Positions 1 through 64,000 of a stretch of 64,000 nt of DNA are shown piece after piece. The number at the start of each line of letters is the position of its first letter. Within the stretch, counting starts at the first letter, position 1. The position numbers were made by a program, and so were the translations under genes. Source of the stretch: Bacillota bacterium (GTDB lineage: Bacteria; Bacillota; Sulfobacillia; Fermentithermobacillales; Fermentithermobacillaceae); contig JBMNKF010000002.1 of assembly GCA_050952065.1 (NCBI GenBank), positions 309,123 to 373,122 on the forward strand, written 5' to 3'. The notes under the pieces are model-generated. The model made no database searches. It was not told the DNA's origin and saw nothing but the letters and a program-made list of their open reading frames with translations.

Positions 1-2
1 CG

Positions 3-260
3 TTAGCATCAGGAAAAGACCTAACGAGCGTCAAGACCATAATTGGAACTGGGGGGCCCCTTACAAGGTTGCCCGGGGGCAGGGATACTCTGGCGCAACT
101 TGTGGGAAGGGGTCCGGGCCGTGAACTATACCCGAAAGACGCCCGGGTTGTGCTGGACTCGGAGTATGTTATGGCGGCCTGCGGGGTTCTCTCCAGGGAG
201 TATCCAAAGGAAGCGGCACTCATCCTTCTGAGGAGTCTGGGATTGGAGTTGACATCATGA
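3..260 (+). CDS. GlmL/MutL-family (glutamate-mutase-L-like, actin-fold ATPase) protein, C-terminal fragment; the 5' end lies outside the window
   Basis: The frame is open from the window edge (..KTIIGTGGPLTRLPGGRDTLAQLVG..LRSLGLELTS*). The stop TGA at 258-260 overlaps the ATG of the next gene (ATGA). The IGTGGPL segment resembles the C-terminal GxGG adenosine motif of ASKHA/GlmL proteins (compare MVGSGGVLS in the full-length gene at 32266). The assignment rests on 86 aa only. Confidence 0.4.
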   Translation, partial: LASGKDLTSVKTIIGTGGPLTRLPGGRDTLAQLVGRGPGRELYPKDARVVLDSEYVMAACGVLSREYPKEAALILLRSLGLELTS

Positions 261-1330
261 AGTATCCTGCGCTGCTCATTGACACTGAAGCTATTGAAGA
301 AAACGCCAGGGTTCTGTCGGACATGCTCATGGCCCGCGGAATGCGGCTCGTGGGAGTTGCCAAAGCCACCCTAGGCCATCCTGCCGTGGTTAGGGCTATG
401 GTTTTGGGAGGGGCATCCGCCATGGCTGACTCCCGGATGGAAAACCTGGCCCGTATGAGAAGGGACGGCTATCGGGGTGAGACCATTCTTCTGAGATCGC
501 CTACTTGGTCCCGGTGCCAAGAAGCGGTGGAGGTTTCGGACATAAGTCTTAATTCTGACGTTGCCACTGTGCATCGTCTGGGCGAGGCGGCTTCTGCTTT
601 AGGTAAGGTCCACAAAGTGGTCCTCATGGTGGATATGGGAGATCTCAGGGAAGGAGTCCTGCCTGAAAACGCCCTATCAGTTGCAGGGCAAATGGCAAGC
701 GCACCTGGAATTCAGCTGGTCGGCGTTGGAACAAACTGGGGCTGTTACGGAGGGCTCATGCCGGATAGGCCGCGTTTGGAAGCGTTGGTGGACCTAAGAC
801 TTGACATACAGCGGATGCTCGGCATTAGTATGGACATAGTCTCAGGGGGCAATTCTACCAACATCAACATGCTATTGGATGGGAGTATGCCCGGGGGCAT
901 AACCGAACTCAGGTTAGGTGAGAGCATACTTTTGGGCACCGAAGCAACGCAACGCCAGAGTGTGCCCGGTTGCCGACAGGACGCTTTCACTTTGAAGGCA
1001 GAGGTGATAGAGGTTTTGGCCAAGCCTTCAAAGCCCATAGGGAAAATCGGACAGAATGCCTTTGGAGTCGTACCGGAGTTAAAAGACCGAGGCATCCGCA
1101 TGAGGGCCATCTGCGCAGTGGGACGCCAAGACCTAGATCCCGATGCTCTTGAGGCTTTGGATCCCGGCGTATCGATCCTTGGGGCGTCATCGGACCACCT
1201 GATTTTGGATGTTGACGAAGCAGAAAACCCGGTCGGTGTAGGGTCAGTGCTGTCATTCCGTCCCGCCTACAGTGCCCTGCTGAGGGCCTTTACATCTCCC
1301 TTTGTGGAAAAGGTGGTGGTTTCACAGTGA
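257..1330 (+). CDS. PLP-dependent alanine/ornithine racemase-family protein (ornithine-racemase-like)
   Basis: 357-aa ORF. The N-terminus (LIDTEAIEENARVL..MRLVGVAKATLGHP) fits the alanine-racemase N-terminal TIM-barrel with the PLP lysine in a V-A-K context. Length and architecture are typical of Orr/YhfX-type racemases. It is translationally coupled on both sides (ATGA at 257, GTGA at 1327). Confidence 0.6.
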   Translation: MKYPALLIDTEAIEENARVLSDMLMARGMRLVGVAKATLGHPAVVRAMVLGGASAMADSRMENLARMRRDGYRGETILLRSPTWSRCQEAVEVSDISLNSDVATVHRLGEAASALGKVHKVVLMVDMGDLREGVLPENALSVAGQMASAPGIQLVGVGTNWGCYGGLMPDRPRLEALVDLRLDIQRMLGISMDIVSGGNSTNINMLLDGSMPGGITELRLGESILLGTEATQRQSVPGCRQDAFTLKAEVIEVLAKPSKPIGKIGQNAFGVVPELKDRGIRMRAICAVGRQDLDPDALEALDPGVSILGASSDHLILDVDEAENPVGVGSVLSFRPAYSALLRAFTSPFVEKVVVSQ

Positions 1331-2733
1331 ATTCCCCAGTCGTAATATGCGGGCTGTCTCCCCACCCTCCAATAATCATCCCGGAAGTAGGTCGAGGCGA
1401 AGAAGCCAAAGCGATGCCTACGATAAAGGGGCTGAAGAGTCTATCCTGGGCGATAGTTGACGCTAAGCCCGAGACTCTCATCGTGATCACACCTCACGGG
1501 CCCGTGTTCTCCGATGCGGTGGCCATTAGAAGCCAGGCAAGGCACAGAGGCAGCCTAGCGAGTTTTGGGGCGCCCCAGGTGGCTTTCGACTACGAGAACG
1601 ATGAGGACATAGTGCGCGGAGTGGTGAACCGCGCAAAAGAAGGAACGGCGCCCATTGTGGCGCTGGATGACTCCGGGTTCCGGCGCTACGGGATCGAACG
1701 AGGCCTAGACCACGGCACCCAAGTGCCGCTTCATTTCCTCAAAGAGGCAGGTTATCTGGGCAGACTGGTTGTGATCAATATCGGTTTCCTAACCTACTTG
1801 GAATTGTATCGCGTTGGGATTCTCATTGAGGATGTCTGCAAAAGACTTGGGCGAAAAGTCGCAATCCTGGCGTCAGGCGATCTTTCCCACAGACTCAAGG
1901 AAGGAGCTCCTGCTGGGTACGACCCACGTGGTGCCGAGTTCGATGAAAACCTGATGGAATGCTTGCGCCACTTCGATGTACCTTCGATCTTGAATTTTCC
2001 CGGAGACCTAGTTGAAGCCGCGGGCGAATGCGGTCTGCGACCCATAGTGATGATGCTCGGGGCGTTGGATAATTACCAGGTGTCCGGAGACGTCCTCTCA
2101 TACCAAGGACCCTTTGGAGTCGGGTATGGCGTTGCTCTATTTCGCATTCAAGGCCACGGGCCCTCCAGGATCGATGCGATCATGGAAAGGCACGAAGCCA
2201 GGATCAAGCGTCTCAGGCAGCACGAATCTTTCCCTGTATCCTTGGCACGGAAAACAGTGGAGACTTATGCCCGCACTGGAAACAGGGTGCCGGTTCCCCT
2301 GGATGTGCCCGGCGAGTTTCAGGGGAGAGGCGGCGTTTTCGTTTCCATACACAAGCAAGGCATGCTGAGAGGCTGCATCGGTACGATCGAGCCCACTACA
2401 GAAAGCCTGGTTCATGAGATCATATCCAATGCCATCAGCGCTTCCACTAGAGATCCGCGCTTTCGGCCGATTTCTGCAGATGAACTTGATGAGCTGGACT
2501 ATTCGGTGGATGTCCTGGGAGCAGCTCAGGAAGTCTCTAGTTGCCAGGAATTGGACCCCAAGAAGTACGGTGTCATATGCGAAAAGGGCAGGAGGCGAGG
2601 ACTTCTTCTCCCGGACCTTCCGGGAGTCGATACAGTAGAAGAGCAGGTGGCCATAGCTCGAGAGAAGGCCGGAATCTCCAGAAGCGAAGGTGGTGTCAAG
2701 CTCTATCGCTTTGAGGTAACGCGATACAAGTGA
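1327..2733 (+). CDS. AmmeMemoRadiSam system protein A (AMMECR1 domain) fused to an N-terminal class-III extradiol-dioxygenase/Memo-like domain
   Basis: 468 aa. The N-terminal half carries LigB/Memo-like motifs (LIVITPHGP, ILASGDLSHRL). The C-terminal ~190 aa carry the AMMECR1 hallmark GVFVSIHKQGMLRGCIGTIEP. The partner radical SAM gene follows immediately. Confidence 0.75.
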   Translation: MNSPVVICGLSPHPPIIIPEVGRGEEAKAMPTIKGLKSLSWAIVDAKPETLIVITPHGPVFSDAVAIRSQARHRGSLASFGAPQVAFDYENDEDIVRGVVNRAKEGTAPIVALDDSGFRRYGIERGLDHGTQVPLHFLKEAGYLGRLVVINIGFLTYLELYRVGILIEDVCKRLGRKVAILASGDLSHRLKEGAPAGYDPRGAEFDENLMECLRHFDVPSILNFPGDLVEAAGECGLRPIVMMLGALDNYQVSGDVLSYQGPFGVGYGVALFRIQGHGPSRIDAIMERHEARIKRLRQHESFPVSLARKTVETYARTGNRVPVPLDVPGEFQGRGGVFVSIHKQGMLRGCIGTIEPTTESLVHEIISNAISASTRDPRFRPISADELDELDYSVDVLGAAQEVSSCQELDPKKYGVICEKGRRRGLLLPDLPGVDTVEEQVAIAREKAGISRSEGGVKLYRFEVTRYK

Positions 2734-2834
2734 CGTGAACCGGAGGACCTATGAAAGTCTGTGGCTATCAAGGGGCCCTCTATGAGCCCGACTGACAATG
2801 AGCCAAGGGTCAATGAAGGGCGAGTGACACAGGA

Positions 2835-3851
2835 ATGGCCAGAGAAGCGCGTTATTGGAGCGCTTGGCAGGACGATTGGGTGAAATGCTTCCTTTGCCCC
2901 CACAACTGCTTGATTCCCCCGGGTGAAACCGGCATATGCAGGGTCAGAGAGAATGTGGACGGGCGTCTGGCGTCCAAGAACTACGGATGCCTCACATCAA
3001 TAGCCCTTGATCCCGTAGAAAAGAAACCCCTCTACCACGTGGAGCCGGGGAGTCTGCTTCTCTCGGCGGGTTCTTTTGGCTGCAATTTCAGATGCGAGTT
3101 TTGTCAGAATTGGCTCATATCCCAGGAAGAACCGCGATGTACCGAACTTTCCCCTGTGGACTTGGTCCGAATCGCCAAAGAGCAAAGGAACCGGAGCGAG
3201 AAGGTCATCGGCATCGCCTATACCTACAATGAGCCAACTGTCTGGATGGAGTTTGTCCAGGATTGTGCTACTCTTATAAGAGATGCCGGCATGAGGAACG
3301 TCCTGATCACCAACGGTTACATGTCCCAGGAGGCCCAAAGGGAAGTCCTTCCCCTGGTTGACGCCCTCAATGTCGATGTTAAGGCATGGGATGAAGACTT
3401 CTACCGGAACCTGGCCCGTGGGCGCCTCGAACCTGTGCTTGAGACTATAGAGGCTGCGGTAAGAGAAGGTGTTTGGGTGGAGATCACTTACCTCGTGATT
3501 CCCGGTAAGAACGATGACAAATGGCAGGTTGAGAGCCTGGCCCAGTGGGTGCGATCATTGAGCCCCGGTATTCCGCTTCATCTGTCTCGGTACTTTCCGG
3601 CGTACCGAAGCCGCGAGCCCGCCACGCCTTTATCGACTTTGGAGACACTCAAAGCTGTGGCAGACCAATATCTGCATTTTGTGTATATAGGCAATGCGTG
3701 GAAGAAAGGATATGCTGATACTGTTTGCCCGAAGTGTAAGGAGGTGCTTATTGAGCGAGGAGGTATGGAGATCGAGGTATCCTACCTGACAGATGGCCAG
3801 TGTCCCCGTTGTCATAGAAAACTGGAGATGCTTGGGACTGTGTGGGTTTAG
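2835..3851 (+). CDS. AmmeMemoRadiSam system radical SAM enzyme (PFL-activase-like)
   Basis: 338 aa with the CxxxCxxC cluster motif CNFRCEFCQNW and an N-terminal Cys-rich segment (CFLCPHNCLIPPGETGIC). It lies adjacent to the AMMECR1 fusion gene. Confidence 0.8.
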   Translation: MAREARYWSAWQDDWVKCFLCPHNCLIPPGETGICRVRENVDGRLASKNYGCLTSIALDPVEKKPLYHVEPGSLLLSAGSFGCNFRCEFCQNWLISQEEPRCTELSPVDLVRIAKEQRNRSEKVIGIAYTYNEPTVWMEFVQDCATLIRDAGMRNVLITNGYMSQEAQREVLPLVDALNVDVKAWDEDFYRNLARGRLEPVLETIEAAVREGVWVEITYLVIPGKNDDKWQVESLAQWVRSLSPGIPLHLSRYFPAYRSREPATPLSTLETLKAVADQYLHFVYIGNAWKKGYADTVCPKCKEVLIERGGMEIEVSYLTDGQCPRCHRKLEMLGTVWV

Positions 3852-3899
3852 GTACGAACGAACGTTAGTGAACACAATGCGGGGGGAAGATAAACTAAT

Positions 3900-5222
3900 A
3901 TGACTAGGAAACGAGTCGTAATCATGGGCGCGGCAGGAAGAGATTTTCACAATTTCAACGTTGCTTACAGGGATGACCCCAACACCGAAGTCGTCTGTTT
4001 CACGGCCACCCAAATCCCGGACATAGAGGGCAGGCAATACCCACCTAAACTTGCAGGTCATCTGTACCCTGAGGGTATTCCCATCTTTGCCGAGGAAGAA
4101 CTGCCCGATATCATAAAGAGTAAGAACATAGACGAGGTCGTGTTCGCCTACAGCGATATTAGCCATGTGGACTTAATGCACAAGGCTTCCATGGTATTGG
4201 CTGCCGGCGCGGATTTCAAACTACTTGGATACTCGTCTACTGCCCTGCGTTCGTCAAAACCCGTGATCTCTGTGTGTGCCGTCAGGACAGGAGTAGGCAA
4301 GAGCCCCGCCACAAGGAGAGTTGCGGAAATCCTGAGGGCAGCAGGCAAGAAGGTCGCCGCTGTCAGGCACCCAATGCCCTATGGAAACCTTGAGGACCAG
4401 ATATGGCAGCGGTTCGCCACTTACGAAGATCTGGATATCCATAAATGCACCATAGAAGAGCGAGAGGAATATGAACCGCATATTGACCGGGGAACCATTG
4501 TGTATGCAGGTGTGGACTATGGCGAGATCTTGAAGCGGGCTCAGGAGGAAGTGGACGTAGTTCTTTGGGACGGCGGCAACAACGACATCCCCTTCTACAG
4601 ATCCGATTGCAAGATTGTCTTAGTGGATCCGCTTCGTCCCGGCCACGAGGTCCGATATCACCCAGGCGAGGCCAACCTCAGGATAGCAGACATCGTCATC
4701 ATAAACAAGGTAGATACCGCAAACCCTGTCGATGTCGAGGCGATTCGAGAGAATGTCCGCCAGGCGAATCCCAACGCCATAATCATAGATGCGGCTTCGC
4801 CCATTTTCCCTGAAAGGGGCCAGGAGATAACCGGCAAGAGAGTGTTGGTCATCGAGGACGGGCCGACTCTTACTCACGGTGAGATGGCCTTGGGCGCAGG
4901 AGTGATAGCTGCCAAGAAGTGGGGGGCAGCCGAACTGGTCGATCCACGACCATACGCGGTGGGAAGCATTGCCAAGACCTACCAGAAATACCCACACATA
5001 GGTAGACTCCTTCCGGCCATGGGTTATTCGCCCAGACAGGTGGCAGAGTTGGAGGAGACGGTGGCTAGAGTCGCTTGTGACTTGGTGATCGTTGCCACTC
5101 CGATCGATCTCAGAAGGGTTATGAGAATCGACAAACCTTCTATGCGAGTGAGATACGAACTGCAGGAGATTGGTGCACCTACTCTCGAGGACGCCATCAG
5201 GACAGTTGGTGGAATTCTGTAA
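3900..5222 (+). CDS. COG2403-type P-loop protein (cyclic 2,3-diphosphoglycerate synthetase-like / predicted GTPase)
   Basis: 440 aa. N-terminal Rossmann-like VVIMGAAGRDFHNFN and Walker-A-like CAVRTGVGKSPATR. The overall pattern is recognised from memory of the COG2403 family. Confidence 0.55.
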   Translation: MTRKRVVIMGAAGRDFHNFNVAYRDDPNTEVVCFTATQIPDIEGRQYPPKLAGHLYPEGIPIFAEEELPDIIKSKNIDEVVFAYSDISHVDLMHKASMVLAAGADFKLLGYSSTALRSSKPVISVCAVRTGVGKSPATRRVAEILRAAGKKVAAVRHPMPYGNLEDQIWQRFATYEDLDIHKCTIEEREEYEPHIDRGTIVYAGVDYGEILKRAQEEVDVVLWDGGNNDIPFYRSDCKIVLVDPLRPGHEVRYHPGEANLRIADIVIINKVDTANPVDVEAIRENVRQANPNAIIIDAASPIFPERGQEITGKRVLVIEDGPTLTHGEMALGAGVIAAKKWGAAELVDPRPYAVGSIAKTYQKYPHIGRLLPAMGYSPRQVAELEETVARVACDLVIVATPIDLRRVMRIDKPSMRVRYELQEIGAPTLEDAIRTVGGIL

Positions 5223-5244
5223 GACAATACCCCTTGACGCTACT

Positions 5245-5286
5245 GCGACCCGCCTGGTCTTGTCGGCGGGTCGCTTCTTTGTCTTT
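5245..5286 (+). terminator. Rho-independent terminator after the COG2403 gene
   Basis: A perfect 10-bp GC-rich stem (GCGACCCGCC ... GGCGGGTCGC) is followed by TTCTTTGTCTTT. Confidence 0.8.
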
Positions 5287-5392
5287 GGGGAAGCCTTTCG
5301 AATAGTGCCAACGGTCTAGCGCAAGAATACAGGTTGGGCATAGAAAAGCGCCATAGGTGGGCGCAAATGGCAGAGGGGGAAACGAACCCATC

Positions 5393-7384
5393 ATGACAAC
5401 TGCCCAATCCCTATACCTTGCCGCATTTTCTGTCTACCTGGTGTTTTTCCTCTTGTTCTCCAGATTTCTGGTATGGAAGACCTACAGCGAGAAGAAGTAC
5501 TGGAACTGGAGACTAGTTCTGAATCCTTCGTCCTTGGAGGACACGGCAAAGGCCTTGGAAAGACCCGTTCCGTTTGTGAGCATCATGGTTCCGGCGAGAA
5601 ACGAGTCACTGGTGATCGACAACACCATAAGGCACCTTACATCGCTTAGTTACCCTGTCAACCGATTTGAAGTGGTTGTGGTGACCGATGAAAAGGAGAC
5701 CCAAGCAGCCGAGAGTGACAGGGTGGAGATCTCGGCCCTTGTACACAATATTCTCATGGGGGAGCAGCCCTTTAGCCATGTTCCCGCGCACCTGGAGACT
5801 TGTCTAAAGTCTGTGTTGCTATCGACCTTATCTGAATACGCTCTCAGGGAGTACCTCTCCAAGGGGTTTCAGAAGGACTATCCGACCGGCACGCCCGAGC
5901 TCTGTTCGCTCCCAGCCTACGAGCGTCACAGCGTGGTCAGGGACATTGCTATCGCCTTAGTTTCGTCTCATGGAGCTCCGCCCCGAAGACATCTTCGTGC
6001 CATTATCAGAAGAAGGTGTCCTTGGCTGTCTGAGTTGGACATTGACAGAGTATATCCGGCATTTCTGGCTGTGGCGGTTCCCGTCATTGCTGCTTACGCT
6101 ACTCTTTGTGACGAATCTCAAAGAAGAACCCTAGATAGGACCATTCAGCACACAGTAAAGGCTAATCACGACCTGACCCAGGATATTATCAGGAGAATGA
6201 CAAGCTTTGTCGCCAAAAGAGTGTCCATATCTATTCAACGGGCGTCTCGGACAGGGGAGTTGCAGGCCAAGGTGCGGGTGGCTCTTCTCGATCTGTATCC
6301 CACAACTCAGGAAGTAGTAGACAGAGCCATGCGGGAAATGCAGGGCGAGGGAGTGCCTTCAGTGAAACACGTCACCGTGCCTTACGATTTCGACGGTTCA
6401 TTGGGTGGAAAGCGAACGGGCGAAGAAGTGGCTTCAACCAAAGGTAGGGCGTTGAACTGGGGCATAGCCTATCTTGATCCCCAGGTCGAGGTTGTTGGTT
6501 TCTACGATGCCGAGAGCCGTCCTCATAAGGATGTTTTGCTCTACGTGGGATACAGGAGGATGCTAGATCCAGAGTCTTCCCAGGTCTTGCAGGGTCCTGT
6601 GTTCCAGGTCAGGAATTTCTACAAGATGACTCCGTTTTGCCGAATAGCCGCGCTGTATCAGGCTGTTGCTCACGATTGGTACCTGCCTTGGCTTTTCCGT
6701 ACACTCCCTTTTGTGGGCGGTACCAACGTTTTTATCGCCAAGTCGCTTCTTTGCCAGGTGGGAGGTTGGGACTGTGAGGTGCTTACGGAAGATCTCGAGT
6801 TTGGCACAAGGGCGTACCTAAGGAAAGGAGCCTGGCCCGAGTACTTGCCGTATCCTTCGTCGGAACAGACGCCACCCACGTTTCGGGCATTCTTCCGCCA
6901 AAGACTTAGGTGGGGAACAGGGCATCTTCAAGTGGTCCGTAAAGTGGCCGAGTACCAAGGCATTGAACCTTCAGCCAAGTCAAGGCTACGCAGGAACCTT
7001 ATCATCAAGGGTCAGGCGGAATGGATACTCTACCAGATCGCCACATTTGTACCGCCTGTAGCCATGGTGCTGCACTACAAAGACTTGCTGGATCCCACAA
7101 TTGTGCCCGTGGCGGGTCAATGGATGCTGAGCGGATTCTCCCTGCTGTACATGAGTTTCACCATATATGCTTTTGGACGGTACCGGGGTTACATGGATGT
7201 GGGAGGGCAACCCGAGACCGTCATCGGGAAAATCCTGGTGTACGTGGCCCTTCTTCTCTTACCGCTTGCCGCGTTTGTGTTTCCCATACCCTACACCAGC
7301 GCTATGTTGCTCAAGTTTGTGGGCAAGGAACCCAAGGTATGGGTCAAGACGCCGAGGACTGAAGAGACTAGGATGGCGCTCTGA
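5393..7384 (+). CDS. Membrane-bound family-2 glycosyltransferase (processive synthase-like) with a large internal insertion
   Basis: GT-A motifs: VSIMVPARNE, VVVVTDEKE, GRALNWG, FYDAESRP, LTEDLEFG and the Q/RxxRW-type motif RQRLRWGTGH. It has an N-terminal TM and C-terminal TMs. The start was chosen at ATG 5393 (MTTAQS); GTG 5357 is also possible. Confidence 0.75.
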   Translation: MTTAQSLYLAAFSVYLVFFLLFSRFLVWKTYSEKKYWNWRLVLNPSSLEDTAKALERPVPFVSIMVPARNESLVIDNTIRHLTSLSYPVNRFEVVVVTDEKETQAAESDRVEISALVHNILMGEQPFSHVPAHLETCLKSVLLSTLSEYALREYLSKGFQKDYPTGTPELCSLPAYERHSVVRDIAIALVSSHGAPPRRHLRAIIRRRCPWLSELDIDRVYPAFLAVAVPVIAAYATLCDESQRRTLDRTIQHTVKANHDLTQDIIRRMTSFVAKRVSISIQRASRTGELQAKVRVALLDLYPTTQEVVDRAMREMQGEGVPSVKHVTVPYDFDGSLGGKRTGEEVASTKGRALNWGIAYLDPQVEVVGFYDAESRPHKDVLLYVGYRRMLDPESSQVLQGPVFQVRNFYKMTPFCRIAALYQAVAHDWYLPWLFRTLPFVGGTNVFIAKSLLCQVGGWDCEVLTEDLEFGTRAYLRKGAWPEYLPYPSSEQTPPTFRAFFRQRLRWGTGHLQVVRKVAEYQGIEPSAKSRLRRNLIIKGQAEWILYQIATFVPPVAMVLHYKDLLDPTIVPVAGQWMLSGFSLLYMSFTIYAFGRYRGYMDVGGQPETVIGKILVYVALLLLPLAAFVFPIPYTSAMLLKFVGKEPKVWVKTPRTEETRMAL

Positions 7385-7496
7385 ATCCGGTGAAAGATCG
7401 GGACAGAATAGACTTGTACCATGATTTGGGATAACATCTCACTTGTGTGGTTGTAGTATACGCTCGGGAGGTGGACGGGCCCTAGGCTCGCAAAGG

Positions 7497-7769
7497 ATGA
7501 ATTGGCAGGTTGTAGTCTCTACCTTTACTGTCGTGTTTCTAGCTGAATTGGGAGACAAAACCCAGCTGTCCACTATGATGTTGGCTTCCACGAAAAAGGC
7601 GCCAGTCAGCGTGTTCTTGGGGTCCGCCGTAGCATTGGTGCTAAATAGCTTCTTAGGCGTGATGGTGGGAAACACTGTCTACAAGTTCATACCTGCGGGT
7701 GTTATCAGGGTTGCTGCTGGAGCAGGTTTCCTGGTTATCGGCGCTCTAATCTTGTTGGGGAAGGTTTAG
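7497..7769 (+). CDS. UPF0016/GDT1 (TMEM165)-family cation transporter, single-repeat form
   Basis: 90 aa with the signature ELGDKTQ motif in the first TM (FLAELGDKTQLSTMML). The start is at the internal ATG (MNWQVV). Confidence 0.75.
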   Translation: MNWQVVVSTFTVVFLAELGDKTQLSTMMLASTKKAPVSVFLGSAVALVLNSFLGVMVGNTVYKFIPAGVIRVAAGAGFLVIGALILLGKV

Positions 7770-7797
7770 GTGTATATAATGTGAAGTGTTCTACCGT

Positions 7798-7874
7798 GCG
7801 CCCGTAGCTCAAATGGACAGAGTGTTGGCCTCCGGAGCCAGAGGTTGCGCGTTCGATTCGCGCCGGGCGCACCA
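7798..7874 (+). tRNA. tRNA-Arg (anticodon CCG)
   Basis: The 77-nt cloverleaf was folded by hand. Acceptor GCGCCCG/CGGGCGC, D-arm GCTC..GAGT, anticodon stem TTGGC/GCCAG with loop CTCCGGA (anticodon CCG), T-arm GCGCG-TTCGATT-CGCGC, encoded ACCA. Confidence 0.95.
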
Positions 7875-7965
7875 TCAAAGACACAACCCTCACCAAAACT
7901 ACTGCCATACGTTCTTGGCGCCGATTTTGAATGTAATCTGATCTGCTCAAAATGGGGGATAAACA

Positions 7966-8607
7966 TTGAAAACCGATATCATGATGCCCAGATCAAGAGT
8001 AGCTGTTTTCGTTGATGGTTGGAATTTCAAATACGCCACATACGATTCCTTCGGAATACACGTTGATTTCGTCCGCCTCCTAGAAGCTCTGACCCAAGAC
8101 AGCATCTTGATTCGTGCCTACTACTATACCGGCGAATGGACAACAGACAGCATCGAGCAGTACATCAAGATGACTTCATCTCCCGACCCAGTAGCTCTGC
8201 GCGATGACCTTGATGGACAAAGGAGGCGCTCACAGTCTTTCTACCGGTTCCTGAACAGAAATGGTTACATGGTTGTAAGAAAGCCTCTGAAAGTTTTTGC
8301 CGGCGGGGCTATAAAGGCCGACCTTGACTTGGAGTTGGCCATCGACATGTTGTCTCTAGTTGATAGGTGCGACAAATACATCTTGTGTTCAGGGGACGGC
8401 GACTTCGTTCCGTTGGTCAAGTACGTTGCCCAGCGGGGCGTAAGACTTCACGTGCTGTCCACACAACATCCGGATGCTTACGCCCGCTGCAACTTCAAGG
8501 CCGCTGACGAGCTTGTGGACGCCGCCGACGAGTTCATCGAACTGTTCGACCTTCTACCCACCATATCCAGAACTGGACAGCCTCAGAGGCAGAGCTTTTC
8601 TTCGTAG
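7966..8607 (+). CDS. NYN-domain (LabA/DUF88-like) predicted ribonuclease
   Basis: VAVFVDGWNF at the N-terminus and the ILCSGDGDFVPLV motif are typical of NYN/LabA proteins. A GGGGGA RBS lies 6 nt before TTG 7966. Confidence 0.7.
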   Translation: MKTDIMMPRSRVAVFVDGWNFKYATYDSFGIHVDFVRLLEALTQDSILIRAYYYTGEWTTDSIEQYIKMTSSPDPVALRDDLDGQRRRSQSFYRFLNRNGYMVVRKPLKVFAGGAIKADLDLELAIDMLSLVDRCDKYILCSGDGDFVPLVKYVAQRGVRLHVLSTQHPDAYARCNFKAADELVDAADEFIELFDLLPTISRTGQPQRQSFSS

Positions 8608-8915
8608 TGCCTAAATGCCGATAGTTTGTCTCTCACTATCTCGGGGAGGTGGACCGGCATGACTGGCGCCTTGGCACCTGCGATGGCGTCGAAAATGCGA
8701 AGGCTCGTTCTTGTATCCAAGTATAGGAAATCGATATAACACCCGGTTGTCTTGTCAAAACCGGACGAGTCTTTCTCCATCAATGAGGCCCGGAGGAAGC
8801 ACTTTGACTCATACGGGCCTTCTTTTTCTCCCAGTTGGTAGACCACAGTGAACTCACGACCTTCATCGGAAAAGGACCTAGTTACTTCTTTTAGGACATT
8901 GGTCTGGTCAGACAT
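8583..8915 (-). CDS. Hypothetical small protein (110 aa), convergent with the NYN gene and overlapping its 3' end
   Basis: ORF only. It loosely resembles small clostridial DUF-type proteins from memory. No motif was identified. Confidence 0.35.
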   Translation of the reverse strand: MSDQTNVLKEVTRSFSDEGREFTVVYQLGEKEGPYESKCFLRASLMEKDSSGFDKTTGCYIDFLYLDTRTSLRIFDAIAGAKAPVMPVHLPEIVRDKLSAFRHYEEKLCL

Positions 8916-9251
8916 TGATTGCCCCCCTACTTATTTGTCGAGTCGCTCATGGTTCTTGGGACCACCTGTGGATTCCCTTGTGGACACTTTAGAATCGCTC
9001 GACGGTTAATGACGTGAAAAGACTACTATTGGCAACGTACCGGGCAAGCCGACATTGGGGGTTACACATGGCATAAGACTGGAAGCCCACCATTAAGTAG
9101 GGTCGAAATCGGTCGAGGCAAGGCGACTAACGGTCGTAAAGTGTTACTGACCCCTCTGCAACGGCACGAAAACTGATATTATGGGTAACACTAGGTTACA
9201 GGGTGCGGGCATGGCGTCTTGTGACCGAGGTATTGTCCACGAGGAGGTAAT

Positions 9252-9974
9252 GTGTTGAGGGGCAATGGTCTGAAACGGGGGATCGGCATTGCACTAACAG
9301 GTTTGGTGGGTCTCGTTAGCGTTGCGGTGGTTCTCTCCGGTTGCCGCCCCAAGATCTACAACGACGGCACATACAAGGGGATTTCCACCGCAGGTGACAA
9401 GGGATATGCCATCGCCGATGTGGTGATTGAGAAAGACACGATTAAGTCAGTGAAACTTACGGAGATCAACGAACTGGGGTTAGAAAAGGATTACGCCACC
9501 TATCCATATCCTAAGGCTAAAGAGGCAAACGAAGAGATGGCCAAACGGTTCATTGGACGGTCTGACAACCAGGTGGACACCTACGCCGGAGCCACCATGT
9601 CAAGCAGCCAGTACAAAGAGGCTGTTGGTTTCGCTCTTGAGAAAGCCAAGAGAACGCCGAGCATCGAGACCGTTGCATTTGACGGTACCTTTGCGGGGCG
9701 ATCCAAGGAAACGCCTGAAGGATGGCAGGTGGCGTGGGTGACTATCCAAGGAGACAAGATCACCTCCGTGCGCCTTGACGATGTCGAGGATGGGAAACTC
9801 AAAGACTGGGTGACCTACTCCTATGTAAAGGCAGTGGAAGCAAAGGGCTTGCTTGAGAAAGCCATGGTGGACAAGAACACCACGATCGTGGATACCGTTG
9901 CCGGGGCCACCCGCAGCTGTACCGGCTGGATTGAGGCCGCCTCGCAAGCTTGGCAAAATGCCAAGGTGAGATAG
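9252..9974 (+). CDS. FMN-binding-domain lipoprotein (two FMN_bind-like repeats)
   Basis: Signal peptide with lipobox VVLSGC. There are two repeats each ending in the GAT(M/R)S motif (AGATMSSSQYKEAV, AGATRSCTGWIEA), characteristic of FMN_bind domains. An AGGAGG RBS lies upstream. Confidence 0.65.
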   Translation: MLRGNGLKRGIGIALTGLVGLVSVAVVLSGCRPKIYNDGTYKGISTAGDKGYAIADVVIEKDTIKSVKLTEINELGLEKDYATYPYPKAKEANEEMAKRFIGRSDNQVDTYAGATMSSSQYKEAVGFALEKAKRTPSIETVAFDGTFAGRSKETPEGWQVAWVTIQGDKITSVRLDDVEDGKLKDWVTYSYVKAVEAKGLLEKAMVDKNTTIVDTVAGATRSCTGWIEAASQAWQNAKVR

Positions 9975-10087
9975 ATAAGGTCGGCCCAAGAGAGACCGCA
10001 TATTGCCTAGGAGCTAGGAGAAGGATCCGCCTCCCGAGTAGAGAATATCCAAGATCGAGTGGACTAACTCATCGGGAGGTTTCTTCT

Positions 10088-11246
<1,159 letters not shown>

Positions 11247-11348
11247 GTAAACGTTTCGGTACTCTTTCGGGCAAATCGTACAAGATGAGTATGTGAGTGC
11301 CAGGTCCCTTGATTTGGGCCTGGCACTCGACTAAGGGAGGTTTTCTCT

Positions 11349-12353
11349 GTGAAGGACGCCGCTACCATACATAAGGAAGCCATTGTCATAGACGCCCATT
11401 GCGACACTATGCTTGGCATTGCCGGTCAAGGTTTCCGGCCTTCGTCAAGTCCAAGAGACTTCTTCACCCGAAACGATTCTGGTCACATCGACTTGCCCAG
11501 ACTCAAAGAGGGAGGAGTCACGTGTCAGGTAATGGCCCTGTTTGTTGGTGCGCAGTTCAAGCCCACGCGAGCTGCCAGGTGTACCTTAGAGCTTCTTGAC
11601 AGTCTCTACTCTCTCCTGGACCAAACAGAGGACTTCCGTTTAGCAACCAAGGCAGCGCATATCGAGGAGGCCAAGATGAAAGGAGAGGTAGCGGCCCTTC
11701 TGAGCATCGAAGGAGGCGAGGCGGTCGAGGGCAGCCTGGGGCTCCTGAGGTCGTTCTACAAGCTGGGAGTGCGAGCCATGGGGCTCACTTGGAACGAGCG
11801 TAACGATATTGCCGATGGTGTGGGTGAAACATCCGCGGGCTCTGGCCTAACAGATTTTGGAGTCTCTCTTGTTCGCGAAATGGAACGTTTGGGCATGTTA
11901 GTTGACGTTTCACATCTTTCTGATGCCAGTTTCTGGGCGCTGGACACAGTAGCCGAAAGGCCCTACATTGCGTCTCACTCAAACGCAAGGGCGTTGGCTT
12001 CAGCTAAGAGGAACTTAACAGACAGGCAGATCGAAGCCTTGGCTAAGAAGGGAGGAGTCATAGGGGTGGTGTTTCTGCCATCCTTTGTGGATGACAACCC
12101 TGACGCCGCATCAGTGGCCAGGCTTTGCGACCATATTGATCACATCAAAAAGATCGCCGGTATCGACCACGTGGGGCTTGGTTCCGATTTCGATGGTTAT
12201 CAAGTAGCGCCCGGGAAACCTGTCGTGATCGAAGATGCCAGCGAGATGCCGAAAATCACTGCCGAACTTGTGTCCAGGGGATATTCCGAGGAAGATGTCA
12301 AGAAAGTGCTGGGCGGCAACTGGTTGCGAGTATACAGAGAGGTCCTGGGGTAG
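11349..12353 (+). CDS. Membrane dipeptidase (peptidase family M19)
   Basis: N-terminal VIDAHCDT, later VDVSHLSD and GLGSDFDG motifs typical of renal-dipeptidase-family enzymes. Confidence 0.85.
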   Translation: MKDAATIHKEAIVIDAHCDTMLGIAGQGFRPSSSPRDFFTRNDSGHIDLPRLKEGGVTCQVMALFVGAQFKPTRAARCTLELLDSLYSLLDQTEDFRLATKAAHIEEAKMKGEVAALLSIEGGEAVEGSLGLLRSFYKLGVRAMGLTWNERNDIADGVGETSAGSGLTDFGVSLVREMERLGMLVDVSHLSDASFWALDTVAERPYIASHSNARALASAKRNLTDRQIEALAKKGGVIGVVFLPSFVDDNPDAASVARLCDHIDHIKKIAGIDHVGLGSDFDGYQVAPGKPVVIEDASEMPKITAELVSRGYSEEDVKKVLGGNWLRVYREVLG

Positions 12354-12434
12354 AGAAAGGCCAGGCAACCAGATAGTAGCTAATAGTAGCCGGCCTATGG
12401 CCGGCCGGTAGCCGGTCATCGCGTGTGGCGTCGT

Positions 12435-13271
12435 TCATGCTCGACCGTACTGGGTGCATCGGGATAAAAGATCCAGGTATCTGTAGGCGCTGCGGACCAA
12501 TTCGGCCGTCAAACCCGATGGGTCGCCTTCCAGAAAGCTGCCCATAACTGCAAGAACCACAGGACGATTGGGAAGATATATTATACCGGCGTCCACTGCC
12601 ACACAGTCCAAACCGCCGGGTTTGTTGGCCCTTCTTACTCTGGAAGGGAGACCTTGCGAAAACGGGCCGGACTTTGGGAGTTCCAGTATGGTCAAGACAT
12701 CCCTAGCCACCGGATCTGAGACTCCGTCCCTTTCATAGATCTTACGAACGAGTTCCGCCAATTCCCTGGGCGTGGAGACATTCTCATCGCCGCGCTGAAC
12801 TGCGTCGACGTCCATCATCTTCCTTCGGAGGCGGGTCTCCGTGAGTCCCAACCCTGCCAGGAGAGAGTTGACATAATCCATACCTGCTATGTCTATGCAC
12901 GCGTTGGTGGCAGCGTTGTCCGAGAGGGCGATCATCAAAGAGGCAGTGTCCCAAAGCGATATCTCCACAGGGTGTCTTAAGTGCGATAGGATCCCGCTTC
13001 CCGCCACCTTAGGCAGGTTTCTTGTGCACAATCGTTGTTCCCAATCGAGTTTACCCAAATGGGCCCCGGTCGCCAGGCCAAGGAGAACCGCGATCTTGAT
13101 GGTACTGGCAGTGGGAAATCCGATGTCATCCAGGAACCCCGATTCACGACGGCTCGTCAAATCCACAAGATGGTATCCCATGACGCCTGTGACTTGGCAT
13201 CTCTTTTCCAGTTCAAGTTGCATCCGACTCCACAGGACGTCTTGGGATGTTTGCTTTGGGTTCATGTTCAA
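12435..13271 (-). CDS. Class-A beta-lactamase-like serine hydrolase (no obvious signal peptide)
   Basis: SxxK (ASTIK), SDN (LSDNAATN) and a KxG-like motif (NKPGG) are present in the right order. Confidence 0.65.
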   Translation of the reverse strand: MNMNPKQTSQDVLWSRMQLELEKRCQVTGVMGYHLVDLTSRRESGFLDDIGFPTASTIKIAVLLGLATGAHLGKLDWEQRLCTRNLPKVAGSGILSHLRHPVEISLWDTASLMIALSDNAATNACIDIAGMDYVNSLLAGLGLTETRLRRKMMDVDAVQRGDENVSTPRELAELVRKIYERDGVSDPVARDVLTILELPKSGPFSQGLPSRVRRANKPGGLDCVAVDAGIIYLPNRPVVLAVMGSFLEGDPSGLTAELVRSAYRYLDLLSRCTQYGRA

Positions 13272-13463
13272 ACCCTACCACTCCCTTATGGAAGCTTGTT
13301 TTCTGAGTTTCGACGGTTGATGCTGTCAATCCTGCCTAAATAAGGCGCTTGCCTTATAGAGGTTTAATCGGGCGTTGGCGTAGAACAAGCAGTAAGTAGG
13401 ACAAGCAATAGTCAAGCAGTAGTACTGTAGAAATGTGCCCAAGAGGCAAACGGAGGACATGCA

Positions 13464-15149
13464 ATGCCGTACCCGCCAAGAGCGCTGCGAAGAAGGCCTC
13501 GGCCCATGACTTGGCCCTTCCTCGTTTTACCTATACTGCTCGGCATCGTTTACTGGGTCGTTTTCGCGCAATCGTATACCTACACTGACAAGGCGCCCGC
13601 ATCCAGGCCCTATCTGATTTACAGAGGCGATCGCCAGGTGTTCCCCGTTGTTGTTGAGGGCGGCGAAGCATATGTGCCGCTTTCGTTCATAAAAGAAGTC
13701 CTTGACCCCAACATCTTCTGGGAAGAAGAAGGACTAGTGGTGGTTACCACTCAAGACAAAGTCATCAAATTGGGGACCGACTCGCTGACGGCTTACGTCA
13801 ACCAACACCCTGTAGAACTAAGGTTTCCGGTGATCCTGGACGGCAACGAACCGTACATTCCGGCTACAACTTTGGAGATTCTCTACCCCGTCGCGACGTT
13901 CTTGTGGCCGGACGCCGGCACATTCTTCGTGAAAAGGACCGATGAAGAGGCTACAGTGGCGACGGCGTTAGATTCTGCCATAGTTAGGGAATGGCCGTCC
14001 AGTCGGGCCCGGAGGGTAGGCGTCGTGGAGCCGGGAGCTTCATTCCAGATCTACGATACAGTGAAAGATTGGTACCGTGTAGAGGTTTCTGGCGGCTTGT
14101 TCGGATATGTATTAGCTAAAGACCTTGGGGAATTGGAGACAGAGGGCGCCGACGTTCCTAAGTCCAAGCCGTATGAACCCAGTCCTTTGATTGGCCGAAA
14201 AGTCAGTCTCGTATGGGAGCCGGTGGAAAGATATACCCCTGACCCATCATCCATAGGCGATTTGTCGGGGATAAACGTGGTCTCTCCTACATGGTTCAGG
14301 CTTGGCGCCATTCCAGGTCAGGTCGAAAACTACGCTGATCGCCGATATGTGGATTGGGCTCATTCCAAAGGCCATCAGGTATGGGCGCTGTTTTCCAACT
14401 CCTTTGACCCGGATAGGACCAGGACCGTTTTGCGGGATTCCCTTTTGCGGGACCAAGTCATAGCCCAGATGCTGGTCTATGCCGAGGTCTACTCGCTCGA
14501 TGGCATAAATATCGACTTTGAGAACGTTTATCAGGAAGACGCCCCCTATTTGACCCAATTTGTGCGGGAGATGACTCCCCTTTTTCACCAGATGGGTTTG
14601 ACCGTTTCTATGGACGTGACGGTGAAATCCTTGAGCCCTACTTGGTCTCTTTGCTACGAGAGAGAACGTCTGGCGGACGCCGTTGACTACATCATGCTTA
14701 TGGCATACGACCAGTACGGCGGGAACTCCAAAGTGGCGGGTCCCAACGCCGCTTTGCCTTGGACGGAGTGGACCATCAAGACGACTCTAGAGGAGGTACC
14801 CAAAGAAAAACTTGTGCTTGGGATACCGTTCTACACTAGGTTGTGGAGAGAGACCCTATCCGACGGAGAAGTGAAGGTCACTCAGAGGGCCCTTGGGATG
14901 AAGGCGGCGCGGGATTGGATGGCTGCTGAGAAAGTTGTTCCCCGCCTAGATGAGGACAGTGGCATGGAGTACGCACAGAAGAAATCAGGGCCGGACACCT
15001 ACAGGATTTGGTTGGAGAATGCCGAATCAGTTAGGAAACGCCTTGAGTTGGCTAAGACCTACGATCTTGCGGGAGTCGCTGCTTGGAGCAGAGTTTTCGC
15101 CGACTCTGAAACGTGGCGCGTCATGGAAGAGTTTCTACTAAGAGACTAG
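13464..15149 (+). CDS. Secreted or anchored GH18 glycoside hydrolase (YaaH/YdhD-like) with stalk and SH3-like domains
   Basis: N-terminal TM, a copper-amine-oxidase-N-like segment, an SH3-like segment (DWYRVEVSGGLFGYV), and the GH18 catalytic motif GINIDFENV plus MAYDQYG. Confidence 0.75.
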   Translation: MPYPPRALRRRPRPMTWPFLVLPILLGIVYWVVFAQSYTYTDKAPASRPYLIYRGDRQVFPVVVEGGEAYVPLSFIKEVLDPNIFWEEEGLVVVTTQDKVIKLGTDSLTAYVNQHPVELRFPVILDGNEPYIPATTLEILYPVATFLWPDAGTFFVKRTDEEATVATALDSAIVREWPSSRARRVGVVEPGASFQIYDTVKDWYRVEVSGGLFGYVLAKDLGELETEGADVPKSKPYEPSPLIGRKVSLVWEPVERYTPDPSSIGDLSGINVVSPTWFRLGAIPGQVENYADRRYVDWAHSKGHQVWALFSNSFDPDRTRTVLRDSLLRDQVIAQMLVYAEVYSLDGINIDFENVYQEDAPYLTQFVREMTPLFHQMGLTVSMDVTVKSLSPTWSLCYERERLADAVDYIMLMAYDQYGGNSKVAGPNAALPWTEWTIKTTLEEVPKEKLVLGIPFYTRLWRETLSDGEVKVTQRALGMKAARDWMAAEKVVPRLDEDSGMEYAQKKSGPDTYRIWLENAESVRKRLELAKTYDLAGVAAWSRVFADSETWRVMEEFLLRD

Positions 15150-15162
15150 GGAGGATGTCAGG

Positions 15163-16596
15163 TTGAGCGTAGAGAGCATTAAGAAGGGCGGAGCACTCAC
15201 AGACAGCGTCATCGACCGACTTTTCCACGATCTATCAGAATTGAGCTACAAGGTCTGGGAGTATGCCGAGGTGGGTCTCCAGGAACATAAGTCTAGTGCG
15301 GCAGAGAGCGAGTATCTGGTCAAGCATGGATTCACCATACAGCCCAACATAGGCGGAATGCCGTCGGCGTTTGTTGCCGAGTGGGGCACCGGAAAGCCAG
15401 TCTTCGGTTTCCTAGGGGAGTTTGACGCCTTGGCAGGCCTGTCTCAGGAAGTGTCTCCCGAGAAGAAGCCACTGGTTCCGGGGGCGCCCGGTCACGGATG
15501 CGGCCACAACCTCTTAGGGGTGGGAGCCATAGGTGCCGCCATCGCCCTCAAAGAGTACCTCCAGGAGAACAACCTTTCCGGTACGGTACGGTACTATGGA
15601 TGTCCCGCCGAAGAGACTCTGTGCGGAAAGGTATTCATGGCTAAGGCCGGCGTATTTGATGACTTGGAGGTGGCGATTACCTGGCACGGCGGTGAGCTCA
15701 ACACTGTGCAGATGGGGTCTTCAAACGGAGTTAACTCAGCCAAGTTCACCTTCTTAGGAAAGACGGCGCATGCCGCAGGAGATCCCCACAACGGCAGATC
15801 GGCTCTGGATGCAGTCGAGCTCATGAACATTGGAGCCAACTACTTGCGCGAGCACGTGATTTCCCAGGCGAGGGTCCACTACGTGATTACCGAAGGCGGC
15901 GGACAGCCTAACGTCGTGCCCGCAAGAGCCCAGGTTTGGTATTACGTGAGAGCACCCCACCGCAGCCAAGTGGTAGAAATCTACGACCGTCTCATGGATG
16001 TGGCTCGCGGTGCCGCCCTCATGACAGGAACTACGTTTGAGGTCGAGTTCCTTGCAGGCTGCTACGATGTTCTCCCCAACTATACCCTTGCCAACATCGC
16101 TTTGGAGCAGTTTAGGGAAGTGGGAGGCCCTGTATTGTCACCTGAAGAAGAAGCGTTTGCACTCAGATTGAGCGAGAGCATTGACAAGAAACAGAAGGTC
16201 GAAGCGCTCAAGGCCATGGATGCCCCCAAGGAGGTTTTCGAGCAGGTAGTTAATACGACAGTTATCGAACCTCTGGACAAAGGTAAGACAATGGCGGGCT
16301 CCACCGATGTGGGAGATGTCAGCTGGATTGTTCCTACAGTGCAGGTTTCTGCCGCGTGCTGGCCGCTGGGGACTCCGGGTCACTCGTGGCAGATCACGGC
16401 GTGCTCCGGTCATTCTCTCGGGATGAAAGGCACAGTCGTTGCGGCCAAGACCATGGCCAGAACGGCAGTTGTCTTAGCCAATGATCCTGAGGCTATGAAG
16501 AGGGTCTGGTCTGAGTTCCGGGAAAGACTTGGGGAGGACAAGTACGTTTCGCCAATACCTGACGGAGTGGAGCCGCCTTTAGGGCAGTTTCGGTAG
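15163..16596 (+). CDS. M20-family amidohydrolase (AbgB / aminobenzoyl-glutamate utilisation B-like)
   Basis: GHGCGHNLLG metal-binding motif, a YYGCPAEE segment, and ~477 aa, typical of M20D/AbgB proteins. TTG start. Confidence 0.75.
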   Translation: MSVESIKKGGALTDSVIDRLFHDLSELSYKVWEYAEVGLQEHKSSAAESEYLVKHGFTIQPNIGGMPSAFVAEWGTGKPVFGFLGEFDALAGLSQEVSPEKKPLVPGAPGHGCGHNLLGVGAIGAAIALKEYLQENNLSGTVRYYGCPAEETLCGKVFMAKAGVFDDLEVAITWHGGELNTVQMGSSNGVNSAKFTFLGKTAHAAGDPHNGRSALDAVELMNIGANYLREHVISQARVHYVITEGGGQPNVVPARAQVWYYVRAPHRSQVVEIYDRLMDVARGAALMTGTTFEVEFLAGCYDVLPNYTLANIALEQFREVGGPVLSPEEEAFALRLSESIDKKQKVEALKAMDAPKEVFEQVVNTTVIEPLDKGKTMAGSTDVGDVSWIVPTVQVSAACWPLGTPGHSWQITACSGHSLGMKGTVVAAKTMARTAVVLANDPEAMKRVWSEFRERLGEDKYVSPIPDGVEPPLGQFR

Positions 16597-16736
16597 AAAG
16601 TGAAACCAAACGGGGTTCTCCTCGTCTCAAGAAAATGGACTACTGATTTCGTCTGTTTGTTTCCCGGTGGTAGCACAAAACACAATCCTGCCAGCCCCTA
16701 AACGGTGGTGCAGGAGCTAGGGATAGGAGAACCTCT

Positions 16737-18095
16737 ATGTCACGAAACGTTGAGAATCGAGACCCGGGACCTTATCCGGTCGGTCGAAGGGCAGCCAGAC
16801 GAAGAGACAAAACAGGGGCCGTCGTATGGTTGGTGGCAGTTCTGTTGATTGTAGCCACGGTGATAGGTTTTTCGACCGGACTCATCAGATCTGGCAGTGC
16901 ACCCAAGAACGGCGACGAAGGGCAAAGCGGGCAAGTGCCCGGCGATGGCGGTAACGGCGATGGGACGGGTGACGGAACCGGTGGTTCCGGTAGCGGTTCA
17001 GGTAACGGAAACGGGTCAGGCATTGGCGATGCAAATGGTGATGGTGCTGGCAACGGGGATGCCAATGGCCGGGAGCATTGTACCGAGGCCAAGGCTGCCC
17101 TGCTGGAAAAGGCCTCGGAGGCCCGAGGGGTCTACCTTACCATACCTGCTGTCGGAACGCCGGCCAAGATGACCCAGGTAGTTACCTTCGTGCGAGAGCA
17201 CCCCGGCCTTAATGCATTTGTTGTAGACTTGAAGGACAACCACGGGCAAGTCCCCTGCCCACCTCCTGAGGGAGTGCCGTCGCGCTCGGCGGGCTATCGG
17301 CATTACCCTGTACTCATCCGTGAACTCGCTCGTCAAGGGTACTACATGGCTGCACGGATTGTAGCTTTCCAAGATCCATACATTGCTGTCGAGCAGCCCG
17401 ATCTGGCTATACGAAAGGCAGACGGGAGTCTGTGGCGAGATCGTGATGGGCGGCTTTGGCTCAATCCGTACGACAAGAGAAACTGGGAGCACGTGATAAA
17501 TACAGCGTTGTGGGCTTTGGAAATGGGATTTCACGAAATCCAGCTGGACTATGTCCGGTTCCCGGACAGCGCTTCAGGCATCGAGTCTTCCACCCTTATG
17601 CCGGGTTCGGAAGACTTCCGGAATCGGGGACACGCCATTTCCGAGTTCCTCAAGTACATGGCCGACCAACTGGGAGACCGCGCCCTGCTTTGCGCCGACA
17701 TATTCGGATTCACGACTATAGCCGCGGACGATATGGGCATCGGCCAGAAGCTAGAAGAGGTGTCGGATTCGGTTGACATAATCAGCCCTATGGTTTACCC
17801 ATCCCATTATTACAACAAAGGAATCTACGGGTTCGACGTGCCTGAGGCCCACCCTTACGAGGTTGTGGGCAAGGCAATGGATGAGGCGCTAGAGCGTACT
17901 GAAGGCTTGAGAGTTCAGGTAATCCGCCCCTGGCTGCAGGATTTTTCTATGAGGATCAAGTATGGCGCCAAGGAAGTCCAGGATCAGATAAATGCCGTCT
18001 TCGAGAGGGGCATCAACACTTTTCTTCTATGGAATCCTTCTAACGTGTACACCGATGGGGTAGAGTACCGGCCACCGGGCGCTTCTTCTGACTGA
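16737..18095 (+). CDS. Membrane-anchored putative glycoside hydrolase (DUF4015-like) with a Gly/Asp/Asn-rich linker
   Basis: TM at aa 27-47, low-complexity linker GDGGNGDGTGDGTGGSGSGSGNGNGSG, then a TIM-barrel-like domain with HEIQLDYVRFPD, recognised from DUF4015. Confidence 0.6.
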   Translation: MSRNVENRDPGPYPVGRRAARRRDKTGAVVWLVAVLLIVATVIGFSTGLIRSGSAPKNGDEGQSGQVPGDGGNGDGTGDGTGGSGSGSGNGNGSGIGDANGDGAGNGDANGREHCTEAKAALLEKASEARGVYLTIPAVGTPAKMTQVVTFVREHPGLNAFVVDLKDNHGQVPCPPPEGVPSRSAGYRHYPVLIRELARQGYYMAARIVAFQDPYIAVEQPDLAIRKADGSLWRDRDGRLWLNPYDKRNWEHVINTALWALEMGFHEIQLDYVRFPDSASGIESSTLMPGSEDFRNRGHAISEFLKYMADQLGDRALLCADIFGFTTIAADDMGIGQKLEEVSDSVDIISPMVYPSHYYNKGIYGFDVPEAHPYEVVGKAMDEALERTEGLRVQVIRPWLQDFSMRIKYGAKEVQDQINAVFERGINTFLLWNPSNVYTDGVEYRPPGASSD

Positions 18096-18235
18096 CGCTG
18101 ACTACTTAACGGGGCGAACACTGACTGCCATTACTATCCAAGGGGTAGCCACCCCAGGCTGTACACGTCAATCTCGCGTTCTGCCTCAATTGAGTTGGCG
18201 AGTTGGTCTACCCGGTTTGGTCCACACCATGATCT

Positions 18236-19726
<1,491 letters not shown>

Positions 19727-19923
19727 TTAACACCTTGGCAATTGAGTGGCAACTGTTTAATTGTGATTTATTAGTCCGCCTACGGTCTGCTCTCAGCGGC
19801 CCGTCAATGGGCCAAAACCTCTATGTCGCTTCATCCCCCGCTCGGGGTAGATAGTGGACGAGGCAATCTCTTACGCAGTAGAATGACCGAGATGAGTGGC
19901 GATTCACCAAGTGACGAGCGTCT

Positions 19924-21369
19924 TTGCCTCGAGTGCGCAGGAGGGATTCCGTGAGGGCCGTTGTAACCGACGCTAGACTGCGCGTGGCTGTCAGCATCAT
20001 CAGATCTCTGGGTGAAGCCGGGGTTTCAGTCGTTGCTGCCGAAGCGTCAGGCACCCGGAATGTCTTAGGCTACTACTCTAAGTTCACCTCTTACCGGTTG
20101 AGGTTGAGTCATTCGGCCAGGACGGCTCCCTCCGCCGCTGACCTGAAAGCGCTTCTAGAGGCCGCAGGTGAAGACGGTGTCGTTGTGCCGACCTTCACTT
20201 CTATGGTGGAACTCCTGTCCAGGCACGCGGAAGAAGCTTCTACCGACGGGACTCGCGCCGAAAGGGCCCACCCCGGAAGAACCGGCACTGGAGGAACCTT
20301 GGCCGAAAGAACGTACATCGAACGCACTCTTGCCAAAGCATCACACGTCCAGAGAACCCGCTTCAAAGAAACCCGGAACCAGAATCTTCTCCAGGCCCGT
20401 GAAGGAGACGATATCCCAAGTCTACCCGGGGCGAGCGGTCCTCGTTTCTTGGTTCCTCCGCTGTCATCGTTTCGGATAAGTCACGACAAGGCCCAATGCT
20501 TCCGTTTGGCCAAGAGTCTGGGCGTGCCTGTTCCCGAGACACGTTTTCCTAGGGATGAAGAAGCAAGCCTTGACTATGCCGCGGATGACGGAAAGGACAC
20601 AAAGTGGGCAGAACGCCTACCATATCCTGTTATTATCAAGTACAGGTCCGGTGAGGATCTGGGGCTTCCTGCGGCCCAGCGATACTGTATCGCAAGGTCG
20701 CCCGTAGAAGCGCTGCAAAAGTATGGCGAGATGGACGCCATCCAAGAAAGCCCCCTAGTTCAGGAATACGTGGAGGGCGAGGACTGGGGAGCGGCGCTCC
20801 TCTACGACTGGCAGTCGCGACTAGTGGCTGCATTCACGTACAAGAGCATCCGCGAACGTCCGAAAGGAGCCGGGCCAACGGTTTACGCTGTGTCGGAATC
20901 CTGCCCCGAACTGGTGGAATATAGCCACCGCGTGCTCTCGGCCCTCAGATGGAGAGGTGTGGCTATGCTCGATTTCCGCAAGGGGCGAGACGGGAAGTTC
21001 CGGCTTCTTGAAATAAACCCGCGGTTTTGGGGGAGTATTGCGTTGTCGATTCTGGCGGGAGTGGACTTCCCTATGTTGTATTACAGATGCTGTCTGGGTG
21101 AGGACATTGCCTCTCGCTCTCATGGTACTTGGCCGCTCTTCCAGGAAGACGGCGTCAAGGTCCGCTTCTTCCCTCAGGACTTTTTGTCCCTTGCCCAGTA
21201 CGCGAAGCACGCCGGAAACACCGCCTTACGCAGTATGGGGTATGTGGCACGGGAAGGGTTTAAACTGCTAAACCCGGGGCTGAAGGATGGGCTGTTGAGC
21301 CTTTCGGATCCACTGCCCGGTTTGGCGTACTTGGTAGGAGGTGCGTTTTCTAGACATGGCCGGACCTAG
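19924..21369 (+). CDS. ATP-grasp domain protein with a ~70-aa low-complexity insertion
   Basis: Pre-ATP-grasp N-terminus (RAVVTDARLRVAVSIIRSLGEAG) and ATP-grasp C-terminal motifs (LLEINPRFWGS). The start is uncertain (19924 or GTG 19951). Confidence 0.65.
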   Translation: MPRVRRRDSVRAVVTDARLRVAVSIIRSLGEAGVSVVAAEASGTRNVLGYYSKFTSYRLRLSHSARTAPSAADLKALLEAAGEDGVVVPTFTSMVELLSRHAEEASTDGTRAERAHPGRTGTGGTLAERTYIERTLAKASHVQRTRFKETRNQNLLQAREGDDIPSLPGASGPRFLVPPLSSFRISHDKAQCFRLAKSLGVPVPETRFPRDEEASLDYAADDGKDTKWAERLPYPVIIKYRSGEDLGLPAAQRYCIARSPVEALQKYGEMDAIQESPLVQEYVEGEDWGAALLYDWQSRLVAAFTYKSIRERPKGAGPTVYAVSESCPELVEYSHRVLSALRWRGVAMLDFRKGRDGKFRLLEINPRFWGSIALSILAGVDFPMLYYRCCLGEDIASRSHGTWPLFQEDGVKVRFFPQDFLSLAQYAKHAGNTALRSMGYVAREGFKLLNPGLKDGLLSLSDPLPGLAYLVGGAFSRHGRT

Positions 21370-22750
21370 AGAGATTTATCGAAGAATCAAGAACATGCGC
21401 CTATCTCACCGCATACATGCTGTGCGAAGGATCAACAGGGTAGCCCCGGTACCAGGGCGCAGAGTGGTAGCCATAACCTTTGACGACGGCCCGTGCGCCG
21501 CTCCCGCACGGCCCGGCTCGGAGCCCCTCACTTTGGGCATCCTCGAGGCCCTCCGGAAGTACAGGGCCAAGGGCACTTTTGACATTATAGGAACTACACA
21601 GTTCAAATACCCTGACAGAAAAGGCCCTACCGGCGGGCCGTACTGGAACGGGGTGAAATATGACCACTATCCCGAGTTCGGTGCTGATCGGTTGGCAGGC
21701 GCAGTGAACCAGCCCGACCTGGTTAAGAGGATAGTTGGGGAAGGCCACGAGCTGTCCAATCACGGGTTCACTCATGCCCCCTTTGGGCCATGCAGCTATC
21801 CGTATGCGTCTAGGCGATATCTGCCGGGGTTTGATGCCGTCCTTTGCGACTTGGTGGCTTTGGATGTATTGGTGAAGGATCTTACCGGTATCAAGATGCG
21901 CCTGGGTAGGCCGGCTCATTACATAGACAAGACGGTGGACGGCAGGGATGCGTTCGATGCTTACCGCGCTCTAGACTATCTCTATTTGGGAGCCTCGTTC
22001 GACGGAGGTGGATGGATGGCATCCAGCGGCGACTTCCATCAGGATGTGGAGGATATGGTGCGTCCCCTCGAGTCCACTCTGGCTTCAGATCCGGACAGTC
22101 TGAATGGCGCGATTATCTTCCACAAGGACGGGTACAATATGTCAGCCCAATGCCCTGCGCTGGAGGGATTGCGGCGGCAACTGGAGGTCTTGCGACGGTA
22201 CGACTATGAGGTTGTGACTGTGTCGGAACTCTGCCAGATGTCGCGATTCACCGACATTGGGCCGGATGATCCGCTATATGCCCCGCTTGAAGCTATGCTT
22301 AAGGAGGGCTACTTAGTAACTTACGCCGACAATTGCGTGAGGCCCGAAAGAAGAATAACTGTGCGCGAGTTGGGACTCATGTGCGTCCCTATGGGGGTGC
22401 AGAGGTGGCAGGGGTGTTCGTCTGGATCGTTGGCGGCGGCGAGTGTTGTTGACCGTGGCGATGCTGCTGTTGGCAGCGACTTGTGGCCGAGATGGGCTTC
22501 GCAGTCTATTCCTCAAATGCTGTCTCGAGTCTTTCTTGGTGGGCGTGTGACGGAGCGGTTTCAGGGCATTCGTCTGGACGACCTGGCCGCAGCCTGCCGC
22601 CAGTTTGTTGATGCCGCGGTTAAGGGGGATGACGAACGGCGGCGAAGGCTTTTTCTGTTGGATTCTGTAGGGCAGCCCACATTCGGTCATCAACCGGCCA
22701 ATAGGGGAGACGCCATACGGTTTCTGTCGGCCGCGCTGGTTGGCGTCTAG
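21356..22750 (+). CDS. Polysaccharide deacetylase (CE4/NodB homology) with a C-terminal extension
   Basis: VVAITFDDGP and HELSNHGFTH motifs. A GGTAGGAGG RBS precedes ATG 21356. Overlaps the ATP-grasp gene end by 14 nt. Confidence 0.75.
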   Translation: MAGPREIYRRIKNMRLSHRIHAVRRINRVAPVPGRRVVAITFDDGPCAAPARPGSEPLTLGILEALRKYRAKGTFDIIGTTQFKYPDRKGPTGGPYWNGVKYDHYPEFGADRLAGAVNQPDLVKRIVGEGHELSNHGFTHAPFGPCSYPYASRRYLPGFDAVLCDLVALDVLVKDLTGIKMRLGRPAHYIDKTVDGRDAFDAYRALDYLYLGASFDGGGWMASSGDFHQDVEDMVRPLESTLASDPDSLNGAIIFHKDGYNMSAQCPALEGLRRQLEVLRRYDYEVVTVSELCQMSRFTDIGPDDPLYAPLEAMLKEGYLVTYADNCVRPERRITVRELGLMCVPMGVQRWQGCSSGSLAAASVVDRGDAAVGSDLWPRWASQSIPQMLSRVFLGGRVTERFQGIRLDDLAAACRQFVDAAVKGDDERRRRLFLLDSVGQPTFGHQPANRGDAIRFLSAALVGV

Positions 22751-22757
22751 CGGCGTG

Positions 22758-23096
22758 TAGTGGAAAACTGCATAGGAGGGTCTCGCCGCATGATGCATGG
22801 TGCGTCGGTCTGATCCATCTGTTGCAAAACCTGCAGCCATCCGCCTCGTCCGACGCAAGAAATGTATCGGTCCGCTTCACCCGGTGCAATATCTGCATCT
22901 ATCTACCTAGTCCGACACAATAGATGTATGGGTCCGCTCCGTCCGGTGCAAAACCTGCATCAACCCGCTCCGTCCGACGCAAGAAATGTATCGGTCGGCT
23001 CCATCCGACGCAGAAACTGCAGCAATCCACCTCGTCCGACGCAAGAAATGCATCCATCCATCTCGTACATCACAAAAACTGCATCGCCCCGCTGGA
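22758..23096 (+). repeat. Tandem array A of a 31-nt repeat (8 clear units 22849-23096 plus ~3 degenerate units upstream)
   Basis: Hand-phased units, e.g. TCCGACGCAAGAAATGTATCGGTCCGCTTCA / CCCGGTGCAATATCTGCATCTATCTACCTAG / TCCGACACAATAGATGTATGGGTCCGCTCCG ... The period is exactly 31 from 22818 to 23096. Confidence 0.9.
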
Positions 23097-23136
23097 CATG
23101 CGGACGCCTTCTTGGCCTCCACGCCGAAACAACTAG

Positions 23137-24108
23137 CTAAAGAAACTTGTTTGGATCCATGAGGTACTTTATTGGGACTTCGGCGCTTACGCCGTCCGCA
23201 TATACGAGTATCAGCAAGACCTCGGAAGGAGTGGGATAATCATCCAGCCTGCCTTCGAAGACCTGAATCTCTCCTTCTGCTTGAGGCGTCGGGGCCTCGA
23301 TGGTCCGTTGAGACATGAGTGTTACTTCCTTGACCACCAGCTCCCGGTCTCGTACCTTGAGCGAGGCTCCCTGAAGTCGGTAGTGATAGTGTTCCGGCTT
23401 TGGGTTCTCGTGGACCGTAATGTCAAAAGCGAACCCTTCCTCGGCAGCCCGAATGTCCACCGAGACGGGAGAGACAAGGGCGCTCGCTTCTTGTTTGATG
23501 TGGAGGGAAAATAACTCGGTGGTTCTCATCTCACGTTCATCGGTCATCGTTACGTAGTATTCGTACTGCCCCGTACGATACATCGGTGAGGATTCGGACA
23601 CAACTGATTCTCTCTTCTCTGGAGGCTCTGAATCATTATTGCTGGAATACGCTATCGATACCAGAGGTTCTGGCTGGATGGTATGGTCAAACGTAATCCT
23701 AAACCCGCCTCCGCCTGTGCTTTCAGCGGGATAGGGGGTGAAATCAGAGCCTCCGTGCTCCCTGAGGTACAGGGTGACTGAGGCACCCACCGGATACTCC
23801 CTTACCTGCCAACTGAGGGTTACAGGCTGGAATCCGTTTGAAGGCTCGCCGGGAGTGACGTCCACTTTGGATATCCATCGCGCTTCCTCGCGGAGATTCT
23901 CGACTGTGTTGCCGACCCAGTCAAGTCCATGGTCTAGGGAGTCTCGCAGGTGCGATACCTCTTTGCGGGCTTCGCCAATCGCGGTCGATAGGTCTCCTAT
24001 CCGGGACAGAGCGTATATGTTGAGGCAGATGCTAAGGGCCAAGAGCCCTACCATCAGGAATCTGGACCGTTCCACTCGCCATCCCTCCATAGTGATTGCT
24101 GTCCACAC
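23137..24108 (-). CDS. Hypothetical single-pass membrane protein (N-terminal TM, short coiled-coil, beta-rich extracytoplasmic domain)
   Basis: 323-aa ORF. TM FLMVGLLALSICLNIYAL, then a heptad-like DLSTAIGEARKEVSHLRDSL. No recognisable catalytic motif. The start could also be Met7 (24090). Confidence 0.6.
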   Translation of the reverse strand: MWTAITMEGWRVERSRFLMVGLLALSICLNIYALSRIGDLSTAIGEARKEVSHLRDSLDHGLDWVGNTVENLREEARWISKVDVTPGEPSNGFQPVTLSWQVREYPVGASVTLYLREHGGSDFTPYPAESTGGGGFRITFDHTIQPEPLVSIAYSSNNDSEPPEKRESVVSESSPMYRTGQYEYYVTMTDEREMRTTELFSLHIKQEASALVSPVSVDIRAAEEGFAFDITVHENPKPEHYHYRLQGASLKVRDRELVVKEVTLMSQRTIEAPTPQAEGEIQVFEGRLDDYPTPSEVLLILVYADGVSAEVPIKYLMDPNKFL

Positions 24109-24171
24109 CTCTTCCGTGCTGAAAACCTACTGCTTTGTAGGTTAGGCAATGCCCGCTCTCGCAATTTCATC

Positions 24172-24197
24172 AATATATCACCACAATATATCACCAC
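24172..24197 (-). promoter_or_regulatory. Perfect 13-nt tandem duplication carrying extended -10-like elements upstream of the 23137..24108 gene
   Basis: The + strand reads AATATATCACCAC twice. On the coding (minus) strand this is GTGGTGATATATT GTGGTGATATATT, i.e. TGaTATATT twice, 65-90 nt upstream of the start codon. Confidence 0.4.
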
Positions 24198-24233
24198 ATG
24201 GGCAGTAGAATGCAAGTGGGGCAAGAAGAAAGC

Positions 24234-24667
24234 CCCGACGCAAGAAATGTATCGGTCCGCTCCACCCGGTGCAAGAACTGCATCCATCTGCCTCGTCCGA
24301 CGCAAAAACTGCATCGGTCCGCTTCACCCGGTGCAATACCTGCATCTATCTACCTAGTCCGCCACAAGAAATGTATGGGTCAACTCCGTCCGACGCAAGA
24401 ACTGCATCCATCTGCCTCGTCCGACGCAAAAACTGCATCGGTCCGCTTCACCCGGTGCAATACCTGCATCTATCTACCTAGTCCGCCACAAGAAATGTAT
24501 GGGTCCGCTCCGTCCGACGCAAAAACTGCATCAATCCGTCTCGCACATTACAAAAACTGCGTCGACCCGCAGCCCGATGCGAAAAATGCGACGAGTCGAG
24601 AGCCCCGACGCAAGAACTGCATCAACCCACTCCCTCCGACGCAAAAACTGCATCCACCCAGACATCC
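24234..24667 (+). repeat. Tandem array B of the same 31-nt repeat (10 clear plus 4 degenerate units) with a 124-nt higher-order structure
   Basis: Units were phased by hand at 24234, 24265, ... 24637. 24296-24357 is identical to 24420-24481 (62/62). 24265-24388 vs 24389-24512 differ at ~5 of 124 positions. Orientation and subfamily order match array A. Confidence 0.92.
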
Positions 24668-24800
24668 ACCCGGTCGAAAAGCCCCCAAAAACCGGCTGCA
24701 GTCTCAAGAAAGCGTCCTTCCAGTCCACGACTAGCTGGAAAGGGATAACTGCCAGTGGCGGAGAATAGCCTGGAAAACTATCGTCTATCATTTCGCCGCT

Positions 24801-25541
24801 TTGGGGGAATTTCTATTGGACGAACCTATCCTTCGAACCGTAAACTTAACCAAGTCTTTTCATTTGGGTCAAACAATTTACGCAGTGCAAAACGTCAACA
24901 TGGTCGTAGACAAAGGCGAGTTTGTGGCCATAATGGGCCCATCGGGCAGCGGCAAGAGCACCTTGCTTTCGCTTTTGGGCGGGTTGGATAGGCCGCAAAG
25001 TGGTGATGTGCTCCTTTCGGGCCAGCGCTATTCGACGCTGTCCGAAGGCGGTCTCGCCAGAATCCGAAGGTACCAGGTGGGGTTCGTGTTCCAGTTCTTC
25101 AACTTGATCGCACACCTAACTGCCCTCGAGAACGTGGTTCTACCCATGCGGTTCGGTAAAATGAGCCGACGCGCTATGCTGGCACGAGCCGACCACCTTC
25201 TGGAAACGGTTGGCCTCAGCCATAGGAAGAACCACAAGCCCCTGGAGTTGTCCGGAGGGGAGCAACAGCGGGTCGCCATTGCAAGGGCTTTGGCCAACGA
25301 ACCGGCCATCATATTGGCGGATGAGCCCACAGGCAACCTTGACTCCAAGACATCCCGGGAGATTGGCGAGGTATTCCATAGGCTCAATGAAGAGAACGGT
25401 CAGACCTTTGTGGTCGTTACCCATGACGCCTCACTAAGAAAGTGGGCGCACCGGACCATTTGGATGCTGGATGGACAGATCGAAAAGATTGAACAGGGCG
25501 GGCTCGTTAACCAAGATTTGGGCGACGCCCAGGGAGGCTAG
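24801..25541 (+). CDS. ABC transporter ATP-binding protein, MacB/LolD/FtsE-like (copy 1)
   Basis: Walker [11 protein letters not shown]-loop, signature [15 protein letters not shown], Walker [13 protein letters not shown]-loop VVTHD. TTG start. Confidence 0.9.
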
Positions 25542-27275
25542 ATGATGGCCAAATCGATTCTTCATATCCAGGTGGGCAACTCAATCACGAGGGCTCAGGC
25601 GCTGCAGGTGGGCGATGGCAAGATTACCCCAAAGGCATACGGCCTGTGTCCCACTCCTTCCTTGACCCTAGAAGAAGACAGAACTCAAGGTATCGGCTTT
25701 GCCATCCAACAAATGGAGGAGCGGATGGCAGAGCAGGGCGCCTCTTTGGAACCCCAAGAGATACTGGTTACTTTGAGCGTTGGGGGGGAGCCCAGCGCGG
25801 TATGCGCAGGGGTCGTCAAGGGGATTTCGGGCGAATCGGCCAAGAGAGCTGCCTTGTCCGCAGGTGCCACAGTCACCGATCTCATCTGCATAGATGATGG
25901 GCGGGAAGACTTTCAGCGAGTGTCTGACTTAAGCAGGCAAGACATATCCGTGGTGGTTCTGGCAGGCGGAGTAGATGCAGAAATAATGGAATCGGGAAGT
26001 CACCAACTCCTGAGCATCGCCAAGATACTGGCTCAAGGTCTCCCCAAGAAGCATGGCAGCCAGAAAAAGGTTCCTTTGATCTACGCTGCATCGCTGGACG
26101 CACGGGAAGAAGTCATGAGGATCATGGGCGATGACATCGAGATAATCTGGGCAGACAACGTCCGGTCTAGACTGGAGGAAGAGCATCTGGAGTCAGCCCG
26201 AAACGCTGTGGTGGATGCTTTCGCCCAAAGCGTTGGCTTAGATGGCAGGTTCAGTGGGTTAGGGCGTCTGGGTTCTCCCCAAGTGCTTCCTTCGGGCTAT
26301 GCAAAAGGGATGGGCGTTGAGAGACTCTACAGTGAGAGTAAAGAAAACGTGTTGGGTTTCTCTTTGGATGGAGACTCTGTACAGGTGTTCTCCTATATCG
26401 GAGGAGTCTTCACCCGTACCGTGACATCGATTGATGCAGTGGATTCCCGCAAGGTTGCCAAATGGTTGCCAACGCCGAGCCTCACCGGGAATCTTGAGGA
26501 GATGTTGGCCAACCTCAGACTTCACCCATGGATTGTGCCGGCCGGCTGGGACGAATTAGCGGTTTACCTGGCGTTTTGGAAAGAAGTCATCAGAGAAGGA
26601 ATCGCCGAACACAAGGAAAGCGCCATCGAACTTCGGGGAATCCAAAGACCGAGAAAGATAGATGAGACTTTTGAGGTTAGAGTTTCAGGCGGCGATACCA
26701 TACTCAAGGCCCACGACATACGCAAGGTAGTGGTGACGGGTGTTCTGTCCCACATCCTTTCGGAGAGGGCTCTGCTTTCCCTGATAATGGATGGTGCGAA
26801 CCTCAGCGGCGTCACCGCAATCTATCGAGATCCGTGGGATGTGCTGCCGGTTGTAGGGTCGTTATCCCCGGGCAACGTGAGCATCGAGGATCACCTGAAA
26901 TCCTTGGGGGTTCTGGTGGGACCCGGTCAGGACAGAGACCGAGTTGGCACCAGGTGGGTTTTCTCGGGCACAGGGTCTTCTCTTGAGCCCTTACCTGTGA
27001 GACCCAACGAGATAGTGCCCGTTGATCTGAATGGCGGCGGCGAGATCGACATTGTCTTGGAACCTTCGCGAACCGAAGACCTGGGAAACGGTAAGGGCCA
27101 TAAGGTGTGGGCGAGAGTGGCATCGGGTTTCACCCAAGTCTATCTCGACGGTCGCCCTCGAACCATGATCCGGTCTGTGGAGAGAATTGCTGCTCAAGAT
27201 ATTCTCAAGTGGTATGGAAACTTGGGAGTGTTCCCTCAGGAAGTCCTATCCGCTTGGTCGGGAGGTAGGGCCTGA
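25542..27275 (+). CDS. GlmL/MutL-like actin-fold (ASKHA) protein with degenerate nucleotide-binding motifs (copy 1)
   Basis: 577 aa, clearly paralogous to 32266..34083 (ESAKRAALSAGATVTDLICIDD vs ESAYRAALGAGAIVCDVLSLDD; KVPLIYAASLDAREEV vs KIPLIYAGNVDARDLV). However, the phosphate-1 motif is QVGNSITR instead of DVGSTTTK. The ATG directly abuts the upstream stop. Confidence 0.7.
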   Translation: MMAKSILHIQVGNSITRAQALQVGDGKITPKAYGLCPTPSLTLEEDRTQGIGFAIQQMEERMAEQGASLEPQEILVTLSVGGEPSAVCAGVVKGISGESAKRAALSAGATVTDLICIDDGREDFQRVSDLSRQDISVVVLAGGVDAEIMESGSHQLLSIAKILAQGLPKKHGSQKKVPLIYAASLDAREEVMRIMGDDIEIIWADNVRSRLEEEHLESARNAVVDAFAQSVGLDGRFSGLGRLGSPQVLPSGYAKGMGVERLYSESKENVLGFSLDGDSVQVFSYIGGVFTRTVTSIDAVDSRKVAKWLPTPSLTGNLEEMLANLRLHPWIVPAGWDELAVYLAFWKEVIREGIAEHKESAIELRGIQRPRKIDETFEVRVSGGDTILKAHDIRKVVVTGVLSHILSERALLSLIMDGANLSGVTAIYRDPWDVLPVVGSLSPGNVSIEDHLKSLGVLVGPGQDRDRVGTRWVFSGTGSSLEPLPVRPNEIVPVDLNGGGEIDIVLEPSRTEDLGNGKGHKVWARVASGFTQVYLDGRPRTMIRSVERIAAQDILKWYGNLGVFPQEVLSAWSGGRA

Positions 27276-28426
27276 TGATGTTGTATGCTGTGAGCAAGCC
27301 GAGAGCCATTAGGAACGTAGAGGTTGTGAGGCTTCGTCCTTTCAGTTCAGTGGGGCAAGCGGAGGTGGCTCCGGGCGCAGAAGTAACATGGGATAGCCTT
27401 GTAGGTACTTACTCCTCAAGAAAGAGGATTAGGAGGGTGCGGGTTGAGGCTTCCAATGACACCATGGTCGCCACAGTCCTGGTTCAAGAAGGTCAGCTGG
27501 TGAAACGCGGCGAGGTCTTGGCCTATTATTCTTATCTCTTCGGCCTGGGGTACACAGAGTATGTGTCTCCTTGTGATGGGGAGGTAATGTCTATAAACCC
27601 AGTGATAGGAGCGATTCTCATCAAAGAGTCGCCCATGGAGTTAAGAAGCAACCTCCCAGGCGTTGTGGCCAGGTCCGAAGACGCCATCGGTGTCTGGGTG
27701 AGGTCTTTCGGAGACCTCACAGAGGGCGTCGCAGGCGCCGGTTATGGCCGCTCAGGCATCTTAACTCTGAAGGCGACTCATATCGGTCCCCAGGATCAAG
27801 GCAAAGTCATCGTGGTGGAGCGGTCTCCAACCCAAGAACTCATTGAAGAATGCCTTCGATACCGCGTGGCCGGGCTTGTGGTTGGGAGCATTAGGCAACG
27901 CCTCTTTGAGTGGTACAAGGGGATTGCCCAGTCTCTGGATTGGACCGAGTTCCTAGCGCGGTATTGGGCTAGAGACGCCAAGAAACAAGAGGACGCGCCG
28001 CCTGCCACCGAAATTGTCCCGGCACTGGTGGTGACCGAGGGTTTCGGTGACATTCCCATTAATGCGAAAGCTCAAGAAATGTTGGCAGAGCATGAGGGCG
28101 AGAGGATCTTCATCGACGGGTCTATGGATTGGGCTCAAGAGCCGTGGGTTTTTGCCCCCATCAACCCAGGGCAGCCTTCGGCACGTCATTTGTCGCCGGG
28201 TGCACTTGGGGAGGATCACGGGTTGGGCCGACAACTATCCCAGGTTGTGCCCGGCACCAAAGTCAGGATCCTCGGCATGTCGCGGACGGCCTTGATAGGT
28301 ACTGTGATGGAGATTTCTCCCAATATGGTCCTGGAAAACGGGATAGTGACACCGGGAGCCAAGGTGGTCACTGACGGTGGGGAGACACTCACGGTATCGT
28401 TCCTAAACATCCAGGCCGTCAACTGA
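27275..28426 (+). CDS. Uncharacterised cytoplasmic protein: barrel-sandwich-hybrid (lipoyl-like) domain, central domain, KOW/SH3-like C-terminus (copy 1)
   Basis: 383 aa, no TM or signal peptide. Lipoyl-like halves VLVQEGQLVKRGEVLAYY ... VSPCDGEVMSI. Paralogous to 34085..35509 (ALVVTEGFGDIPINAKAQEMLAEHEGERIFIDGS vs TAVIMEGFGKVPMSQDTWDLLVSLEGKVASIDGT). ATGA overlap with the upstream gene. Confidence 0.6.
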   Translation: MMLYAVSKPRAIRNVEVVRLRPFSSVGQAEVAPGAEVTWDSLVGTYSSRKRIRRVRVEASNDTMVATVLVQEGQLVKRGEVLAYYSYLFGLGYTEYVSPCDGEVMSINPVIGAILIKESPMELRSNLPGVVARSEDAIGVWVRSFGDLTEGVAGAGYGRSGILTLKATHIGPQDQGKVIVVERSPTQELIEECLRYRVAGLVVGSIRQRLFEWYKGIAQSLDWTEFLARYWARDAKKQEDAPPATEIVPALVVTEGFGDIPINAKAQEMLAEHEGERIFIDGSMDWAQEPWVFAPINPGQPSARHLSPGALGEDHGLGRQLSQVVPGTKVRILGMSRTALIGTVMEISPNMVLENGIVTPGAKVVTDGGETLTVSFLNIQAVN

Positions 28427-28606
28427 CACAGGCCATCAATAAAGAAAAGAAGTGTAGATAAGGTTTCGGACGAAACAAGAAAAGAACAGAGATTCTTCAA
28501 GGATCCGAAAGGGCTGAAGGTCAAGGGCTTCGCCAAGTTGGCTGACCTTAGCCTTCTTGTTCTCGTTGGATCCTCTGTTCAGATGCAACCTTGTTCTTGC
28601 TGACCT

Positions 28607-28703
28607 CTTCGTTCCGGTTAGCCACTTCCACCGGCCCTCCGACCACTCTCACGCGATTTTCGTGGTTACCGCTAAGCCCTTCGTTCCGGTTCAACACCTC
28701 CAC
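28607..28703 (+). repeat. Two 25-nt direct repeats inside the only long intergenic gap of the operon
   Basis: CTTCGTTCCGGTTAGCCACTTCCAC (28607-28631) and CTTCGTTCCGGTTCAACACCTCCAC (28679-28703), 21/25 identical, 72 nt apart. Confidence 0.7.
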
Positions 28704-28773
28704 GAGGCGTTGATGGCCCGGCAATTCTGGAAGGGATGCGCTTTCTCGATGACGAAACCACGCTATTGCAGAG

Positions 28774-30288
28774 GTGAATGAGGTGGACCTTGTCCGTCTC
28801 GGATTGAGAAGCGCAAAGAGAAACTGGAGCCGCACCGCCTTGGCTATGACAGCCATGGCACTTGCTGCCATGACGTCAGTGTTCTCAGGAGTTGTTCCCT
28901 TGGGTTATGTCAAGGGGCACGCTCTTGCCGAGCGGCTTTTCGTGGGAGGAGACATTCTCGTTCTCCCCATTGGTGGTCCCGTTGACGCAAGATGGGATAG
29001 TCACGAGGAATCTCAACTATTCTGGAAACCGTGGGAGGGGCGGGATTGGCAATCTTCCGCACTGTACTTCTTGCCCGGTCTAAGAACCAAGGGGTATGTA
29101 TCGAACCGCGAAACATCATGGCGCGCCTTTGACCCGAACCCGGTTATAGATGCGGTTAAGAGGGTTCAAGGGGTCAAGGATGTGGCCCCTTACTACGCTT
29201 TGCCCTGCATCCTGACGGTTGGCGGCCAGAGTTCAGCCGCTGTGCTGCGGGCCTGGGATACGAGCAACAGCGGAGACTACCTGTCCGATTTCGGTCAGGA
29301 GTTCGTGGTTGCAGGAGAGCCTCTGGATGCCTCTTCACCCAAAATGTCTTGCCTGTTTCCGCTTCAGGGCACTTCCCTAGATGCGGTTAACATCAATTCA
29401 GTGGATCCTCTGAGTACCATCCAGATAACTGTGCCGCGATTGACGTATGGGTCTTATTCCGGAGAGGGGCCTATCGGGTTCAAGTGGGACCAGGCCGTAA
29501 CGGACTCTCTGCAAGTGTCAGGCATCTACCAAGTCCAGGTAGGTTTGGCGCCATCCCCTGCAGCCGATTCTCCCAGTGCGCCCACTGAGATGGAGCCTTT
29601 GTATTGGGAGCGTCCTGAGATCATAGTATCTTACGACACTTTCAGGCGGTTTGTATCCTATTCCGAACCTACGCTTGAGTACGCCGATAAACCGGACGAT
29701 TCGGTTGACTTGGAACCGGGGCAGTTTCCTTCGGGTTTCTCGGTGTACCAGGTGGCCATAACTGTGGATCGGATGGCCACAGTCAAGAAAGTAGCCGAAG
29801 ACGTGGCTTTGGCGCTTGGCTCCAGTTTCGCCGTAATCCCCATACCAGAGCTTACGCAAATGAAAGGCAGAGGGGCGCTCATGACCATCGCTGGCCAAGA
29901 CGCTCGAGAGTTCTCCCAACTTCTCTTTTTCACCCTTTCATCAGTCATAGTTGCCGGCACAATCTATGTCATATTGACCCAAGAGCGGCGAAAGATCGGT
30001 CTACTTCGAGTAGTGGGAGCCACCGGCAAAGATATCTTGGCGTATGCTCTGACTTTGTGCGCATATGTGGCTCTTACAGGTTCCGCTATTGGGTTTGGGG
30101 TAGCGAAGATCCTGTCGTTGTTGGCCGTCTTCGCAGCCGATGTGACTTTCTCTCAGTGGGTGGAGCAGACAGTCAAAGACGCTTTGCAAGTCTTCGGACT
30201 GTCTCTTGGAATCCCTTTGGTCTTGGGGCTCGCCATCGGGGTCTGGGCGGCCCGCATTCCCAGTGCGGAGGTGCTAGAACGTGGATGA
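28774..30288 (+). CDS. FtsX/MacB-type ABC permease with a ~340-aa extracytoplasmic domain (copy 1)
   Basis: 504 aa. TM1 near aa 21-44, a long hydrophilic domain, then a three-TM FtsX-like C-terminus (LLFFTLSSVIVAGTIYVILTQERRKIGLLRVVGATGKDIL...). GTG start. Confidence 0.8.
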   Translation: MNEVDLVRLGLRSAKRNWSRTALAMTAMALAAMTSVFSGVVPLGYVKGHALAERLFVGGDILVLPIGGPVDARWDSHEESQLFWKPWEGRDWQSSALYFLPGLRTKGYVSNRETSWRAFDPNPVIDAVKRVQGVKDVAPYYALPCILTVGGQSSAAVLRAWDTSNSGDYLSDFGQEFVVAGEPLDASSPKMSCLFPLQGTSLDAVNINSVDPLSTIQITVPRLTYGSYSGEGPIGFKWDQAVTDSLQVSGIYQVQVGLAPSPAADSPSAPTEMEPLYWERPEIIVSYDTFRRFVSYSEPTLEYADKPDDSVDLEPGQFPSGFSVYQVAITVDRMATVKKVAEDVALALGSSFAVIPIPELTQMKGRGALMTIAGQDAREFSQLLFFTLSSVIVAGTIYVILTQERRKIGLLRVVGATGKDILAYALTLCAYVALTGSAIGFGVAKILSLLAVFAADVTFSQWVEQTVKDALQVFGLSLGIPLVLGLAIGVWAARIPSAEVLERG

Positions 30289-31009
30289 GTGGCGAGGACC
30301 CATACTCAAGTGTCACGAGCTTTCCAGGTTCTATGCGGTCGGAGACGGTTTGTTCGCCCTGTCTGGCGTCGAGATGGAGGTATGGGCAGGGCAGTTCGTG
30401 GTCATCATGGGGCCTTCGGGGTCTGGCAAGAGCACTCTACTGAATATACTGGGTGGCATCGACCGGCCGTCCCACGGCGAAGTGATCCTTTGCGGCCGGA
30501 AGTACTCGAGAATGTCAGAAGATGAATTGGCCATCCTCAGACGCACCCAGGTGGGAATGGTCTTTCAGTTTTTCAACCTTCTCCCCGAACTGACTGCTGC
30601 CGAAAACGTGGGCATTTCCCTGAGACTGGCGGGGGCCCGCGAGTCTGAGACCATGACAAGGGTTACCCAACTCATGGAGGCAGTGGGGCTTGCGGGTAGG
30701 TCCAATCACTATCCCATGGAACTTAGTGGGGGCGAACAGCAGAGAGTCGCCATTGCCAGGGCTTTGGCACCCAAACCTGCCGTTGTGTTGGCCGACGAGC
30801 CCACCGGTAATCTCGATTCCAAAATGTCCAAATCCATCATGGAGCTTTTCGCCAAGTTCAACAGGGAAGAAAAGCAAACCTTCGTAGTGGTGACTCATGA
30901 GCCCGGTTTCCAGGAGTATGCAGACACTGTTATCCACCTGGTAGACGGTGAGATCAAGGAAATGTGCCATGGAGGTCGACGAGTGTCGGGAAAGGAAGTT
31001 CTGTCGTGA
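30281..31009 (+). CDS. ABC transporter ATP-binding protein, MacB/LolD/FtsE-like (copy 2)
   Basis: Walker [10 protein letters not shown], signature [15 protein letters not shown], Walker [13 protein letters not shown]-loop VVTHE. 8-nt overlap with the upstream permease. Confidence 0.9.
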
Positions 31010-32208
31010 GGACAACGATCCGGCCTGCCGTGACATGGTCTTTAGCCGCCAAAATGGTGGTAAGGCGGCTTCGCAGAGATCCTTCCGCCGCCTTGCTGGT
31101 GTCGTTGTCGGTGACTCTGACTGTGGCGCTTTGTGTTTTCATTGTATCTATGGTAACCCTTAGTGGTTGGCGCACCATGGCTAGAACGGAGACAATGGAA
31201 CTTCCGTACGATGCCGTAATCTTGTTTTCGGAGCATCAAGATGCTGTCCGTGCCCAAGACTCGTTGGGCAGATTACGGAATTCATATTCTATCCACAGAT
31301 TTCCTTTCGTAGAAGTTGATACGGAAATCGGTCCGCTCTTTATCGTTGGAATGGAACTCAATCTTCCAGGAGACGTCATCGTGCTGAACGTCCGAGACGC
31401 TGATTTGGTGAGAGAGATGGAGATGGATCCCCGGCGAAAAGGAAGCTTGGACGCGTGGCCGCTGGAATCAGGGATCTCCGTTCAGGGTGCGAGGTTAACA
31501 TGGTCCACGATCTGGTCTTGCCAGGATGTTGACGCGAGCGACGATGTGCTGCGTCGAACCGTGACATCCCTTCCGGTTCCGCCGGGCTGGGCGGTGGTTG
31601 ATACAGAGCGTCTCAACGGTGTGGCCGGGGTCCGAACGGGGCTGGGGCTAGAGTTCGTAGGGGATCCACAGCACATCGACAAACCCAGGGAGCTCTCTGA
31701 TCTCCGGCGCCAATATCCGGATGCGGTGATCTTTGGCCCGTGGTCAGGGGAATCTTTCGTGAGCAAAGAGCTGGTGAGGCCAACGCTTCTGTGGCAAACA
31801 GTCTACTGCCTCGGGGCGCTGACAGGCACAGCGGCCATATCATGTGTGTTGACCGCATCTTTTCTGGGCAGGAAACGGTCGTTGGGAATTCTCAGGGTCT
31901 TGGGCGGGACTAGGGGAGATCTTCTCCGCGTGGTGTTGGTCGAAGCGTTATACTTAGGTGTCTTAGGTGTCCCGCTAGGGTCCGTTGTTGGATTTCTGGT
32001 ATCTCGCTTTTTCTTAGACGCGTGGGTTGTGACTTTCGCTACTGCACTTGTTCCCGTTGGGCTTGGGGTGGCCGCCATCATAGCGGGAGCTTCTCTTCCA
32101 ATACGCTTGGTGAGGAACGCCACCTGTGACCAGTTGCTCAACAACCGGCCCGTTTACGCTATGTCCAATCCCTCGTGCGCCCAGTGTGGTCTGTGCGGCG
32201 GCTTCTAG
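31006..32208 (+). CDS. FtsX/MacB-type ABC permease (copy 2) with a Cys-rich C-terminal tail
   Basis: GTG 31006 overlaps the ATPase stop (GTGA). TM1 (LLVSLSVTLTVALCVFIVSMV), a ~220-aa external domain, and an FtsX-like C-terminus (GRKRSLGILRVLGGTRGDLL...). Ends ..NPSCAQCGLCGGF. Confidence 0.8.
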   Translation: MRTTIRPAVTWSLAAKMVVRRLRRDPSAALLVSLSVTLTVALCVFIVSMVTLSGWRTMARTETMELPYDAVILFSEHQDAVRAQDSLGRLRNSYSIHRFPFVEVDTEIGPLFIVGMELNLPGDVIVLNVRDADLVREMEMDPRRKGSLDAWPLESGISVQGARLTWSTIWSCQDVDASDDVLRRTVTSLPVPPGWAVVDTERLNGVAGVRTGLGLEFVGDPQHIDKPRELSDLRRQYPDAVIFGPWSGESFVSKELVRPTLLWQTVYCLGALTGTAAISCVLTASFLGRKRSLGILRVLGGTRGDLLRVVLVEALYLGVLGVPLGSVVGFLVSRFFLDAWVVTFATALVPVGLGVAAIIAGASLPIRLVRNATCDQLLNNRPVYAMSNPSCAQCGLCGGF

Positions 32209-32265
32209 GTTGCAGAGGGAATTCGTGGGTCTATGGAGAGCGGTTCTTGAGAGGAGGAACGGGGG

Positions 32266-34083
32266 ATGATTGAGAGAATCCTGGCGGCTGACGTCGGAAG
32301 CACTACCACCAAAACTGTTCTGTTTGAGAAGGCGGAGGATGGATGGAGACTCCTGGGAAAGACGGTCGCTCCCACGACGGTGGAGGCTCCCGACTTGGAT
32401 GTGATGATTGGCCTCAGAAATGCAGTGGCAAAACTGGAGAAGCGTGTAGGCAGGCGTCTTCTGGATGGTGTCAGGCTCTTGACACCGGCAAGAGAAGACA
32501 CGGGAATAGACGTTTTCGTGGCCACCTCCAGCGCAGGAGGCGGACTCCAGATGCTCGTAACGGGCCTGATCAATACGATTACAGCCGAGTCTGCTTACAG
32601 GGCTGCCCTAGGGGCCGGCGCCATCGTGTGCGACGTGTTGTCCCTGGATGACAACCGCGCCATTGTTGAGCGTATCGAGTCTATTAAGAGGATCAGACCG
32701 GACATGGTCTTGGTGACCGGAGGTACCGACGGAGGAAATATCTCCGACGTGGCTGCCATTGCCGAGTACCTGGCTATGGCCAATCCTTCGCCGAGGTTCG
32801 GTGAGCATTTCAAGATCCCTCTCATATATGCGGGGAACGTTGACGCCCGTGACTTGGTAACCGAAGTGACAGGCGAGGTCATGGATATTAGTTACACAGA
32901 CAACATCCGGCCGGTACTCGAGAAAGAGGTTCTGACCCCGGCGCGGGAGGAGATCCATCGCCTCTTCTTGGAACATGTGATGATGCAAGCACCCGGGTAC
33001 AAGACGCTCTTGTCCTGGACGGGAGGATACGTCAAGCCTACCCCGGTGGCCGTAGGGGATACACTTCAGAGTCTGTCTGAGACCAGAGGTCACGATGTAC
33101 TTGGAGTGGATATCGGGGGCGCCACCACAGATGTATTTTCAGTGATTGACGGCACATTCCATCGAACTGTGTCGGCTAACCTGGGCATGTCTTACAGCAC
33201 CGGCAATGTGCTCATGGAAGCCGGGATAGAGTCGGTTGTCAGGTGGCTGCCTTGGGCGCCTGACGAGAACATGGTCAGGAACTGGGATTTCAATAAGATG
33301 ATCAGGCCAACCACTTTACCTCAGACCCTTGAAGAACTAATCCTTGAGCAAGCCATAGCCAGAGAAGCCCTGCGCTTATCCTTTGAGCACCACCGTTCAC
33401 TCACGAGAGGGCTCAAGGGCGTTAGGCAAGAGCGCAACGTGGGAGACGTGTTCAACCAGACCGGAACCGGCAATACTCTGGTTAACCGGTTGGCTATAGG
33501 CTTGATGGTCGGATCTGGGGGAGTTCTTTCATACGCCCCAAGGCGCCAGCAAGCTGCCATGATGATGATCGACGCTTTAGAGCCCGAGGGCGTGACCGAT
33601 ATTATGGTCGATAGCCAGTTCTTGTTGCCCCACTTGGGCGCCATTATGGAAGCCGACGCATCTGCCGCCCAGGAGATCTTGGAGACTGAGGCTTTAGTGC
33701 CCCTTGGGACGGTCATCGCGCCCGTTGGTCCGCAGGTTGCCCCTGGAATCGAAATAGCCAAAGTGGAGATCGACGGTGAGGTGCATTGGGTGGTCTCCGG
33801 TGAGCTTCAGGTTGTTCCGCTTTCTGCCGGCCAGAGCGTGACGGTGAACGTTACTCCTAAAAAGGAGTTCACGGTGGGCAAGGCATCGGGGGTCCCGGTC
33901 ACTGCCAGAGCTATGGGAGGGACGGTTGGAATTATCCTGGATGGCCGGGGGCGCCCCATAGCGATGCCCGTGTCTGAAGATGAGCGAATTTCGGCAGTCC
34001 GGAAATGGCTCATGGCTATGGATGTCTATCCAAGCGCAATCTTGGAGTCATTTGCGGATGTCTTGGCCAAGGAGGCGAACTAA
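32266..34083 (+). CDS. GlmL/MutL-like actin-fold (ASKHA) ATPase with intact motifs (copy 2)
   Basis: 605 aa. Phosphate-1 ILAADVGSTTTKTVLF, TGGTDGG, phosphate-2 VLGVDIGGATTDVFSV, adenosine MVGSGGVLS. The N-terminal pattern matches the GlmL/MutL (glutamate mutase L) family as I remember it. Confidence 0.75.
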   Translation: MIERILAADVGSTTTKTVLFEKAEDGWRLLGKTVAPTTVEAPDLDVMIGLRNAVAKLEKRVGRRLLDGVRLLTPAREDTGIDVFVATSSAGGGLQMLVTGLINTITAESAYRAALGAGAIVCDVLSLDDNRAIVERIESIKRIRPDMVLVTGGTDGGNISDVAAIAEYLAMANPSPRFGEHFKIPLIYAGNVDARDLVTEVTGEVMDISYTDNIRPVLEKEVLTPAREEIHRLFLEHVMMQAPGYKTLLSWTGGYVKPTPVAVGDTLQSLSETRGHDVLGVDIGGATTDVFSVIDGTFHRTVSANLGMSYSTGNVLMEAGIESVVRWLPWAPDENMVRNWDFNKMIRPTTLPQTLEELILEQAIAREALRLSFEHHRSLTRGLKGVRQERNVGDVFNQTGTGNTLVNRLAIGLMVGSGGVLSYAPRRQQAAMMMIDALEPEGVTDIMVDSQFLLPHLGAIMEADASAAQEILETEALVPLGTVIAPVGPQVAPGIEIAKVEIDGEVHWVVSGELQVVPLSAGQSVTVNVTPKKEFTVGKASGVPVTARAMGGTVGIILDGRGRPIAMPVSEDERISAVRKWLMAMDVYPSAILESFADVLAKEAN

Positions 34084-34084
34084 C

Positions 34085-35509
34085 ATGGCAGTATCTTGCA
34101 ACATTAGGGTCATCCCCAGGACCCGTCTCAAGAAAGCCCGGAGCCTCTCTGTGCCTGGTGACGTCCTTGTCAAGGTTGGGGATACGGTGGAGCCCGATAC
34201 AGTTCTGGCCAAGACCGATTACGTACGCGGTAACCCGAGGATCGTCGATCTCAATGCCGAACTGCGAATGAAGCTCACGCCCCAAATGGTTGACAAGGTC
34301 ATGCTGAAGAAAGTTGGAGACAGTGTAACGGGTCAGGAGCCAATCGCAAGGTACCAGAAGGGTTTCTGGTCAGAGATAGTCGAGGTCAAAGCTCCCTGCG
34401 ATGGGACTATCGAATACATTTCCCGCACTCAGGGCCGTGTCATTGTGCGTGAAGACCCAAGATCATCAAAACCCCTCTGCATCTGTCCGGCTGCTCAACG
34501 CCTGGGTGTCTGGCCGTGGATGATCCGAATGTTCACCCACGTCAAGGAGGGTGACGTTGTTCACGAGGGCCAAGTGCTGGCGGCTGCCGAGAAAAGCGGT
34601 TTCATCGGCGAGGCAACCATGGATTACGTCTACGCTCCAATGAGCGGGGTGGTCGAGAAGATTTGCACCAAAACCGGGAGTATCACTATAGTCAAGCCCA
34701 TCAAGCCCGCAAGGGTACTGGCCCACATTGCGGGTGTGGTCACCCAAGTGATCCCCTTCGAAGGAGCAGTCATCGAGTCCATGGGGGCTTATCTTGAGGG
34801 CGTGTTTGGGATCGGCGGAGAGAAAGCCGGCGCATTAGTTGTAGCTACCCGGGGGCCGCTAGATGAATTGGACGAAGACGGAGTGGCACGTCTCGGGGAC
34901 CTCGGCGGCAAGATTGTCCTTGCGGGAAGCATGGTCACTTTGGGGGCCCTTCGGAGGCTCAGGGATTCTGGGGCCCTTGGGCTCATAGTCGGCGGCCTCA
35001 ACAACTTGGACTTGGTTCGGTTTCTGGGTAAAGAGATCAATGTTGGGATAACCGGCCACGAAGATGCGGGGTTGACAGCAGTCATAATGGAAGGGTTCGG
35101 GAAGGTTCCCATGAGCCAGGACACCTGGGATCTCTTGGTTTCTCTTGAGGGCAAAGTCGCTTCAATCGATGGGACGACGCAGATACGGGCAGGGGTCATA
35201 CGTCCGCAAATTCTTGTGAGCGAAGGCACTCCGCCTTCTGACCAGAGTGACGCCGACGAGTCAATCGTGGGTGATGTATACGGCGAGGCCCATGAGGCGA
35301 TCCTTCACCCTATGACCAACATTGTTCCCGGCGACCGGGTCAGATGTGTTCGTGCCCCGTACTTCGGACTGTGGGGAGTCGTGCAGGAGGTTCCAGAGGA
35401 GCCCTTGAAGGTCGATTCTGAAGCCATCATGGAGGTTGCCAAAGTGCGGCTAGATAACGGCGAGACCGTCTTGGTCGCAGAAGCCAATCTGGAAGTGTTC
35501 AGGTACTGA
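34085..35509 (+). CDS. Uncharacterised cytoplasmic protein: two barrel-sandwich-hybrid domains, central domain, KOW/SH3-like C-terminus (copy 2)
   Basis: 474 aa from ATG 34085 (AAGGAGG RBS; starts 2 nt after the upstream stop). VLVKVGDTVEPDTVLAKT...VKAPCDGTIEYI and HVKEGDVVHEGQVLAAAE...YAPMSGVVEKI. The C-terminal GDRVRCVRAPYFGLWGVVQEV..VLVAEANLEVF is KOW-like. Confidence 0.6.
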   Translation: MAVSCNIRVIPRTRLKKARSLSVPGDVLVKVGDTVEPDTVLAKTDYVRGNPRIVDLNAELRMKLTPQMVDKVMLKKVGDSVTGQEPIARYQKGFWSEIVEVKAPCDGTIEYISRTQGRVIVREDPRSSKPLCICPAAQRLGVWPWMIRMFTHVKEGDVVHEGQVLAAAEKSGFIGEATMDYVYAPMSGVVEKICTKTGSITIVKPIKPARVLAHIAGVVTQVIPFEGAVIESMGAYLEGVFGIGGEKAGALVVATRGPLDELDEDGVARLGDLGGKIVLAGSMVTLGALRRLRDSGALGLIVGGLNNLDLVRFLGKEINVGITGHEDAGLTAVIMEGFGKVPMSQDTWDLLVSLEGKVASIDGTTQIRAGVIRPQILVSEGTPPSDQSDADESIVGDVYGEAHEAILHPMTNIVPGDRVRCVRAPYFGLWGVVQEVPEEPLKVDSEAIMEVAKVRLDNGETVLVAEANLEVFRY

Positions 35510-35532
35510 CTCTGGAAGACAAGAAAGATATG

Positions 35533-35569
35533 GGCGGCAAGGCAAAGAACCCTGCCGCCTTTGTCTTTG
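35533..35569 (+). terminator. Rho-independent terminator closing the 8-gene operon
   Basis: Stem GGCGGCA(A)GG / CCTGCCGCC with an 8-nt loop, followed by TTTGTCTTT. Confidence 0.8.
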
Positions 35570-35661
35570 ACCTGGCACGCGGTTTGTCTACCCGGCCACT
35601 AATGCCGGCCGTTGGTGCCTTGGACCTTCTCTTGATCGAGGCGCTTCCACAATGACGGTCG

Positions 35662-35856
35662 TTACGCGGGGCCTTCGGGCATTATAATGGCAGCTGCGAA
35701 ATAGAAAATCGTCCCAGGGATGATCCCCGTAACCACCGTCAAGAGCGCCACTCCCAAGCGAACTATGGTCTCATCGATGTTAAAATACTCGGCGATTCCG
35801 CCGCACACTCCTGACAGCATGCGCCTGGTTCTCGAGCGATAGAGTCTCTTGTTCAT
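35662..35856 (-). CDS. PspC-domain membrane protein
   Basis: MNKRLYRSRTRRMLSGVCGGIAEYFNID followed by one TM: the canonical PspC domain. Confidence 0.85.
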   Translation of the reverse strand: MNKRLYRSRTRRMLSGVCGGIAEYFNIDETIVRLGVALLTVVTGIIPGTIFYFAAAIIMPEGPA

Positions 35857-36235
35857 GGTGCCCACCTGCACTTCCTATTCTATTGAATTCATATGGGACC
35901 CGCTTTTCTTTCACTAGACTATACAATGCGCCGGTCCTCTGGTACTACGATACGAACAGTAACCGGTAACACGGATTGTTGCCGCGATACCCTGCCGTTC
36001 CTCTGGCCCAGTGTCGCTGCTCATTACCATGACTCCCAATCTCAAGCGCTATCCCGAAGTAGTGTCCCCTGTCAGTTGCGACAAATAACCCTTGACACCA
36101 TGGATTTTGTCGTTGGTATGGGTTATGACTTCGGACCGTGTGCTGAAATTGTTATACACTTTGGTAGGTGTCACATTCTTATTGCAGAACGCTCATTGTG
36201 ATGATAAGTTGGTCTAAAGACAGCGAGGTGAAGAC

Positions 36236-36775
36236 ATGACGAGCCCGAAAGAGAAGATCGGTACCCTCATTAGTAAAGAAGAACTAGACAAACGCATCAA
36301 AGAACTGGCCGCGGAAATATCCAGGGACTACGCGGGTAGAGACCTTCTGCTCATTGGGGTACTAAAAGGCAGCTTTATGTTCCTTGCGGATCTCGTCCGC
36401 AACCTCGACTACCATGTAGAGTTGGACTTCATGGGCACTTCCAGCTACGGAGCGTCCACAAAGACTTCCGGCGAGGTAAGGATAACAAAAGACCTCGAGC
36501 GAAGCTTAGCGGGGCGCAACGTCCTATTGGTTGAGGACATAGTTGACTCGGGCCTTACCCTTCGTTACCTAGTGGACACACTAAGGACTAGGCAGCCGGC
36601 CAGCGTGAGGATCTGCACTCTTCTAGACAAGCCTGCCAGGCGAAGAGTCAGGATCAGCATCGACTACTACGGCTTCATCATCCCCAACGCATTTGTGGTG
36701 GGCTATGGTTTGGACTATCAGGAGAAATACCGGGGGCTGCCCTATGTTGGAGTGCTTGAGGAGTACGAAAGCTAG
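36236..36775 (+). CDS. hpt: Hypoxanthine-guanine phosphoribosyltransferase
   Basis: 179 aa with LLIGVLKGSFMFLADL and the PRPP loop LLVEDIVDSGLTL. Confidence 0.95.
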   Translation: MTSPKEKIGTLISKEELDKRIKELAAEISRDYAGRDLLLIGVLKGSFMFLADLVRNLDYHVELDFMGTSSYGASTKTSGEVRITKDLERSLAGRNVLLVEDIVDSGLTLRYLVDTLRTRQPASVRICTLLDKPARRRVRISIDYYGFIIPNAFVVGYGLDYQEKYRGLPYVGVLEEYES

Positions 36776-36790
36776 TCTGAAAGCTAGTCT
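36767..36790 (+). repeat. Perfect 12-nt tandem duplication spanning the hpt stop codon
   Basis: GAAAGCTAGTCT GAAAGCTAGTCT. The first copy contains the TAG stop (36773-36775). Confidence 0.9.
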
Positions 36791-36809
36791 TGACGAGGTG
36801 TGATGAATC

Positions 36810-37373
36810 GTGGCAGAACACGCGCCCAATTCCCGTCAGTGCAAGTTCGATGAATGCCGCCAGACAGAGGCCAAGATTGGGGTTATTTTGGGGAGCGCTT
36901 CTGATCTGGACCGGGTTGGTTCCCTGTTCAGTACCTTGCAGGATTTTGGCGTGCCGTACGAAGTTGCGGTGATATCGGCCCATAGGACGCCCGAACTCTT
37001 GTCCAAGTATGCGTCTACAGCTTTTGGGCGAGGGATCAAGGTCATAATCGCGGCCGCCGGTCTTTCTGCCGCCTTGCCAGGGGCAGTTGCGGCTCTGGTG
37101 GACATCCCTGTTGTGGGCCTGCCTCTAGATGCTGGAACGCTAATGGGCGTTGATGCTCTGTTGTCTATCGTTCAGATGCCGCAGGGGGTTCCCGTGGCAA
37201 CCGTGGGGATAGGTAACTCCAAGAACGCGGCGCTTCTGGCTTTGCGAATCCTTGGAGTCAGTTCGCCGGAAGTTTTGTCCCGGCTTGCGGACTACCGGGA
37301 GTCGATGAAGAAAGAGACGATGGATAAGGGCCTGGCGGTGTCGGAAAAGGGGCTCCCTTCGTGGAACCCTTAG
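36810..37373 (+). CDS. purE: N5-carboxyaminoimidazole ribonucleotide mutase
   Basis: KIGVILGSASD...VISAHRTP...IIAAAGLSAALPG motifs. GTG start; the N-terminal extension is uncertain. Confidence 0.92.
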   Translation: MAEHAPNSRQCKFDECRQTEAKIGVILGSASDLDRVGSLFSTLQDFGVPYEVAVISAHRTPELLSKYASTAFGRGIKVIIAAAGLSAALPGAVAALVDIPVVGLPLDAGTLMGVDALLSIVQMPQGVPVATVGIGNSKNAALLALRILGVSSPEVLSRLADYRESMKKETMDKGLAVSEKGLPSWNP

Positions 37374-37416
37374 GTTAGGGAAGAAGACGTTTTCTGTTGA
37401 GGGAGCTGGTCTTTCT

Positions 37417-38853
37417 ATGGGCTCAATTCGCGATCAGTGTGGCGTTTTCGCAGTAGTGGGGCACCCCCGAGCAGCCGAAATGTGCTATTACGGCCTTTAC
37501 GCGCTGCAGCACAGGGGCCAAGAGTCTGCCGGTATTGCTATCGGCCAGGGCCTCAAGATCAAGACCAAGAAGGGCATAGGCTTGGTTTCAGACATATTCA
37601 CGGGCGATGACCTGAAAAGGATGCCGGGAGACCGGGCAATAGGGCACGTTCGATACGCTGTGGATGAAGACATCACAATAGAAAACGCCCAGCCCATCAC
37701 GGTGAAGATGTGGCGCGGATGGTTATCCCTGGCCAACAACGGTAGTCCTGGTCAACGCTCATCAACTCAGAGATGTTCTGGAGCAAGAAGGCTCCATCTT
37801 CCAGACGACATCCGATAGTGAAGTGATCGCACACCTCATGGCCCGTTCTAAGGAGCAGGATGTATTCGCGGCGCTGCAGGAGTCCTTGGCACAGATCAAA
37901 GGTGCCTACTCTTTGGCCATCTTGACTCCCCAAGGCGCTCTGGCAGCAAGAGACCCTCACGGGTTCCGGCCTCTGTGCATTGGCAAGATAGACGGCGCTT
38001 ATGTGATTTCCTCCGAGACGTGTGGCCTCGACGCAGTTGGAGCGACTTTTCTGAGAGAAGTATCCCCGGGTGAGATCGTGTCCGTCGAGATGGGAAGGCT
38101 CTACGTCCAGCACCGGCGGCAAGGTCTCGGGATGTCGCCTCAGGGACAAAGCAAGTAGTCAAGCCTCTAGCTCAATCTCTCTGCGTTTTCGAGTTCATAT
38201 ACTTCGCCCGGCCTGACTCGGATATCTCAGGACTTAACGTTCACGCTGTGCGAAAGGCTTTTGGACGCAGACTGGCCCGCAAGGCTCCGGTTGAGGCCGA
38301 CTTGGTGACGGGCGTTCCCGACTCCTCGCTTTCCGCCGCAGCGGGATTTGCTGAAGAAGCGGGGCTTCCCTACGAAATGGGCTTGGTGAAGAACCGCTAC
38401 ATCGGGCGCACCTTCATAGCACCCGAGCAGAACCTGAGGGAATTGGCCGTCAGAATAAAGCTGAACCCTCTTCGAAGCCTCATCGAAGGGAAAAGAGTTG
38501 TCCTAGTGGACGACTCCATTGTTAGGGGCACCACATCCCGCCATATCATAGGACTCTTGAGGTCCGAGGGTGCCCGGGAAGTCCACGTTAGGATCAGTTC
38601 GCCCCCTTACCGTTTTCCTTGCTACTACGGGATAGATACCCCTTCTGCTTGCGAGTTGCCGGCCGCCACTTTGAACGTTGAGTCCATCAGGGAGAGAATC
38701 GGTGCTGACAGCCTCGTTTACCTTGACCTTCAGGACATAAGCGACATTCTGGGCGAAAAGGTCTCGGGGTTCTGTTCTTCGTGTTTTGACGGCAACTACC
38801 CGGTTGATGTATCAGCACTGGAGCATCCCAACGGAAGGGATGGATTTAGATGA
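37417..38853 (+). pseudogene. purF: Amidophosphoribosyltransferase, interrupted by two frameshifts (three ORF pieces)
   Basis: 37417..37818 gives MGSIRDQ/CGVFAVVGH...LSLANNG. The sequence continues in the +1 frame as VLVNAHQLRDVLEQEGSIFQTTSDSEVIAHL (37823..38158), then in a third piece ..CVFEFIYFARPDS...VLVDDSIVRGTT...CYYGIDT (to 38853). The breaks are near 37741-37745 and 38100-38150. Confidence 0.85.
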
Positions 38854-39854
38854 GTCAGTATCGCGAAGCCGGTGTGGATATCGATGCAGCTTCTTCGTCT
38901 GTGGAGAGGATTAAGAAACTCATAGGTTCAACCCACGGTCCGGGCGTACTATCGACCATAGGGGGCTTTTCCGGTCTGTACCATGCCGGGGCACTCGAGT
39001 TCAAAGACCTGGTCCTGGCTTCCGGCGCTGATGGCGTGGGCACCAAAGTCAAGATATCCCAAGCAATGGGGAAGCACGATACCGTTGGGATCGATCTGGT
39101 GGCAATGAACTGCGACGACGTGGTTACTTCGGGTGCACGACCCCTGTTCTTCCTCGACTACATTGCCGTCTCCAAACTCGAACCCGAAGTCATCACCGAT
39201 TTGGTTAAAGGCATTGTGGAAGGATGTAACCAAGCGGGATGCGTCCTCTTGGGTGGCGAGACTGCCCAGATGCCCGATGTCTACCGACCCGGCGAGTACG
39301 ATCTGGCGGGGTTTTGTGTGGGGGGCGTGGAGCGGAGCGAGATAATTGACGGTTCTCGCATCTCGGCGGGAGATGTCCTCATAGGATTTAGGTCTTCGGG
39401 GCTTCACTCTAACGGCTACACTCTGGCCCGCCGCATTCTTCTTGATGAAGCCAAACTGCGCCTCGACCAGGTAATACCCGAGTTTGGTCGCACTCTCGGC
39501 GAGGAGTTGCTTGAGCCGACGCGGATATACGCGAAATCACTTATCTCACTGAAAGACCAAGTTGACGTGAAAGGTATCGCCCACATAACCGGGGGAGGGA
39601 TCTTGGGAAACGTTCCCAGGATCTTGCCACGGGGACTTGCAATGAGCCTCACTTATGAGTGGGGGATTCCCCCCGTATTCCGGCTGATTCAGGACTTGGG
39701 CAACGTGTCTTCCCAGGAAATGTACCGGGTTTTCAACATGGGAGTCGGGATGGTCGTTGTGGTGTCGCCCATAGAGGCTGATCGTGCGATTGCTGTCCTG
39801 GCGGAGTTAGGCATCGACGCTTTTGCCATAGGGGAGATAACAAAACATGCCTGA
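38850..39854 (+). CDS. purM: Phosphoribosylformylglycinamidine cyclo-ligase (AIR synthetase)
   Basis: 334 aa, YREAGVDIDA...GGFSGLY...DGVGTK...HITGGG motifs. Intact. Confidence 0.95.
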   Translation: MSQYREAGVDIDAASSSVERIKKLIGSTHGPGVLSTIGGFSGLYHAGALEFKDLVLASGADGVGTKVKISQAMGKHDTVGIDLVAMNCDDVVTSGARPLFFLDYIAVSKLEPEVITDLVKGIVEGCNQAGCVLLGGETAQMPDVYRPGEYDLAGFCVGGVERSEIIDGSRISAGDVLIGFRSSGLHSNGYTLARRILLDEAKLRLDQVIPEFGRTLGEELLEPTRIYAKSLISLKDQVDVKGIAHITGGGILGNVPRILPRGLAMSLTYEWGIPPVFRLIQDLGNVSSQEMYRVFNMGVGMVVVVSPIEADRAIAVLAELGIDAFAIGEITKHA

Positions 39855-40489
39855 TCGGAAGACCCACCACCTGACGCTTGGAGTGTTGGTTTCAGGTAGA
39901 GGTACAAACCTCCAGGCGATTCTCGACGGGTGCCAAGACGGCACAATTCCTGCCAAAGTTGGCGTAGTGATTTCCAATAGGCCCGAGGCGCTTGCCCTTG
40001 ACCGGGCCAGGGCCAAGGGGGTTCCCGTTTTCACCGTTTCACACAAAAAGTATGGATGCTGGCCCGATACTCGCCCACGGTACGAGAAGGAAGTAGTGGA
40101 GATTTTGAAATTCTTTGGAGTTGAACTAGTAGTCTTGGCCGGATACGATAGGTTGGTAGGCGAGGATATGCTAGAGGCGTTTCCAAACCGCATCATCAAC
40201 ATACACCCGTCCCTATTGCCCTCCTTTCCCGGATTGTCTGGCCAGAAAGATGCCTTAGAGTATGGATGCAAGGTCTCGGGCGCCACGGTGTTTTTCGTGG
40301 ACCCGTCTATGGACGGCGGGCCCCATAATAGCCCAGGAGGCTGTCCCAGTGCTAGAGGACGATACTGTTGAGAGTCTTTCGGCTCGAATCCTGGAGGCGG
40401 AACACCGGATTCTACCCAAGGCAATCACTCTAATAGCAGAGGGTCGAACAGTGATTGAAGGTCGCAGAGTGAGGATCTTAAAACCGTGA
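39847..40489 (+). pseudogene. purN: Phosphoribosylglycinamide formyltransferase, one frameshift
   Basis: LGVLVSGRGTNLQAI...IINIHPSLLPSFPG...GATVFFVDPSMDGGP, then the frame changes at the CCCC run 40321-40324. The continuation IIAQEAVPVLEDDTVESLSARILEAEHRILP is in the +1 frame (ORF 40262..40489). Confidence 0.85.
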
Positions 40490-42049
40490 GCGAGGTGGCG
40501 AATATGGCTTCCAGAAGAGCGATAATGAGCGTTGCCAACAAAGATGGTCTTGTGAACTTGGCCCGATCTCTAGCCACAATGGGTTGGGAGATTGTTTCCA
40601 CGGGCGGCACTGCTCGTCTCCTTAGATCAGAAGGCGTTGAAGTCAAGGACATAAGCGAGATCACCGGATTCCCCGAGATGTTAGGAGGGCGGGTCAAGAC
40701 GCTCCATCCCGCGGTTCACGCAGGGATTCTGGCACGGCGCACTAACCCGAGGGATATGGAAGAGGTGAAATCGCTGGGCATTGCTCCTGTGGACATGGTT
40801 GTTTGTAACCTCTACCAGTTTACGGAAACGGCGGGCAGACCTTCTGCCACCATGGATGATATCATCGAGGAGATCGACATAGGCGGAGTCACGCTCCTGC
40901 GGGCCGCCGCCAAGAACTATGAGTCAGTGACGGTCGTCTGTGATCCCAAGAGGTATGACGCCATCGTTCAAGAACTCGAGACTAACGGCGACGTGAGGTT
41001 TGGATACCCGAAAACTACTGGCGCTTGAGGTGTTTAACCACACGGCGACGTACGATTCGAGCCATCGCGTCTTTCTTGGGTAGCAAATGGGGCAATTGGC
41101 CTTTGGACTTCCCCGAAGAACTCACCTTCGGCTACAGGAAAGCCCTTTCACTTCGGTACGGCGAGAATCCTCACCAGAAGGCAGCATTCTACGAGCCCGT
41201 CACGCCTGGCGTGGCTAAGTTCCTTTCGGGCGGCAGGGGCAAGGGGGTTGTCCTACAATAACATCAACGATGCCGACACCGCTTACAGAGCCGTTTGTGA
41301 ACTGCCGGCGCCAGCCTGTGTCATCGTGAAACACGCGAGTCCGTGCGGAGTAGCCATCGGAGCCTCGGCCGTGGAAGCGTACGAGAAGGCATTGGCAGCC
41401 GATCCTGTCTCGGCATTCGGAGGTGTGATCGCATTTAACTGCCAAGTGGATGAACCTTGCGCAGAAGCCCTGAAGAATCTCTTTGTGGAGGTACTGGTCG
41501 CTCCCGGGTTTTCCGCAAGAGCAATGGATGCTCTCCGGAGCAGGAAGAATCTCAGGTTCATAACCACCGGCGACTTGCCCGCCCACGCCGAGTCTTATAC
41601 TGTGCGTCCAGCCATGGGAGGTCTATTGGTCCCAGAGTCAGGACAGTCAATTGCCGAGGGACGAGAACTGGCGTGTCGTGTCAAAGCGGGTACCCACAGA
41701 AGAGGAGATGCGCGATCTCGAATTCGCCATGACCGTCTGCAAGCACGTAAGATCAAACGCTATCGTTTTCGCCAAGAACTGCGTGACCACAGGGATCGGC
41801 GGAGGTCAGCCCAACCGCGTGGACTGCGTCCGCATCGCGGTGGAGAGGGGCAAGGAAGCCGTCCGGGGGTCGGTAATGGCTTCAGACGCTTTCTTCCCGT
41901 TCCCCGACTCGGTTGAGGTTGCTGCCAAGGCGGGGATCACTGCGATCGTCCACCCTGGCGGTTCTCGGAACGATGATGAGTCTCTTGCGGTGGCCGATGC
42001 TCACGGCATGGCCATGGTTCTCAGCGGTGCCAGGCATTTTCGGCACTAG
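40486..42049 (+). pseudogene. purH: Bifunctional AICAR transformylase / IMP cyclohydrolase, about four frameshifts
   Basis: PurH sequence can be followed through frames 1>2>0>1>2. ..[21 protein letters not shown] | [20 protein letters not shown] | [24 protein letters not shown] | [21 protein letters not shown].. | NWRVVSKRVPTEEEMRDLEFAMTVCKHVRSNAIVFAK..GIGGGQPNRVD..HPGGSRND. The breaks are near 40999-41001 (TTT), ~41060, 41243-41247 (GGGGG) and ~41658 (GGG). Confidence 0.85.
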
Positions 42050-42072
42050 TTAGTGTAGGGAGGCAGTCCGTT

Positions 42073-43371
42073 ATGGATGTCTTGGTATTGGGCTCCGGAG
42101 GAAGAGAACACGCTTTGGCATGGAGAATCGGCCGAAGTCCGTCAGCCGGCAGAGTATATGTGGCTCCAGGCAACCCGGGAACCTCTGAAGTGGGCACTAA
42201 CGTGGCTCTCAACCTGAGCGACTTCGAAGAGATTACAAAGTACGTCAAGTCGGCAGGAATCCAGTTGGTAGTGGTGGGGCCCGAAAATCCTTTGGCCGAC
42301 GGGATCGCTGATTACTTGAGAGGCCATGGCATTTCTACTTTTGGTCCGGGGAAAGACGGAGCCCGCTTGGAGGCCAGCAAGGCCTGGGCTAAACAGTTCA
42401 TGGCGAGGCACGACATTCCCCATCCGGATTTTCGGACATTCGACGATCTTCGGTTGGCTGAAGAATACCTTCGGAGTACGCCCGGCCCCTGGGTTGTTAA
42501 GGCCGATGGGCTTGCGTTGGGAAAGGGCGTTAGCATCGTAACGGATCTTGACCATGGTCGGGCGGTTCTTCGGGACACGATGAGCGGCAAGATCCACGGC
42601 GAGGCGGGCAAACGGGTCATCATCGAGGAATTCCTTACGGGTCGAGAGATAAGCGCAATGGCTCTTTGCGACGGTACCAGCCTTCTCCCGTTGCCTCTGG
42701 CCAAGGACCACAAGACCGCCTTTGACGGAGATACGGGGCCAATGACCGGCGGGATGGGCGCCTATTCGCCGGTCCCGTTTGTGGACGCCGAGACTAGAGA
42801 GCTAATCAATACTCGGATCCTCCAAGCCACGTTGACCGGCCTTCGGGCAGAGGGCATCGACTTTCGAGGTGTCTTGTATGCGGGCTTGATGCTCACGGCG
42901 GAGGGCCCTAAGGTTCTCGAGTATAACGTAAGATTTGGCGATCCCGAGACCCAGTGCGTATTGCCGCGGCTTTCGGGGGATTTCTGCAAGCTGCTTGCGG
43001 CCTGCGCAGAGGGAAGCCTGGAGAGTATCATGGATACCGCCCAAAGCCCCATAGTCGATGTGACTCCCGAAGCCTGCGTTAGCGTGGTTTTGGCCTCGAA
43101 CGGTTATCCGGGCCTCTACGAAAAAGGCATGCCCATATCTATAGAAGACACAGAGGACGAATCTGGCCGCGGAGAGGCAATCAGATTTCACGCCGGAACG
43201 ACCATGAAGAATGGTCAGTTGGTTACATCGGGGGGGCGTGTGTTGGCCGTCACTGCCCTTGCGCCTTCGGTTGAAGAGGCCGCCCAAAAGGCTTACCGCG
43301 TCGCCCAGACTGTGGAGTTTCGTGGGAAAACCTATAGGAGCGATATTGGAAGGCTACAGGGAAACCATTAG
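42073..43371 (+). CDS. purD: Phosphoribosylamine-glycine ligase
   Basis: 432 aa, MDVLVLGSGGREHALAW...VVVGPE...VKADGLALGKGV...EYNVRFGDPE. Intact. Confidence 0.95.
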   Translation: MDVLVLGSGGREHALAWRIGRSPSAGRVYVAPGNPGTSEVGTNVALNLSDFEEITKYVKSAGIQLVVVGPENPLADGIADYLRGHGISTFGPGKDGARLEASKAWAKQFMARHDIPHPDFRTFDDLRLAEEYLRSTPGPWVVKADGLALGKGVSIVTDLDHGRAVLRDTMSGKIHGEAGKRVIIEEFLTGREISAMALCDGTSLLPLPLAKDHKTAFDGDTGPMTGGMGAYSPVPFVDAETRELINTRILQATLTGLRAEGIDFRGVLYAGLMLTAEGPKVLEYNVRFGDPETQCVLPRLSGDFCKLLAACAEGSLESIMDTAQSPIVDVTPEACVSVVLASNGYPGLYEKGMPISIEDTEDESGRGEAIRFHAGTTMKNGQLVTSGGRVLAVTALAPSVEEAAQKAYRVAQTVEFRGKTYRSDIGRLQGNH

Positions 43372-43387
43372 GAAGGATTAGGAAAGG
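43367..43387 (+). repeat. Near-perfect 10/11-nt tandem duplication spanning the purD stop codon and forming the queT RBS
   Basis: ATTAGGAAGG ATTAGGAAAGG. The TAG stop of purD is at 43369-43371. The second copy supplies AGGAAAGG 7 nt before GTG 43394. Confidence 0.85.
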
Positions 43388-43393
43388 TGACTT

Positions 43394-43882
43394 GTGGGGA
43401 AGACAACGCGTGTGTTAGCCCGCATAGCGGTGTTAGCGGGGGTTTACGTTGCGCTCACTGTTCTCCCGCCGTTCAATGCCTTAGGCTACTCGGCGGTTCA
43501 GGTCAGAGTCTCTGAGGCACTTGCGGTCCTTCCTTACTTTGGTCCGTGGGCGCCTTGGGGGTTGTACATCGGGTGCATTTTAGCCAATCTGGGCAGTCCT
43601 TTTCTGCTGTGGGATGTAACCCTGGGTGCCTTTGCGTCCCTGATTGCTGCCATCCTCACCGGCCACATGCCCAAGAAGTCACTTGCACCTCTTCCTCCTG
43701 TGCTCCTCAATGCGGTGACAGTCTCCGCCTATGTAGCTCCTCTGTCCGGTCTTTCCTACTGGTCTGTGGTTCTGTACATCGGAATAGGTCAGGCCATTGC
43801 CTGCTATGGATTGGGTTATCCTCTTCTCTTGTGGGTTGATAGAAACGAGCGGTTGAAGGAGGTCTTGAGGGGCCCTATCTGA
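43394..43882 (+). CDS. queT: QueT-family queuosine-precursor transporter
   Basis: 162 aa, multi-TM. The N-terminus ARIAVLAGVYVALTVLPPFNALGYSAVQVRVSEALAVLPYF matches the QueT pattern. Confidence 0.7.
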   Translation: MGKTTRVLARIAVLAGVYVALTVLPPFNALGYSAVQVRVSEALAVLPYFGPWAPWGLYIGCILANLGSPFLLWDVTLGAFASLIAAILTGHMPKKSLAPLPPVLLNAVTVSAYVAPLSGLSYWSVVLYIGIGQAIACYGLGYPLLLWVDRNERLKEVLRGPI

Positions 43883-44255
43883 CTACCGAATCAACGTCTG
43901 ACGATGAGCTAACAAGCGTGACCGTCATGTGATTTGGCACGCAAACAGCCGACTGGCCGGGGTTAGAAACCCACCCAGTCTTCCAACATATGCCGTCAGG
44001 GCAGAACTCTTTGGAGTTGGGCATAACCCGAGCGCGCCCTTGTCCGTATTCGATTATCGCATCGCCGCCCTTGACCCGGATCACTGCTTGAGCCATATCA
44101 GGGGAAGCGGCTGGAAGCCGGGCGACTTCTCGCCCGTCGACTTTCACCACTGCCACAAGGTTGTAGGCTTCTTTCGGGATGAGGTAGAAAACAGCCCATA
44201 CCACTGCTACTAGGGCTATTGCAGATACAACGATGATCGCGTCACCTTTGGTCAC
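43875..44255 (-). CDS. NusG-domain-II (DUF1312)-containing membrane protein
   Basis: From GTG 44255: one TM, then ..VKVDGREVARL..IEYGQGRARVMPNSKEFCPDGICWKTGWVSNPGQSAVCVPNHMTVTL, the conserved CPD.IC...GW...G....C.PN pattern. Confidence 0.7.
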   Translation of the reverse strand: MTKGDAIIVVSAIALVAVVWAVFYLIPKEAYNLVAVVKVDGREVARLPAASPDMAQAVIRVKGGDAIIEYGQGRARVMPNSKEFCPDGICWKTGWVSNPGQSAVCVPNHMTVTLVSSSSDVDSVVR

Positions 44256-44403
44256 TGTGCTGCCCCTCCCCCTACGGTGATTATAGCAGACACCATCCGT
44301 ACCTGTAATTGTGGGGGGTAACTGGCAAAATGCGTAATTGGCGCTCAAATCGATCGATGAGGCCAATCTGTAGAGATCGGTCATCTAGAGAAGGCGTACT
44401 TGT

Positions 44404-45144
44404 CTAGGCGATGCTGTTCAGCACCAGGGACGACCAGGTTTCAAAGTTGCCCAGGGCGTGTACCTTGGAAATCTCGACCCAGGCACCTTGCATTTTGTCG
44501 TTTTCCCTCACTGCCAAGAGGGGAGATGTCAACCTCACCATTGAGACAACTCCGAGATGAACTCGGCCTACCTCGTTCTGATCGTCGTTGAGAAATCCTA
44601 GGATGGCCACGCCCGGGTTTCCCGCTAAGGCTACTTCTTCGCGGATCTCTCTTATGGTATTCAACCCGACAATGGCCTTGATATCCGAGATCCTTCGCCT
44701 TGACGGCCAAGGTAAGCTTGGCACCGGGTTCATGTGACCACCTACGCCGATAGAGAGGAGGCCATGGAGCCGCTTTTCTCCCTGAGTGTCAAGACGTTTC
44801 ATTACAAAAATCCTCTTACTGGCCACAAACATTGTATAGGATATGAGCTGTTTGAAGCTGGGGTCAGATTCCACCTGGCTTCTCGGCTTAAAGATGGACT
44901 TTCGAGCCAAAGGCCGCCATATCTCGGGAGAGTCCTTTCGAAGCCCCCGCCACTTGCCGACTTCTGCATATAGATCGCTTGCGGGCACACAAAGCACCAG
45001 CTCATCGCCGGATGAATTCTCTAAGGTCACTTCAAGGTCAAACCCCTTTACACAAGATATGGAGTGAGCCTCCAAAAACATACAGTGTGGTTCGGGAAAA
45101 AGCCCTCTTTGAGGGCTGTCCCGAGGCACCCTAGATCCTATCAT
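44404..45144 (-). CDS. Nudix-related phosphoesterase (COG4112/YmaB-like); start uncertain
   Basis: The C-terminal half has a split Nudix-like box (IGVGGHMNP ... TIREIREEV) and GRVHLGVV. The ORF-track start 45345 would overlap the divergent M23 gene, so internal Met 45144 or 45081 is preferred. Confidence 0.45.
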   Translation of the reverse strand: MIGSRVPRDSPQRGLFPEPHCMFLEAHSISCVKGFDLEVTLENSSGDELVLCVPASDLYAEVGKWRGLRKDSPEIWRPLARKSIFKPRSQVESDPSFKQLISYTMFVASKRIFVMKRLDTQGEKRLHGLLSIGVGGHMNPVPSLPWPSRRRISDIKAIVGLNTIREIREEVALAGNPGVAILGFLNDDQNEVGRVHLGVVSMVRLTSPLLAVRENDKMQGAWVEISKVHALGNFETWSSLVLNSIA

Positions 45145-45189
45145 ATCTTGTCTATGCTCATAATAGGTTTTCTTAGCGAGGTGGTATGC

Positions 45190-45909
45190 ATGTCTTGGAG
45201 GAGCACGTATCAGGACAGAAGTCACGAGAGAAGTCAGCGTGCAAGAGAGGTCTTGGGGCTCAAAGGACTGCCAATATGGGCCAAGCAGGCTCTTGCGGCA
45301 GTTTTCATATTCTTCGTGCTCTTGGGGGCAGCCAAAGCACAACAAGGCTTAGCCCTAGATGTGGTGGCTGCAGCCCGGGACATCGTTACGACGGACCTCT
45401 CGTGGGATGGAGTCAAGACGTGGGCAGCCGGTATTCCGTCAACTCTTCGGAACTTGGCAGACCTGGATCTGAAGGATTTTTGGAGTAGGGCTGTGAGCGG
45501 CAAGCCAAAAGAGCTTGCCTGGCCCGTCATGGGCGACATCATTTCTCACTACGGGTGGAGACCCAATCCCGATTCGGCGGGCGTGTCACTTCACCAAGGC
45601 ATAGACATCGCTGCAGATAGGGGGACACCTGTCAAAGCCGTTCTAGATGGGGTGGTAGCCAACGTCAGGCAGTCGTCCACCTATGGCTTGGTGGTCGAGA
45701 TTGAACACGGGGGCGGTCTATCAACAGTGTACGGTCACCTCGATTCTGTCGCCATGACAGAAGGAGAGAAAGTGAAGCAAGGAGACACCATCGGGAAAGT
45801 GGGCGAAAGCGGCAATGCTACAGACCCCCATCTGCATTTCGAATTGAGAAAGGACGGCTTGGAGATTGACCCCTTGACAGTGCTGCCTCCGCCGGACGGC
45901 GGAACCTAG
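45190..45909 (+). CDS. M23 (LytM-type) peptidase-domain membrane protein, SpoIVFA-position
   Basis: From ATG 45190: a TM (ALAAVFIFFVLLGAA), then the M23 motifs HQGIDIAA..GTPVKAV..GHL..GESGNATDPHLHFE. Lies directly upstream of spoIVFB, as in clostridial genomes. Confidence 0.75.
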   Translation: MSWRSTYQDRSHERSQRAREVLGLKGLPIWAKQALAAVFIFFVLLGAAKAQQGLALDVVAAARDIVTTDLSWDGVKTWAAGIPSTLRNLADLDLKDFWSRAVSGKPKELAWPVMGDIISHYGWRPNPDSAGVSLHQGIDIAADRGTPVKAVLDGVVANVRQSSTYGLVVEIEHGGGLSTVYGHLDSVAMTEGEKVKQGDTIGKVGESGNATDPHLHFELRKDGLEIDPLTVLPPPDGGT

Positions 45910-45936
45910 AGCACACATGGATTTCCGCTGAAAGGA

Positions 45937-46893
45937 TTGGATGCTTTGTCTATCCCGGCAGGAAGATTAGGAGCGACCCAAGTGCGCATTCATGTGACCT
46001 TTGTGGTCGCGGGTTTGATCATGGCGCTATCGGGATATTTCTGGCACGTGGTCGTCTTGGCAGGGAGCATCCTCTTCCACGAATTTGGTCACTTAGCAGC
46101 CGCATCTTGGATGGGCGCAGAGATCTCTGAGATCCAAGTCTGGCCATTTGGCGCTACGGCCAGATTGGAGCGCTCGTGGCAGCTTACTCCGCCCGCGGAA
46201 ACCCTGGTGGCCTTCATGGGTCCTTTCAATAGCGGCATCCTGCTGGGTCTCGCTTCCGCCCTGGAGCGGGGTTTCATGGAGACGAGAGGTATAAGTCTTG
46301 GTGCCGAGTTTCCACTTTTTCACCTTCTCATACAAGCCAATCTGGGCCTTATGCTGATTAACCTAATACCCTGTCTCCCGCTTGACGGAGGTAGAATCCT
46401 GAGATCCCAGGTTTCGTTGAAGGTGGGTTACGTAGAGTCCACCAAGAGTGTGGCGACGTTCAGCATCTCATGTGGTACCGCCATGATCGTTCTGGGATTG
46501 GCCGGGTTCCTCCTGGCAAGGCAATGGCAAGGTTTGTGGCTGTCTGGTCTTCTGATTGGGCCCCTGGTGATATGGGGATCAATGGAAGAGAGGGCTGGAG
46601 TGTCTTCGTCCAATTTCATGGAAGTTATGACAAGGACTGATCGTCTCCGGCATCGCAAAGCCATACCCGTCCAAGAAATCATGGTACCCGGCGATGCCAA
46701 AGTGAGCGAAGTCGTCACAAAACTTCGTCCGTCCAAATACAACGTGATATTGGTTGCAGGGAGACACATGGGAGTCATGGGCAAGGTCACTGAGACTAAA
46801 CTCCTGGAAGCGTACTTTGCCGGCAAGGTGAATCTCCGCATTAAGGACCTCTGCTTTTGCGATCCACCTTACGTTGGCTATAATGGAGGATAA
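45937..46893 (+). CDS. spoIVFB: Site-2 (M50) intramembrane metalloprotease with a C-terminal CBS domain, SpoIVFB-like
   Basis: HEFGHLAAA (HExxH) in a TM, NLIPCLPLDGG (LDG motif), and a C-terminal CBS-like domain. Conserved position upstream of the rplU block. Confidence 0.75.
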   Translation: MDALSIPAGRLGATQVRIHVTFVVAGLIMALSGYFWHVVVLAGSILFHEFGHLAAASWMGAEISEIQVWPFGATARLERSWQLTPPAETLVAFMGPFNSGILLGLASALERGFMETRGISLGAEFPLFHLLIQANLGLMLINLIPCLPLDGGRILRSQVSLKVGYVESTKSVATFSISCGTAMIVLGLAGFLLARQWQGLWLSGLLIGPLVIWGSMEERAGVSSSNFMEVMTRTDRLRHRKAIPVQEIMVPGDAKVSEVVTKLRPSKYNVILVAGRHMGVMGKVTETKLLEAYFAGKVNLRIKDLCFCDPPYVGYNGG

Positions 46894-46920
46894 GGAGAGT
46901 CTGCAGAAAGGTCAAATGCG

Positions 46921-48798
46921 GTGCTACAGGTAGAGTTTACGAGGCTTTCGTGGGATGATCTCAAGAGGGAACTAGGAAAAGTCGAAAAACCTGCGAGATA
47001 TGTAGGCGGGGAGATAAACGCCGTCTACAAGGACCCCAAAGATGTCTCCGTCCATTTCGCCCTTGCCTTTCCCGATGCATACGAAGTTGGCGCCAGTCAT
47101 ACAGGATCCCAAATCCTTTATAGCGTCCTCAACTCCATGGAAGGCGTTGCTTGTGAACGCTCATTTGCGCCTTGGCGAGATATGGAGGGAGTCTTGCGAA
47201 GGCGCGGCTGGCCTCTTTATACCCTGGAGAGCAGAACGCCCTTATATGCGTTTGACATAGTTGGTTTTTCGTTGCAGTACGAGCTCACCTATACCAATGT
47301 CCTCGCGATGCTGGATTTGGGTGGCATCCCCTTGCACACTCGGGACAGGCGTGAAGACCATCCCCTGGTTGTGGCCGGGGGGCCTTGTGCTATGGCGCCT
47401 GAACCCTTGGTGGATTTCATCGACGCCTTTGCTTTGGGAGACGGCGAAGACACTGTTCAAGACATAGTAGAAACGTACCGGAGATGGAGGGCATCCGGCC
47501 GGTCCAGGATCACTCTTTTGCAGGCACTGTCCGAGATACAGGGTGTCTACGTACCCTCCCTATACGAAGTCGAGTACAATCCGGACGGGACCGTGTCTTC
47601 CATCGAACCTAAGGAGTCCGGCGGGTACAGAGCCCGCCCCGCAGTTAGTAGGAGAGTCCTGTCTTCTCTGGAAGGGGCACCGTACCCCGTAGAACCGGTC
47701 ATCCCGCTCATCCCGCCGATCCACGACAGAGCTGTGGTCGAGATATTCAGGGGTTGCACTCAAGGCTGCCGGTTTTGCCAAGCCGGCACCATTTACCGCC
47801 CTGTAAGAGAACGGGATCCCGGGTCTGTGCGAGACCTGGCAAGGGACATATTGGAGAGATCGGGATACGATGAGGTTTCCCTGATGTCCCTCTCGTCAGC
47901 GGACTACTCCTTCATCAAGGAGATTCTGGAGGACTTGATTAAGAATCCGTGTGGGGCTAAGGTTTCGCTGCCGTCTTTGAGGGTAGACTCGTTTTCCGTG
48001 GGACTCGCCCGCGATCTGGGTTCATCTACAAAGACCGGGCTCACTCTGGCGCCGGAGGCCGGATCTCAACGACTGAGGGATGCAATCAACAAGCGAGTGA
48101 CCGAGGATGAGATCATGGATGCGGTGTACCACGCCTTTTGCGCCGACTATGATCGAATAAAGCTTTACTTCATGATAGGACTGCCCGGGGAAACCGACGA
48201 AGATGTCATCGCCATAGGGCACCTGGCCCACAACATAAGGAAACTGGGACGGGATTTGGGGAGGAGGCCTACAGTGGTGGTCTCTGTATCGGGGTTCGTT
48301 CCCAAACCTCACACTCCTTTCCAGTGGGATGTCTGTGTGCCTTCTGACGAGATCATGAGGAGACAGAGACTCTTGGGGCAGAACCTCCGAGGGCCCGGTC
48401 TTGACTACAAGTATCACGATGCCGCTCTCACTCGTCTGGAAGCGGTATTTGCCAGAGGCGACAGGCGATTGTCCCGGGCAGTGGAACTTGCATACCACAA
48501 GGGAAGGCGTTTTGATTCATGGCCGGATGAGTTCGACGCAGGCGTCTGGGAGGAAGCCTTTGCAGAATCCGGAATAGACCCGGATTTCTACGCCTATCGG
48601 GAACGGAGTTATCACGAGGTTCTTCCTTGGGAACACCTGCATTCGGGTGTCAGCAAATCGTATCTTTGGCAGGAAAGAGAACGGTCAAGAGAGTTCGTCA
48701 CCACCCCAGACTGCCGGGGCCTTTGTACGGGGTGCGGCGTTTGTCCTGACTTGGGAGTAGAGATGCGCATAGCGTCTACCAAGGAGAGAGCGCAGTGA
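46921..48798 (+). CDS. Radical SAM protein, TIGR03960-like (B12-binding-like N-domain)
   Basis: 625 aa, cluster motif CTQGCRFCQAG. Conserved partnership with the following DUF2344-type gene and rng. Confidence 0.8.
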   Translation: MLQVEFTRLSWDDLKRELGKVEKPARYVGGEINAVYKDPKDVSVHFALAFPDAYEVGASHTGSQILYSVLNSMEGVACERSFAPWRDMEGVLRRRGWPLYTLESRTPLYAFDIVGFSLQYELTYTNVLAMLDLGGIPLHTRDRREDHPLVVAGGPCAMAPEPLVDFIDAFALGDGEDTVQDIVETYRRWRASGRSRITLLQALSEIQGVYVPSLYEVEYNPDGTVSSIEPKESGGYRARPAVSRRVLSSLEGAPYPVEPVIPLIPPIHDRAVVEIFRGCTQGCRFCQAGTIYRPVRERDPGSVRDLARDILERSGYDEVSLMSLSSADYSFIKEILEDLIKNPCGAKVSLPSLRVDSFSVGLARDLGSSTKTGLTLAPEAGSQRLRDAINKRVTEDEIMDAVYHAFCADYDRIKLYFMIGLPGETDEDVIAIGHLAHNIRKLGRDLGRRPTVVVSVSGFVPKPHTPFQWDVCVPSDEIMRRQRLLGQNLRGPGLDYKYHDAALTRLEAVFARGDRRLSRAVELAYHKGRRFDSWPDEFDAGVWEEAFAESGIDPDFYAYRERSYHEVLPWEHLHSGVSKSYLWQERERSREFVTTPDCRGLCTGCGVCPDLGVEMRIASTKERAQ

Positions 48799-49454
48799 GA
48801 GTGCGGGTGGTATATCAAAAAGGCGATCTAGTCCGTTTCCTTTCTCATCTTGATGTCATGAGGGTTCTGGTCATGGCCATGGCCAGGGCAAAGTGGCCGG
48901 TGCAGATGTCCCTGGGATTTTCCCCTAAGCCCAAGGTATCCTTCTATGCGCCGCTTCCCGTCGGGACAAGCGGCCGGGAGGAGTATTTCGATGCTATCCT
49001 ATCCCGGGCTGTGAACGTATCTTGCCTGGCCAGATCCCTTTCTGGAAGCCTGCCCAAAGGGTTTGGAGTCTCCCAAGTGTTCTTGGTGCCAGATGGCCAG
49101 GAATCCTTGGAGGAAAAGATCGTTGCGTCAGTTTACGCTCTGGATCTCAAGGGGGTGGAACGTCAGGCTATGTCCAGGGCAGTGGACGCGTTCTTGAAAG
49201 AAGAGCGAGTTTTATTTCAGGTCAGAAGACCCAAAGACACGAGGACTGTAGACCTCCGTGGGTATGTTCGCGATTTTTGTGTCGAAGCCGAAAAGGGTTT
49301 GAGAGACGACCATCTGGGTCTTGTCATGACTGTGACCCACGATAAAGGTCGGACCATCAGGCCCCAGTGGGTGTTGTCGGCCTTATCCCGGTTCGGGCTG
49401 AACCTCGACCCACTCGAGGCAATCATTGACAGAAGGAAGATACTATTTGACTAA
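48795..49454 (+). CDS. Radical-SAM-associated protein, TIGR03936/DUF2344-like
   Basis: 219 aa, MRVRVVYQKGDLVRFLSHLDVMRV start typical of this family. 4-nt overlap with the upstream radical SAM gene. Confidence 0.75.
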   Translation: MRVRVVYQKGDLVRFLSHLDVMRVLVMAMARAKWPVQMSLGFSPKPKVSFYAPLPVGTSGREEYFDAILSRAVNVSCLARSLSGSLPKGFGVSQVFLVPDGQESLEEKIVASVYALDLKGVERQAMSRAVDAFLKEERVLFQVRRPKDTRTVDLRGYVRDFCVEAEKGLRDDHLGLVMTVTHDKGRTIRPQWVLSALSRFGLNLDPLEAIIDRRKILFD

Positions 49455-49566
49455 TACAGAGGAAGTTTTGGTTCCCGCCAAGTCTGCCAAGAGGAAATAC
49501 CGGCGGAGAACCCCTAAGGTTAATCACAATGCAGAACCGCAATTGGATGCAGAACCCCGACCGATC

Positions 49567-51273
49567 ATGAACAGGGAGATCCTTGTTAACGCAAACCGCG
49601 ACGAGACCAGAGTTGCTGTAGTGGAGGACGGCGCGGTGGTGGAGTTTTACTCCGAGAGACCCAGTAGCCAGAAGATCGCCGGCAATATCGTCCTGGGAAA
49701 AGTCACTAATGTCCTCCCTGGTATGCAGGCTGCTTTCATTGAGATCGGCGAAGAGAAGAATGCCTTTCTATATGTGGACGATGCGCTGATGCCTCCTAAT
49801 CTGGAGGATGCCGAAGGCGCAATCACCGTCAAGCGTAGAAAGAAGCGCACCATATCCGAACTGGTCAAGCCGGGACAGGAAGTGCTGGTTCAGGTAGTCA
49901 AAGAGGCGATTGGCACTAAAGGGGCCCGGGTAACTCGCCATGTGACCTTCCCCGGGCGTTACCTCGTACTAATGCCTACAGTGAGCTATGTGGGCGTGTC
50001 CAGGAGAATAACTGACGAGGAAGAAAGACAGCGTCTGCGGAAGATCGCCAAGTCCATAAAACCTAAGGACATGGGAGTCATAATCCGCACTGTGGCTGAG
50101 ACCAAGACCGAGGAAGAGCTCCGGCAAGACCTAACCTTTCTACTGAAGATTTGGGAGCGTGTTCAAGCCAAAGCCCAGAGCGTCAAAGCCCCTGCGATCA
50201 TCCACAAGGATCTTGGCCTGGTGTTTCGGGTCGTAAGAGACGAGCTTAACCAAGAAACGACGCGGATGCTTGTTGATGATGTGAACACCTACAGCAAGAT
50301 ACTGGAACTTCTGGACACCACATCCCCGGAGATGAAAGACCGGGTGATGTACTATCGAGACAAGGAATTCCCCCTGTTCAGTCTGTACGGGGTGGAAGCG
50401 GCCATAGAAAAGGCCCTTCAAAGACAGGTGTGGCTCCGATCCGGCGGCTACATCGTGATAGACAAGACCGAAGCTTTGACAGTCATCGACGTTAACACTG
50501 GGCGCTATGTAGGTACCAAGAACCTTTCTGACACCGTGTTCAAGATCAATATGGAAGCGTGCAAAGAGATTTCCAGGCAGCTTCGTTTGAGGGACATAGG
50601 TGGCATTATAGTCGTGGATTTCATAGACATGGACAAACCGGAGCACAGGGAACAACTCATAGAAGAGCTTGAGAGGCAGCTTAAGCACGATCACACCAAG
50701 ACGGTGGTCTTAGGCATAACCAATCTTGGACTTTTGGAAATGACCCGAAAAAAGGTACGTCAGAGTATAGATGCGGTCATGACTAGGATGTGCCCCTATT
50801 GCGGAGGAAAGGGTGTTGTTCTCTCAGAAGAGACGGTGGCAGGGAGGGTCAGGCGCGAGATCCGACGGACCTTGGCGAACTCTCAGTGCGAGGCCATGCT
50901 GGTAGAGGTTCACCCGAGCGTAGCTTCCCACCTTATAGGACCAGGGGGTTCGAACCTTAAGGATTTGGAGGAGGAGACGGGGCGCAGTATCTTCATACGC
51001 GGTTCTGAATCTTTGCATCTCGAGGAGATGAATGTTAAGGCGCTCGGCACTCGCCAGGAAATCTCCTTGAAGGCGATTCCGGTTAAGCCCGGCGACCGAT
51101 TGGAAGTCGTCGTTGAGGAAGCCCACGGTCAGAATCCAAAAAACGGGATTGCACGGATCGAAGGGTACATTTTGGATATTGAGAACGCCGGGTCCAAAGT
51201 GGGCCAAAAAGTTGCGGTTAGGGTCTTGGAATGTCACCGGACATTCGCAAAGGCTAAAATTGCCGTTTCTTGA
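49567..51273 (+). CDS. rng: Ribonuclease G/E family endoribonuclease
   Basis: S1 domain GNIVLGKVTNVLPGMQAAFIEIG, catalytic-core motifs (VIDVNTG, GGIIVVDFIDM), zinc-link CPYCGGKG. The start at MNREILV (49567) is preferred; 49426 is possible. Confidence 0.88.
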   Translation: MNREILVNANRDETRVAVVEDGAVVEFYSERPSSQKIAGNIVLGKVTNVLPGMQAAFIEIGEEKNAFLYVDDALMPPNLEDAEGAITVKRRKKRTISELVKPGQEVLVQVVKEAIGTKGARVTRHVTFPGRYLVLMPTVSYVGVSRRITDEEERQRLRKIAKSIKPKDMGVIIRTVAETKTEEELRQDLTFLLKIWERVQAKAQSVKAPAIIHKDLGLVFRVVRDELNQETTRMLVDDVNTYSKILELLDTTSPEMKDRVMYYRDKEFPLFSLYGVEAAIEKALQRQVWLRSGGYIVIDKTEALTVIDVNTGRYVGTKNLSDTVFKINMEACKEISRQLRLRDIGGIIVVDFIDMDKPEHREQLIEELERQLKHDHTKTVVLGITNLGLLEMTRKKVRQSIDAVMTRMCPYCGGKGVVLSEETVAGRVRREIRRTLANSQCEAMLVEVHPSVASHLIGPGGSNLKDLEEETGRSIFIRGSESLHLEEMNVKALGTRQEISLKAIPVKPGDRLEVVVEEAHGQNPKNGIARIEGYILDIENAGSKVGQKVAVRVLECHRTFAKAKIAVS

Positions 51274-51338
51274 CACGTTTTCAGCCGGCGTGCTAGACTG
51301 TTACGGTTACTTGCCAAGAGAGTAGGGGGTTTCCCAAG

Positions 51339-51650
51339 TTGTACGCAATTCTCAGTACAGGTGGAAAGCAGTACAGAGTATCCCCTGGACAGGTAGTCAG
51401 GGTTGAGAAACTTGACGGCCAGAAAGGCGATGCTTTTGTATTTGACAGGATACTAGCCGTATCAAGCGATGGCGATATCAAAGTCGGAAGCCCTTACTTA
51501 GAGGGTGCCCAGGTTAGGGGGACCATAGTGCGCCAGGGCAAAGCCCGCAAGGTTTTGGTTTTCAAGTACAGGGCCAAAACCAACTACAGGCGGCGCATTG
51601 GCCACAGACAGCCGTTTACGGAAGTCAGAATCGACGCCATAGAGGCGTAG
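51339..51650 (+). CDS. rplU: 50S ribosomal protein L21
   Basis: MYAILSTGGKQYRVSPGQVVRVEKL (TTG start). Confidence 0.97.
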   Translation: MYAILSTGGKQYRVSPGQVVRVEKLDGQKGDAFVFDRILAVSSDGDIKVGSPYLEGAQVRGTIVRQGKARKVLVFKYRAKTNYRRRIGHRQPFTEVRIDAIEA

Positions 51651-51666
51651 GGGCCAGAGAGGTCTC

Positions 51667-51999
51667 GTGATCAGGGTTAAGGTCCTAGAGTCGCGAGGGA
51701 CAACCGTGGGCTACACCGTAGAGGGACACGCGGAATTCGGCCCAAGCGGCAACGATATTGTGTGCGCGGGGGTTTCGGCAATTTCTCAGGCTGCACTCAT
51801 GGTATTACAGGAGTCTTTGGGACCCAGGGTGAGGTCTGAACGCAGGGAAGGTTTCTTAAGCGTTTTGCTGGCAGAACAAGATGCTTTACAGCCTGGACCG
51901 GCGTGGGCTTTGCGGACCGTGGTGTTAGGGGTTGAATCAATAGCCAAGGTCCATCCTAGGTCCGTGGAGGTTTCTTACACCGAAGCAGAAAACCGATGA
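51667..51999 (+). CDS. prp: Ribosomal-processing cysteine protease Prp (YsxB)
   Basis: 110 aa between rplU and rpm[23 protein letters not shown] carries the His/Cys dyad context. Confidence 0.9.
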
Positions 52000-52025
52000 A
52001 AGCTTTTTGGAAGGAGGGGAACGGT

Positions 52026-52346
52026 ATGTTCGATATCGATCTCCAACTGTTTGCTCGCAAGAAGGGAATGGGGAGTTCCAGGAACGGGCGAGACTCCAAG
52101 CCCAAGATGCTTGGGATCAAAAGCCACGACGGAGAGTATGTCTTGGCCGGAAGCATTATTGTGAGGCAGCGTGGAACTAGGATTCACCCCGGGCTGAATG
52201 TGGGGCTGGGGCGTGACCACACCATATACGCCAAAGCCGATGGCTTCGTGGCGTTCCATCGGAAGGGTAAGAATGGTAAGGTAGTCTCTATTCTCACTGA
52301 GGAGCCCATGGTTGAAGCCGCTCAGGTATCTGGCGGCGATAATTAG
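52026..52346 (+). CDS. rpmA: 50S ribosomal protein L27 (with Prp-cleaved N-terminal extension)
   Basis: [32 protein letters not shown]...; GGAAGGAGGGG RBS. Confidence 0.95.
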
Positions 52347-52375
52347 ACTAAGATCGAAGATACGTGGAGAACAGA

Positions 52376-52403
52376 GCGGCGGAGGATATCCGCCGCTTTT
52401 TGT
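52376..52403 (+). terminator. Rho-independent terminator after rpmA
   Basis: Stem GCGGCGGA / TCCGCCGC with a 5-nt loop, followed by TTTTTGTG. Confidence 0.8.
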
Positions 52404-52487
52404 GCCAAAGAGGCGTTGGGCAGAAGACATGCACGAAGAGCCACAAGCAGGGAAAACAGGTGCGTAGCCCCTTGAGGAGGTCGTTAA

Positions 52488-53519
52488 GTGACACGTTTTA
52501 TTGACACCGTCAGGATCTATGTGAAGGCTGGAGACGGCGGTAACGGGTGCGTTGCCTTTCGGCGCGAAAAGTACGTCCCTCGTGGCGGTCCAAGTGGCGG
52601 TGACGGTGGGCGCGGGGGCGATGTTATCTTAAGGGCGGATTCTGGCCTTAACACGCTTTACGATTTCAAGTACCGCCCCCACCTCAAAGCCAAGAACGGA
52701 AGGCCGGGCATGGGCGACAAGATGACCGGCAGAAGTGGGGACGATCTTGTGGTAGATGTTCCCTTGGGAACCACCGTAAAGGATTCGGAAACCGGCGAAA
52801 TCTTAGCCGACTTGGTCAATCATGGAGACCAAGTGGTGGTCGCCAAGGGAGGACGCGGCGGACGAGGCAACTGCCACTTTGCCACTCCTACCAACAGAGC
52901 ACCAAGGCACTACGAAGAGGGTGCTCCGGGCCAAGAGCGCACCATTGACCTGGAACTCCGGTCTATCGCCGACGTTGGTCTCGTTGGCCTGCCCAATGCC
53001 GGGAAATCCACTCTCTTGCGCGCCATCTCAAATGCTACCCCCGAAGTGGGTCCTTACCCGTTTACTACCCTCACTCCTCATCTTGGAGTCGTGGATGTCC
53101 CCAATAGCCACGGACAAAAGTTCGTGGTTGCCGATATTCCCGGACTCATAGAAGGGGCGAGCCAGGGAAAAGGCCTGGGGCACCAGTTCTTGAGGCACAT
53201 TGAGAGGACTTCCGTTCTATTATATGTAGTGGACGCTACGGGATTTGATGGGGATCCGCTTAAGGATTTTGAAGGGGTTCGCCGCGAGGTCATGTCCTAC
53301 AGTGAGGGTATGCGCCGCAAGAAGAGCGTTGTGGCTTTGAATAAGATCGATCTGCTGAGTTCGCCTGATGAGATCACCTACTTGACGAACACACTACAGG
53401 AGATGAGCCAGGCGCCCGTATTTGCCATTTCTAGTCAACACGGCGAGGGCGTCCACGATCTCATTATCTGCCTGTTTCAGGTAGTATCTGAGAATATACC
53501 AGGATTAGACGCTCAATAG
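52488..53519 (+). CDS. obg: GTPase Obg/CgtA
   Basis: FIDTVRIYVKAGDGGNGCVAFRREKYVPRGGPSGGDGGRGGDV, G1 GLPNAGKST, G3 DIPGLIEGA, G4 NKID. Confidence 0.96.
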   Translation: MTRFIDTVRIYVKAGDGGNGCVAFRREKYVPRGGPSGGDGGRGGDVILRADSGLNTLYDFKYRPHLKAKNGRPGMGDKMTGRSGDDLVVDVPLGTTVKDSETGEILADLVNHGDQVVVAKGGRGGRGNCHFATPTNRAPRHYEEGAPGQERTIDLELRSIADVGLVGLPNAGKSTLLRAISNATPEVGPYPFTTLTPHLGVVDVPNSHGQKFVVADIPGLIEGASQGKGLGHQFLRHIERTSVLLYVVDATGFDGDPLKDFEGVRREVMSYSEGMRRKKSVVALNKIDLLSSPDEITYLTNTLQEMSQAPVFAISSQHGEGVHDLIICLFQVVSENIPGLDAQ

Positions 53520-53608
53520 AAGGATTTCCGGTGAGAGCGGCGAATGGAAGCTACTAGAAACAGAGTGTTAGATGTGCATGTGTGTCCAGTGCCTTGGAGG
53601 ATTGGTGA

Positions 53609-54280
53609 GTGACTGCAATTGGAATAATGGGCGGTACCTTTGATCCTATTCATTTCGGGCATCTCAGGGCTGCTGATGAAGTGCTAGAGGGGTTCGGGCT
53701 TGAGAAGGTCATATTCGTTCCGTCTGGCAGACCTCCCCACAAGCCGTCTGGAAGTGTGGCGTCCCCCATGCACCGTTACATCATGACACAACTGGCTACT
53801 TCCGACCATCCTCACTTCAGAGTGTCCAGGGTCGAAATCGACAGAGAAGGCACTTCTTACACTGTAGATACTCTGAAAGCATTGAGACAGCAGCATAAGC
53901 CCCCCCAAACCCTCTATTTCATAACTGGACTTGACGCCATTCTTCAGATTTCTACTTGGAAGAACCACCTCGATCTTTTCGATCTGTCAGACTTCATCGC
54001 TGTGACTAGACCCGGTTATAGCCCCGAGGGACTCCACGACTTACGGAATACTCTGGGGGCTTCTAGATTCGCTAAGATTCATTTCTTTCCGATCACCCTT
54101 CTCGATATAACCTCGACAGAGATTAGAAGAAAGGTTCGAGAGGGGAAATCCATCAGGTACCTTGTACCTGATCCGGTTGCGAATTTCATAGAAAAGGAGC
54201 GTCTTTACTTTCAGGACCCCGAGAGGCGCCTTGATACGACGGGTGGATCGCGGAAGATTACTTGCCGTGTCCTCAGTTGA
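53609..54280 (+). CDS. nadD: Nicotinate-nucleotide adenylyltransferase
   Basis: GIMGGTFDPIHFGHL, YFITGLDA, ISSTEIR-like ITSTEIRRKV. Confidence 0.92.
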   Translation: MTAIGIMGGTFDPIHFGHLRAADEVLEGFGLEKVIFVPSGRPPHKPSGSVASPMHRYIMTQLATSDHPHFRVSRVEIDREGTSYTVDTLKALRQQHKPPQTLYFITGLDAILQISTWKNHLDLFDLSDFIAVTRPGYSPEGLHDLRNTLGASRFAKIHFFPITLLDITSTEIRRKVREGKSIRYLVPDPVANFIEKERLYFQDPERRLDTTGGSRKITCRVLS

Positions 54281-54318
54281 CGTGCCCCTAAGGGTAGAGG
54301 AGAGACCTCAGGGAGGAG

Positions 54319-54582
54319 GTGAATTGCGTGAAGACACTATACGTGGGAAATCTGCCCTGGAGCACGACTGACGAGGAACTCGCTCAAGCATTTAGCCAGT
54401 TCGTAGAAGTGGTCGGCTGTCGCATTATCACTGACCGGGCGACCGGAAGGTCTCGCGGGTTCGGCTTTGTGGAAGTCAATGATGCCGATGTTGAGAGAGC
54501 GATCGAGGCGGTCAACGGAACAGTTCTAGGGGGTCGCCAAATCATCGTAAACGAAGCCAGACCGCGTCAGCCTAAGTATTAG
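54319..54582 (+). CDS. RRM-type RNA-binding protein
   Basis: RNP2 LYVGNL and RNP1 RGFGFVEV. ~85 aa. Confidence 0.9.
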   Translation: MNCVKTLYVGNLPWSTTDEELAQAFSQFVEVVGCRIITDRATGRSRGFGFVEVNDADVERAIEAVNGTVLGGRQIIVNEARPRQPKY

Positions 54583-54611
54583 AATTTTCCATGAATAATG
54601 CAATCATGCTT

Positions 54612-54656
54612 AGCCTCCCTTCTCTGACCATAAGATGTGGAGGCTCTTCGTTTTTT
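54612..54656 (+). terminator. Rho-independent terminator after the RRM gene
   Basis: Stem AGCCTCC / GGAGGCT (20-nt loop) followed by CTTCGTTTTTT. Confidence 0.6.
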
Positions 54657-54863
54657 GGAACTCCCGGTGTCCCTACGCGTCTAAAGGTTCGTGGCCTGTT
54701 TGAACCGATTGCCAGAGCAAACCGACGCGCGGCAAGTAAGCCATGGTCTAGCAGGCCTATTACTTGATATTGCCAGCGAGGTCCATCAGCGGATCTTTTG
54801 CCGGAGGCAAAGCCTCACGGTATAATAGTCAGAACAGACAATGTGAGGCTGTCCCTCGCCTCC

Positions 54864-56318
54864 ATGAGGAAACTGTTGCTCTTGGGGCAAAGCGGCAGGA
54901 GTCATAGACCAGGGAACCACAGGCGAAACGGGATCCGGAAACGGTGGTGGTTTCAGTTGAGATCTCGCAGAGATCGCAGAAATGGAGTCCAACGAGACGA
55001 ATACAGAGACAACCTACACGACGAACTGGGTGAAATTGAAGAGACCCGGGTATTTAGGCGTGAACAGGTAGAGAAGCCTCGTCGTCGTGGCTCTTGGTTC
55101 CGTGTCGTTGGAGCGGTTTTAGGGGCGGTTTTGCTCTTTGGCGGCGGGGCCGTCTTGGGTTTTGTGAAGTTTGCTTCGAACCCTCCCTCTGGACTCATTT
55201 CACCTGATGATCAAGCCGAATTCCAGGGTAGGATAAACATCCTAGTGCTGGGGATAGACACCGGCGTCAACGGTGGCAGTAAGTCGTTGTCGCCTGAGGG
55301 AAAACGTTCAGACGTGATCATGGTAGTGAGCGTTGACCCAGAGCTCGAAGAGGTGGGTATTCTCTCAGTTCCAAGAGATACCAGGGCGTTCATCCCCAAA
55401 GACAATAGCTCTTACGAGAAGATCGGACATGCCCACGCCTACGGTGGGCCTGACCTGGCGGTAAAGGCCGTGGAGATGCTCCTAAAGGTGCCCATTCACC
55501 ACTATGTACGAGTCGATTTTGAAGGTTTCAAGAGGGTAGTGGATCGTCTCGGCGGTATTGATATCGATGTGCCTGAGAACATGTATTACAAAGACCCCTA
55601 CCAAGACCTGATCATCAATATTCCCAAGGGTCCTCGCCACCTCGATGGAGAGGCAGCGCTCAGTTTTGTGCGATACCGTCAGTACACTACGGGCGACATC
55701 GGCCGTATCCAGGCTCAGGAGCTGTTCATCAAGGCCCTCATCAAGAAAGCCGTGAGCCTCCAAAATGCCTTCAAGATCCCAGATTTGATCGGAGAAATGC
55801 TGCCCTATTTCTACACAAGTCTGAGCACTGAAGACCTACTGTACCTGGGAACCGTGGCGGTTAAGATACAGCCGGAAGACGTCCACATGGGGCTAGTGCC
55901 CGGCACCTTCGAGGATCGGGTTGAAGGGCAATCCTTGGTGAGCTACTGGACTCACGATGTAGCGGGCACCGAGAAGATCGTTTCTGAACTCATCGATGGC
56001 GTCGATCCGCAGCGAAACAGCGAGATTAGGGTTGCCGTAGAAAACGGATGCGGAATCACCGGCGCGGCAGACAAGTTGGCCACCATATTGAGAGATGAAG
56101 GTTTTCAGGTTGTGTCGGTGGGGAACGCTAAGCGACAAGACTACACAACTACCACCGTGAAGGCGACCGGGGAACAGCAGCGTGGCCAGGTGCTAGTGCT
56201 TAGGAGCGTTAAGTCTATCTGCTCACAAGTGGAAGCCATAAAGGCCAAGGACAAGGATATCCCCGAAGATGCCGATGTACTGGTTATCATCGGCCGGGAT
56301 TTCCAGATGCCCATTTAA
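54864..56318 (+). CDS. LytR-CpsA-Psr (LCP) family cell-wall glycopolymer transferase with a LytR_C domain
   Basis: Basic cytoplasmic tail, TM (VVGAVLGAVLLFGGGAVLGFV), LCP core (RINILVLGID..RSDVIMVVSV..SVPRDT..GGIDIDVP). The C-terminal IRVAVENGCGITGAADKLA is a LytR_C-type domain. The start is uncertain (54798-54864). Confidence 0.85.
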   Translation: MRKLLLLGQSGRSHRPGNHRRNGIRKRWWFQLRSRRDRRNGVQRDEYRDNLHDELGEIEETRVFRREQVEKPRRRGSWFRVVGAVLGAVLLFGGGAVLGFVKFASNPPSGLISPDDQAEFQGRINILVLGIDTGVNGGSKSLSPEGKRSDVIMVVSVDPELEEVGILSVPRDTRAFIPKDNSSYEKIGHAHAYGGPDLAVKAVEMLLKVPIHHYVRVDFEGFKRVVDRLGGIDIDVPENMYYKDPYQDLIINIPKGPRHLDGEAALSFVRYRQYTTGDIGRIQAQELFIKALIKKAVSLQNAFKIPDLIGEMLPYFYTSLSTEDLLYLGTVAVKIQPEDVHMGLVPGTFEDRVEGQSLVSYWTHDVAGTEKIVSELIDGVDPQRNSEIRVAVENGCGITGAADKLATILRDEGFQVVSVGNAKRQDYTTTTVKATGEQQRGQVLVLRSVKSICSQVEAIKAKDKDIPEDADVLVIIGRDFQMPI

Positions 56319-56398
56319 CAGTTGGGTTTTGAGACGGGAGGTCGAGGTTCATAGACACTGCCGACGGGTTGGGGCGACGGTCCTACAAGGAAAGAGTG

Positions 56399-56821
56399 AT
56401 GAAAGAGCGTGAAGAAGCCAAGAAGCTGGCGCTTCAGATCGTTTCTGCTCTTGACGAAAGCAAAGGGTTTCGATTGGTTGTTCTGGATGTTCACGAACTG
56501 ACTCTCATAGCCGACTACTTCGTGATAGCTTCTGGGGCAAACCAAAGGCACGTGAAGTCTTTGGCGGACCGTCTCATTGACGGTCCTGGGTTTTCGCGCC
56601 GCCCTAACCACGTTGAGGGATACGCCCTTGGCCGGTGGATCCTTCTGGATTATGGGGATGTGGTGGTCCACGTATTTCTGGACGAAGAAAGGTCTTTCTA
56701 CGGACTCGAAAGGCTGTGGGGCGATGCCCCAGAACTTGAGGACCTGGGTCAGGACCTGGTATCAGTTGAGACAGTTGAGCCGGTTAGCCAGCCAGATCGG
56801 TTACCTAGCCAAACCGGTTAG
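56399..56821 (+). CDS. rsfS: Ribosome silencing factor RsfS (iojap-like) with a repeat-derived C-terminal extension
   Basis: ALDESKGFRLVVLDVHELTLIADYFVIASGANQRHVKSLADRL...WILLDYGDVVVHVF. The last ~25 aa are encoded by CCGGTTAGCC-type word repeats. Confidence 0.9.
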   Translation: MKEREEAKKLALQIVSALDESKGFRLVVLDVHELTLIADYFVIASGANQRHVKSLADRLIDGPGFSRRPNHVEGYALGRWILLDYGDVVVHVFLDEERSFYGLERLWGDAPELEDLGQDLVSVETVEPVSQPDRLPSQTG

Positions 56822-56967
56822 CCTGCTAAATCCGTCCGGTTAAGCCGGTCAGTCAATCAAGTCGGTTGGCCGGTTGAGCCAGTGACCTCTGAACGAAGTT
56901 CAAAATAGGTAGTGCACCTATTGCGGACAAGCTCTTCGGGAATCTGACAAAGGAAGGAGTCTGAGAC

Positions 56968-57864
56968 ATGGCCAGAAGGCCAGTTACGGGTACGTCGTCG
57001 AATCAAGGTTTGATATGGGTCCTTATAGGTTGCGTGATTCTGGTGGGTGTCATCGGCGTTACCTATCTCCGCCCTCTTCGTGGCGGGGTTGCCGTTGTCA
57101 ATGGCCGACTCATCACTAAGGAAATGCTGTACGACGAGATGCACAAAAGGATCGGTAATGAATCACTGAGTAACCTCATCGATTCCACTCTAATAATGCA
57201 AGAAGCCGCTCTGAAGAACCTCAAACTCACTGACAGCGAGTTGAAGGCTCAGGTAGACCGGTTGATCGAAGAGCAGTATGGGTCAGAGGAGAACTTCGAG
57301 AGCATTCTGTCAGCTTACGGGTTGACCCGCAAGGAAGCAGAAGAAGAGTGGAGGGTCTACTTCAGCGCCAGAAAGGTCATACTTGCCGAGCTAAACATTC
57401 AAGACGACGAAGTTGAGGCCTATTTTGAGGAGAACAAGGACGACTTTGGCCAACAGGAGTCAATATCGGTGAGGCTCATGACTCTTGCCACTTCTGACGA
57501 GGCCAATGCCGTTCTGGCCGAACTCAAGGCCGGGGGTGACTTCGCCTCCATCGCTAAAGAGAAGTCAATCGATACCGCTACGAGTGATATGGGCGGCGAT
57601 ATGGGATGGGTGGTCAAAGGAGATCTTCCTGAGGAATTGGAGTCCATAGCGTTTGCAATGGAAAAGGATGACCTTAGCGAACCGATTGAGACGGAAGACG
57701 GATGGGTCATCATTCAGGTAACCGATAGGAAGGAAGATAAGCCCGCTGTTTTCGAGGAGGTTAAGGATCAAGTCAGGCTACGATACGAAGACCTCAAAGT
57801 GGAGGAACGTTTGCCTGCGTGGCTGTCGGAACTTAGAGCGAAAGCCAAGATAGAATATAAGTAG
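56968..57864 (+). CDS. Membrane-anchored PpiC-type peptidyl-prolyl isomerase (PrsA/SurA-like)
   Basis: N-terminal TM, SurA-like N-domain, and a parvulin domain (FASIAKEKSID..GGDMGWVVKGDLPEELESIAFAM). Confidence 0.85.
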   Translation: MARRPVTGTSSNQGLIWVLIGCVILVGVIGVTYLRPLRGGVAVVNGRLITKEMLYDEMHKRIGNESLSNLIDSTLIMQEAALKNLKLTDSELKAQVDRLIEEQYGSEENFESILSAYGLTRKEAEEEWRVYFSARKVILAELNIQDDEVEAYFEENKDDFGQQESISVRLMTLATSDEANAVLAELKAGGDFASIAKEKSIDTATSDMGGDMGWVVKGDLPEELESIAFAMEKDDLSEPIETEDGWVIIQVTDRKEDKPAVFEEVKDQVRLRYEDLKVEERLPAWLSELRAKAKIEYK

Positions 57865-58076
57865 AACACAAGCAGAGCATAAGCAGAGCGCACGTAGGGT
57901 AGAGATAGAGACTCTGAACACAAACTTGACGACGCAGGATAGAGAGAGAACCTGAGTAGAGATCTGAATAGCACCAGTAGCAAGAATAGAGACTCTGAAA
58001 GAGCCAACTTCGGCCACTCCTGATCGGGGCGGCCCTCATCTTTCCATCACCCCCTCATCGTCCCGGCGGCAACCGA

Positions 58077-58108
58077 AAATCCAGTTTCTTACGCAAGAAA
58101 CTGGATTT
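58077..58108. repeat. Perfect 14-bp inverted repeat (4-nt loop) upstream of the SLH gene
   Basis: AAATCCAGTTTCTT ACGC AAGAAACTGGATTT. There is no U-tract beyond the TTT that forms part of the stem. Confidence 0.7.
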
Positions 58109-58195
58109 GAGGATACTCATGTGGCAGGTAAAAACTAGGCGTCATAACCAACTATTACGTTATATACTATTTCTTGATAAAGGGGGAGGCAGCAA

Positions 58196-61100
58196 ATGGC
58201 AACCCGAGTAGTCCGAACTATGTGGGTACTGTGTCTTTGTGTATGCATGCTTTTTTCCTTGACTGGAGTCGTCCGGGCGGCAGGCACGAGGGATATCGAC
58301 GGCCATTGGGCGGAAGAGACGATTGGCAATTGGGTGAAGCGAGACCTGATCAAGGGGTATCCGGGTGGCGATATCAAGCCGGATAACCCAATGACAAGGG
58401 CAGAGTATTTTTCGCTGTTGAACAGAAGCTTTGGGTTCAACAAGACAAAGGAACACGAGTTTTCCGATGTCACCCCGGACGACTGGTTTGCAGAGGAGAT
58501 AAGAAAAGCGAGTTACCAAGGCTATCTGCAAGGGTTTGCAGAAGACGTATTGAGTCCAAAACGTCATGTTACTCGAGAAGAGGTTGTGGCCATCCTAGGC
58601 AACATCCTGAAATGGAACGTCGAACTTGACGCGGAAGAGGGCTTCTCTGATGCTGACGAGTCTGCCTCTTGGGCGAGAGGGCACATCAATGTCGCTAAGC
58701 GCTTAGGTTACATAAAGGGGTATCCCGACAATACGTTCGGACCGGGAAGGACCGCCTCAAGAGCCGAGGTTATTGCTATCTTGGATAGGACCGTAGGCGA
58801 GGTCTTTCGCACCGTAGGCGTGTATGGATCTGAAGAGATTCCCGGGCACATCGAAGGCAATGCCACAGTAACAGCAGCAGACATTACTCTCAGAAACCTT
58901 GTCATTGACGGGCATCTCTATCTTACCGAGGGTATCGGAGACGGTTCTGTCACCCTAGATGGAGTCACTGTCCGAGGTACCACGACCATCAGTGGGGGCG
59001 AAGGTGGAATCATCATAAAGCATTCGTACCTGGGCGATGTCATTGTACACAATCCTCACGGTGAAGCCATTAACTTGACAACAGAGGGCGCCTCCAGCGT
59101 CGGTCCTGTGGAGATCCGATCCAAGGCCAATCTTAAGGAAAGTCCATCGAACGGAGTAAGCGGAGGTGGCTTCCAAAGCGTACTCTTGAACGGACCGGAG
59201 GGTCTGGAAGTAGCGCTCTCGGGAGATGTCGATAAGGTCGAGATCGCTTCATCTTCAGCCAAGGTTTCTCTTTGTCAGGCGAAGGTTGGAGAACTCATAA
59301 TTGACGGCGTCGACACCGTCGTATCGGCTGAAAACACCGTCGCTATCGAGAATCTAGTGATCAATCGGCCGGCGAAAGTGACTGGAATATGCGCGGTTCG
59401 GAACGTAAGGATAACCTCCGACAGTGTCATCATCGAGACAATGGTGACGGGGAGGATCGACGTTTTGGACGGCCTCACAGGGATAATGATCGGAGGCCGG
59501 CCATATCCTCCTCCACCGCCAGTGGTAGTCTATGACCCTGTGACCATTGTGTCTGTGGCCTCGATCCCCGATATCACTAAGCCCTTTGGGACGGCAAAGG
59601 ATGACCTCGGTCTGCCCAACACGGTTTCTATCACGCTGAGTAACGGTGGTACCAGAGAAGTCGCTGTGAATCATTGGGATGATGGCGAGCCCATCTTTAC
59701 CGGTGACGCGGGTACCTACGTTTTTTCGGGTGATCTGGCCGTGCCTCCCGGCGTGACGAATCCAAGCGGCATAAAGGCGCAGGTAAAGGTAGTAATTGAG
59801 GAAGAAACCCAACCGATCGACTTTATCCAGAACATCGATCCGAACCCTAGTACATGGCTAAGAACTTCACCGGGTGAGACCATATACGAGTTTGACGGTC
59901 TCGATGAGATGCAGCCATCTGCCAGTGCGGTCTGTGCTCTCGACGAACGCAACGTGATGTCGGGCTCTGCGTCAATAACCCTGTCTCCTTCTGCGCCCAT
60001 TGTTCTTCCAGAGCCCACAGACCCGAACTTGCCCCAGATAGAGTTCTTCTCCGTAAAAACCGCCGGATCTTTGGGCGACAAGTTGAAGAATCTGGAGGTC
60101 ATGGAGTTCAACATATACAAGCCCGAGGTGCGAGACAGACTCTATGACTACATGCTGGTCAACTTCTACACTGATGACAGCTACAACTACTTCTTCCAAA
60201 CTGCTATAGGGAACTGGGAACTCTCCTCGGGATGGAATACAATCCGCAGAACCAAGGCTGATTTCGAGTTCATAGACAGCCTAGCTGGAAGCTCTACAGA
60301 AGGTTCCGCGGTGATGATGGGTGCCCAAAAATCGATGGATCACAGGGCAATACTGCGAAGCCAAGTGGACCAGCTTAATAGATTCTTGAGAGACGAACGG
60401 GCAAGTGAATCCAGGTTGGATGCTATGGGCACAGTGACTCCATCTTGGGACAACATCACCTGCATGGAGTTCTTCGCTTCGTCGAAAGTTGGCACTTCCC
60501 TCAGCATCAACCTAGACAGGCTTTCTCTGAACCCAACCGGGAGAGCCGTAGTGTTGTTTACCTTCGATGACGCCTGGAAAGATGTCTTGGAGAACGGCAA
60601 GCCCATCCTGGATGCAAAGGGTTTCAAGGCCACTACTTGGGCCAACAAAGCGTCCTCTACTGATCCATATCCCTCCCCTGACCCGAGAGAAGCCTTCTTG
60701 AATGAGGAGGAGTTGAACCAACTCTATGCTGCGGGTTGGGATATCGGCAATCACTCAGTAAACCACATAGACGATATCAGCGGCCTCACAGATGAACAAC
60801 TCCTGCAAGAGTATCTGGAAAACCAAGAATGGCTTCTGGTGGAGAACGGCTGGGAGAGAGGCGCTTACCACGTATGCTATCCTTCAGGGCAGTACAGTGA
60901 GCGCCTCATAGAGATATTGAGAGAGATTGGCGTGTTGACCGGGAGAACCACCGAATACGGCATTCAACCGACACCTGTGCCAAATATCTACAAGTTGAAA
61001 ACCGTCTTCATCAGCAGGAATGACCCTGACGGCGATGATCATCTAAACAACTATGTCATTCCGGAGATCCACAGAGCCGTCCAAACTGGGTCTTCGTTGT

Positions 61101-61285
61101 TCTTCATGTTGCACAGGGTAGCCGACGATCCCACCGACGATTGGATGGGAGAACTGGCGGTGTCCCCGGCGGATCTGCAGACGGTGGTTGATATCGTTGA
61201 TGCGTATGTCCAGGCGGGACAACTGCAAGTCATGACCATAAGCCAGTGGTATGCTGCTTATATGAGGCCGGCAGACCAGCCTTAA
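58196..61285 (+). CDS. Large S-layer-homology (3x SLH) cell-surface protein with a C-terminal CE4 polysaccharide-deacetylase domain
   Basis: Signal peptide, three SLH repeats (DIDGHWAEETIGNWV.., FSDVTPDDWFAEEI.., FSDADESASWARGHIN..), a long beta-rich middle, and a C-terminus with VVLFTFDDAWKD and WDIGNHSVNH (NodB motifs). Confidence 0.85.
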   Translation: MATRVVRTMWVLCLCVCMLFSLTGVVRAAGTRDIDGHWAEETIGNWVKRDLIKGYPGGDIKPDNPMTRAEYFSLLNRSFGFNKTKEHEFSDVTPDDWFAEEIRKASYQGYLQGFAEDVLSPKRHVTREEVVAILGNILKWNVELDAEEGFSDADESASWARGHINVAKRLGYIKGYPDNTFGPGRTASRAEVIAILDRTVGEVFRTVGVYGSEEIPGHIEGNATVTAADITLRNLVIDGHLYLTEGIGDGSVTLDGVTVRGTTTISGGEGGIIIKHSYLGDVIVHNPHGEAINLTTEGASSVGPVEIRSKANLKESPSNGVSGGGFQSVLLNGPEGLEVALSGDVDKVEIASSSAKVSLCQAKVGELIIDGVDTVVSAENTVAIENLVINRPAKVTGICAVRNVRITSDSVIIETMVTGRIDVLDGLTGIMIGGRPYPPPPPVVVYDPVTIVSVASIPDITKPFGTAKDDLGLPNTVSITLSNGGTREVAVNHWDDGEPIFTGDAGTYVFSGDLAVPPGVTNPSGIKAQVKVVIEEETQPIDFIQNIDPNPSTWLRTSPGETIYEFDGLDEMQPSASAVCALDERNVMSGSASITLSPSAPIVLPEPTDPNLPQIEFFSVKTAGSLGDKLKNLEVMEFNIYKPEVRDRLYDYMLVNFYTDDSYNYFFQTAIGNWELSSGWNTIRRTKADFEFIDSLAGSSTEGSAVMMGAQKSMDHRAILRSQVDQLNRFLRDERASESRLDAMGTVTPSWDNITCMEFFASSKVGTSLSINLDRLSLNPTGRAVVLFTFDDAWKDVLENGKPILDAKGFKATTWANKASSTDPYPSPDPREAFLNEEELNQLYAAGWDIGNHSVNHIDDISGLTDEQLLQEYLENQEWLLVENGWERGAYHVCYPSGQYSERLIEILREIGVLTGRTTEYGIQPTPVPNIYKLKTVFISRNDPDGDDHLNNYVIPEIHRAVQTGSSLFFMLHRVADDPTDDWMGELAVSPADLQTVVDIVDAYVQAGQLQVMTISQWYAAYMRPADQP

Positions 61286-61519
61286 GGTTAGTCTGTGGAC
61301 TGGCGCAGACTGGTTGCAGAGTAGCCTGCAGATTGGCCTGCAGCAGACTGGCCCTCTGGCCAGCCTGCAGACTAACCGACGCCGTAAAGGCTATCAGAGG
61401 ATCCACCCAGGCAAGAACCGAGCCGAGAACGCGTTCTTTATTGTTGGGTCCATCGTCGACACTATCCTCAGGGAATTTGCCGGGTTATTGGGAACGGGAA
61501 GCTGTCGTCTGCCACCGGT

Positions 61520-61628
61520 GATGCTGCGATTCGCTTCATTGGATCGTCATGGTGAGGCGAAAGCTGCCATTGTACTCGGTTGATGGCGCGATTCGCTTCA
61601 TCGGAACGTGATGATGAGGCGAAACTTG
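61520..61628 (+). repeat. Two ~47-nt direct repeats, each able to form a hairpin, between convergent genes
   Basis: GATGCTGCGATTCGCTTCATTGGATCGTCATGGTGAGGCGAAAGCTG (61520-61566) vs GATGGCGCGATTCGCTTCATCGGAACGTGATGATGAGGCGAAACTTG (61582-61628). The TTCGCTTCAT./.ATGAGGCGAA stem pairs fully only with a G-U pair on the + strand. Confidence 0.6.
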
Positions 61629-61637
61629 TCACCGGCC

Positions 61638-63074
61638 CTATGTGACCTTGGGGTTTACACTGCCCAGTGTTATCTGGACTCGATCCAACTTGTACCGGCC
61701 GTCGGGCCGCTTCCCTTCGATCGCAAGGTCTACGCCGGGCTCACCGGTGTTCGGATCGAGTATGGCAACGCAAAGGTGGTATTCACCCTCAGTCAAGTCC
61801 GCCGGGATAGGTACGGAACACAACACCCTATGCTCTCCCGGCAGCCAGGTTCGAATATCGTCGGGAAGAGTGGTCTTGCACACGATTCTCCCATTTTCGT
61901 TGGCTAAGGAGAGTTCAACTTGCCACGGGAAATAAAAAGGAGCGACACCCTTATTGAGCCAGACCATCTGTGTCCGAAGAGTTCCCCCAGGCTTCGCTCT
62001 CGGTGCATGTTTCACGGAGTGAACAACAAATCGATATCCCATGGTGTTCAGAGCCTCATCGAAGTACTGCTGATTTTCGTCCGTCGGCAGATGGTAAGCC
62101 GGGCAAGACGGTCCCAGCCACGTGATGTGGCAGTCTTTGATCTGGTTCAGAGTGTCGTCGATGCGGTCCTTCTCTAGACAAATGATACCCGGCGGATTGG
62201 CTATTTCGCCGCCTGTCGGGGCGTACTTCCAGTAGTCCCTCATCGAAGGTTGGAAGACGTTCGCCAAGTAGTCGTAGTAGCCGTCGTTTATGCTGGCAAG
62301 AAACTGGTTTGTCTGCTCGGGATCGCCAAGAGAATCGTTGTAAAGGCCCATGCCCACATTCTTGGCGATCTCGAAAGGCCTTCGCATCAGAAGGTATTTG
62401 TCCGTGAAGAATTCCAGGTAGTGCTGTACATATTGGTCGCTGATCTCCAGCGGGGGAAAGGGGATCGGCGAGGACGAGTCTTGTTTGGTGTGCCACTCTC
62501 CCCAGTGACCTAGGCTGCCCAGGGCCACCATGGCGATTAGATCATCGTGATTGTAGCGAGCAGCTAGGGCGGCAACAAGGCTTCTGTGGCGAGCTATGAG
62601 ATTGGGATTGCTATAGTTGGGGCCAAAACCCTTACCGTAGTCCAAGTCGTACCAGACCCCATCGCCGCCTATCTCGTCATACAACCAATCCGGTATGCAC
62701 TTGGCGCCATCTTTATTGGGGGTGTCCATGTTCAGCCTGAAAATCACGTTTACGCTTTGCTCTCTCCAATAGTCGAACTGGTATTTCTCCTCCAGATTGG
62801 TGAAGGAATAGTCGCCTTTGGTGGGTTCCAGTTCGCTCCAGGTAGCATTCACGTAAACGAGTCTATGTGGAACTCTGTAGGGCCCTCCTTCCGCACTGGG
62901 TGCCCAACCCATATAAGGGTTGTTCAACGTATCTGTGATTTCGGCTGGATAGAAGGCTGAACCCAATATTCCTTGTGACAAGTGGAGAGTTATTAAGGGG
63001 ACGATGATAAAAAAACTAACCCGGCTATTATCTTCTTTGCGTGCTTGTACAGCATGATGGACGACCCCCAGCAT
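61638..63074 (-). CDS. Putative secreted TIM-barrel glycoside hydrolase (DUF4874/DUF4832-like)
   Basis: 478 aa with an N-terminal hydrophobic anchor. NPYMGWAP near the N-terminus, GSLGHWGEWH and other Trp/Tyr-rich motifs reminiscent of GH42-like DUF4832 proteins. Family assignment is from memory only. Confidence 0.4.
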   Translation of the reverse strand: MLGVVHHAVQARKEDNSRVSFFIIVPLITLHLSQGILGSAFYPAEITDTLNNPYMGWAPSAEGGPYRVPHRLVYVNATWSELEPTKGDYSFTNLEEKYQFDYWREQSVNVIFRLNMDTPNKDGAKCIPDWLYDEIGGDGVWYDLDYGKGFGPNYSNPNLIARHRSLVAALAARYNHDDLIAMVALGSLGHWGEWHTKQDSSSPIPFPPLEISDQYVQHYLEFFTDKYLLMRRPFEIAKNVGMGLYNDSLGDPEQTNQFLASINDGYYDYLANVFQPSMRDYWKYAPTGGEIANPPGIICLEKDRIDDTLNQIKDCHITWLGPSCPAYHLPTDENQQYFDEALNTMGYRFVVHSVKHAPRAKPGGTLRTQMVWLNKGVAPFYFPWQVELSLANENGRIVCKTTLPDDIRTWLPGEHRVLCSVPIPADLTEGEYHLCVAILDPNTGEPGVDLAIEGKRPDGRYKLDRVQITLGSVNPKVT

Positions 63075-63432
63075 GCTCAGCTTAGATATCAGTATATCCG
63101 TATTCTGACAGGCATAGAACAGTCGGTAGACTGATTGTCAAGACTCTGCATCTGTGACAACACCGCCACCTCGACGCCAGGATGTGCTACATTACTGCGC
63201 CGCATTGCTGTACCACATTGCTGTACTGCTGCTTTGCTGTGCTAGATAGTTGTGCCAACATCGTTCCGCCACGTTCGCCGGCCCGAGACGGGCACTCCCT
63301 TCCAGGTTCCCAAAAGAGTCTTGTTTCTTGGCTAATTTTGGTCAACCTGTGAGCATATTATTCTTAGAAGAAGCCCAGGCTTGTCTAGGTGACGCAAAAA
63401 GAGGACATGCAATGTAACGCCGGGGTGGTAGC

Positions 63433-64000
63433 ATGCACGTCTTGGTAACGGGGGGCTACGGTTTTATTGGGTCCCATGTGGCTGAAGTGTTCTTCAGAAA
63501 AGGCCACCGGGTAACCATAATCGATAATCTCTCGACGGGCAGCAAGACAAACGTAGGATTCAAGCATACGTTCTTTCAGATTGATGTTGAGGACCCCCGA
63601 TGCGAAGAAGTATTTAGAATCGGAAGATTTGACGCAGTTATTCACCTTGCCGCTCAGATCAGCGTAACTCGTTCCGTTGAGGACCCATGTTCGGATTCAA
63701 GAACAAACATCCTAGGTTTAGTCAACATGCTCCGTCTGTCCCACAAATACAACGCGAAACGGTTTGTTTTCGCCTCTTCGGCCGCCGTATACGGTAACAG
63801 CGGGGAACTCCCCTTGACAGAGGACGCCGAGCCCGATATCCAATCCCCCTATGGGATGAGCAAACTTGTAGGCGAAGCGTATTGCCAGAAGTGGAACGAG
63901 CTCTACGGACTGAATACGGTGGTCCTGCGTCTGTCCAACGTTTTCGGCCCCAGGCAAAGGGTATCAGGGGAGGGCGGAGTAGTCTCGGCTTTCATAGAAA
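63433..64000 (+). CDS. NAD-dependent sugar-nucleotide epimerase/dehydratase (GalE-like), 3' end outside the window
   Basis: Translated by hand: MHVLVTGGYGFIGSHVAEVFFRKGHRVTIIDNLSTG...FASSAAVYG...SPYGMSK (GxxGxxG and YxxxK). Not in the ORF track because it runs off the window. Confidence 0.85.
   Translation, partial: MHVLVTGGYGFIGSHVAEVFFRKGHRVTIIDNLSTGSKTNVGFKHTFFQIDVEDPRCEEVFRIGRFDAVIHLAAQISVTRSVEDPCSDSRTNILGLVNMLRLSHKYNAKRFVFASSAAVYGNSGELPLTEDAEPDIQSPYGMSKLVGEAYCQKWNELYGLNTVVLRLSNVFGPRQRVSGEGGVVSAFIE

Follow-up and report, generated by a model that had tools for sequence, protein, structure and literature searches.

Organization of the locus

The window analysed here is a 64,000-nt stretch of DNA from a Bacillota bacterium of anaerobic digesters that is uncultured. 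The locus of interest is embedded in conserved chromosomal synteny and contains a variable slot that is bordered on the left by a plus-strand polysaccharide-deacetylase-family gene (21356..22750; Pfam PF01522) and on the right by the conserved leader of an ABC/GlmL-like operon (24733..24815, plus strand). Synteny with the relatives L122 and L124 ends at the deacetylase stop codon (22750), and homology to L122 resumes where its position 6195 aligns with window position 24733. The ABC gene starts at a TTG codon (24816) and its exact 241-aa product is on record; the exact deacetylase protein is present in 10 contigs. The slot is filled by a ∼2-kb segment (22751-24732) made up of a repeat array (array A), a single minus-strand gene, and a second repeat array (array B).

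The content of the slot varies among relatives. A 79%-identical relative carries an M20 peptidase gene there, without repeats. In the more distant relative L124 the slot holds only a 97-nt spacer, also without repeats; one strand carries both the deacetylase gene and, 97 nt away, the ABC/GlmL-like operon, which indicates that the cassette interrupts a probable operon. The syntenic slots of L122 and L124 contain neither repeats nor a unit-like motif. A search for a single-copy progenitor of the repeat unit, both at the syntenic loci of the relatives and in the ancestral context of the enclosed gene, gave nothing even with 4 mismatches allowed in 19. No regulator, Rep, transposase, or cas gene was found among the neighbours.

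The enclosed gene (23137..24075, minus strand; open reading frame open to 24108) encodes a 312-aa protein, in agreement with a 312-aa gene call in contig L009, and likely starts at the GTG codon at 24075, 3' of a GGAGGG ribosome-binding site. The protein has an N-terminal transmembrane helix and a coiled coil, followed by Ig/FN3-like β-sandwich domains. It matches no Pfam, PHROGs, or NCBIfam family; its AlphaFold2 model has a pLDDT of 79.7, and the Foldseek matches are Ig/FN3-like chains. The modelled fold identifies the product as a membrane-anchored Ig-like protein and not a Rep or DNA-binding protein. The protein has 11 homologues. All reside in another context, without arrays, and neither repeats nor a unit-like motif were found at nine loci carrying homologues of the enclosed gene. 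The gene has been relocated into the slot. An early assignment of its ancestral neighbours (MFS, nitroreductase) to 42-45 kb of the window was wrong, the open reading frames there being purD, queT, and others. Between the gene and array B lies a perfect 13-nt direct repeat, CAATATATCACCA, in 2.2 copies (24171..24198; Tandem Repeats Finder). Its minus strand reads TGATATATT twice and resembles an extended -10 element, making this repeat a plausible promoter of the 312-aa gene.

Two colinear arrays with a higher-order period

Both arrays are detected by Tandem Repeats Finder, array A at 22805-23093 and array B at 24235-24543, each with periods of 31, 62, and 124 nt; the 124-nt period of array B has 92% matches. 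A sequence-only reading of this DNA had described 31-nt tandem repeats with a 4 × 31 = 124-nt higher-order structure, and both features are borne out far beyond chance. The 19-nt core of the unit occurs 14 times against 0.01 expected and is confined to this locus within the 64-kb window, and a two-unit pattern is found 15 times where 0 are expected. A common 31-nt register aligns all units in a single orientation, as had been proposed.

Array A opens with two degenerate units (22757..22818, plus strand) that keep the register with a partly recognisable core and align with the degenerate leader of array B. Nine 31-nt units follow (22819..23097, plus strand), which form two diverged 124-nt higher-order copies (94/124 identical to each other) and a terminal ACATCACAAAAACTGC unit. 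The earlier statement that the array begins right after the deacetylase stop is not borne out for the first 60 nt (22757-22818), which contain degenerate units only, although the register continues there. Array B, likewise on the plus strand, consists of a degenerate leader (24203..24234), a main body of 11 units including two 124-nt higher-order copies (24235..24574), and a distal end with three extra, more degenerate units, one of which is 30 nt long (24575..24667). Between its two higher-order copies (24265-24388 and 24389-24512) there are exactly 5 differences in 124 positions, in agreement with the earlier estimate; the 62/62 identity reported between 24296-24357 and 24420-24481 is part of an exact repeat that reaches 111 nt (24271-24381 = 24395-24505, together spanning 24271..24505). 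Nine clear units were counted in array A, besides the two degenerate leading ones, and 13 in array B, besides one degenerate unit. The total over both arrays is about 22-25, compared with ∼25 in the original reading.

Conservation within the units is uneven. Positions 7, 8, 11, 14, 15, and 23 are invariant among 20 distinct units, and along the arrays conserved cores are separated by spacers of 10-12 nt that vary more. The order of unit subfamilies is parallel in the two arrays. Units of array A given earlier as 22849-22941 were said to follow the array B order, and at 22850-22942 they match array B units at 86/93 positions. Over its whole length of 380 nt, array A can be aligned with the complete 374-nt short allele of array B (see below), with 88-91% identity over the five central units. 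Arrays A and B are colinear paralogues and not the halves of one split array, which disposes of the suggestion that the gene was inserted into a once-continuous array.

Array length varies among nearly identical strains

Different assemblers recovered this locus from 10 independent samples, and these independent assemblies reproduce the arrays. Among strains with at least 99.9% identity elsewhere, the length of both arrays differs. Array A is unchanged in contigs L009, L135, L137, and L140; in L136, where the flanks are identical, it has 248 additional nt. Contig L141 breaks off at 22853, where a branch point is predicted for the +248 allele, and L138 ends at 22879, which points to at least one further variant of array A. 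Array B is exactly 124 nt shorter in L128 and L129, with 0-2 SNPs elsewhere; L128 is a k127 contig, and its GT...CG combination is absent from the long array B allele. The long allele is corroborated by k=31 contigs that stop at 24300 (L009-L011, L140) or start at 24476 (L130), again at predicted branch points.

These natural alleles, which differ by exactly 124 or 248 nt, are direct evidence of the recent homogenisation by unequal exchange that identical 62-mers had suggested, and length differences among strains of such identity show that the exchange is ongoing. By its copy-number polymorphism in close strains, the locus is a VNTR.

A palindromic core in every unit

The sequence-only reading saw no dyad symmetry in the repeats. 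This was wrong: every unit holds a 21-nt imperfect palindrome, CCGAYGCA-N5-TGYATCGG, in which positions 1-8 pair with positions 14-21 around a 5-nt centre. Across 22 units, 64% of the 8 arm pairs are Watson-Crick complementary, with the two innermost pairs matching in 22/22, and the palindrome is retained in the diverged units of both arrays. The uneven conservation within units and the persistence of the palindrome could reflect selection for a candidate binding site rather than shared descent. Binding of a protein to the palindromic core is possible, and this core is the best argument for the cooperative type of binding.

The arrays might accordingly be read as an operator- or iteron-like platform on which each 21-bp palindrome is the site of a dimeric DNA-binding protein, the 31-bp spacing lets adjacent dimers interact, and the array silences, insulates, or tunes divergent promoters with copy number as a rheostat. 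The alternation of conserved core and variable 10-12-nt spacer would suit such a platform, as would the position of array B between two divergently transcribed units and the lack of a consistent strand preference of the hairpins (see below), which is expected of a double-stranded site. However, no gene for a DNA-binding protein was found in or beside the cassette, isolated copies of the palindrome elsewhere in the 64-kb window amount to one match at chance level, the arrays are missing from all relatives examined, and array A sits between convergent gene ends without an obvious operator target. The geometry is also less favourable than had been supposed. With 10.5 bp per turn, a 31-bp period amounts to 2.95 turns; the cores recur on one face of the helix locally, as claimed, but drift by ∼17° per unit and leave that face along the array. 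On balance we regard a dedicated operator platform as unlikely. By eye, partial resemblances to sigma-54, Spo0A, SinR, PurR, DnaA-box, and CsrA motifs were noted, none of which held across unit subtypes.

Iterons are typically asymmetric, and their arrays flank rep genes in theta-replicating plasmids (P1 incC-repA-incA, F ori2-repE-incC). The present locus shares with P1 and F the same-orientation sites (∼20 bp in those plasmids) on both sides of one gene and a near-whole-turn spacing. It differs in that the enclosed gene is not a rep gene, the units are palindromic, the locus is chromosomal and syntenic, and no plasmid or phage similarity was found. The replicon flavour of the original interpretation is thereby lost, and an iteron-rep-iteron arrangement is ruled out by the fold of the 312-aa protein.

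Searches for further copies

In the collections searched, the repeat was not encountered beyond this locus. The strict two-unit DNA pattern had 0 matches in 185,579 GTDB representative genomes, and the whole cassette had no blastn match in PLSDB or INPHARED (plasmids and phages). A looser two-unit pattern gave 3 chance matches in IMG/VR and 105 stretches in JGI metagenome contigs. Every stretch inspected among the latter was either an unrelated 31-nt satellite rich in AT or a single chance match; the two JGI samples with the locus (L135, L136) are evidently missing from that collection, which carries little weight as a negative. The arrays are restricted to this lineage.

These searches bear on the idea that a discrete non-autonomous mobile element with an internal minisatellite, dispersed elsewhere in the genome, inserted twice here and gave rise to arrays A and B. 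The model for such an element is BrickBuilt of Porphyromonas gingivalis, a 23-nt minisatellite inside a MITE with 19 dispersed copies per genome, small inverted-repeat ends, and demonstrated promoter activity (PMC4596501). Like BrickBuilt, the arrays are a species-specific, spacerless tandem repeat of a few hundred bp, intergenic, with a leader and a tail (PMC4596501), and they are colinear and of similar length (380 and 374 nt) with degenerate leader and tail parts. Unlike it, they showed no inverted ends, dispersion, or promoter consensus in the 64-kb window and in indirect searches. No inverted-repeat pair joins the array ends, and inspection of the flanks revealed no recognisable terminal inverted repeats or target-site duplications. 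The window contains no further copy, protein-database searches with all six translated frames returned this locus only, and GTDB representative genomes, plasmids, and phages gave no match. A dispersed mobile element is thus an improbable source of the arrays.

Promoter, RNA, CRISPR, and coding tests

Read on the minus strand, the units had also been considered as a stack of weak promoters. No sigma-70 site within either array, on either strand, reached the scan threshold (at least 9/12 matches to the -35 and -10 hexamers at 16-18 nt spacing), and the proposal is left without consensus support.

At the RNA level, transcribed arrays might be strings of hairpins in the 5' and 3' UTRs of the minus-strand gene that stabilise its mRNA in a REP-like manner, or a C-rich plus-strand RNA that loads Rho and insulates the antisense cassette from read-through of the ancestral operon, the probable operon that the cassette interrupts. 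The minus strand of array B folds better than shuffled sequences (z -2.55); for array A, z is -1.66. Hairpins of single units reach -11 kcal/mol. The plus strand is not structured (z -0.7 to -1.0), and its C/G ratio of 1.7-1.8 places the arrays among the most C-skewed stretches of the window. Against an RNA role, Rfam covariance models gave no match to the arrays at the gathering threshold or at E ≤ 1, terminator consensus sites were not found in the arrays, and the plausible extended -10 promoter downstream of array B would leave that array outside the mRNA. Which strand folds better also varies by unit subtype. The wobble pairs are asymmetric between strands (36 C·A against 10 G·T), which might suggest a minus-strand RNA, but the counts derive from only a handful of independent events, and units of the 'GT' subtype form their better fold on the plus strand. 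Taken together, an RNA element is a very doubtful explanation.

All 31-nt units are mutually homologous and leave no unique spacers, which upholds the view that the arrays are not CRISPR, and Pfam detected no cas domains among the 38 open reading frames of the window that were scanned. The arrays are non-coding, as stated originally: neither 31 nor 124 nt is a multiple of 3, and the 124-nt copies are read in different frames. A 178-aa open reading frame across array B is compositional, because the plus strand of this array has only 3 stop triplets in all frames; among 5.8 billion proteins its translation matches the same locus only (L128), and minus-strand translations of the arrays had no match in this database. 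An assembly artefact or a repeat-protein coding region has next to no probability and is already refuted, since the exact 111-nt repeat that breaks short-read contigs lies in a locus recovered from 10 samples by different assemblers with contig ends at predicted branch points, and the 178-aa frame meets periods that are not multiples of 3, a plus strand with 3 stop triplets in any frame, and no homologous protein beyond the same locus.

Discussion

We favour, with a probability of roughly 0.6, the interpretation that arrays A and B, as paralogues, represent a hypervariable intergenic minisatellite (VNTR) that is non-coding, specific to this lineage, and without a dedicated protein or RNA partner. 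Such a partner is probably absent, and any effect of the arrays would then be indirect. The minisatellite has a 31-bp unit with a 21-bp imperfect palindrome and, in four units, a 124-bp higher-order period, and its arrays form the two borders of the ∼2-kb segment that fills the deacetylase-ABC/GlmL-like slot in this species only. Each array independently gains or loses blocks of 124 or 248 bp, probably by unequal homologous exchange, or slippage, between exact internal repeats of 111-171 bp that arise from the higher-order structure. The 111-nt repeat pair (24271-24381 = 24395-24505) is the likely substrate for the gain or loss of 124 nt in array B. Array B may set a variable length or geometry upstream of divergent promoters, array A may serve as a spacer between convergent genes, and the two arrays, as direct repeats, may offer an inefficient path to loss or amplification of the cassette.

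Two observations sit uneasily with a neutral minisatellite. For neutral DNA it is striking that the two arrays mark the very borders of a novel segment, and this counts against a minisatellite-only view, as do the uneven conservation of the units and the palindrome kept in diverged units. A more far-reaching reading would take the palindromic 31-bp units as cooperative sites for some protein and the paired direct arrays as a new nucleoprotein-bounded, recombination-prone gene cassette, insulator-flanked and tunable in copy number, that moved a surface-protein gene into an operon. This is a long shot; if true, the locus would represent either a new structure for mobilising cassettes or the bacterial counterpart of chromatin domains bounded by satellites.

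Known repeat families offer several partial parallels. In Mycobacterium tuberculosis, MIRUs are intergenic minisatellites (VNTRs) at about 40 loci. The arrays resemble MIRU-type VNTRs in their head-to-tail units of tens of bp, intergenic or intercistronic position, and single orientation, and also in a copy number that varies between very close strains and in having no known dedicated function. They differ in lacking sequence similarity, in a shorter 31-bp unit with a palindromic core, in a higher-order structure with a clear 4-unit (124-bp) and even an 8-unit (248-bp) level, and in number, with only two arrays seen here, around one gene, against ∼40 MIRU loci. REPs occur as hundreds of dispersed copies, whose orientation alternates within BIMEs. 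They too are short imperfect palindromes, intergenic and sometimes clustered, with possible RNA hairpin effects, whereas the 31-nt units follow one another strictly head to tail, at a single locus within 64 kb. As in the higher-order repeats of eukaryotic satellites such as alpha satellite, diverged monomers are grouped into multi-monomer blocks, which are themselves homogenised and change in copy number through unequal exchange; here, however, the arrays span hundreds of bp rather than megabases, in a bacterial host, with no centromere role.

The arrays are real but a fairly ordinary bacterial minisatellite, and nothing points further. Their value lies in a clean, well-documented case of bacterial higher-order tandem-repeat turnover, in which strains otherwise ∼99.9% identical differ by 124- and 248-bp blocks. 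The locus illustrates how short-read assemblies break or differ at such repeats, and it could serve as a small model of unequal exchange and as a high-resolution strain marker for this anaerobic-digester Bacillota lineage. If the palindromic core does bind a protein, copy-number-dependent regulation of the surface-protein gene and the ABC operon would become testable.

Repeat structure of the two arrays

Tandem Repeats Finder (TRF) recovered both arrays, array A at 22805–23093 downstream of the deacetylase gene and array B at 24235–24543 before the ABC/GlmL operon, each with periods of 31, 62 and 124 nt (92% matches for the 124-nt period of B). All units share one orientation when set in 31-nt register. 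The 19-nt core CCGACGCAAGAAMTGYATC occurs 14 times at ≤3 mismatches against 0.01 expected, with none outside the arrays in the 64 kb, and there are 15 occurrences of a two-unit pattern (0 expected). The identity of 24296–24357 with 24420–24481 described in the sequence-only reading holds and even extends to an exact repeat of 111 nt (24271–24381 and 24395–24505). The two 124-nt copies of B differ at 5 positions, matching the earlier estimate, and those of A are identical at 94 of 124. That the A units follow the subfamily order of B is borne out by 86 of 93 matching positions between 22850–22942 and 24421–24513. At the left edge of array A (22788–22818) a partial unit core is inverted, GCATGATGCATGGTGCGTCGG, complementary to the units' TCCGACGCA; this is the only reversed unit fragment seen.

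Length alleles in independent assemblies

The locus is present in 10 independent samples, in which the arrays persist and both vary in length. The window carries a short array A and a long array B, as does a contig from JGI 3300062814 (L135; 1 SNP in 7,395 nt). Array A is likewise short and unchanged in contigs from SRR31061296 (L009), SRR13001968 (L140) and SRR31065934 (L137; B uncovered). Contigs L009, L140, L010 (SRR31066179; A partly covered) and L011 (ERR12982444; A uncovered) end in B at 24300, and L130, also from ERR12982444, starts at 24476. These positions correspond exactly to the first and the last 31-mer that is unique next to the 111-nt exact repeat, the predicted branch points in Logan contigs, which are k=31 assemblies, so these samples carry the long B allele too.

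An array B exactly 124 nt shorter was found in a biogas fermenter (L128, ERR2019978; 0 SNPs, A uncovered) and in SRR31905293 (L129; 2 SNPs in 2,712 nt). This short allele joins GT of copy 1 with CG of copy 2, a combination impossible from long-allele reads at k=127, and is therefore a real recombinant. Array A is expanded by 248 nt (8 extra units) in a 224-kb contig (L136, JGI 3300053716) whose flanks, 312-aa gene and long array B are identical to the window. Within the expanded array there is an exact repeat of 171 nt, and TRF reports a 248-nt period with 93% matches (224/248 positions identical by direct count). A second contig from SRR31905293 (L141) ends in A at 22853, the branch point predicted for the L136-type allele, and L138 (ERR10905743; B uncovered) ends at 22879, pointing to a further variant of A. 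Each array is thus independently multi-allelic, and genomes with differing array lengths are otherwise about 99.9–100% identical. In the ABC ATPase gene of L136 (7160–7340; window 25001–25445), 7 SNPs and three single-G indels fall within ~450 nt, the mark of a recombination tract or else of homopolymer errors in long reads.

The array changes come as whole higher-order blocks. Gain and loss of such blocks is expected if the long exact repeats within an array undergo unequal homologous exchange or slippage. We favor, at a probability of roughly 60%, the reading that the arrays are minisatellites without a dedicated partner.

Symmetry and helical phase of the 31-nt unit

Among 20 distinct units, positions 7, 8, 11, 14, 15 and 23 are invariant and positions 1–3, 9 and 17–19 nearly so; positions 4, 10, 20–21, 24, 27–28 and 30 vary freely. 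The sequence-only reading had denied any dyad symmetry; the unit does contain a dyad, with the consensus CCGAYGCA-N5-TGYATCGG, in which positions 1–8 pair with 21–14 around a 5-nt center. Watson–Crick complementarity over the 8 pairs is 64% (22 units), the two inner pairs match in 22/22 units, and this center is the best among all possible dyad centers of the unit. With 10.5 bp to a helical turn, the 31-bp period spans 2.95 turns, a drift of ~17° per core, so the cores lie on a shared face over a few units only; their proposed alignment on one face of the helix stands at that scale and fails along the array. The palindromic core could serve as an operator- or iteron-like protein-binding platform, which we consider unlikely.

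Genomic slot and the enclosed gene

The plus-strand gene order is ATP-grasp, polysaccharide-deacetylase-family, ABC ATPase, GlmL/MutL-like ATPase, barrel-sandwich protein and FtsX permease, with guaB upstream on the minus strand. Of the genomes found, the closest is a Bacillota MAG (~79% nucleotide identity) recovered from an anaerobic membrane bioreactor. Its synteny with the window is perfect to the left and right of the slot; homology ends at the deacetylase stop codon (22750) and restarts at 24733, and the slot holds an M20 peptidase gene without repeats. In a more distant relative, also without an array, the ABC gene follows 97 nt after the deacetylase gene. The whole segment 22751–24732 (array A, gene and array B) is thus lineage-specific. 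Upstream of the ABC operon of the MAG (L122, 6130–6200) lie three (A/T)AAGGGA(Y) motifs 17–18 nt apart, the last of which is kept in the window as GGAAAGGGATAA at ~24738; a regulatory role for that operon is possible. Two consecutive paralogous modules of differing gene order occupy 24801–35509, each with an ABC ATPase, a GlmL/MutL-like (PF13941) ATPase, a barrel-sandwich (HlyD/RnfC_N-like) protein and an FtsX permease; it is unusual for a GlmL-like ATPase to be coupled to MacB-type transporters. Elsewhere in the window, purH (AICARFT/IMPCHase, 40486–41916) is broken, its frame switching at least 3 times from ~41000 to 41250; either the gene is a pseudogene decaying within a pur operon whose other genes are intact, or the assembly has clustered indel errors here.

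The enclosed gene product of 312 aa has no family match in Pfam, PHROGs or NCBIfam. Its AlphaFold2 model (pLDDT 79.7) shows a long N-terminal helix (transmembrane anchor plus coiled coil) followed by β-sandwich domains that match Ig/FN3-like chains. On this predicted fold, the protein is neither a Rep nor a regulator nor a recombinase. Ten other homologues are 38–75% identical. The loci fetched for six (listed are P0002, P0004–P0006 and P0008; 62–75% identical) all place the gene in a conserved context unlike that of the window, upstream of MFS, nitroreductase, metallo-β-lactamase-fold and glpX genes, with no array or unit-like motif. In one relative, a HepT/MNT (nucleotidyltransferase) toxin–antitoxin pair lies between the homologue and the MFS gene (L012 2335–3172; L013 1245–2082), so this junction is also a variable spot. 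The interval separating array B from the 312-aa gene contains a perfect 13-nt direct repeat, CAATATATCACCA (24171–24198; 2.2 copies), which reads on the minus strand as two TGATATATT extended −10-like elements.

Relation between the arrays and their distribution

Array A (380 nt) and the short B allele (374 nt) align over their full lengths, at 70% identity overall and 88–91% over the five central units, and the degenerate leader and tail of A correspond to those of B. The two are thus paralogous whole arrays in which the 4-unit higher-order structure was already present, and not, as had been suggested, halves of a once-continuous array interrupted by the gene. The long B allele probably derives from the short one. 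Exact matches between A and B reach at most 27 nt; recombination between A and B, deleting or amplifying the cassette, is possible but expected to be much less frequent than within-array exchange.

The strict pattern had no match in GTDB representative genomes, viral contigs gave nothing above chance, translation of the arrays on both strands retrieved no other locus, and the JGI metagenome collection yielded unrelated satellites only. Metagenome contigs L057 (1796–3001), L014 (1402–1589) and L082 (3–163) carry unrelated AT-rich repeats of 31-nt period in up to 39 copies, probably eukaryotic satellites, which surfaced because any 31-nt array matching the core once matches the two-unit pattern. 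A and B could be two insertions of a dispersed MITE-like element that contains a minisatellite, as BrickBuilt (PMC4596501) does; this is improbable here.

RNA folding and excluded categories

Single-unit RNAs have folding energies of −2 to −11 kcal/mol whichever strand is read. The minus strand gives the better fold for 'AC' subtypes and the plus strand for 'GT' subtypes, so neither strand is consistently favored. For complete arrays, plus-strand folds do not stand out (z −0.7 and −1.0), and minus-strand folds are moderately better than those of shuffled sequences (array B, z −2.55; array A, z −1.66). A role at the RNA level, with the arrays acting as strings of hairpins in the untranslated regions of the gene or as C-rich Rho-loading sites on the plus strand (C/G 1.7–1.8), is slightly less probable than the MITE-like reading.

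Known RNAs are ruled out by Rfam (no match at the gathering threshold or E≤1). The arrays are non-coding, as first read: neither 31 nor 124 nt is a multiple of 3, and the translation of a 178-aa ORF, searched against 5.8 billion proteins, returned nothing but this locus. The plus strand of array B has only three stop triplets in all frames, so this ORF is a compositional accident. A stack of promoters, the earlier alternative, or of terminators is ruled out by the 0 consensus sites inside either array, CRISPR (already discounted) by the lack of unique spacers, and a plasmid or phage origin by blastn without a match. An artefact or a coding region is refuted.

The arrays are non-coding, lineage-restricted and hypervariable. 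They show the testable defining features of the closest known kind, the bacterial intergenic minisatellite/VNTR (MIRU-type loci, the BrickBuilt repeat), and have no sequence relationship to any described repeat family. The well-developed higher-order structure and the array pair bordering a gene replacement are unusual details rather than a new category. As minisatellites, the arrays would act only by setting spacing and geometry upstream of the divergent promoters and by separating the antisense-inserted gene from the operon that it interrupts.

Follow-up and report, generated by a model that had tools for sequence, protein, structure and literature searches.

Parts of the gene cluster described here have precedents in several known systems. 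Type VII ABC machines have no transmembrane substrate channel and work by mechanotransmission, and machines of the MacB, LolCDE and HrtBA type extract substrates from the membrane. LolCDE combines the ATPase LolD with two different FtsX-type permeases, each with four TM segments and an external domain; FtsEX has the actin-fold protein FtsA on its cytoplasmic side; and MacAB-TolC has the MacB TM fold and ATPase together with the adaptor MacA, which contains a barrel-sandwich domain. An ASKHA fold is common to GlmL/MutL (from the glutamate mutase operon) and the reactivases EutA and DdrA. In the 64,000-nucleotide stretch of Bacillota DNA analysed here (the window), an operon of eight genes (g1 to g8) can be set beside all of these, and a literature search found no paper on a system of such composition, in line with the original prediction that none had been described. 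Our preferred reading, which we hold with belief and doubt about evenly balanced, is that the operon combines a type VII ABC machine with paralogous versions of a widespread cytoplasmic ASKHA-plus-barrel module, the intact pair being docked on the machine.

All eight predicted open reading frames are present on the plus strand. They encode a LolD/MacB/FtsE-clade ABC ATPase (g1, 24801–25541), a degenerate GlmL/MutL-like ASKHA protein (g2, 25542–27275), a degenerate short-form barrel-sandwich/KOW protein (g3, 27275–28426), an FtsX/MacB-type four-TM permease (g4, 28774–30288), another ATPase of the LolD/MacB/FtsE clade (g5, 30281–31009), a second, different FtsX-type permease (g6, 31006–32208), a GlmL/MutL-like ASKHA ATPase with intact motifs (g7, 32266–34083) and a long-form protein with two barrel-sandwich domains, a PA-like and a KOW domain (g8, 34085–35509). 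The lengths of g6 (400 aa), g7 (605 aa) and g8 (474 aa) came out the same in independent gene calling on metagenome contigs, and the true start of g1 is more likely the TTG at 24816, which has GGGGGA 8 nt upstream. The tight junctions that had been described were recovered (g1/g2 abutting, an 8-nt overlap at g4/g5, GTGA at g5/g6, 57 nt before g7 and 1 nt before g8), as was the 1-nt overlap of g2 and g3 at 27275, although the sequence there reads TGATG and not ATGA. The strong terminator placed at 35533–35569 is also there, in the form of a GC-rich hairpin (GGCGGCAAGGCAAAGAACCCTGCCGCC, 35533–35559) followed by a T-rich run, TTTGTCTTTG; the terminator-like element was identified by reading the sequence and by a hairpin scan, which reported the hairpin on the minus strand, TTTGTCTTTG being the plus-strand tail. 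There is no GC anomaly across the cluster, which is thus not an obvious recent island.

The single long internal gap, a non-coding stretch between g3 and g4 (28427–28773, assigned to no strand), is where the original prediction put it, and an ORF check found no credible reading frame in it. Most relatives carry a 659-aa HTH_31 and TPR_12 gene at this position, the estimated g3–g4 spacing has a median of 2,262 nt over 12 loci, and a 53-nt remnant in the window's gap matches one of the related loci (L096). Judging from these comparisons, an HTH(XRE)-TPR regulator gene that most relatives have kept was lost here, and the gap is its scar.

The ABC half is an ordinary heteromeric type VII (LolCDE/MacB-like) machine made up of two ATPases and two different FtsX permeases. 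Domain searches bore out the family identities that had been proposed for all the proteins, ABC and FtsX as well as GlmL-like and barrel/KOW. Both ATPases match ABC_tran (g1, 1e-35; g5, 2e-33), are 54% identical in BLASTP, and have the complete Walker A, Q-loop, signature (LSGGE in g1), Walker B and H-loop motifs, as predicted of intact enzymes. LolD is the best NCBIfam match of each, under its cutoff in both cases (249.6 bits for g1 against 307.75; 228.8 bits for g5, which also matches FtsE at 209.7 bits, again under cutoff). The permeases match FtsX (g4, 2.7e-08; g6, 7.8e-08), and hydropathy agrees with the predicted four TM segments in each (in g4 at 23–41, 383–401, ~421–455 and 473–491), with large external domains of ~341 aa in g4 and ~218 aa in g6. 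Profile searches match the TM region of g4 to LolF, YtrF and MacB and, weakly, its external domain to LolE (E 0.012); the TM region of g6 has PDB matches to MacB, YtrF and LolF, and in BLASTP the relatedness of g4 and g6 is confined to the FtsX domain. The machine differs from LolCDE in its sub-cutoff ATPase scores; it also has another ATPase gene, genes for four cytoplasmic partners and a permease tail rich in cysteine. The genus name Fermentithermobacillus and the placement in Bacillota point to a lineage that may do without the sorting of outer-membrane lipoproteins. It differs from FtsEX in its much larger external domains, and from MacAB-TolC in that the domain search detected no Pfam MacB_PCD.

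The two MutL-like proteins are clearly related to each other (26% identity, E 7.5e-49 in BLASTP) and both match MutL PF13941, g7 with 380 bits (1.6e-113) and g2 with only 122 bits. The match, together with the automatic annotation of relatives as 'glutamate mutase L' or 'methylaspartate mutase', might suggest true GlmL-type reactivases or chaperones of a B12 mutase encoded elsewhere, lying beside an ABC transporter by chance. We consider this very improbable, since scores of 225 (g7) and 63 (g2) fall far short of the GlmL equivalog cutoff of 475 and the family/subfamily cutoff is also missed (177 against 204), the proteins exceed GlmL by 130 aa and have an extra C-terminal beta domain, and their constant neighbour is a barrel/KOW gene. 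No mutase or B12 gene lies within ~10 kb of the cluster, and none, nor any gene for a B12-binding protein, was found in the window flanks or among the related loci with annotation; the cluster itself lacks a mutase, a B12 gene, a solute-binding protein and an anchored MFP, just as had been noted at the outset. In g7 the motifs DVGSTTTK, GGTDGG, DIGGATTD and GSGG are conserved, and its AF2 model (pLDDT 85.5) has a C-terminal beta domain and a helical hairpin. In Foldseek the nearest folds to this model are the hydantoinase-A-type subunits of acetophenone carboxylase, acetone carboxylase and N-methylhydantoinase, followed by FtsA, PilM and Hsp70, with top E-values of 2.5e-11 to 9.4e-08 and TM-scores of only ~0.3. 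In g2, by contrast, the phosphate-1, phosphate-2 and adenosine motifs are degenerate, both in the window and in all 11 orthologues, and GGTDGG is interrupted by a 4-aa insert; with its ASKHA motifs degenerate, g2 probably cannot hydrolyse ATP.

The barrel proteins are likewise paralogous (g3/g8 26% identity, E 3.5e-15 in BLASTP). Domain searches gave faint RnfC_N, Biotin_lipoyl and KOW matches for g8 and weak Biotin_lipoyl_2 and NqrA_N matches for g3. None of the 1,495 homologues of g8 is functionally named, the few names given by their sources being, bar one, 'hypothetical protein'. The g8 family has invariant glycine-rich motifs and invariant E336, R373 and R420, while C105, C194 and C421 are restricted to the subgroup of g8. 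Faint BSH_RND, BSH_YknX and RND_mfp matches, and the g8 AF2 model (pLDDT 88.4), whose barrel-sandwich domain Foldseek matches to BesA and ZneB, could be taken to make g3 and g8 divergent membrane fusion proteins of the MacA/HlyD type and the cluster an ordinary MacAB-like efflux pump. This is scarcely credible: the similarity is to one domain (TM <=0.17) and the alpha-hairpin and other adaptor domains are absent, TIGR01730 reaches 15 bits where its cutoff is 94.9, and archaea, as well as lineages that lack ABC genes, have the family together with an ASKHA gene. A signal peptide and membrane anchor are also lacking; hydropathy detected no N-terminal TM or signal-like segment in g2, g3, g7 or g8, and g3 and g8 are predicted to be cytoplasmic, which sets them apart from the adaptor MacA. 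The family-invariant motifs GIFGIGGE, TQIRAG and PYFG are missing from g3, and from the loss of family motifs g2 and g3 are probably a non-catalytic pair. The view that each protein occurs twice stands as to paralogy and not as to simple duplication, which is asymmetric because g2 and g3 are degenerate copies.

The combination had been thought special to this operon; the pair itself proves to be very widespread, mostly without ABC genes. GlmL-like ATPase and barrel-sandwich/KOW protein form a large gene-pair family without functional annotation, with at least 574 species matches and at least 1,202 clusters at 50% identity, found in many bacterial phyla, including diderms, and in several archaeal phyla. 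Cross-phylum identity is 52–55% for g7 and 36–42% for g8, both clear members of the family; the MutL-like gene immediately precedes the barrel gene in 77 of 92 loci, and one 995-aa protein is a fusion of the two. The usual neighbours elsewhere are four uncharacterised membrane proteins (DUF6754 and M2–M4) and two small proteins, with DUF6754 and M2–M4 within 5 kb of the pair in 28 of 79 loci. Two pairs, one long and one short, are typical of Bacillota, and g2 and g3 are nearest to the short one; g3 itself matches the short-form BSH of Symbiobacterium best, at 32% identity and 101 bits, compared with 65 bits for its match to g8. In the Bacillota loci L027, L028, L030, L032 and L041, DUF6754 and M2–M4 stand directly upstream of the long-form pair, the position held here by FtsX-ABC-FtsX, and L027 has both arrangements. 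In the window and its relatives DUF6754, M2–M4 and the two small proteins were not found in cis; FtsX-ABC-FtsX and the extra ATPase replace them.

The likeness of g7 to hydantoinase-A-type subunits, which in ATP-dependent carboxylases and lactamases are catalytic, would fit a scheme in which the ASKHA ATPase and the barrel protein make up an enzyme dependent on ATP. Working at the inner membrane face, this enzyme would activate or modify a substrate that is either membrane-bound or a peptide, and M1–M4 elsewhere, or FtsX/ABC here, would extract or release the product, as the membrane extraction known for MacB/LolCDE/HrtBA-type machines would allow; the barrel protein has enzyme-like glycine-rich motifs and the invariant residues E336, R373 and R420. 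We think such coupling of synthesis and export quite unlikely, given that the cluster holds no conserved candidate substrate gene or precursor peptide, that g2 and g3 are kept despite motif loss, and that the HyuB-type catalytic partner of known hydantoinase-A subunits is absent, its place being taken by the barrel-sandwich/KOW protein.

Co-conservation of the ABC and GlmL/barrel genes in relatives, which the original prediction needed, was found in a survey of one MAG per species, all relatives being metagenome-assembled genomes. Joining of the pair to FtsX-ABC-FtsX is confined to Fermentithermobacillaceae. The g4-type permease occurs in 33 species, all Fermentithermobacillaceae or unclassified Bacillota MAGs, with identity down to 30%; g4 to g8 are collinear in 27 of them and cut by contig ends in four more, and in one species g7–g8 lie just upstream of g4–g6. 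The 8-nt g4/g5 overlap is kept in 29 of 32 species, and over 28–32 species the estimated gaps are -8 nt for g4–g5, a median of 16 for g6–g7, a median of 1 for g7–g8 and -1 for g2–g3. Subgroups of g4 mirror those of g7 and g8, and pairwise distances of permeases and pair are correlated (r 0.74–0.84), for which shared vertical descent could suffice. The ABC machine and the pair might instead carry out separate steps of one response, for example to membrane or peptide stress, co-expressed and with no physical coupling. The HTH-TPR regulator of most clusters fits such a regulon-type unit; ABC genes are missing from the surroundings of the pair in most of its family; and close relatives, among them Ca. 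Fermentithermobacillus carboniphilus (L017, 59% identity) and L013, have a solitary pair of the same subgroup. We nevertheless regard mere co-regulation as unlikely in view of the strict collinearity over 27–31 species, junctions that overlap or span ~16 nt, the direct coupling of ATPase g1 to degenerate g2, the ties of the pair to membrane proteins elsewhere, and paired changes in the g6 tail and g8 cysteines.

The last of these concerns the cytoplasmic C-terminal tail of g6 (NATCDQLLNNRPVYAMSNPSCAQCGLCGGF, plus strand, 32116–32205), a candidate docking site. This Cys-rich tail is nearly invariant, being lost only in L097/L001 (the L096 contig ends too early to include it), and in two lineages cysteines missing from the tail go together with the loss of C194 or C105 from g8, a co-variation that amounts to two evolutionary events only. 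Under the docking model that we prefer, permeases g4 and g6 would work with ATPase g5, with g1 as a second ATPase, and the intact g7/g8 would dock on the heterodimer of g4 and g6 from its cytoplasmic side, most likely through binding of the g6 tail to g8. The motif-dead g2/g3, translationally coupled to g1, would be a non-catalytic scaffold or regulatory partner. As type VII machines lack a channel and act by mechanotransmission, coupling would most likely be conformational, the ABC cycle gating the ASKHA ATPase or the reverse, so that what happens at the large external domains would be linked to an ATP-dependent cytoplasmic step. ABC machines carry their own ATPases, so that a second kind of ATPase would need a reason; this counts against docking, as do the solitary pairs of close relatives and the usual lack of ABC genes near the pair.

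The FtsEX-FtsA-like action on the envelope that the original prediction proposed is an inference, and there are two differences from FtsEX and FtsA: g7 belongs to the GlmL/hydantoinase-A branch and not to that of FtsA, and the partner genes are co-operonic here, whereas ftsA is not encoded with ftsEX. More generally, the module may be a cytoplasmic ATP-dependent partner of membrane complexes, and, since the pair is present in archaea and diderms, its basic job is not tied to one envelope type.

The eight plus-strand open reading frames between 24801 and 35509 are all present as the original prediction described them, and a Pfam search of all eight proteins, together with BLASTP, bears out the domain content and the paralogies it had assigned. 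Two of the genes encode ABC ATPases (g1, 24801–25541; g5, 30281–31009), two encode FtsX-type permeases (g4, 28774–30288; g6, 31006–32208), and the remaining four form two pairs, each consisting of a GlmL/MutL-like ASKHA protein (g2, 25542–27275; the ATPase g7, 32266–34083) followed by a barrel-sandwich protein (g3, 27275–28426; the barrel-sandwich/KOW protein g8, 34085–35509). The gene junctions, including the 1-nt gap between g7 and g8, are as first read with one exception, the one-base overlap of g2 and g3, which is TGATG and not ATGA. The lengths of g6, g7 and g8 are the same in gene calls on independent metagenome contigs bearing an identical g7. The true start of g1 is probably the TTG at 24816 and not that at 24801, since the former has GGGGGA eight bases upstream and better fits the offset of the g1/g5 alignment. 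Downstream of g8 a GC-rich hairpin (35533–35559) is followed by TTTGTCTTTG; a promoter scan returned sites no more frequently than expected by chance, and the GC content of the cluster is unremarkable.

The ABC half of the operon belongs to familiar families. Both ATPases match ABC_tran and have all five ABC motifs intact, as had been claimed for the main ones, and their best NCBIfam matches are LolD, DarD, FtsE and MacB, all below every equivalog cutoff (for LolD, 249.6 and 228.8 bits against 307.75; for FtsE, 209.3 and 209.7 bits against 264.85). The permeases exceed the cutoff of 25.5 bits for FtsX (PF02687) with 34.3 bits in g4 and 32.8 bits in g6, and MacB_PCD was not detected in the proteins of the operon by Pfam. 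Hydropathy places TM1 of g4 at residues 23–41 and TM2–4 from 383, and TM1 of g6 at 29–47 and TM2–4 from 266, giving predicted external domains of ~341 and 218 aa, in agreement with the four-TM topology and domain sizes originally proposed. PDB matches of g4 and g6 are confined to the TM region (LolF, YtrF, MacB, HrtB-like and FtsX chains), and, as regards a Porter/Sabre-type external domain, a profile of g4 orthologues gives a weak match (E 0.012–0.06) to the periplasmic domain of LolE. Judged by these sequence features, g1 and g4–g6 are a heteromeric type VII ABC machine on the LolCDE pattern, that is, a machine of an already known kind. A defence system was considered and rejected: the only PADLOC matches are generic ABC/AAA ones to the two ATPases, and the remaining six proteins have none.

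The identity of the MutL-like proteins is less well served by existing names. The Pfam family MutL (PF13941) matches g7 with 380 bits and g2 with 122 bits, and g7 and all its orthologues have the phosphate-1, phosphate-2 and adenosine motifs. A structural model of g7 (pLDDT 85.5) has an ASKHA core, a well-defined C-terminal beta domain (residues 477–559) and two helices; its closest folds are hydantoinase-A-type subunits (acetophenone carboxylase, N-methylhydantoinase and acetone carboxylase), followed by FtsA, PilM, glycerol kinase, Hsp70 and B12 reactivases, all at TM ~0.3. The family match would suit a reactivase of a B12 mutase, a reading that we reject on scores, length and neighbourhood: g7 and g2 score 225.4 and 63.1 bits on the GlmL equivalog NF040745 (cutoff 475) and 177.3 and 48.5 bits on TIGR01319 (cutoff 204.05), and neither glmS/glmE nor another B12 mutase was found in the flanks of the window or in the Pfam-annotated related loci. 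As first noticed, the operon has no mutase or B12 gene near it. The subfamily of 600-aa MutL-like proteins is nonetheless widely auto-named 'glutamate mutase L' or 'methylaspartate mutase', and because mutase neighbours are lacking and the scores fall under the cutoffs, this name has probably been over-propagated, a systematic misannotation in public genomes.

The barrel-sandwich proteins have hardly any annotation at all. Pfam gives faint barrel-sandwich matches in g3 and g8 and a KOW match in g8. Among 8,000 scored candidates, 1,495 are homologues of g8, none functionally named; of the few source names, all but one are 'hypothetical protein' and the other is 'glycine cleavage H protein'. Their sources are Bacillota, Chloroflexota, WOR-3, NC10, Muiribacteriota, Thermoplasmata, Bathyarchaeota and others, and a profile run against 1.84 billion representatives recovers at least 1,202 clusters (50% identity) at E <= 1e-30. 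The family has strongly conserved glycine-rich motifs (GIFGIGGE, TEGFG, TQIRAGVxRPE, PYFG) and invariant residues E336, R373 and R420, and occurs in two forms, a short one of ~375 aa and a long one of ~460 aa into which a second barrel-sandwich is inserted. Neither g7 nor g8 has a sequence relative in the PDB. The AF2 model of g8 (pLDDT 88.4) has only domain-level matches there (TM <=0.17), namely the sandwich-barrel motifs of Thermotoga maritima NusG domain II and RNA polymerase Si3, the barrel-sandwich domain of the adaptors BesA and ZneB, the PA-like domains of aminopeptidases and ZNRF3, and the KOW domains of Spt5 and ribosomal proteins. The resemblance to BesA and ZneB raises the possibility of an MFP adaptor of the MacA/HlyD type beside the ABC machine, which fails on the features tested: g3 and g8, like g2 and g7, are without an N-terminal hydrophobic segment, TIGR01730 is matched with 15 bits against 94.9, and the adaptor matches of the g8 model are limited to the barrel-sandwich domain, without extending to the alpha-hairpin, beta-barrel and MP domains of such adaptors. 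A biotin or lipoyl carrier, which would keep a modifiable lysine at the hairpin tip, was rejected because no lysine occupies an invariant or almost invariant position across 50 family members.

The two proteins form a conserved unit. The profile of the barrel protein, with at least 574 species hits, led to 79 genome loci, and in these loci a MutL-like gene lies directly upstream on the same strand for 77 of 92 barrel genes. At L007, the possibility that an unknown 372-aa neighbour is a disguised barrel protein was examined and rejected. One 995-aa protein, P0156, fuses a MutL-like region (residues 12–485) to a barrel/KOW region (743–994); it is a single example and may be a gene-calling artefact. 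The MutL-like ATPase is 50–55% identical across phyla (g7 itself 52–55% to proteins of WOR-3, Armatimonadota, Nitrospirota and others) and the barrel proteins ~40%, a level of identity that points to a basic cellular job.

The usual companions of the pair are other membrane proteins, the DUF6754 protein M1 and three further proteins M2–M4, along with a small soluble protein sA (40 of the 79 loci) and a small two-TM protein sB (21 of 79). At least two of M1–M4 occur within 5 kb of the pair in 28 of the 79 loci. Counted singly over all loci fetched at the neighbour-clustering stage, rather than over the 79-locus set, the neighbour clusters number 30 for M1, 28 for M2, 26 for M3 and 24 for M4. 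The order sB-sA-MutL-BSH-M1-M2-M3-M4 (BSH being the barrel-sandwich gene) is found in many phyla, sA-MutL-BSH-M1-M2-M3-M4 in Bathyarchaeota, while Bacillota, Symbiobacterium thermophilum among them, show sB-M1-M2-M3-M4-MutL-BSH(long)-sA-MutL-BSH(short); typical clusters are seen at L010 (5689–12421), L030 (4360–15220) and L072 (7316–14480), among others. Apart from the DUF6754 label, sA, sB and M1–M4 give nothing above Pfam or NCBIfam thresholds, M1 and M3 have no sequence relatives in the PDB, and no homology of M1–M4 to each other or to FtsX was detected (hhalign probabilities <=1.7%). By the positive-inside rule, M1 probably has a cytoplasmic soluble domain and M3 an external one. Profile searches found none of sA, sB and M1–M4 in the 64-kb window, and an earlier three-sequence sA profile was likewise blank. 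No relevant paper about the pair, DUF6754 or the combination of the pair with FtsX/ABC genes came to light in literature searches.

Few lineages join the pair to the ABC machine, but in these the link is strict. Of the 79 loci, only three (L018, L020 and L022) have an FtsX gene and a LolD-like ABC gene beside the pair, and a fourth, L027, carries an FtsX fragment where its contig stops; these four all belong to Bacillota MAGs. A reverse search with the g4 profile found 33 species, all of them Fermentithermobacillaceae or unclassified Bacillota/Eubacteriales MAGs. Neighbourhood conservation, put forward at the outset as a check on the cluster, is evident here in the co-conservation of ABC genes and pair: g4-g5-g6-g7-g8 is collinear in 27 of the 33 species, contig ends interrupt the cluster in four, one species has g7-g8 just upstream of g4–g6, and one has g4 and g6 only. 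At least nine of the 33 also have g1-g2-g3 upstream. Intergenic distances estimated across relatives are conserved and short (−8 nt for g4-g5, −1 nt for g2-g3, and medians of 16 nt for g6-g7, 1 nt for g7-g8 and 12 nt for g1-g2). Among the 33 FtsX-linked loci, any of M1–M4, sA or sB is found in cis in L108 only, where M2-M3-M4 lie at 17668–19457, ~2 kb downstream of the FtsX-linked cluster and on the opposite strand.

The FtsX-linked pair is an additional paralogue and not a replacement, since the same lineages retain usual pairs (L025, L026). Three sets occur in Candidatus F. carboniphilus, of which L017 is a solitary pair, L026 a tandem double pair and L105 an FtsX-linked set, and in L027 the FtsX-linked pair stands beside a full typical cluster; the relatives compared are all MAG contigs. 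The site of the operon argues for the same conclusion. The window pair lies between guaB (18236–19696, minus strand) and the pur operon (from 36236 onward), a spot that in L013 and L014 holds a pair without ABC genes, and relative to that guaB-to-pur frame ~13 kb has been added, comprising an ATP-grasp gene and a deacetylase-like gene, which also flank the cluster, repeat arrays, and g1–g6. The arrays (22805–23093 and 24235–24654) are in the same orientation and consist of a 31-nt unit with the core CGCAARAAMTGCATC, which has 12 matches against 0.02 expected and is essentially absent among 134 related loci; they flank a minus-strand ORF (23137–24108, 323 aa) without a Pfam or PADLOC match. A single tRNA gene (7798–7871) is all that Rfam recognises in the window at gathering threshold.

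Two features of the upstream genes record further change. The gap at 28427–28773 corresponds to the position, between g3 and g4, at which most relatives have a gene for a 659-aa HTH(XRE)-TPR regulator, and a 53-nt remnant of that gene, matching L096, is left in it. The gap is the deletion scar of the regulator gene, lost in the window and in L001; a conserved small ORF or precursor peptide was rejected, no credible candidate being present. The second pair, moreover, is degenerate. The ASKHA motifs are lost in g2 and in 11 of 11 orthologues, with DxGSTTTK changed to HxDxGxxxT (Q for D in the window copy), DIGGATTD to SLDGDxVQ and GSGG to T-G, and with a 4-aa insert in GGTDGG, while g3 is without the invariant motifs of the barrel family. 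Both g2 and g3 are nearer to the usual short pair than to g7 and g8, so that the operon retains the Bacillota layout of a long pair plus a short pair. The short pair has probably become non-catalytic, as a partner linked to the extra ATPase g1.

Whether the pair touches the ABC machine can be approached through the residues that distinguish linked from unlinked copies. The subgroups of g4 mirror those of g7 and g8, with correlated pairwise distances (r 0.74–0.84), which shared descent could equally give. Two rival readings, both judged less likely than coupling, are that the ABC machine and the pair are co-regulated without contact and that the genes form a make-and-export route; the short spacing and collinearity of the genes speak against the first. 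Beside these stands a more local pattern in g6 and g8. The predicted cytoplasmic C-terminal tail of g6 (32116–32205; NATCDQLLNNRPVYAMSNPSCAQCGLCGGF) is cysteine-rich and nearly invariant among orthologues, and at least 90% of the FtsX-linked copies of g8 keep C105, C194 and C421, versus 4–12% of unlinked ones. In L097 and L001 the CxxCxxC tail of g6 is lost together with a C194S change in g8, and in L120, L122 and L124 NATC in the tail becomes NATT together with C105V. These evolutionary events, only two in number, suggest that the g6 tail and the g8 cysteines may share a metal site or a peptide docking surface.

The reading that we favour, with moderate confidence, is that the pair would serve membrane complexes as an ATP-dependent partner in the cytoplasm, and that in this operon it would be coupled to the LolCDE-like machine and its conformational cycle, probably through the g6 tail. 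Extended to the family, the proposal is that the pair is the cytoplasmic engine of a hitherto unrecognised class of membrane machine, which occurs in both bacteria and archaea and as a rule includes DUF6754 and three other membrane proteins, and that Fermentithermobacillaceae rewired extra copies onto a LolCDE-like ABC machine via the Cys-rich tail of one permease; we advance it tentatively, as a possibility that we would not yet call probable. The DUF6754-linked machine may be a transporter or a transmembrane coupler with an actin-fold ATPase as its power source.

Besides flagging a probable systematic misannotation in public genomes, these results draw attention to a pair that is widespread in bacteria and archaea and functionally unannotated. 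Its presence on a well-understood membrane machine, in place of the usual unknown membrane proteins, makes a stronger case that it works at the membrane, and the operon offers a tractable handle on it: the ABC cycle is defined, as is the candidate docking tail, and one of the two pairs is probably inactive by nature. If the proposed coupling is true, an actin-fold ATPase other than FtsA would for the first time be seen hard-wired into an ABC mechanotransmission system.
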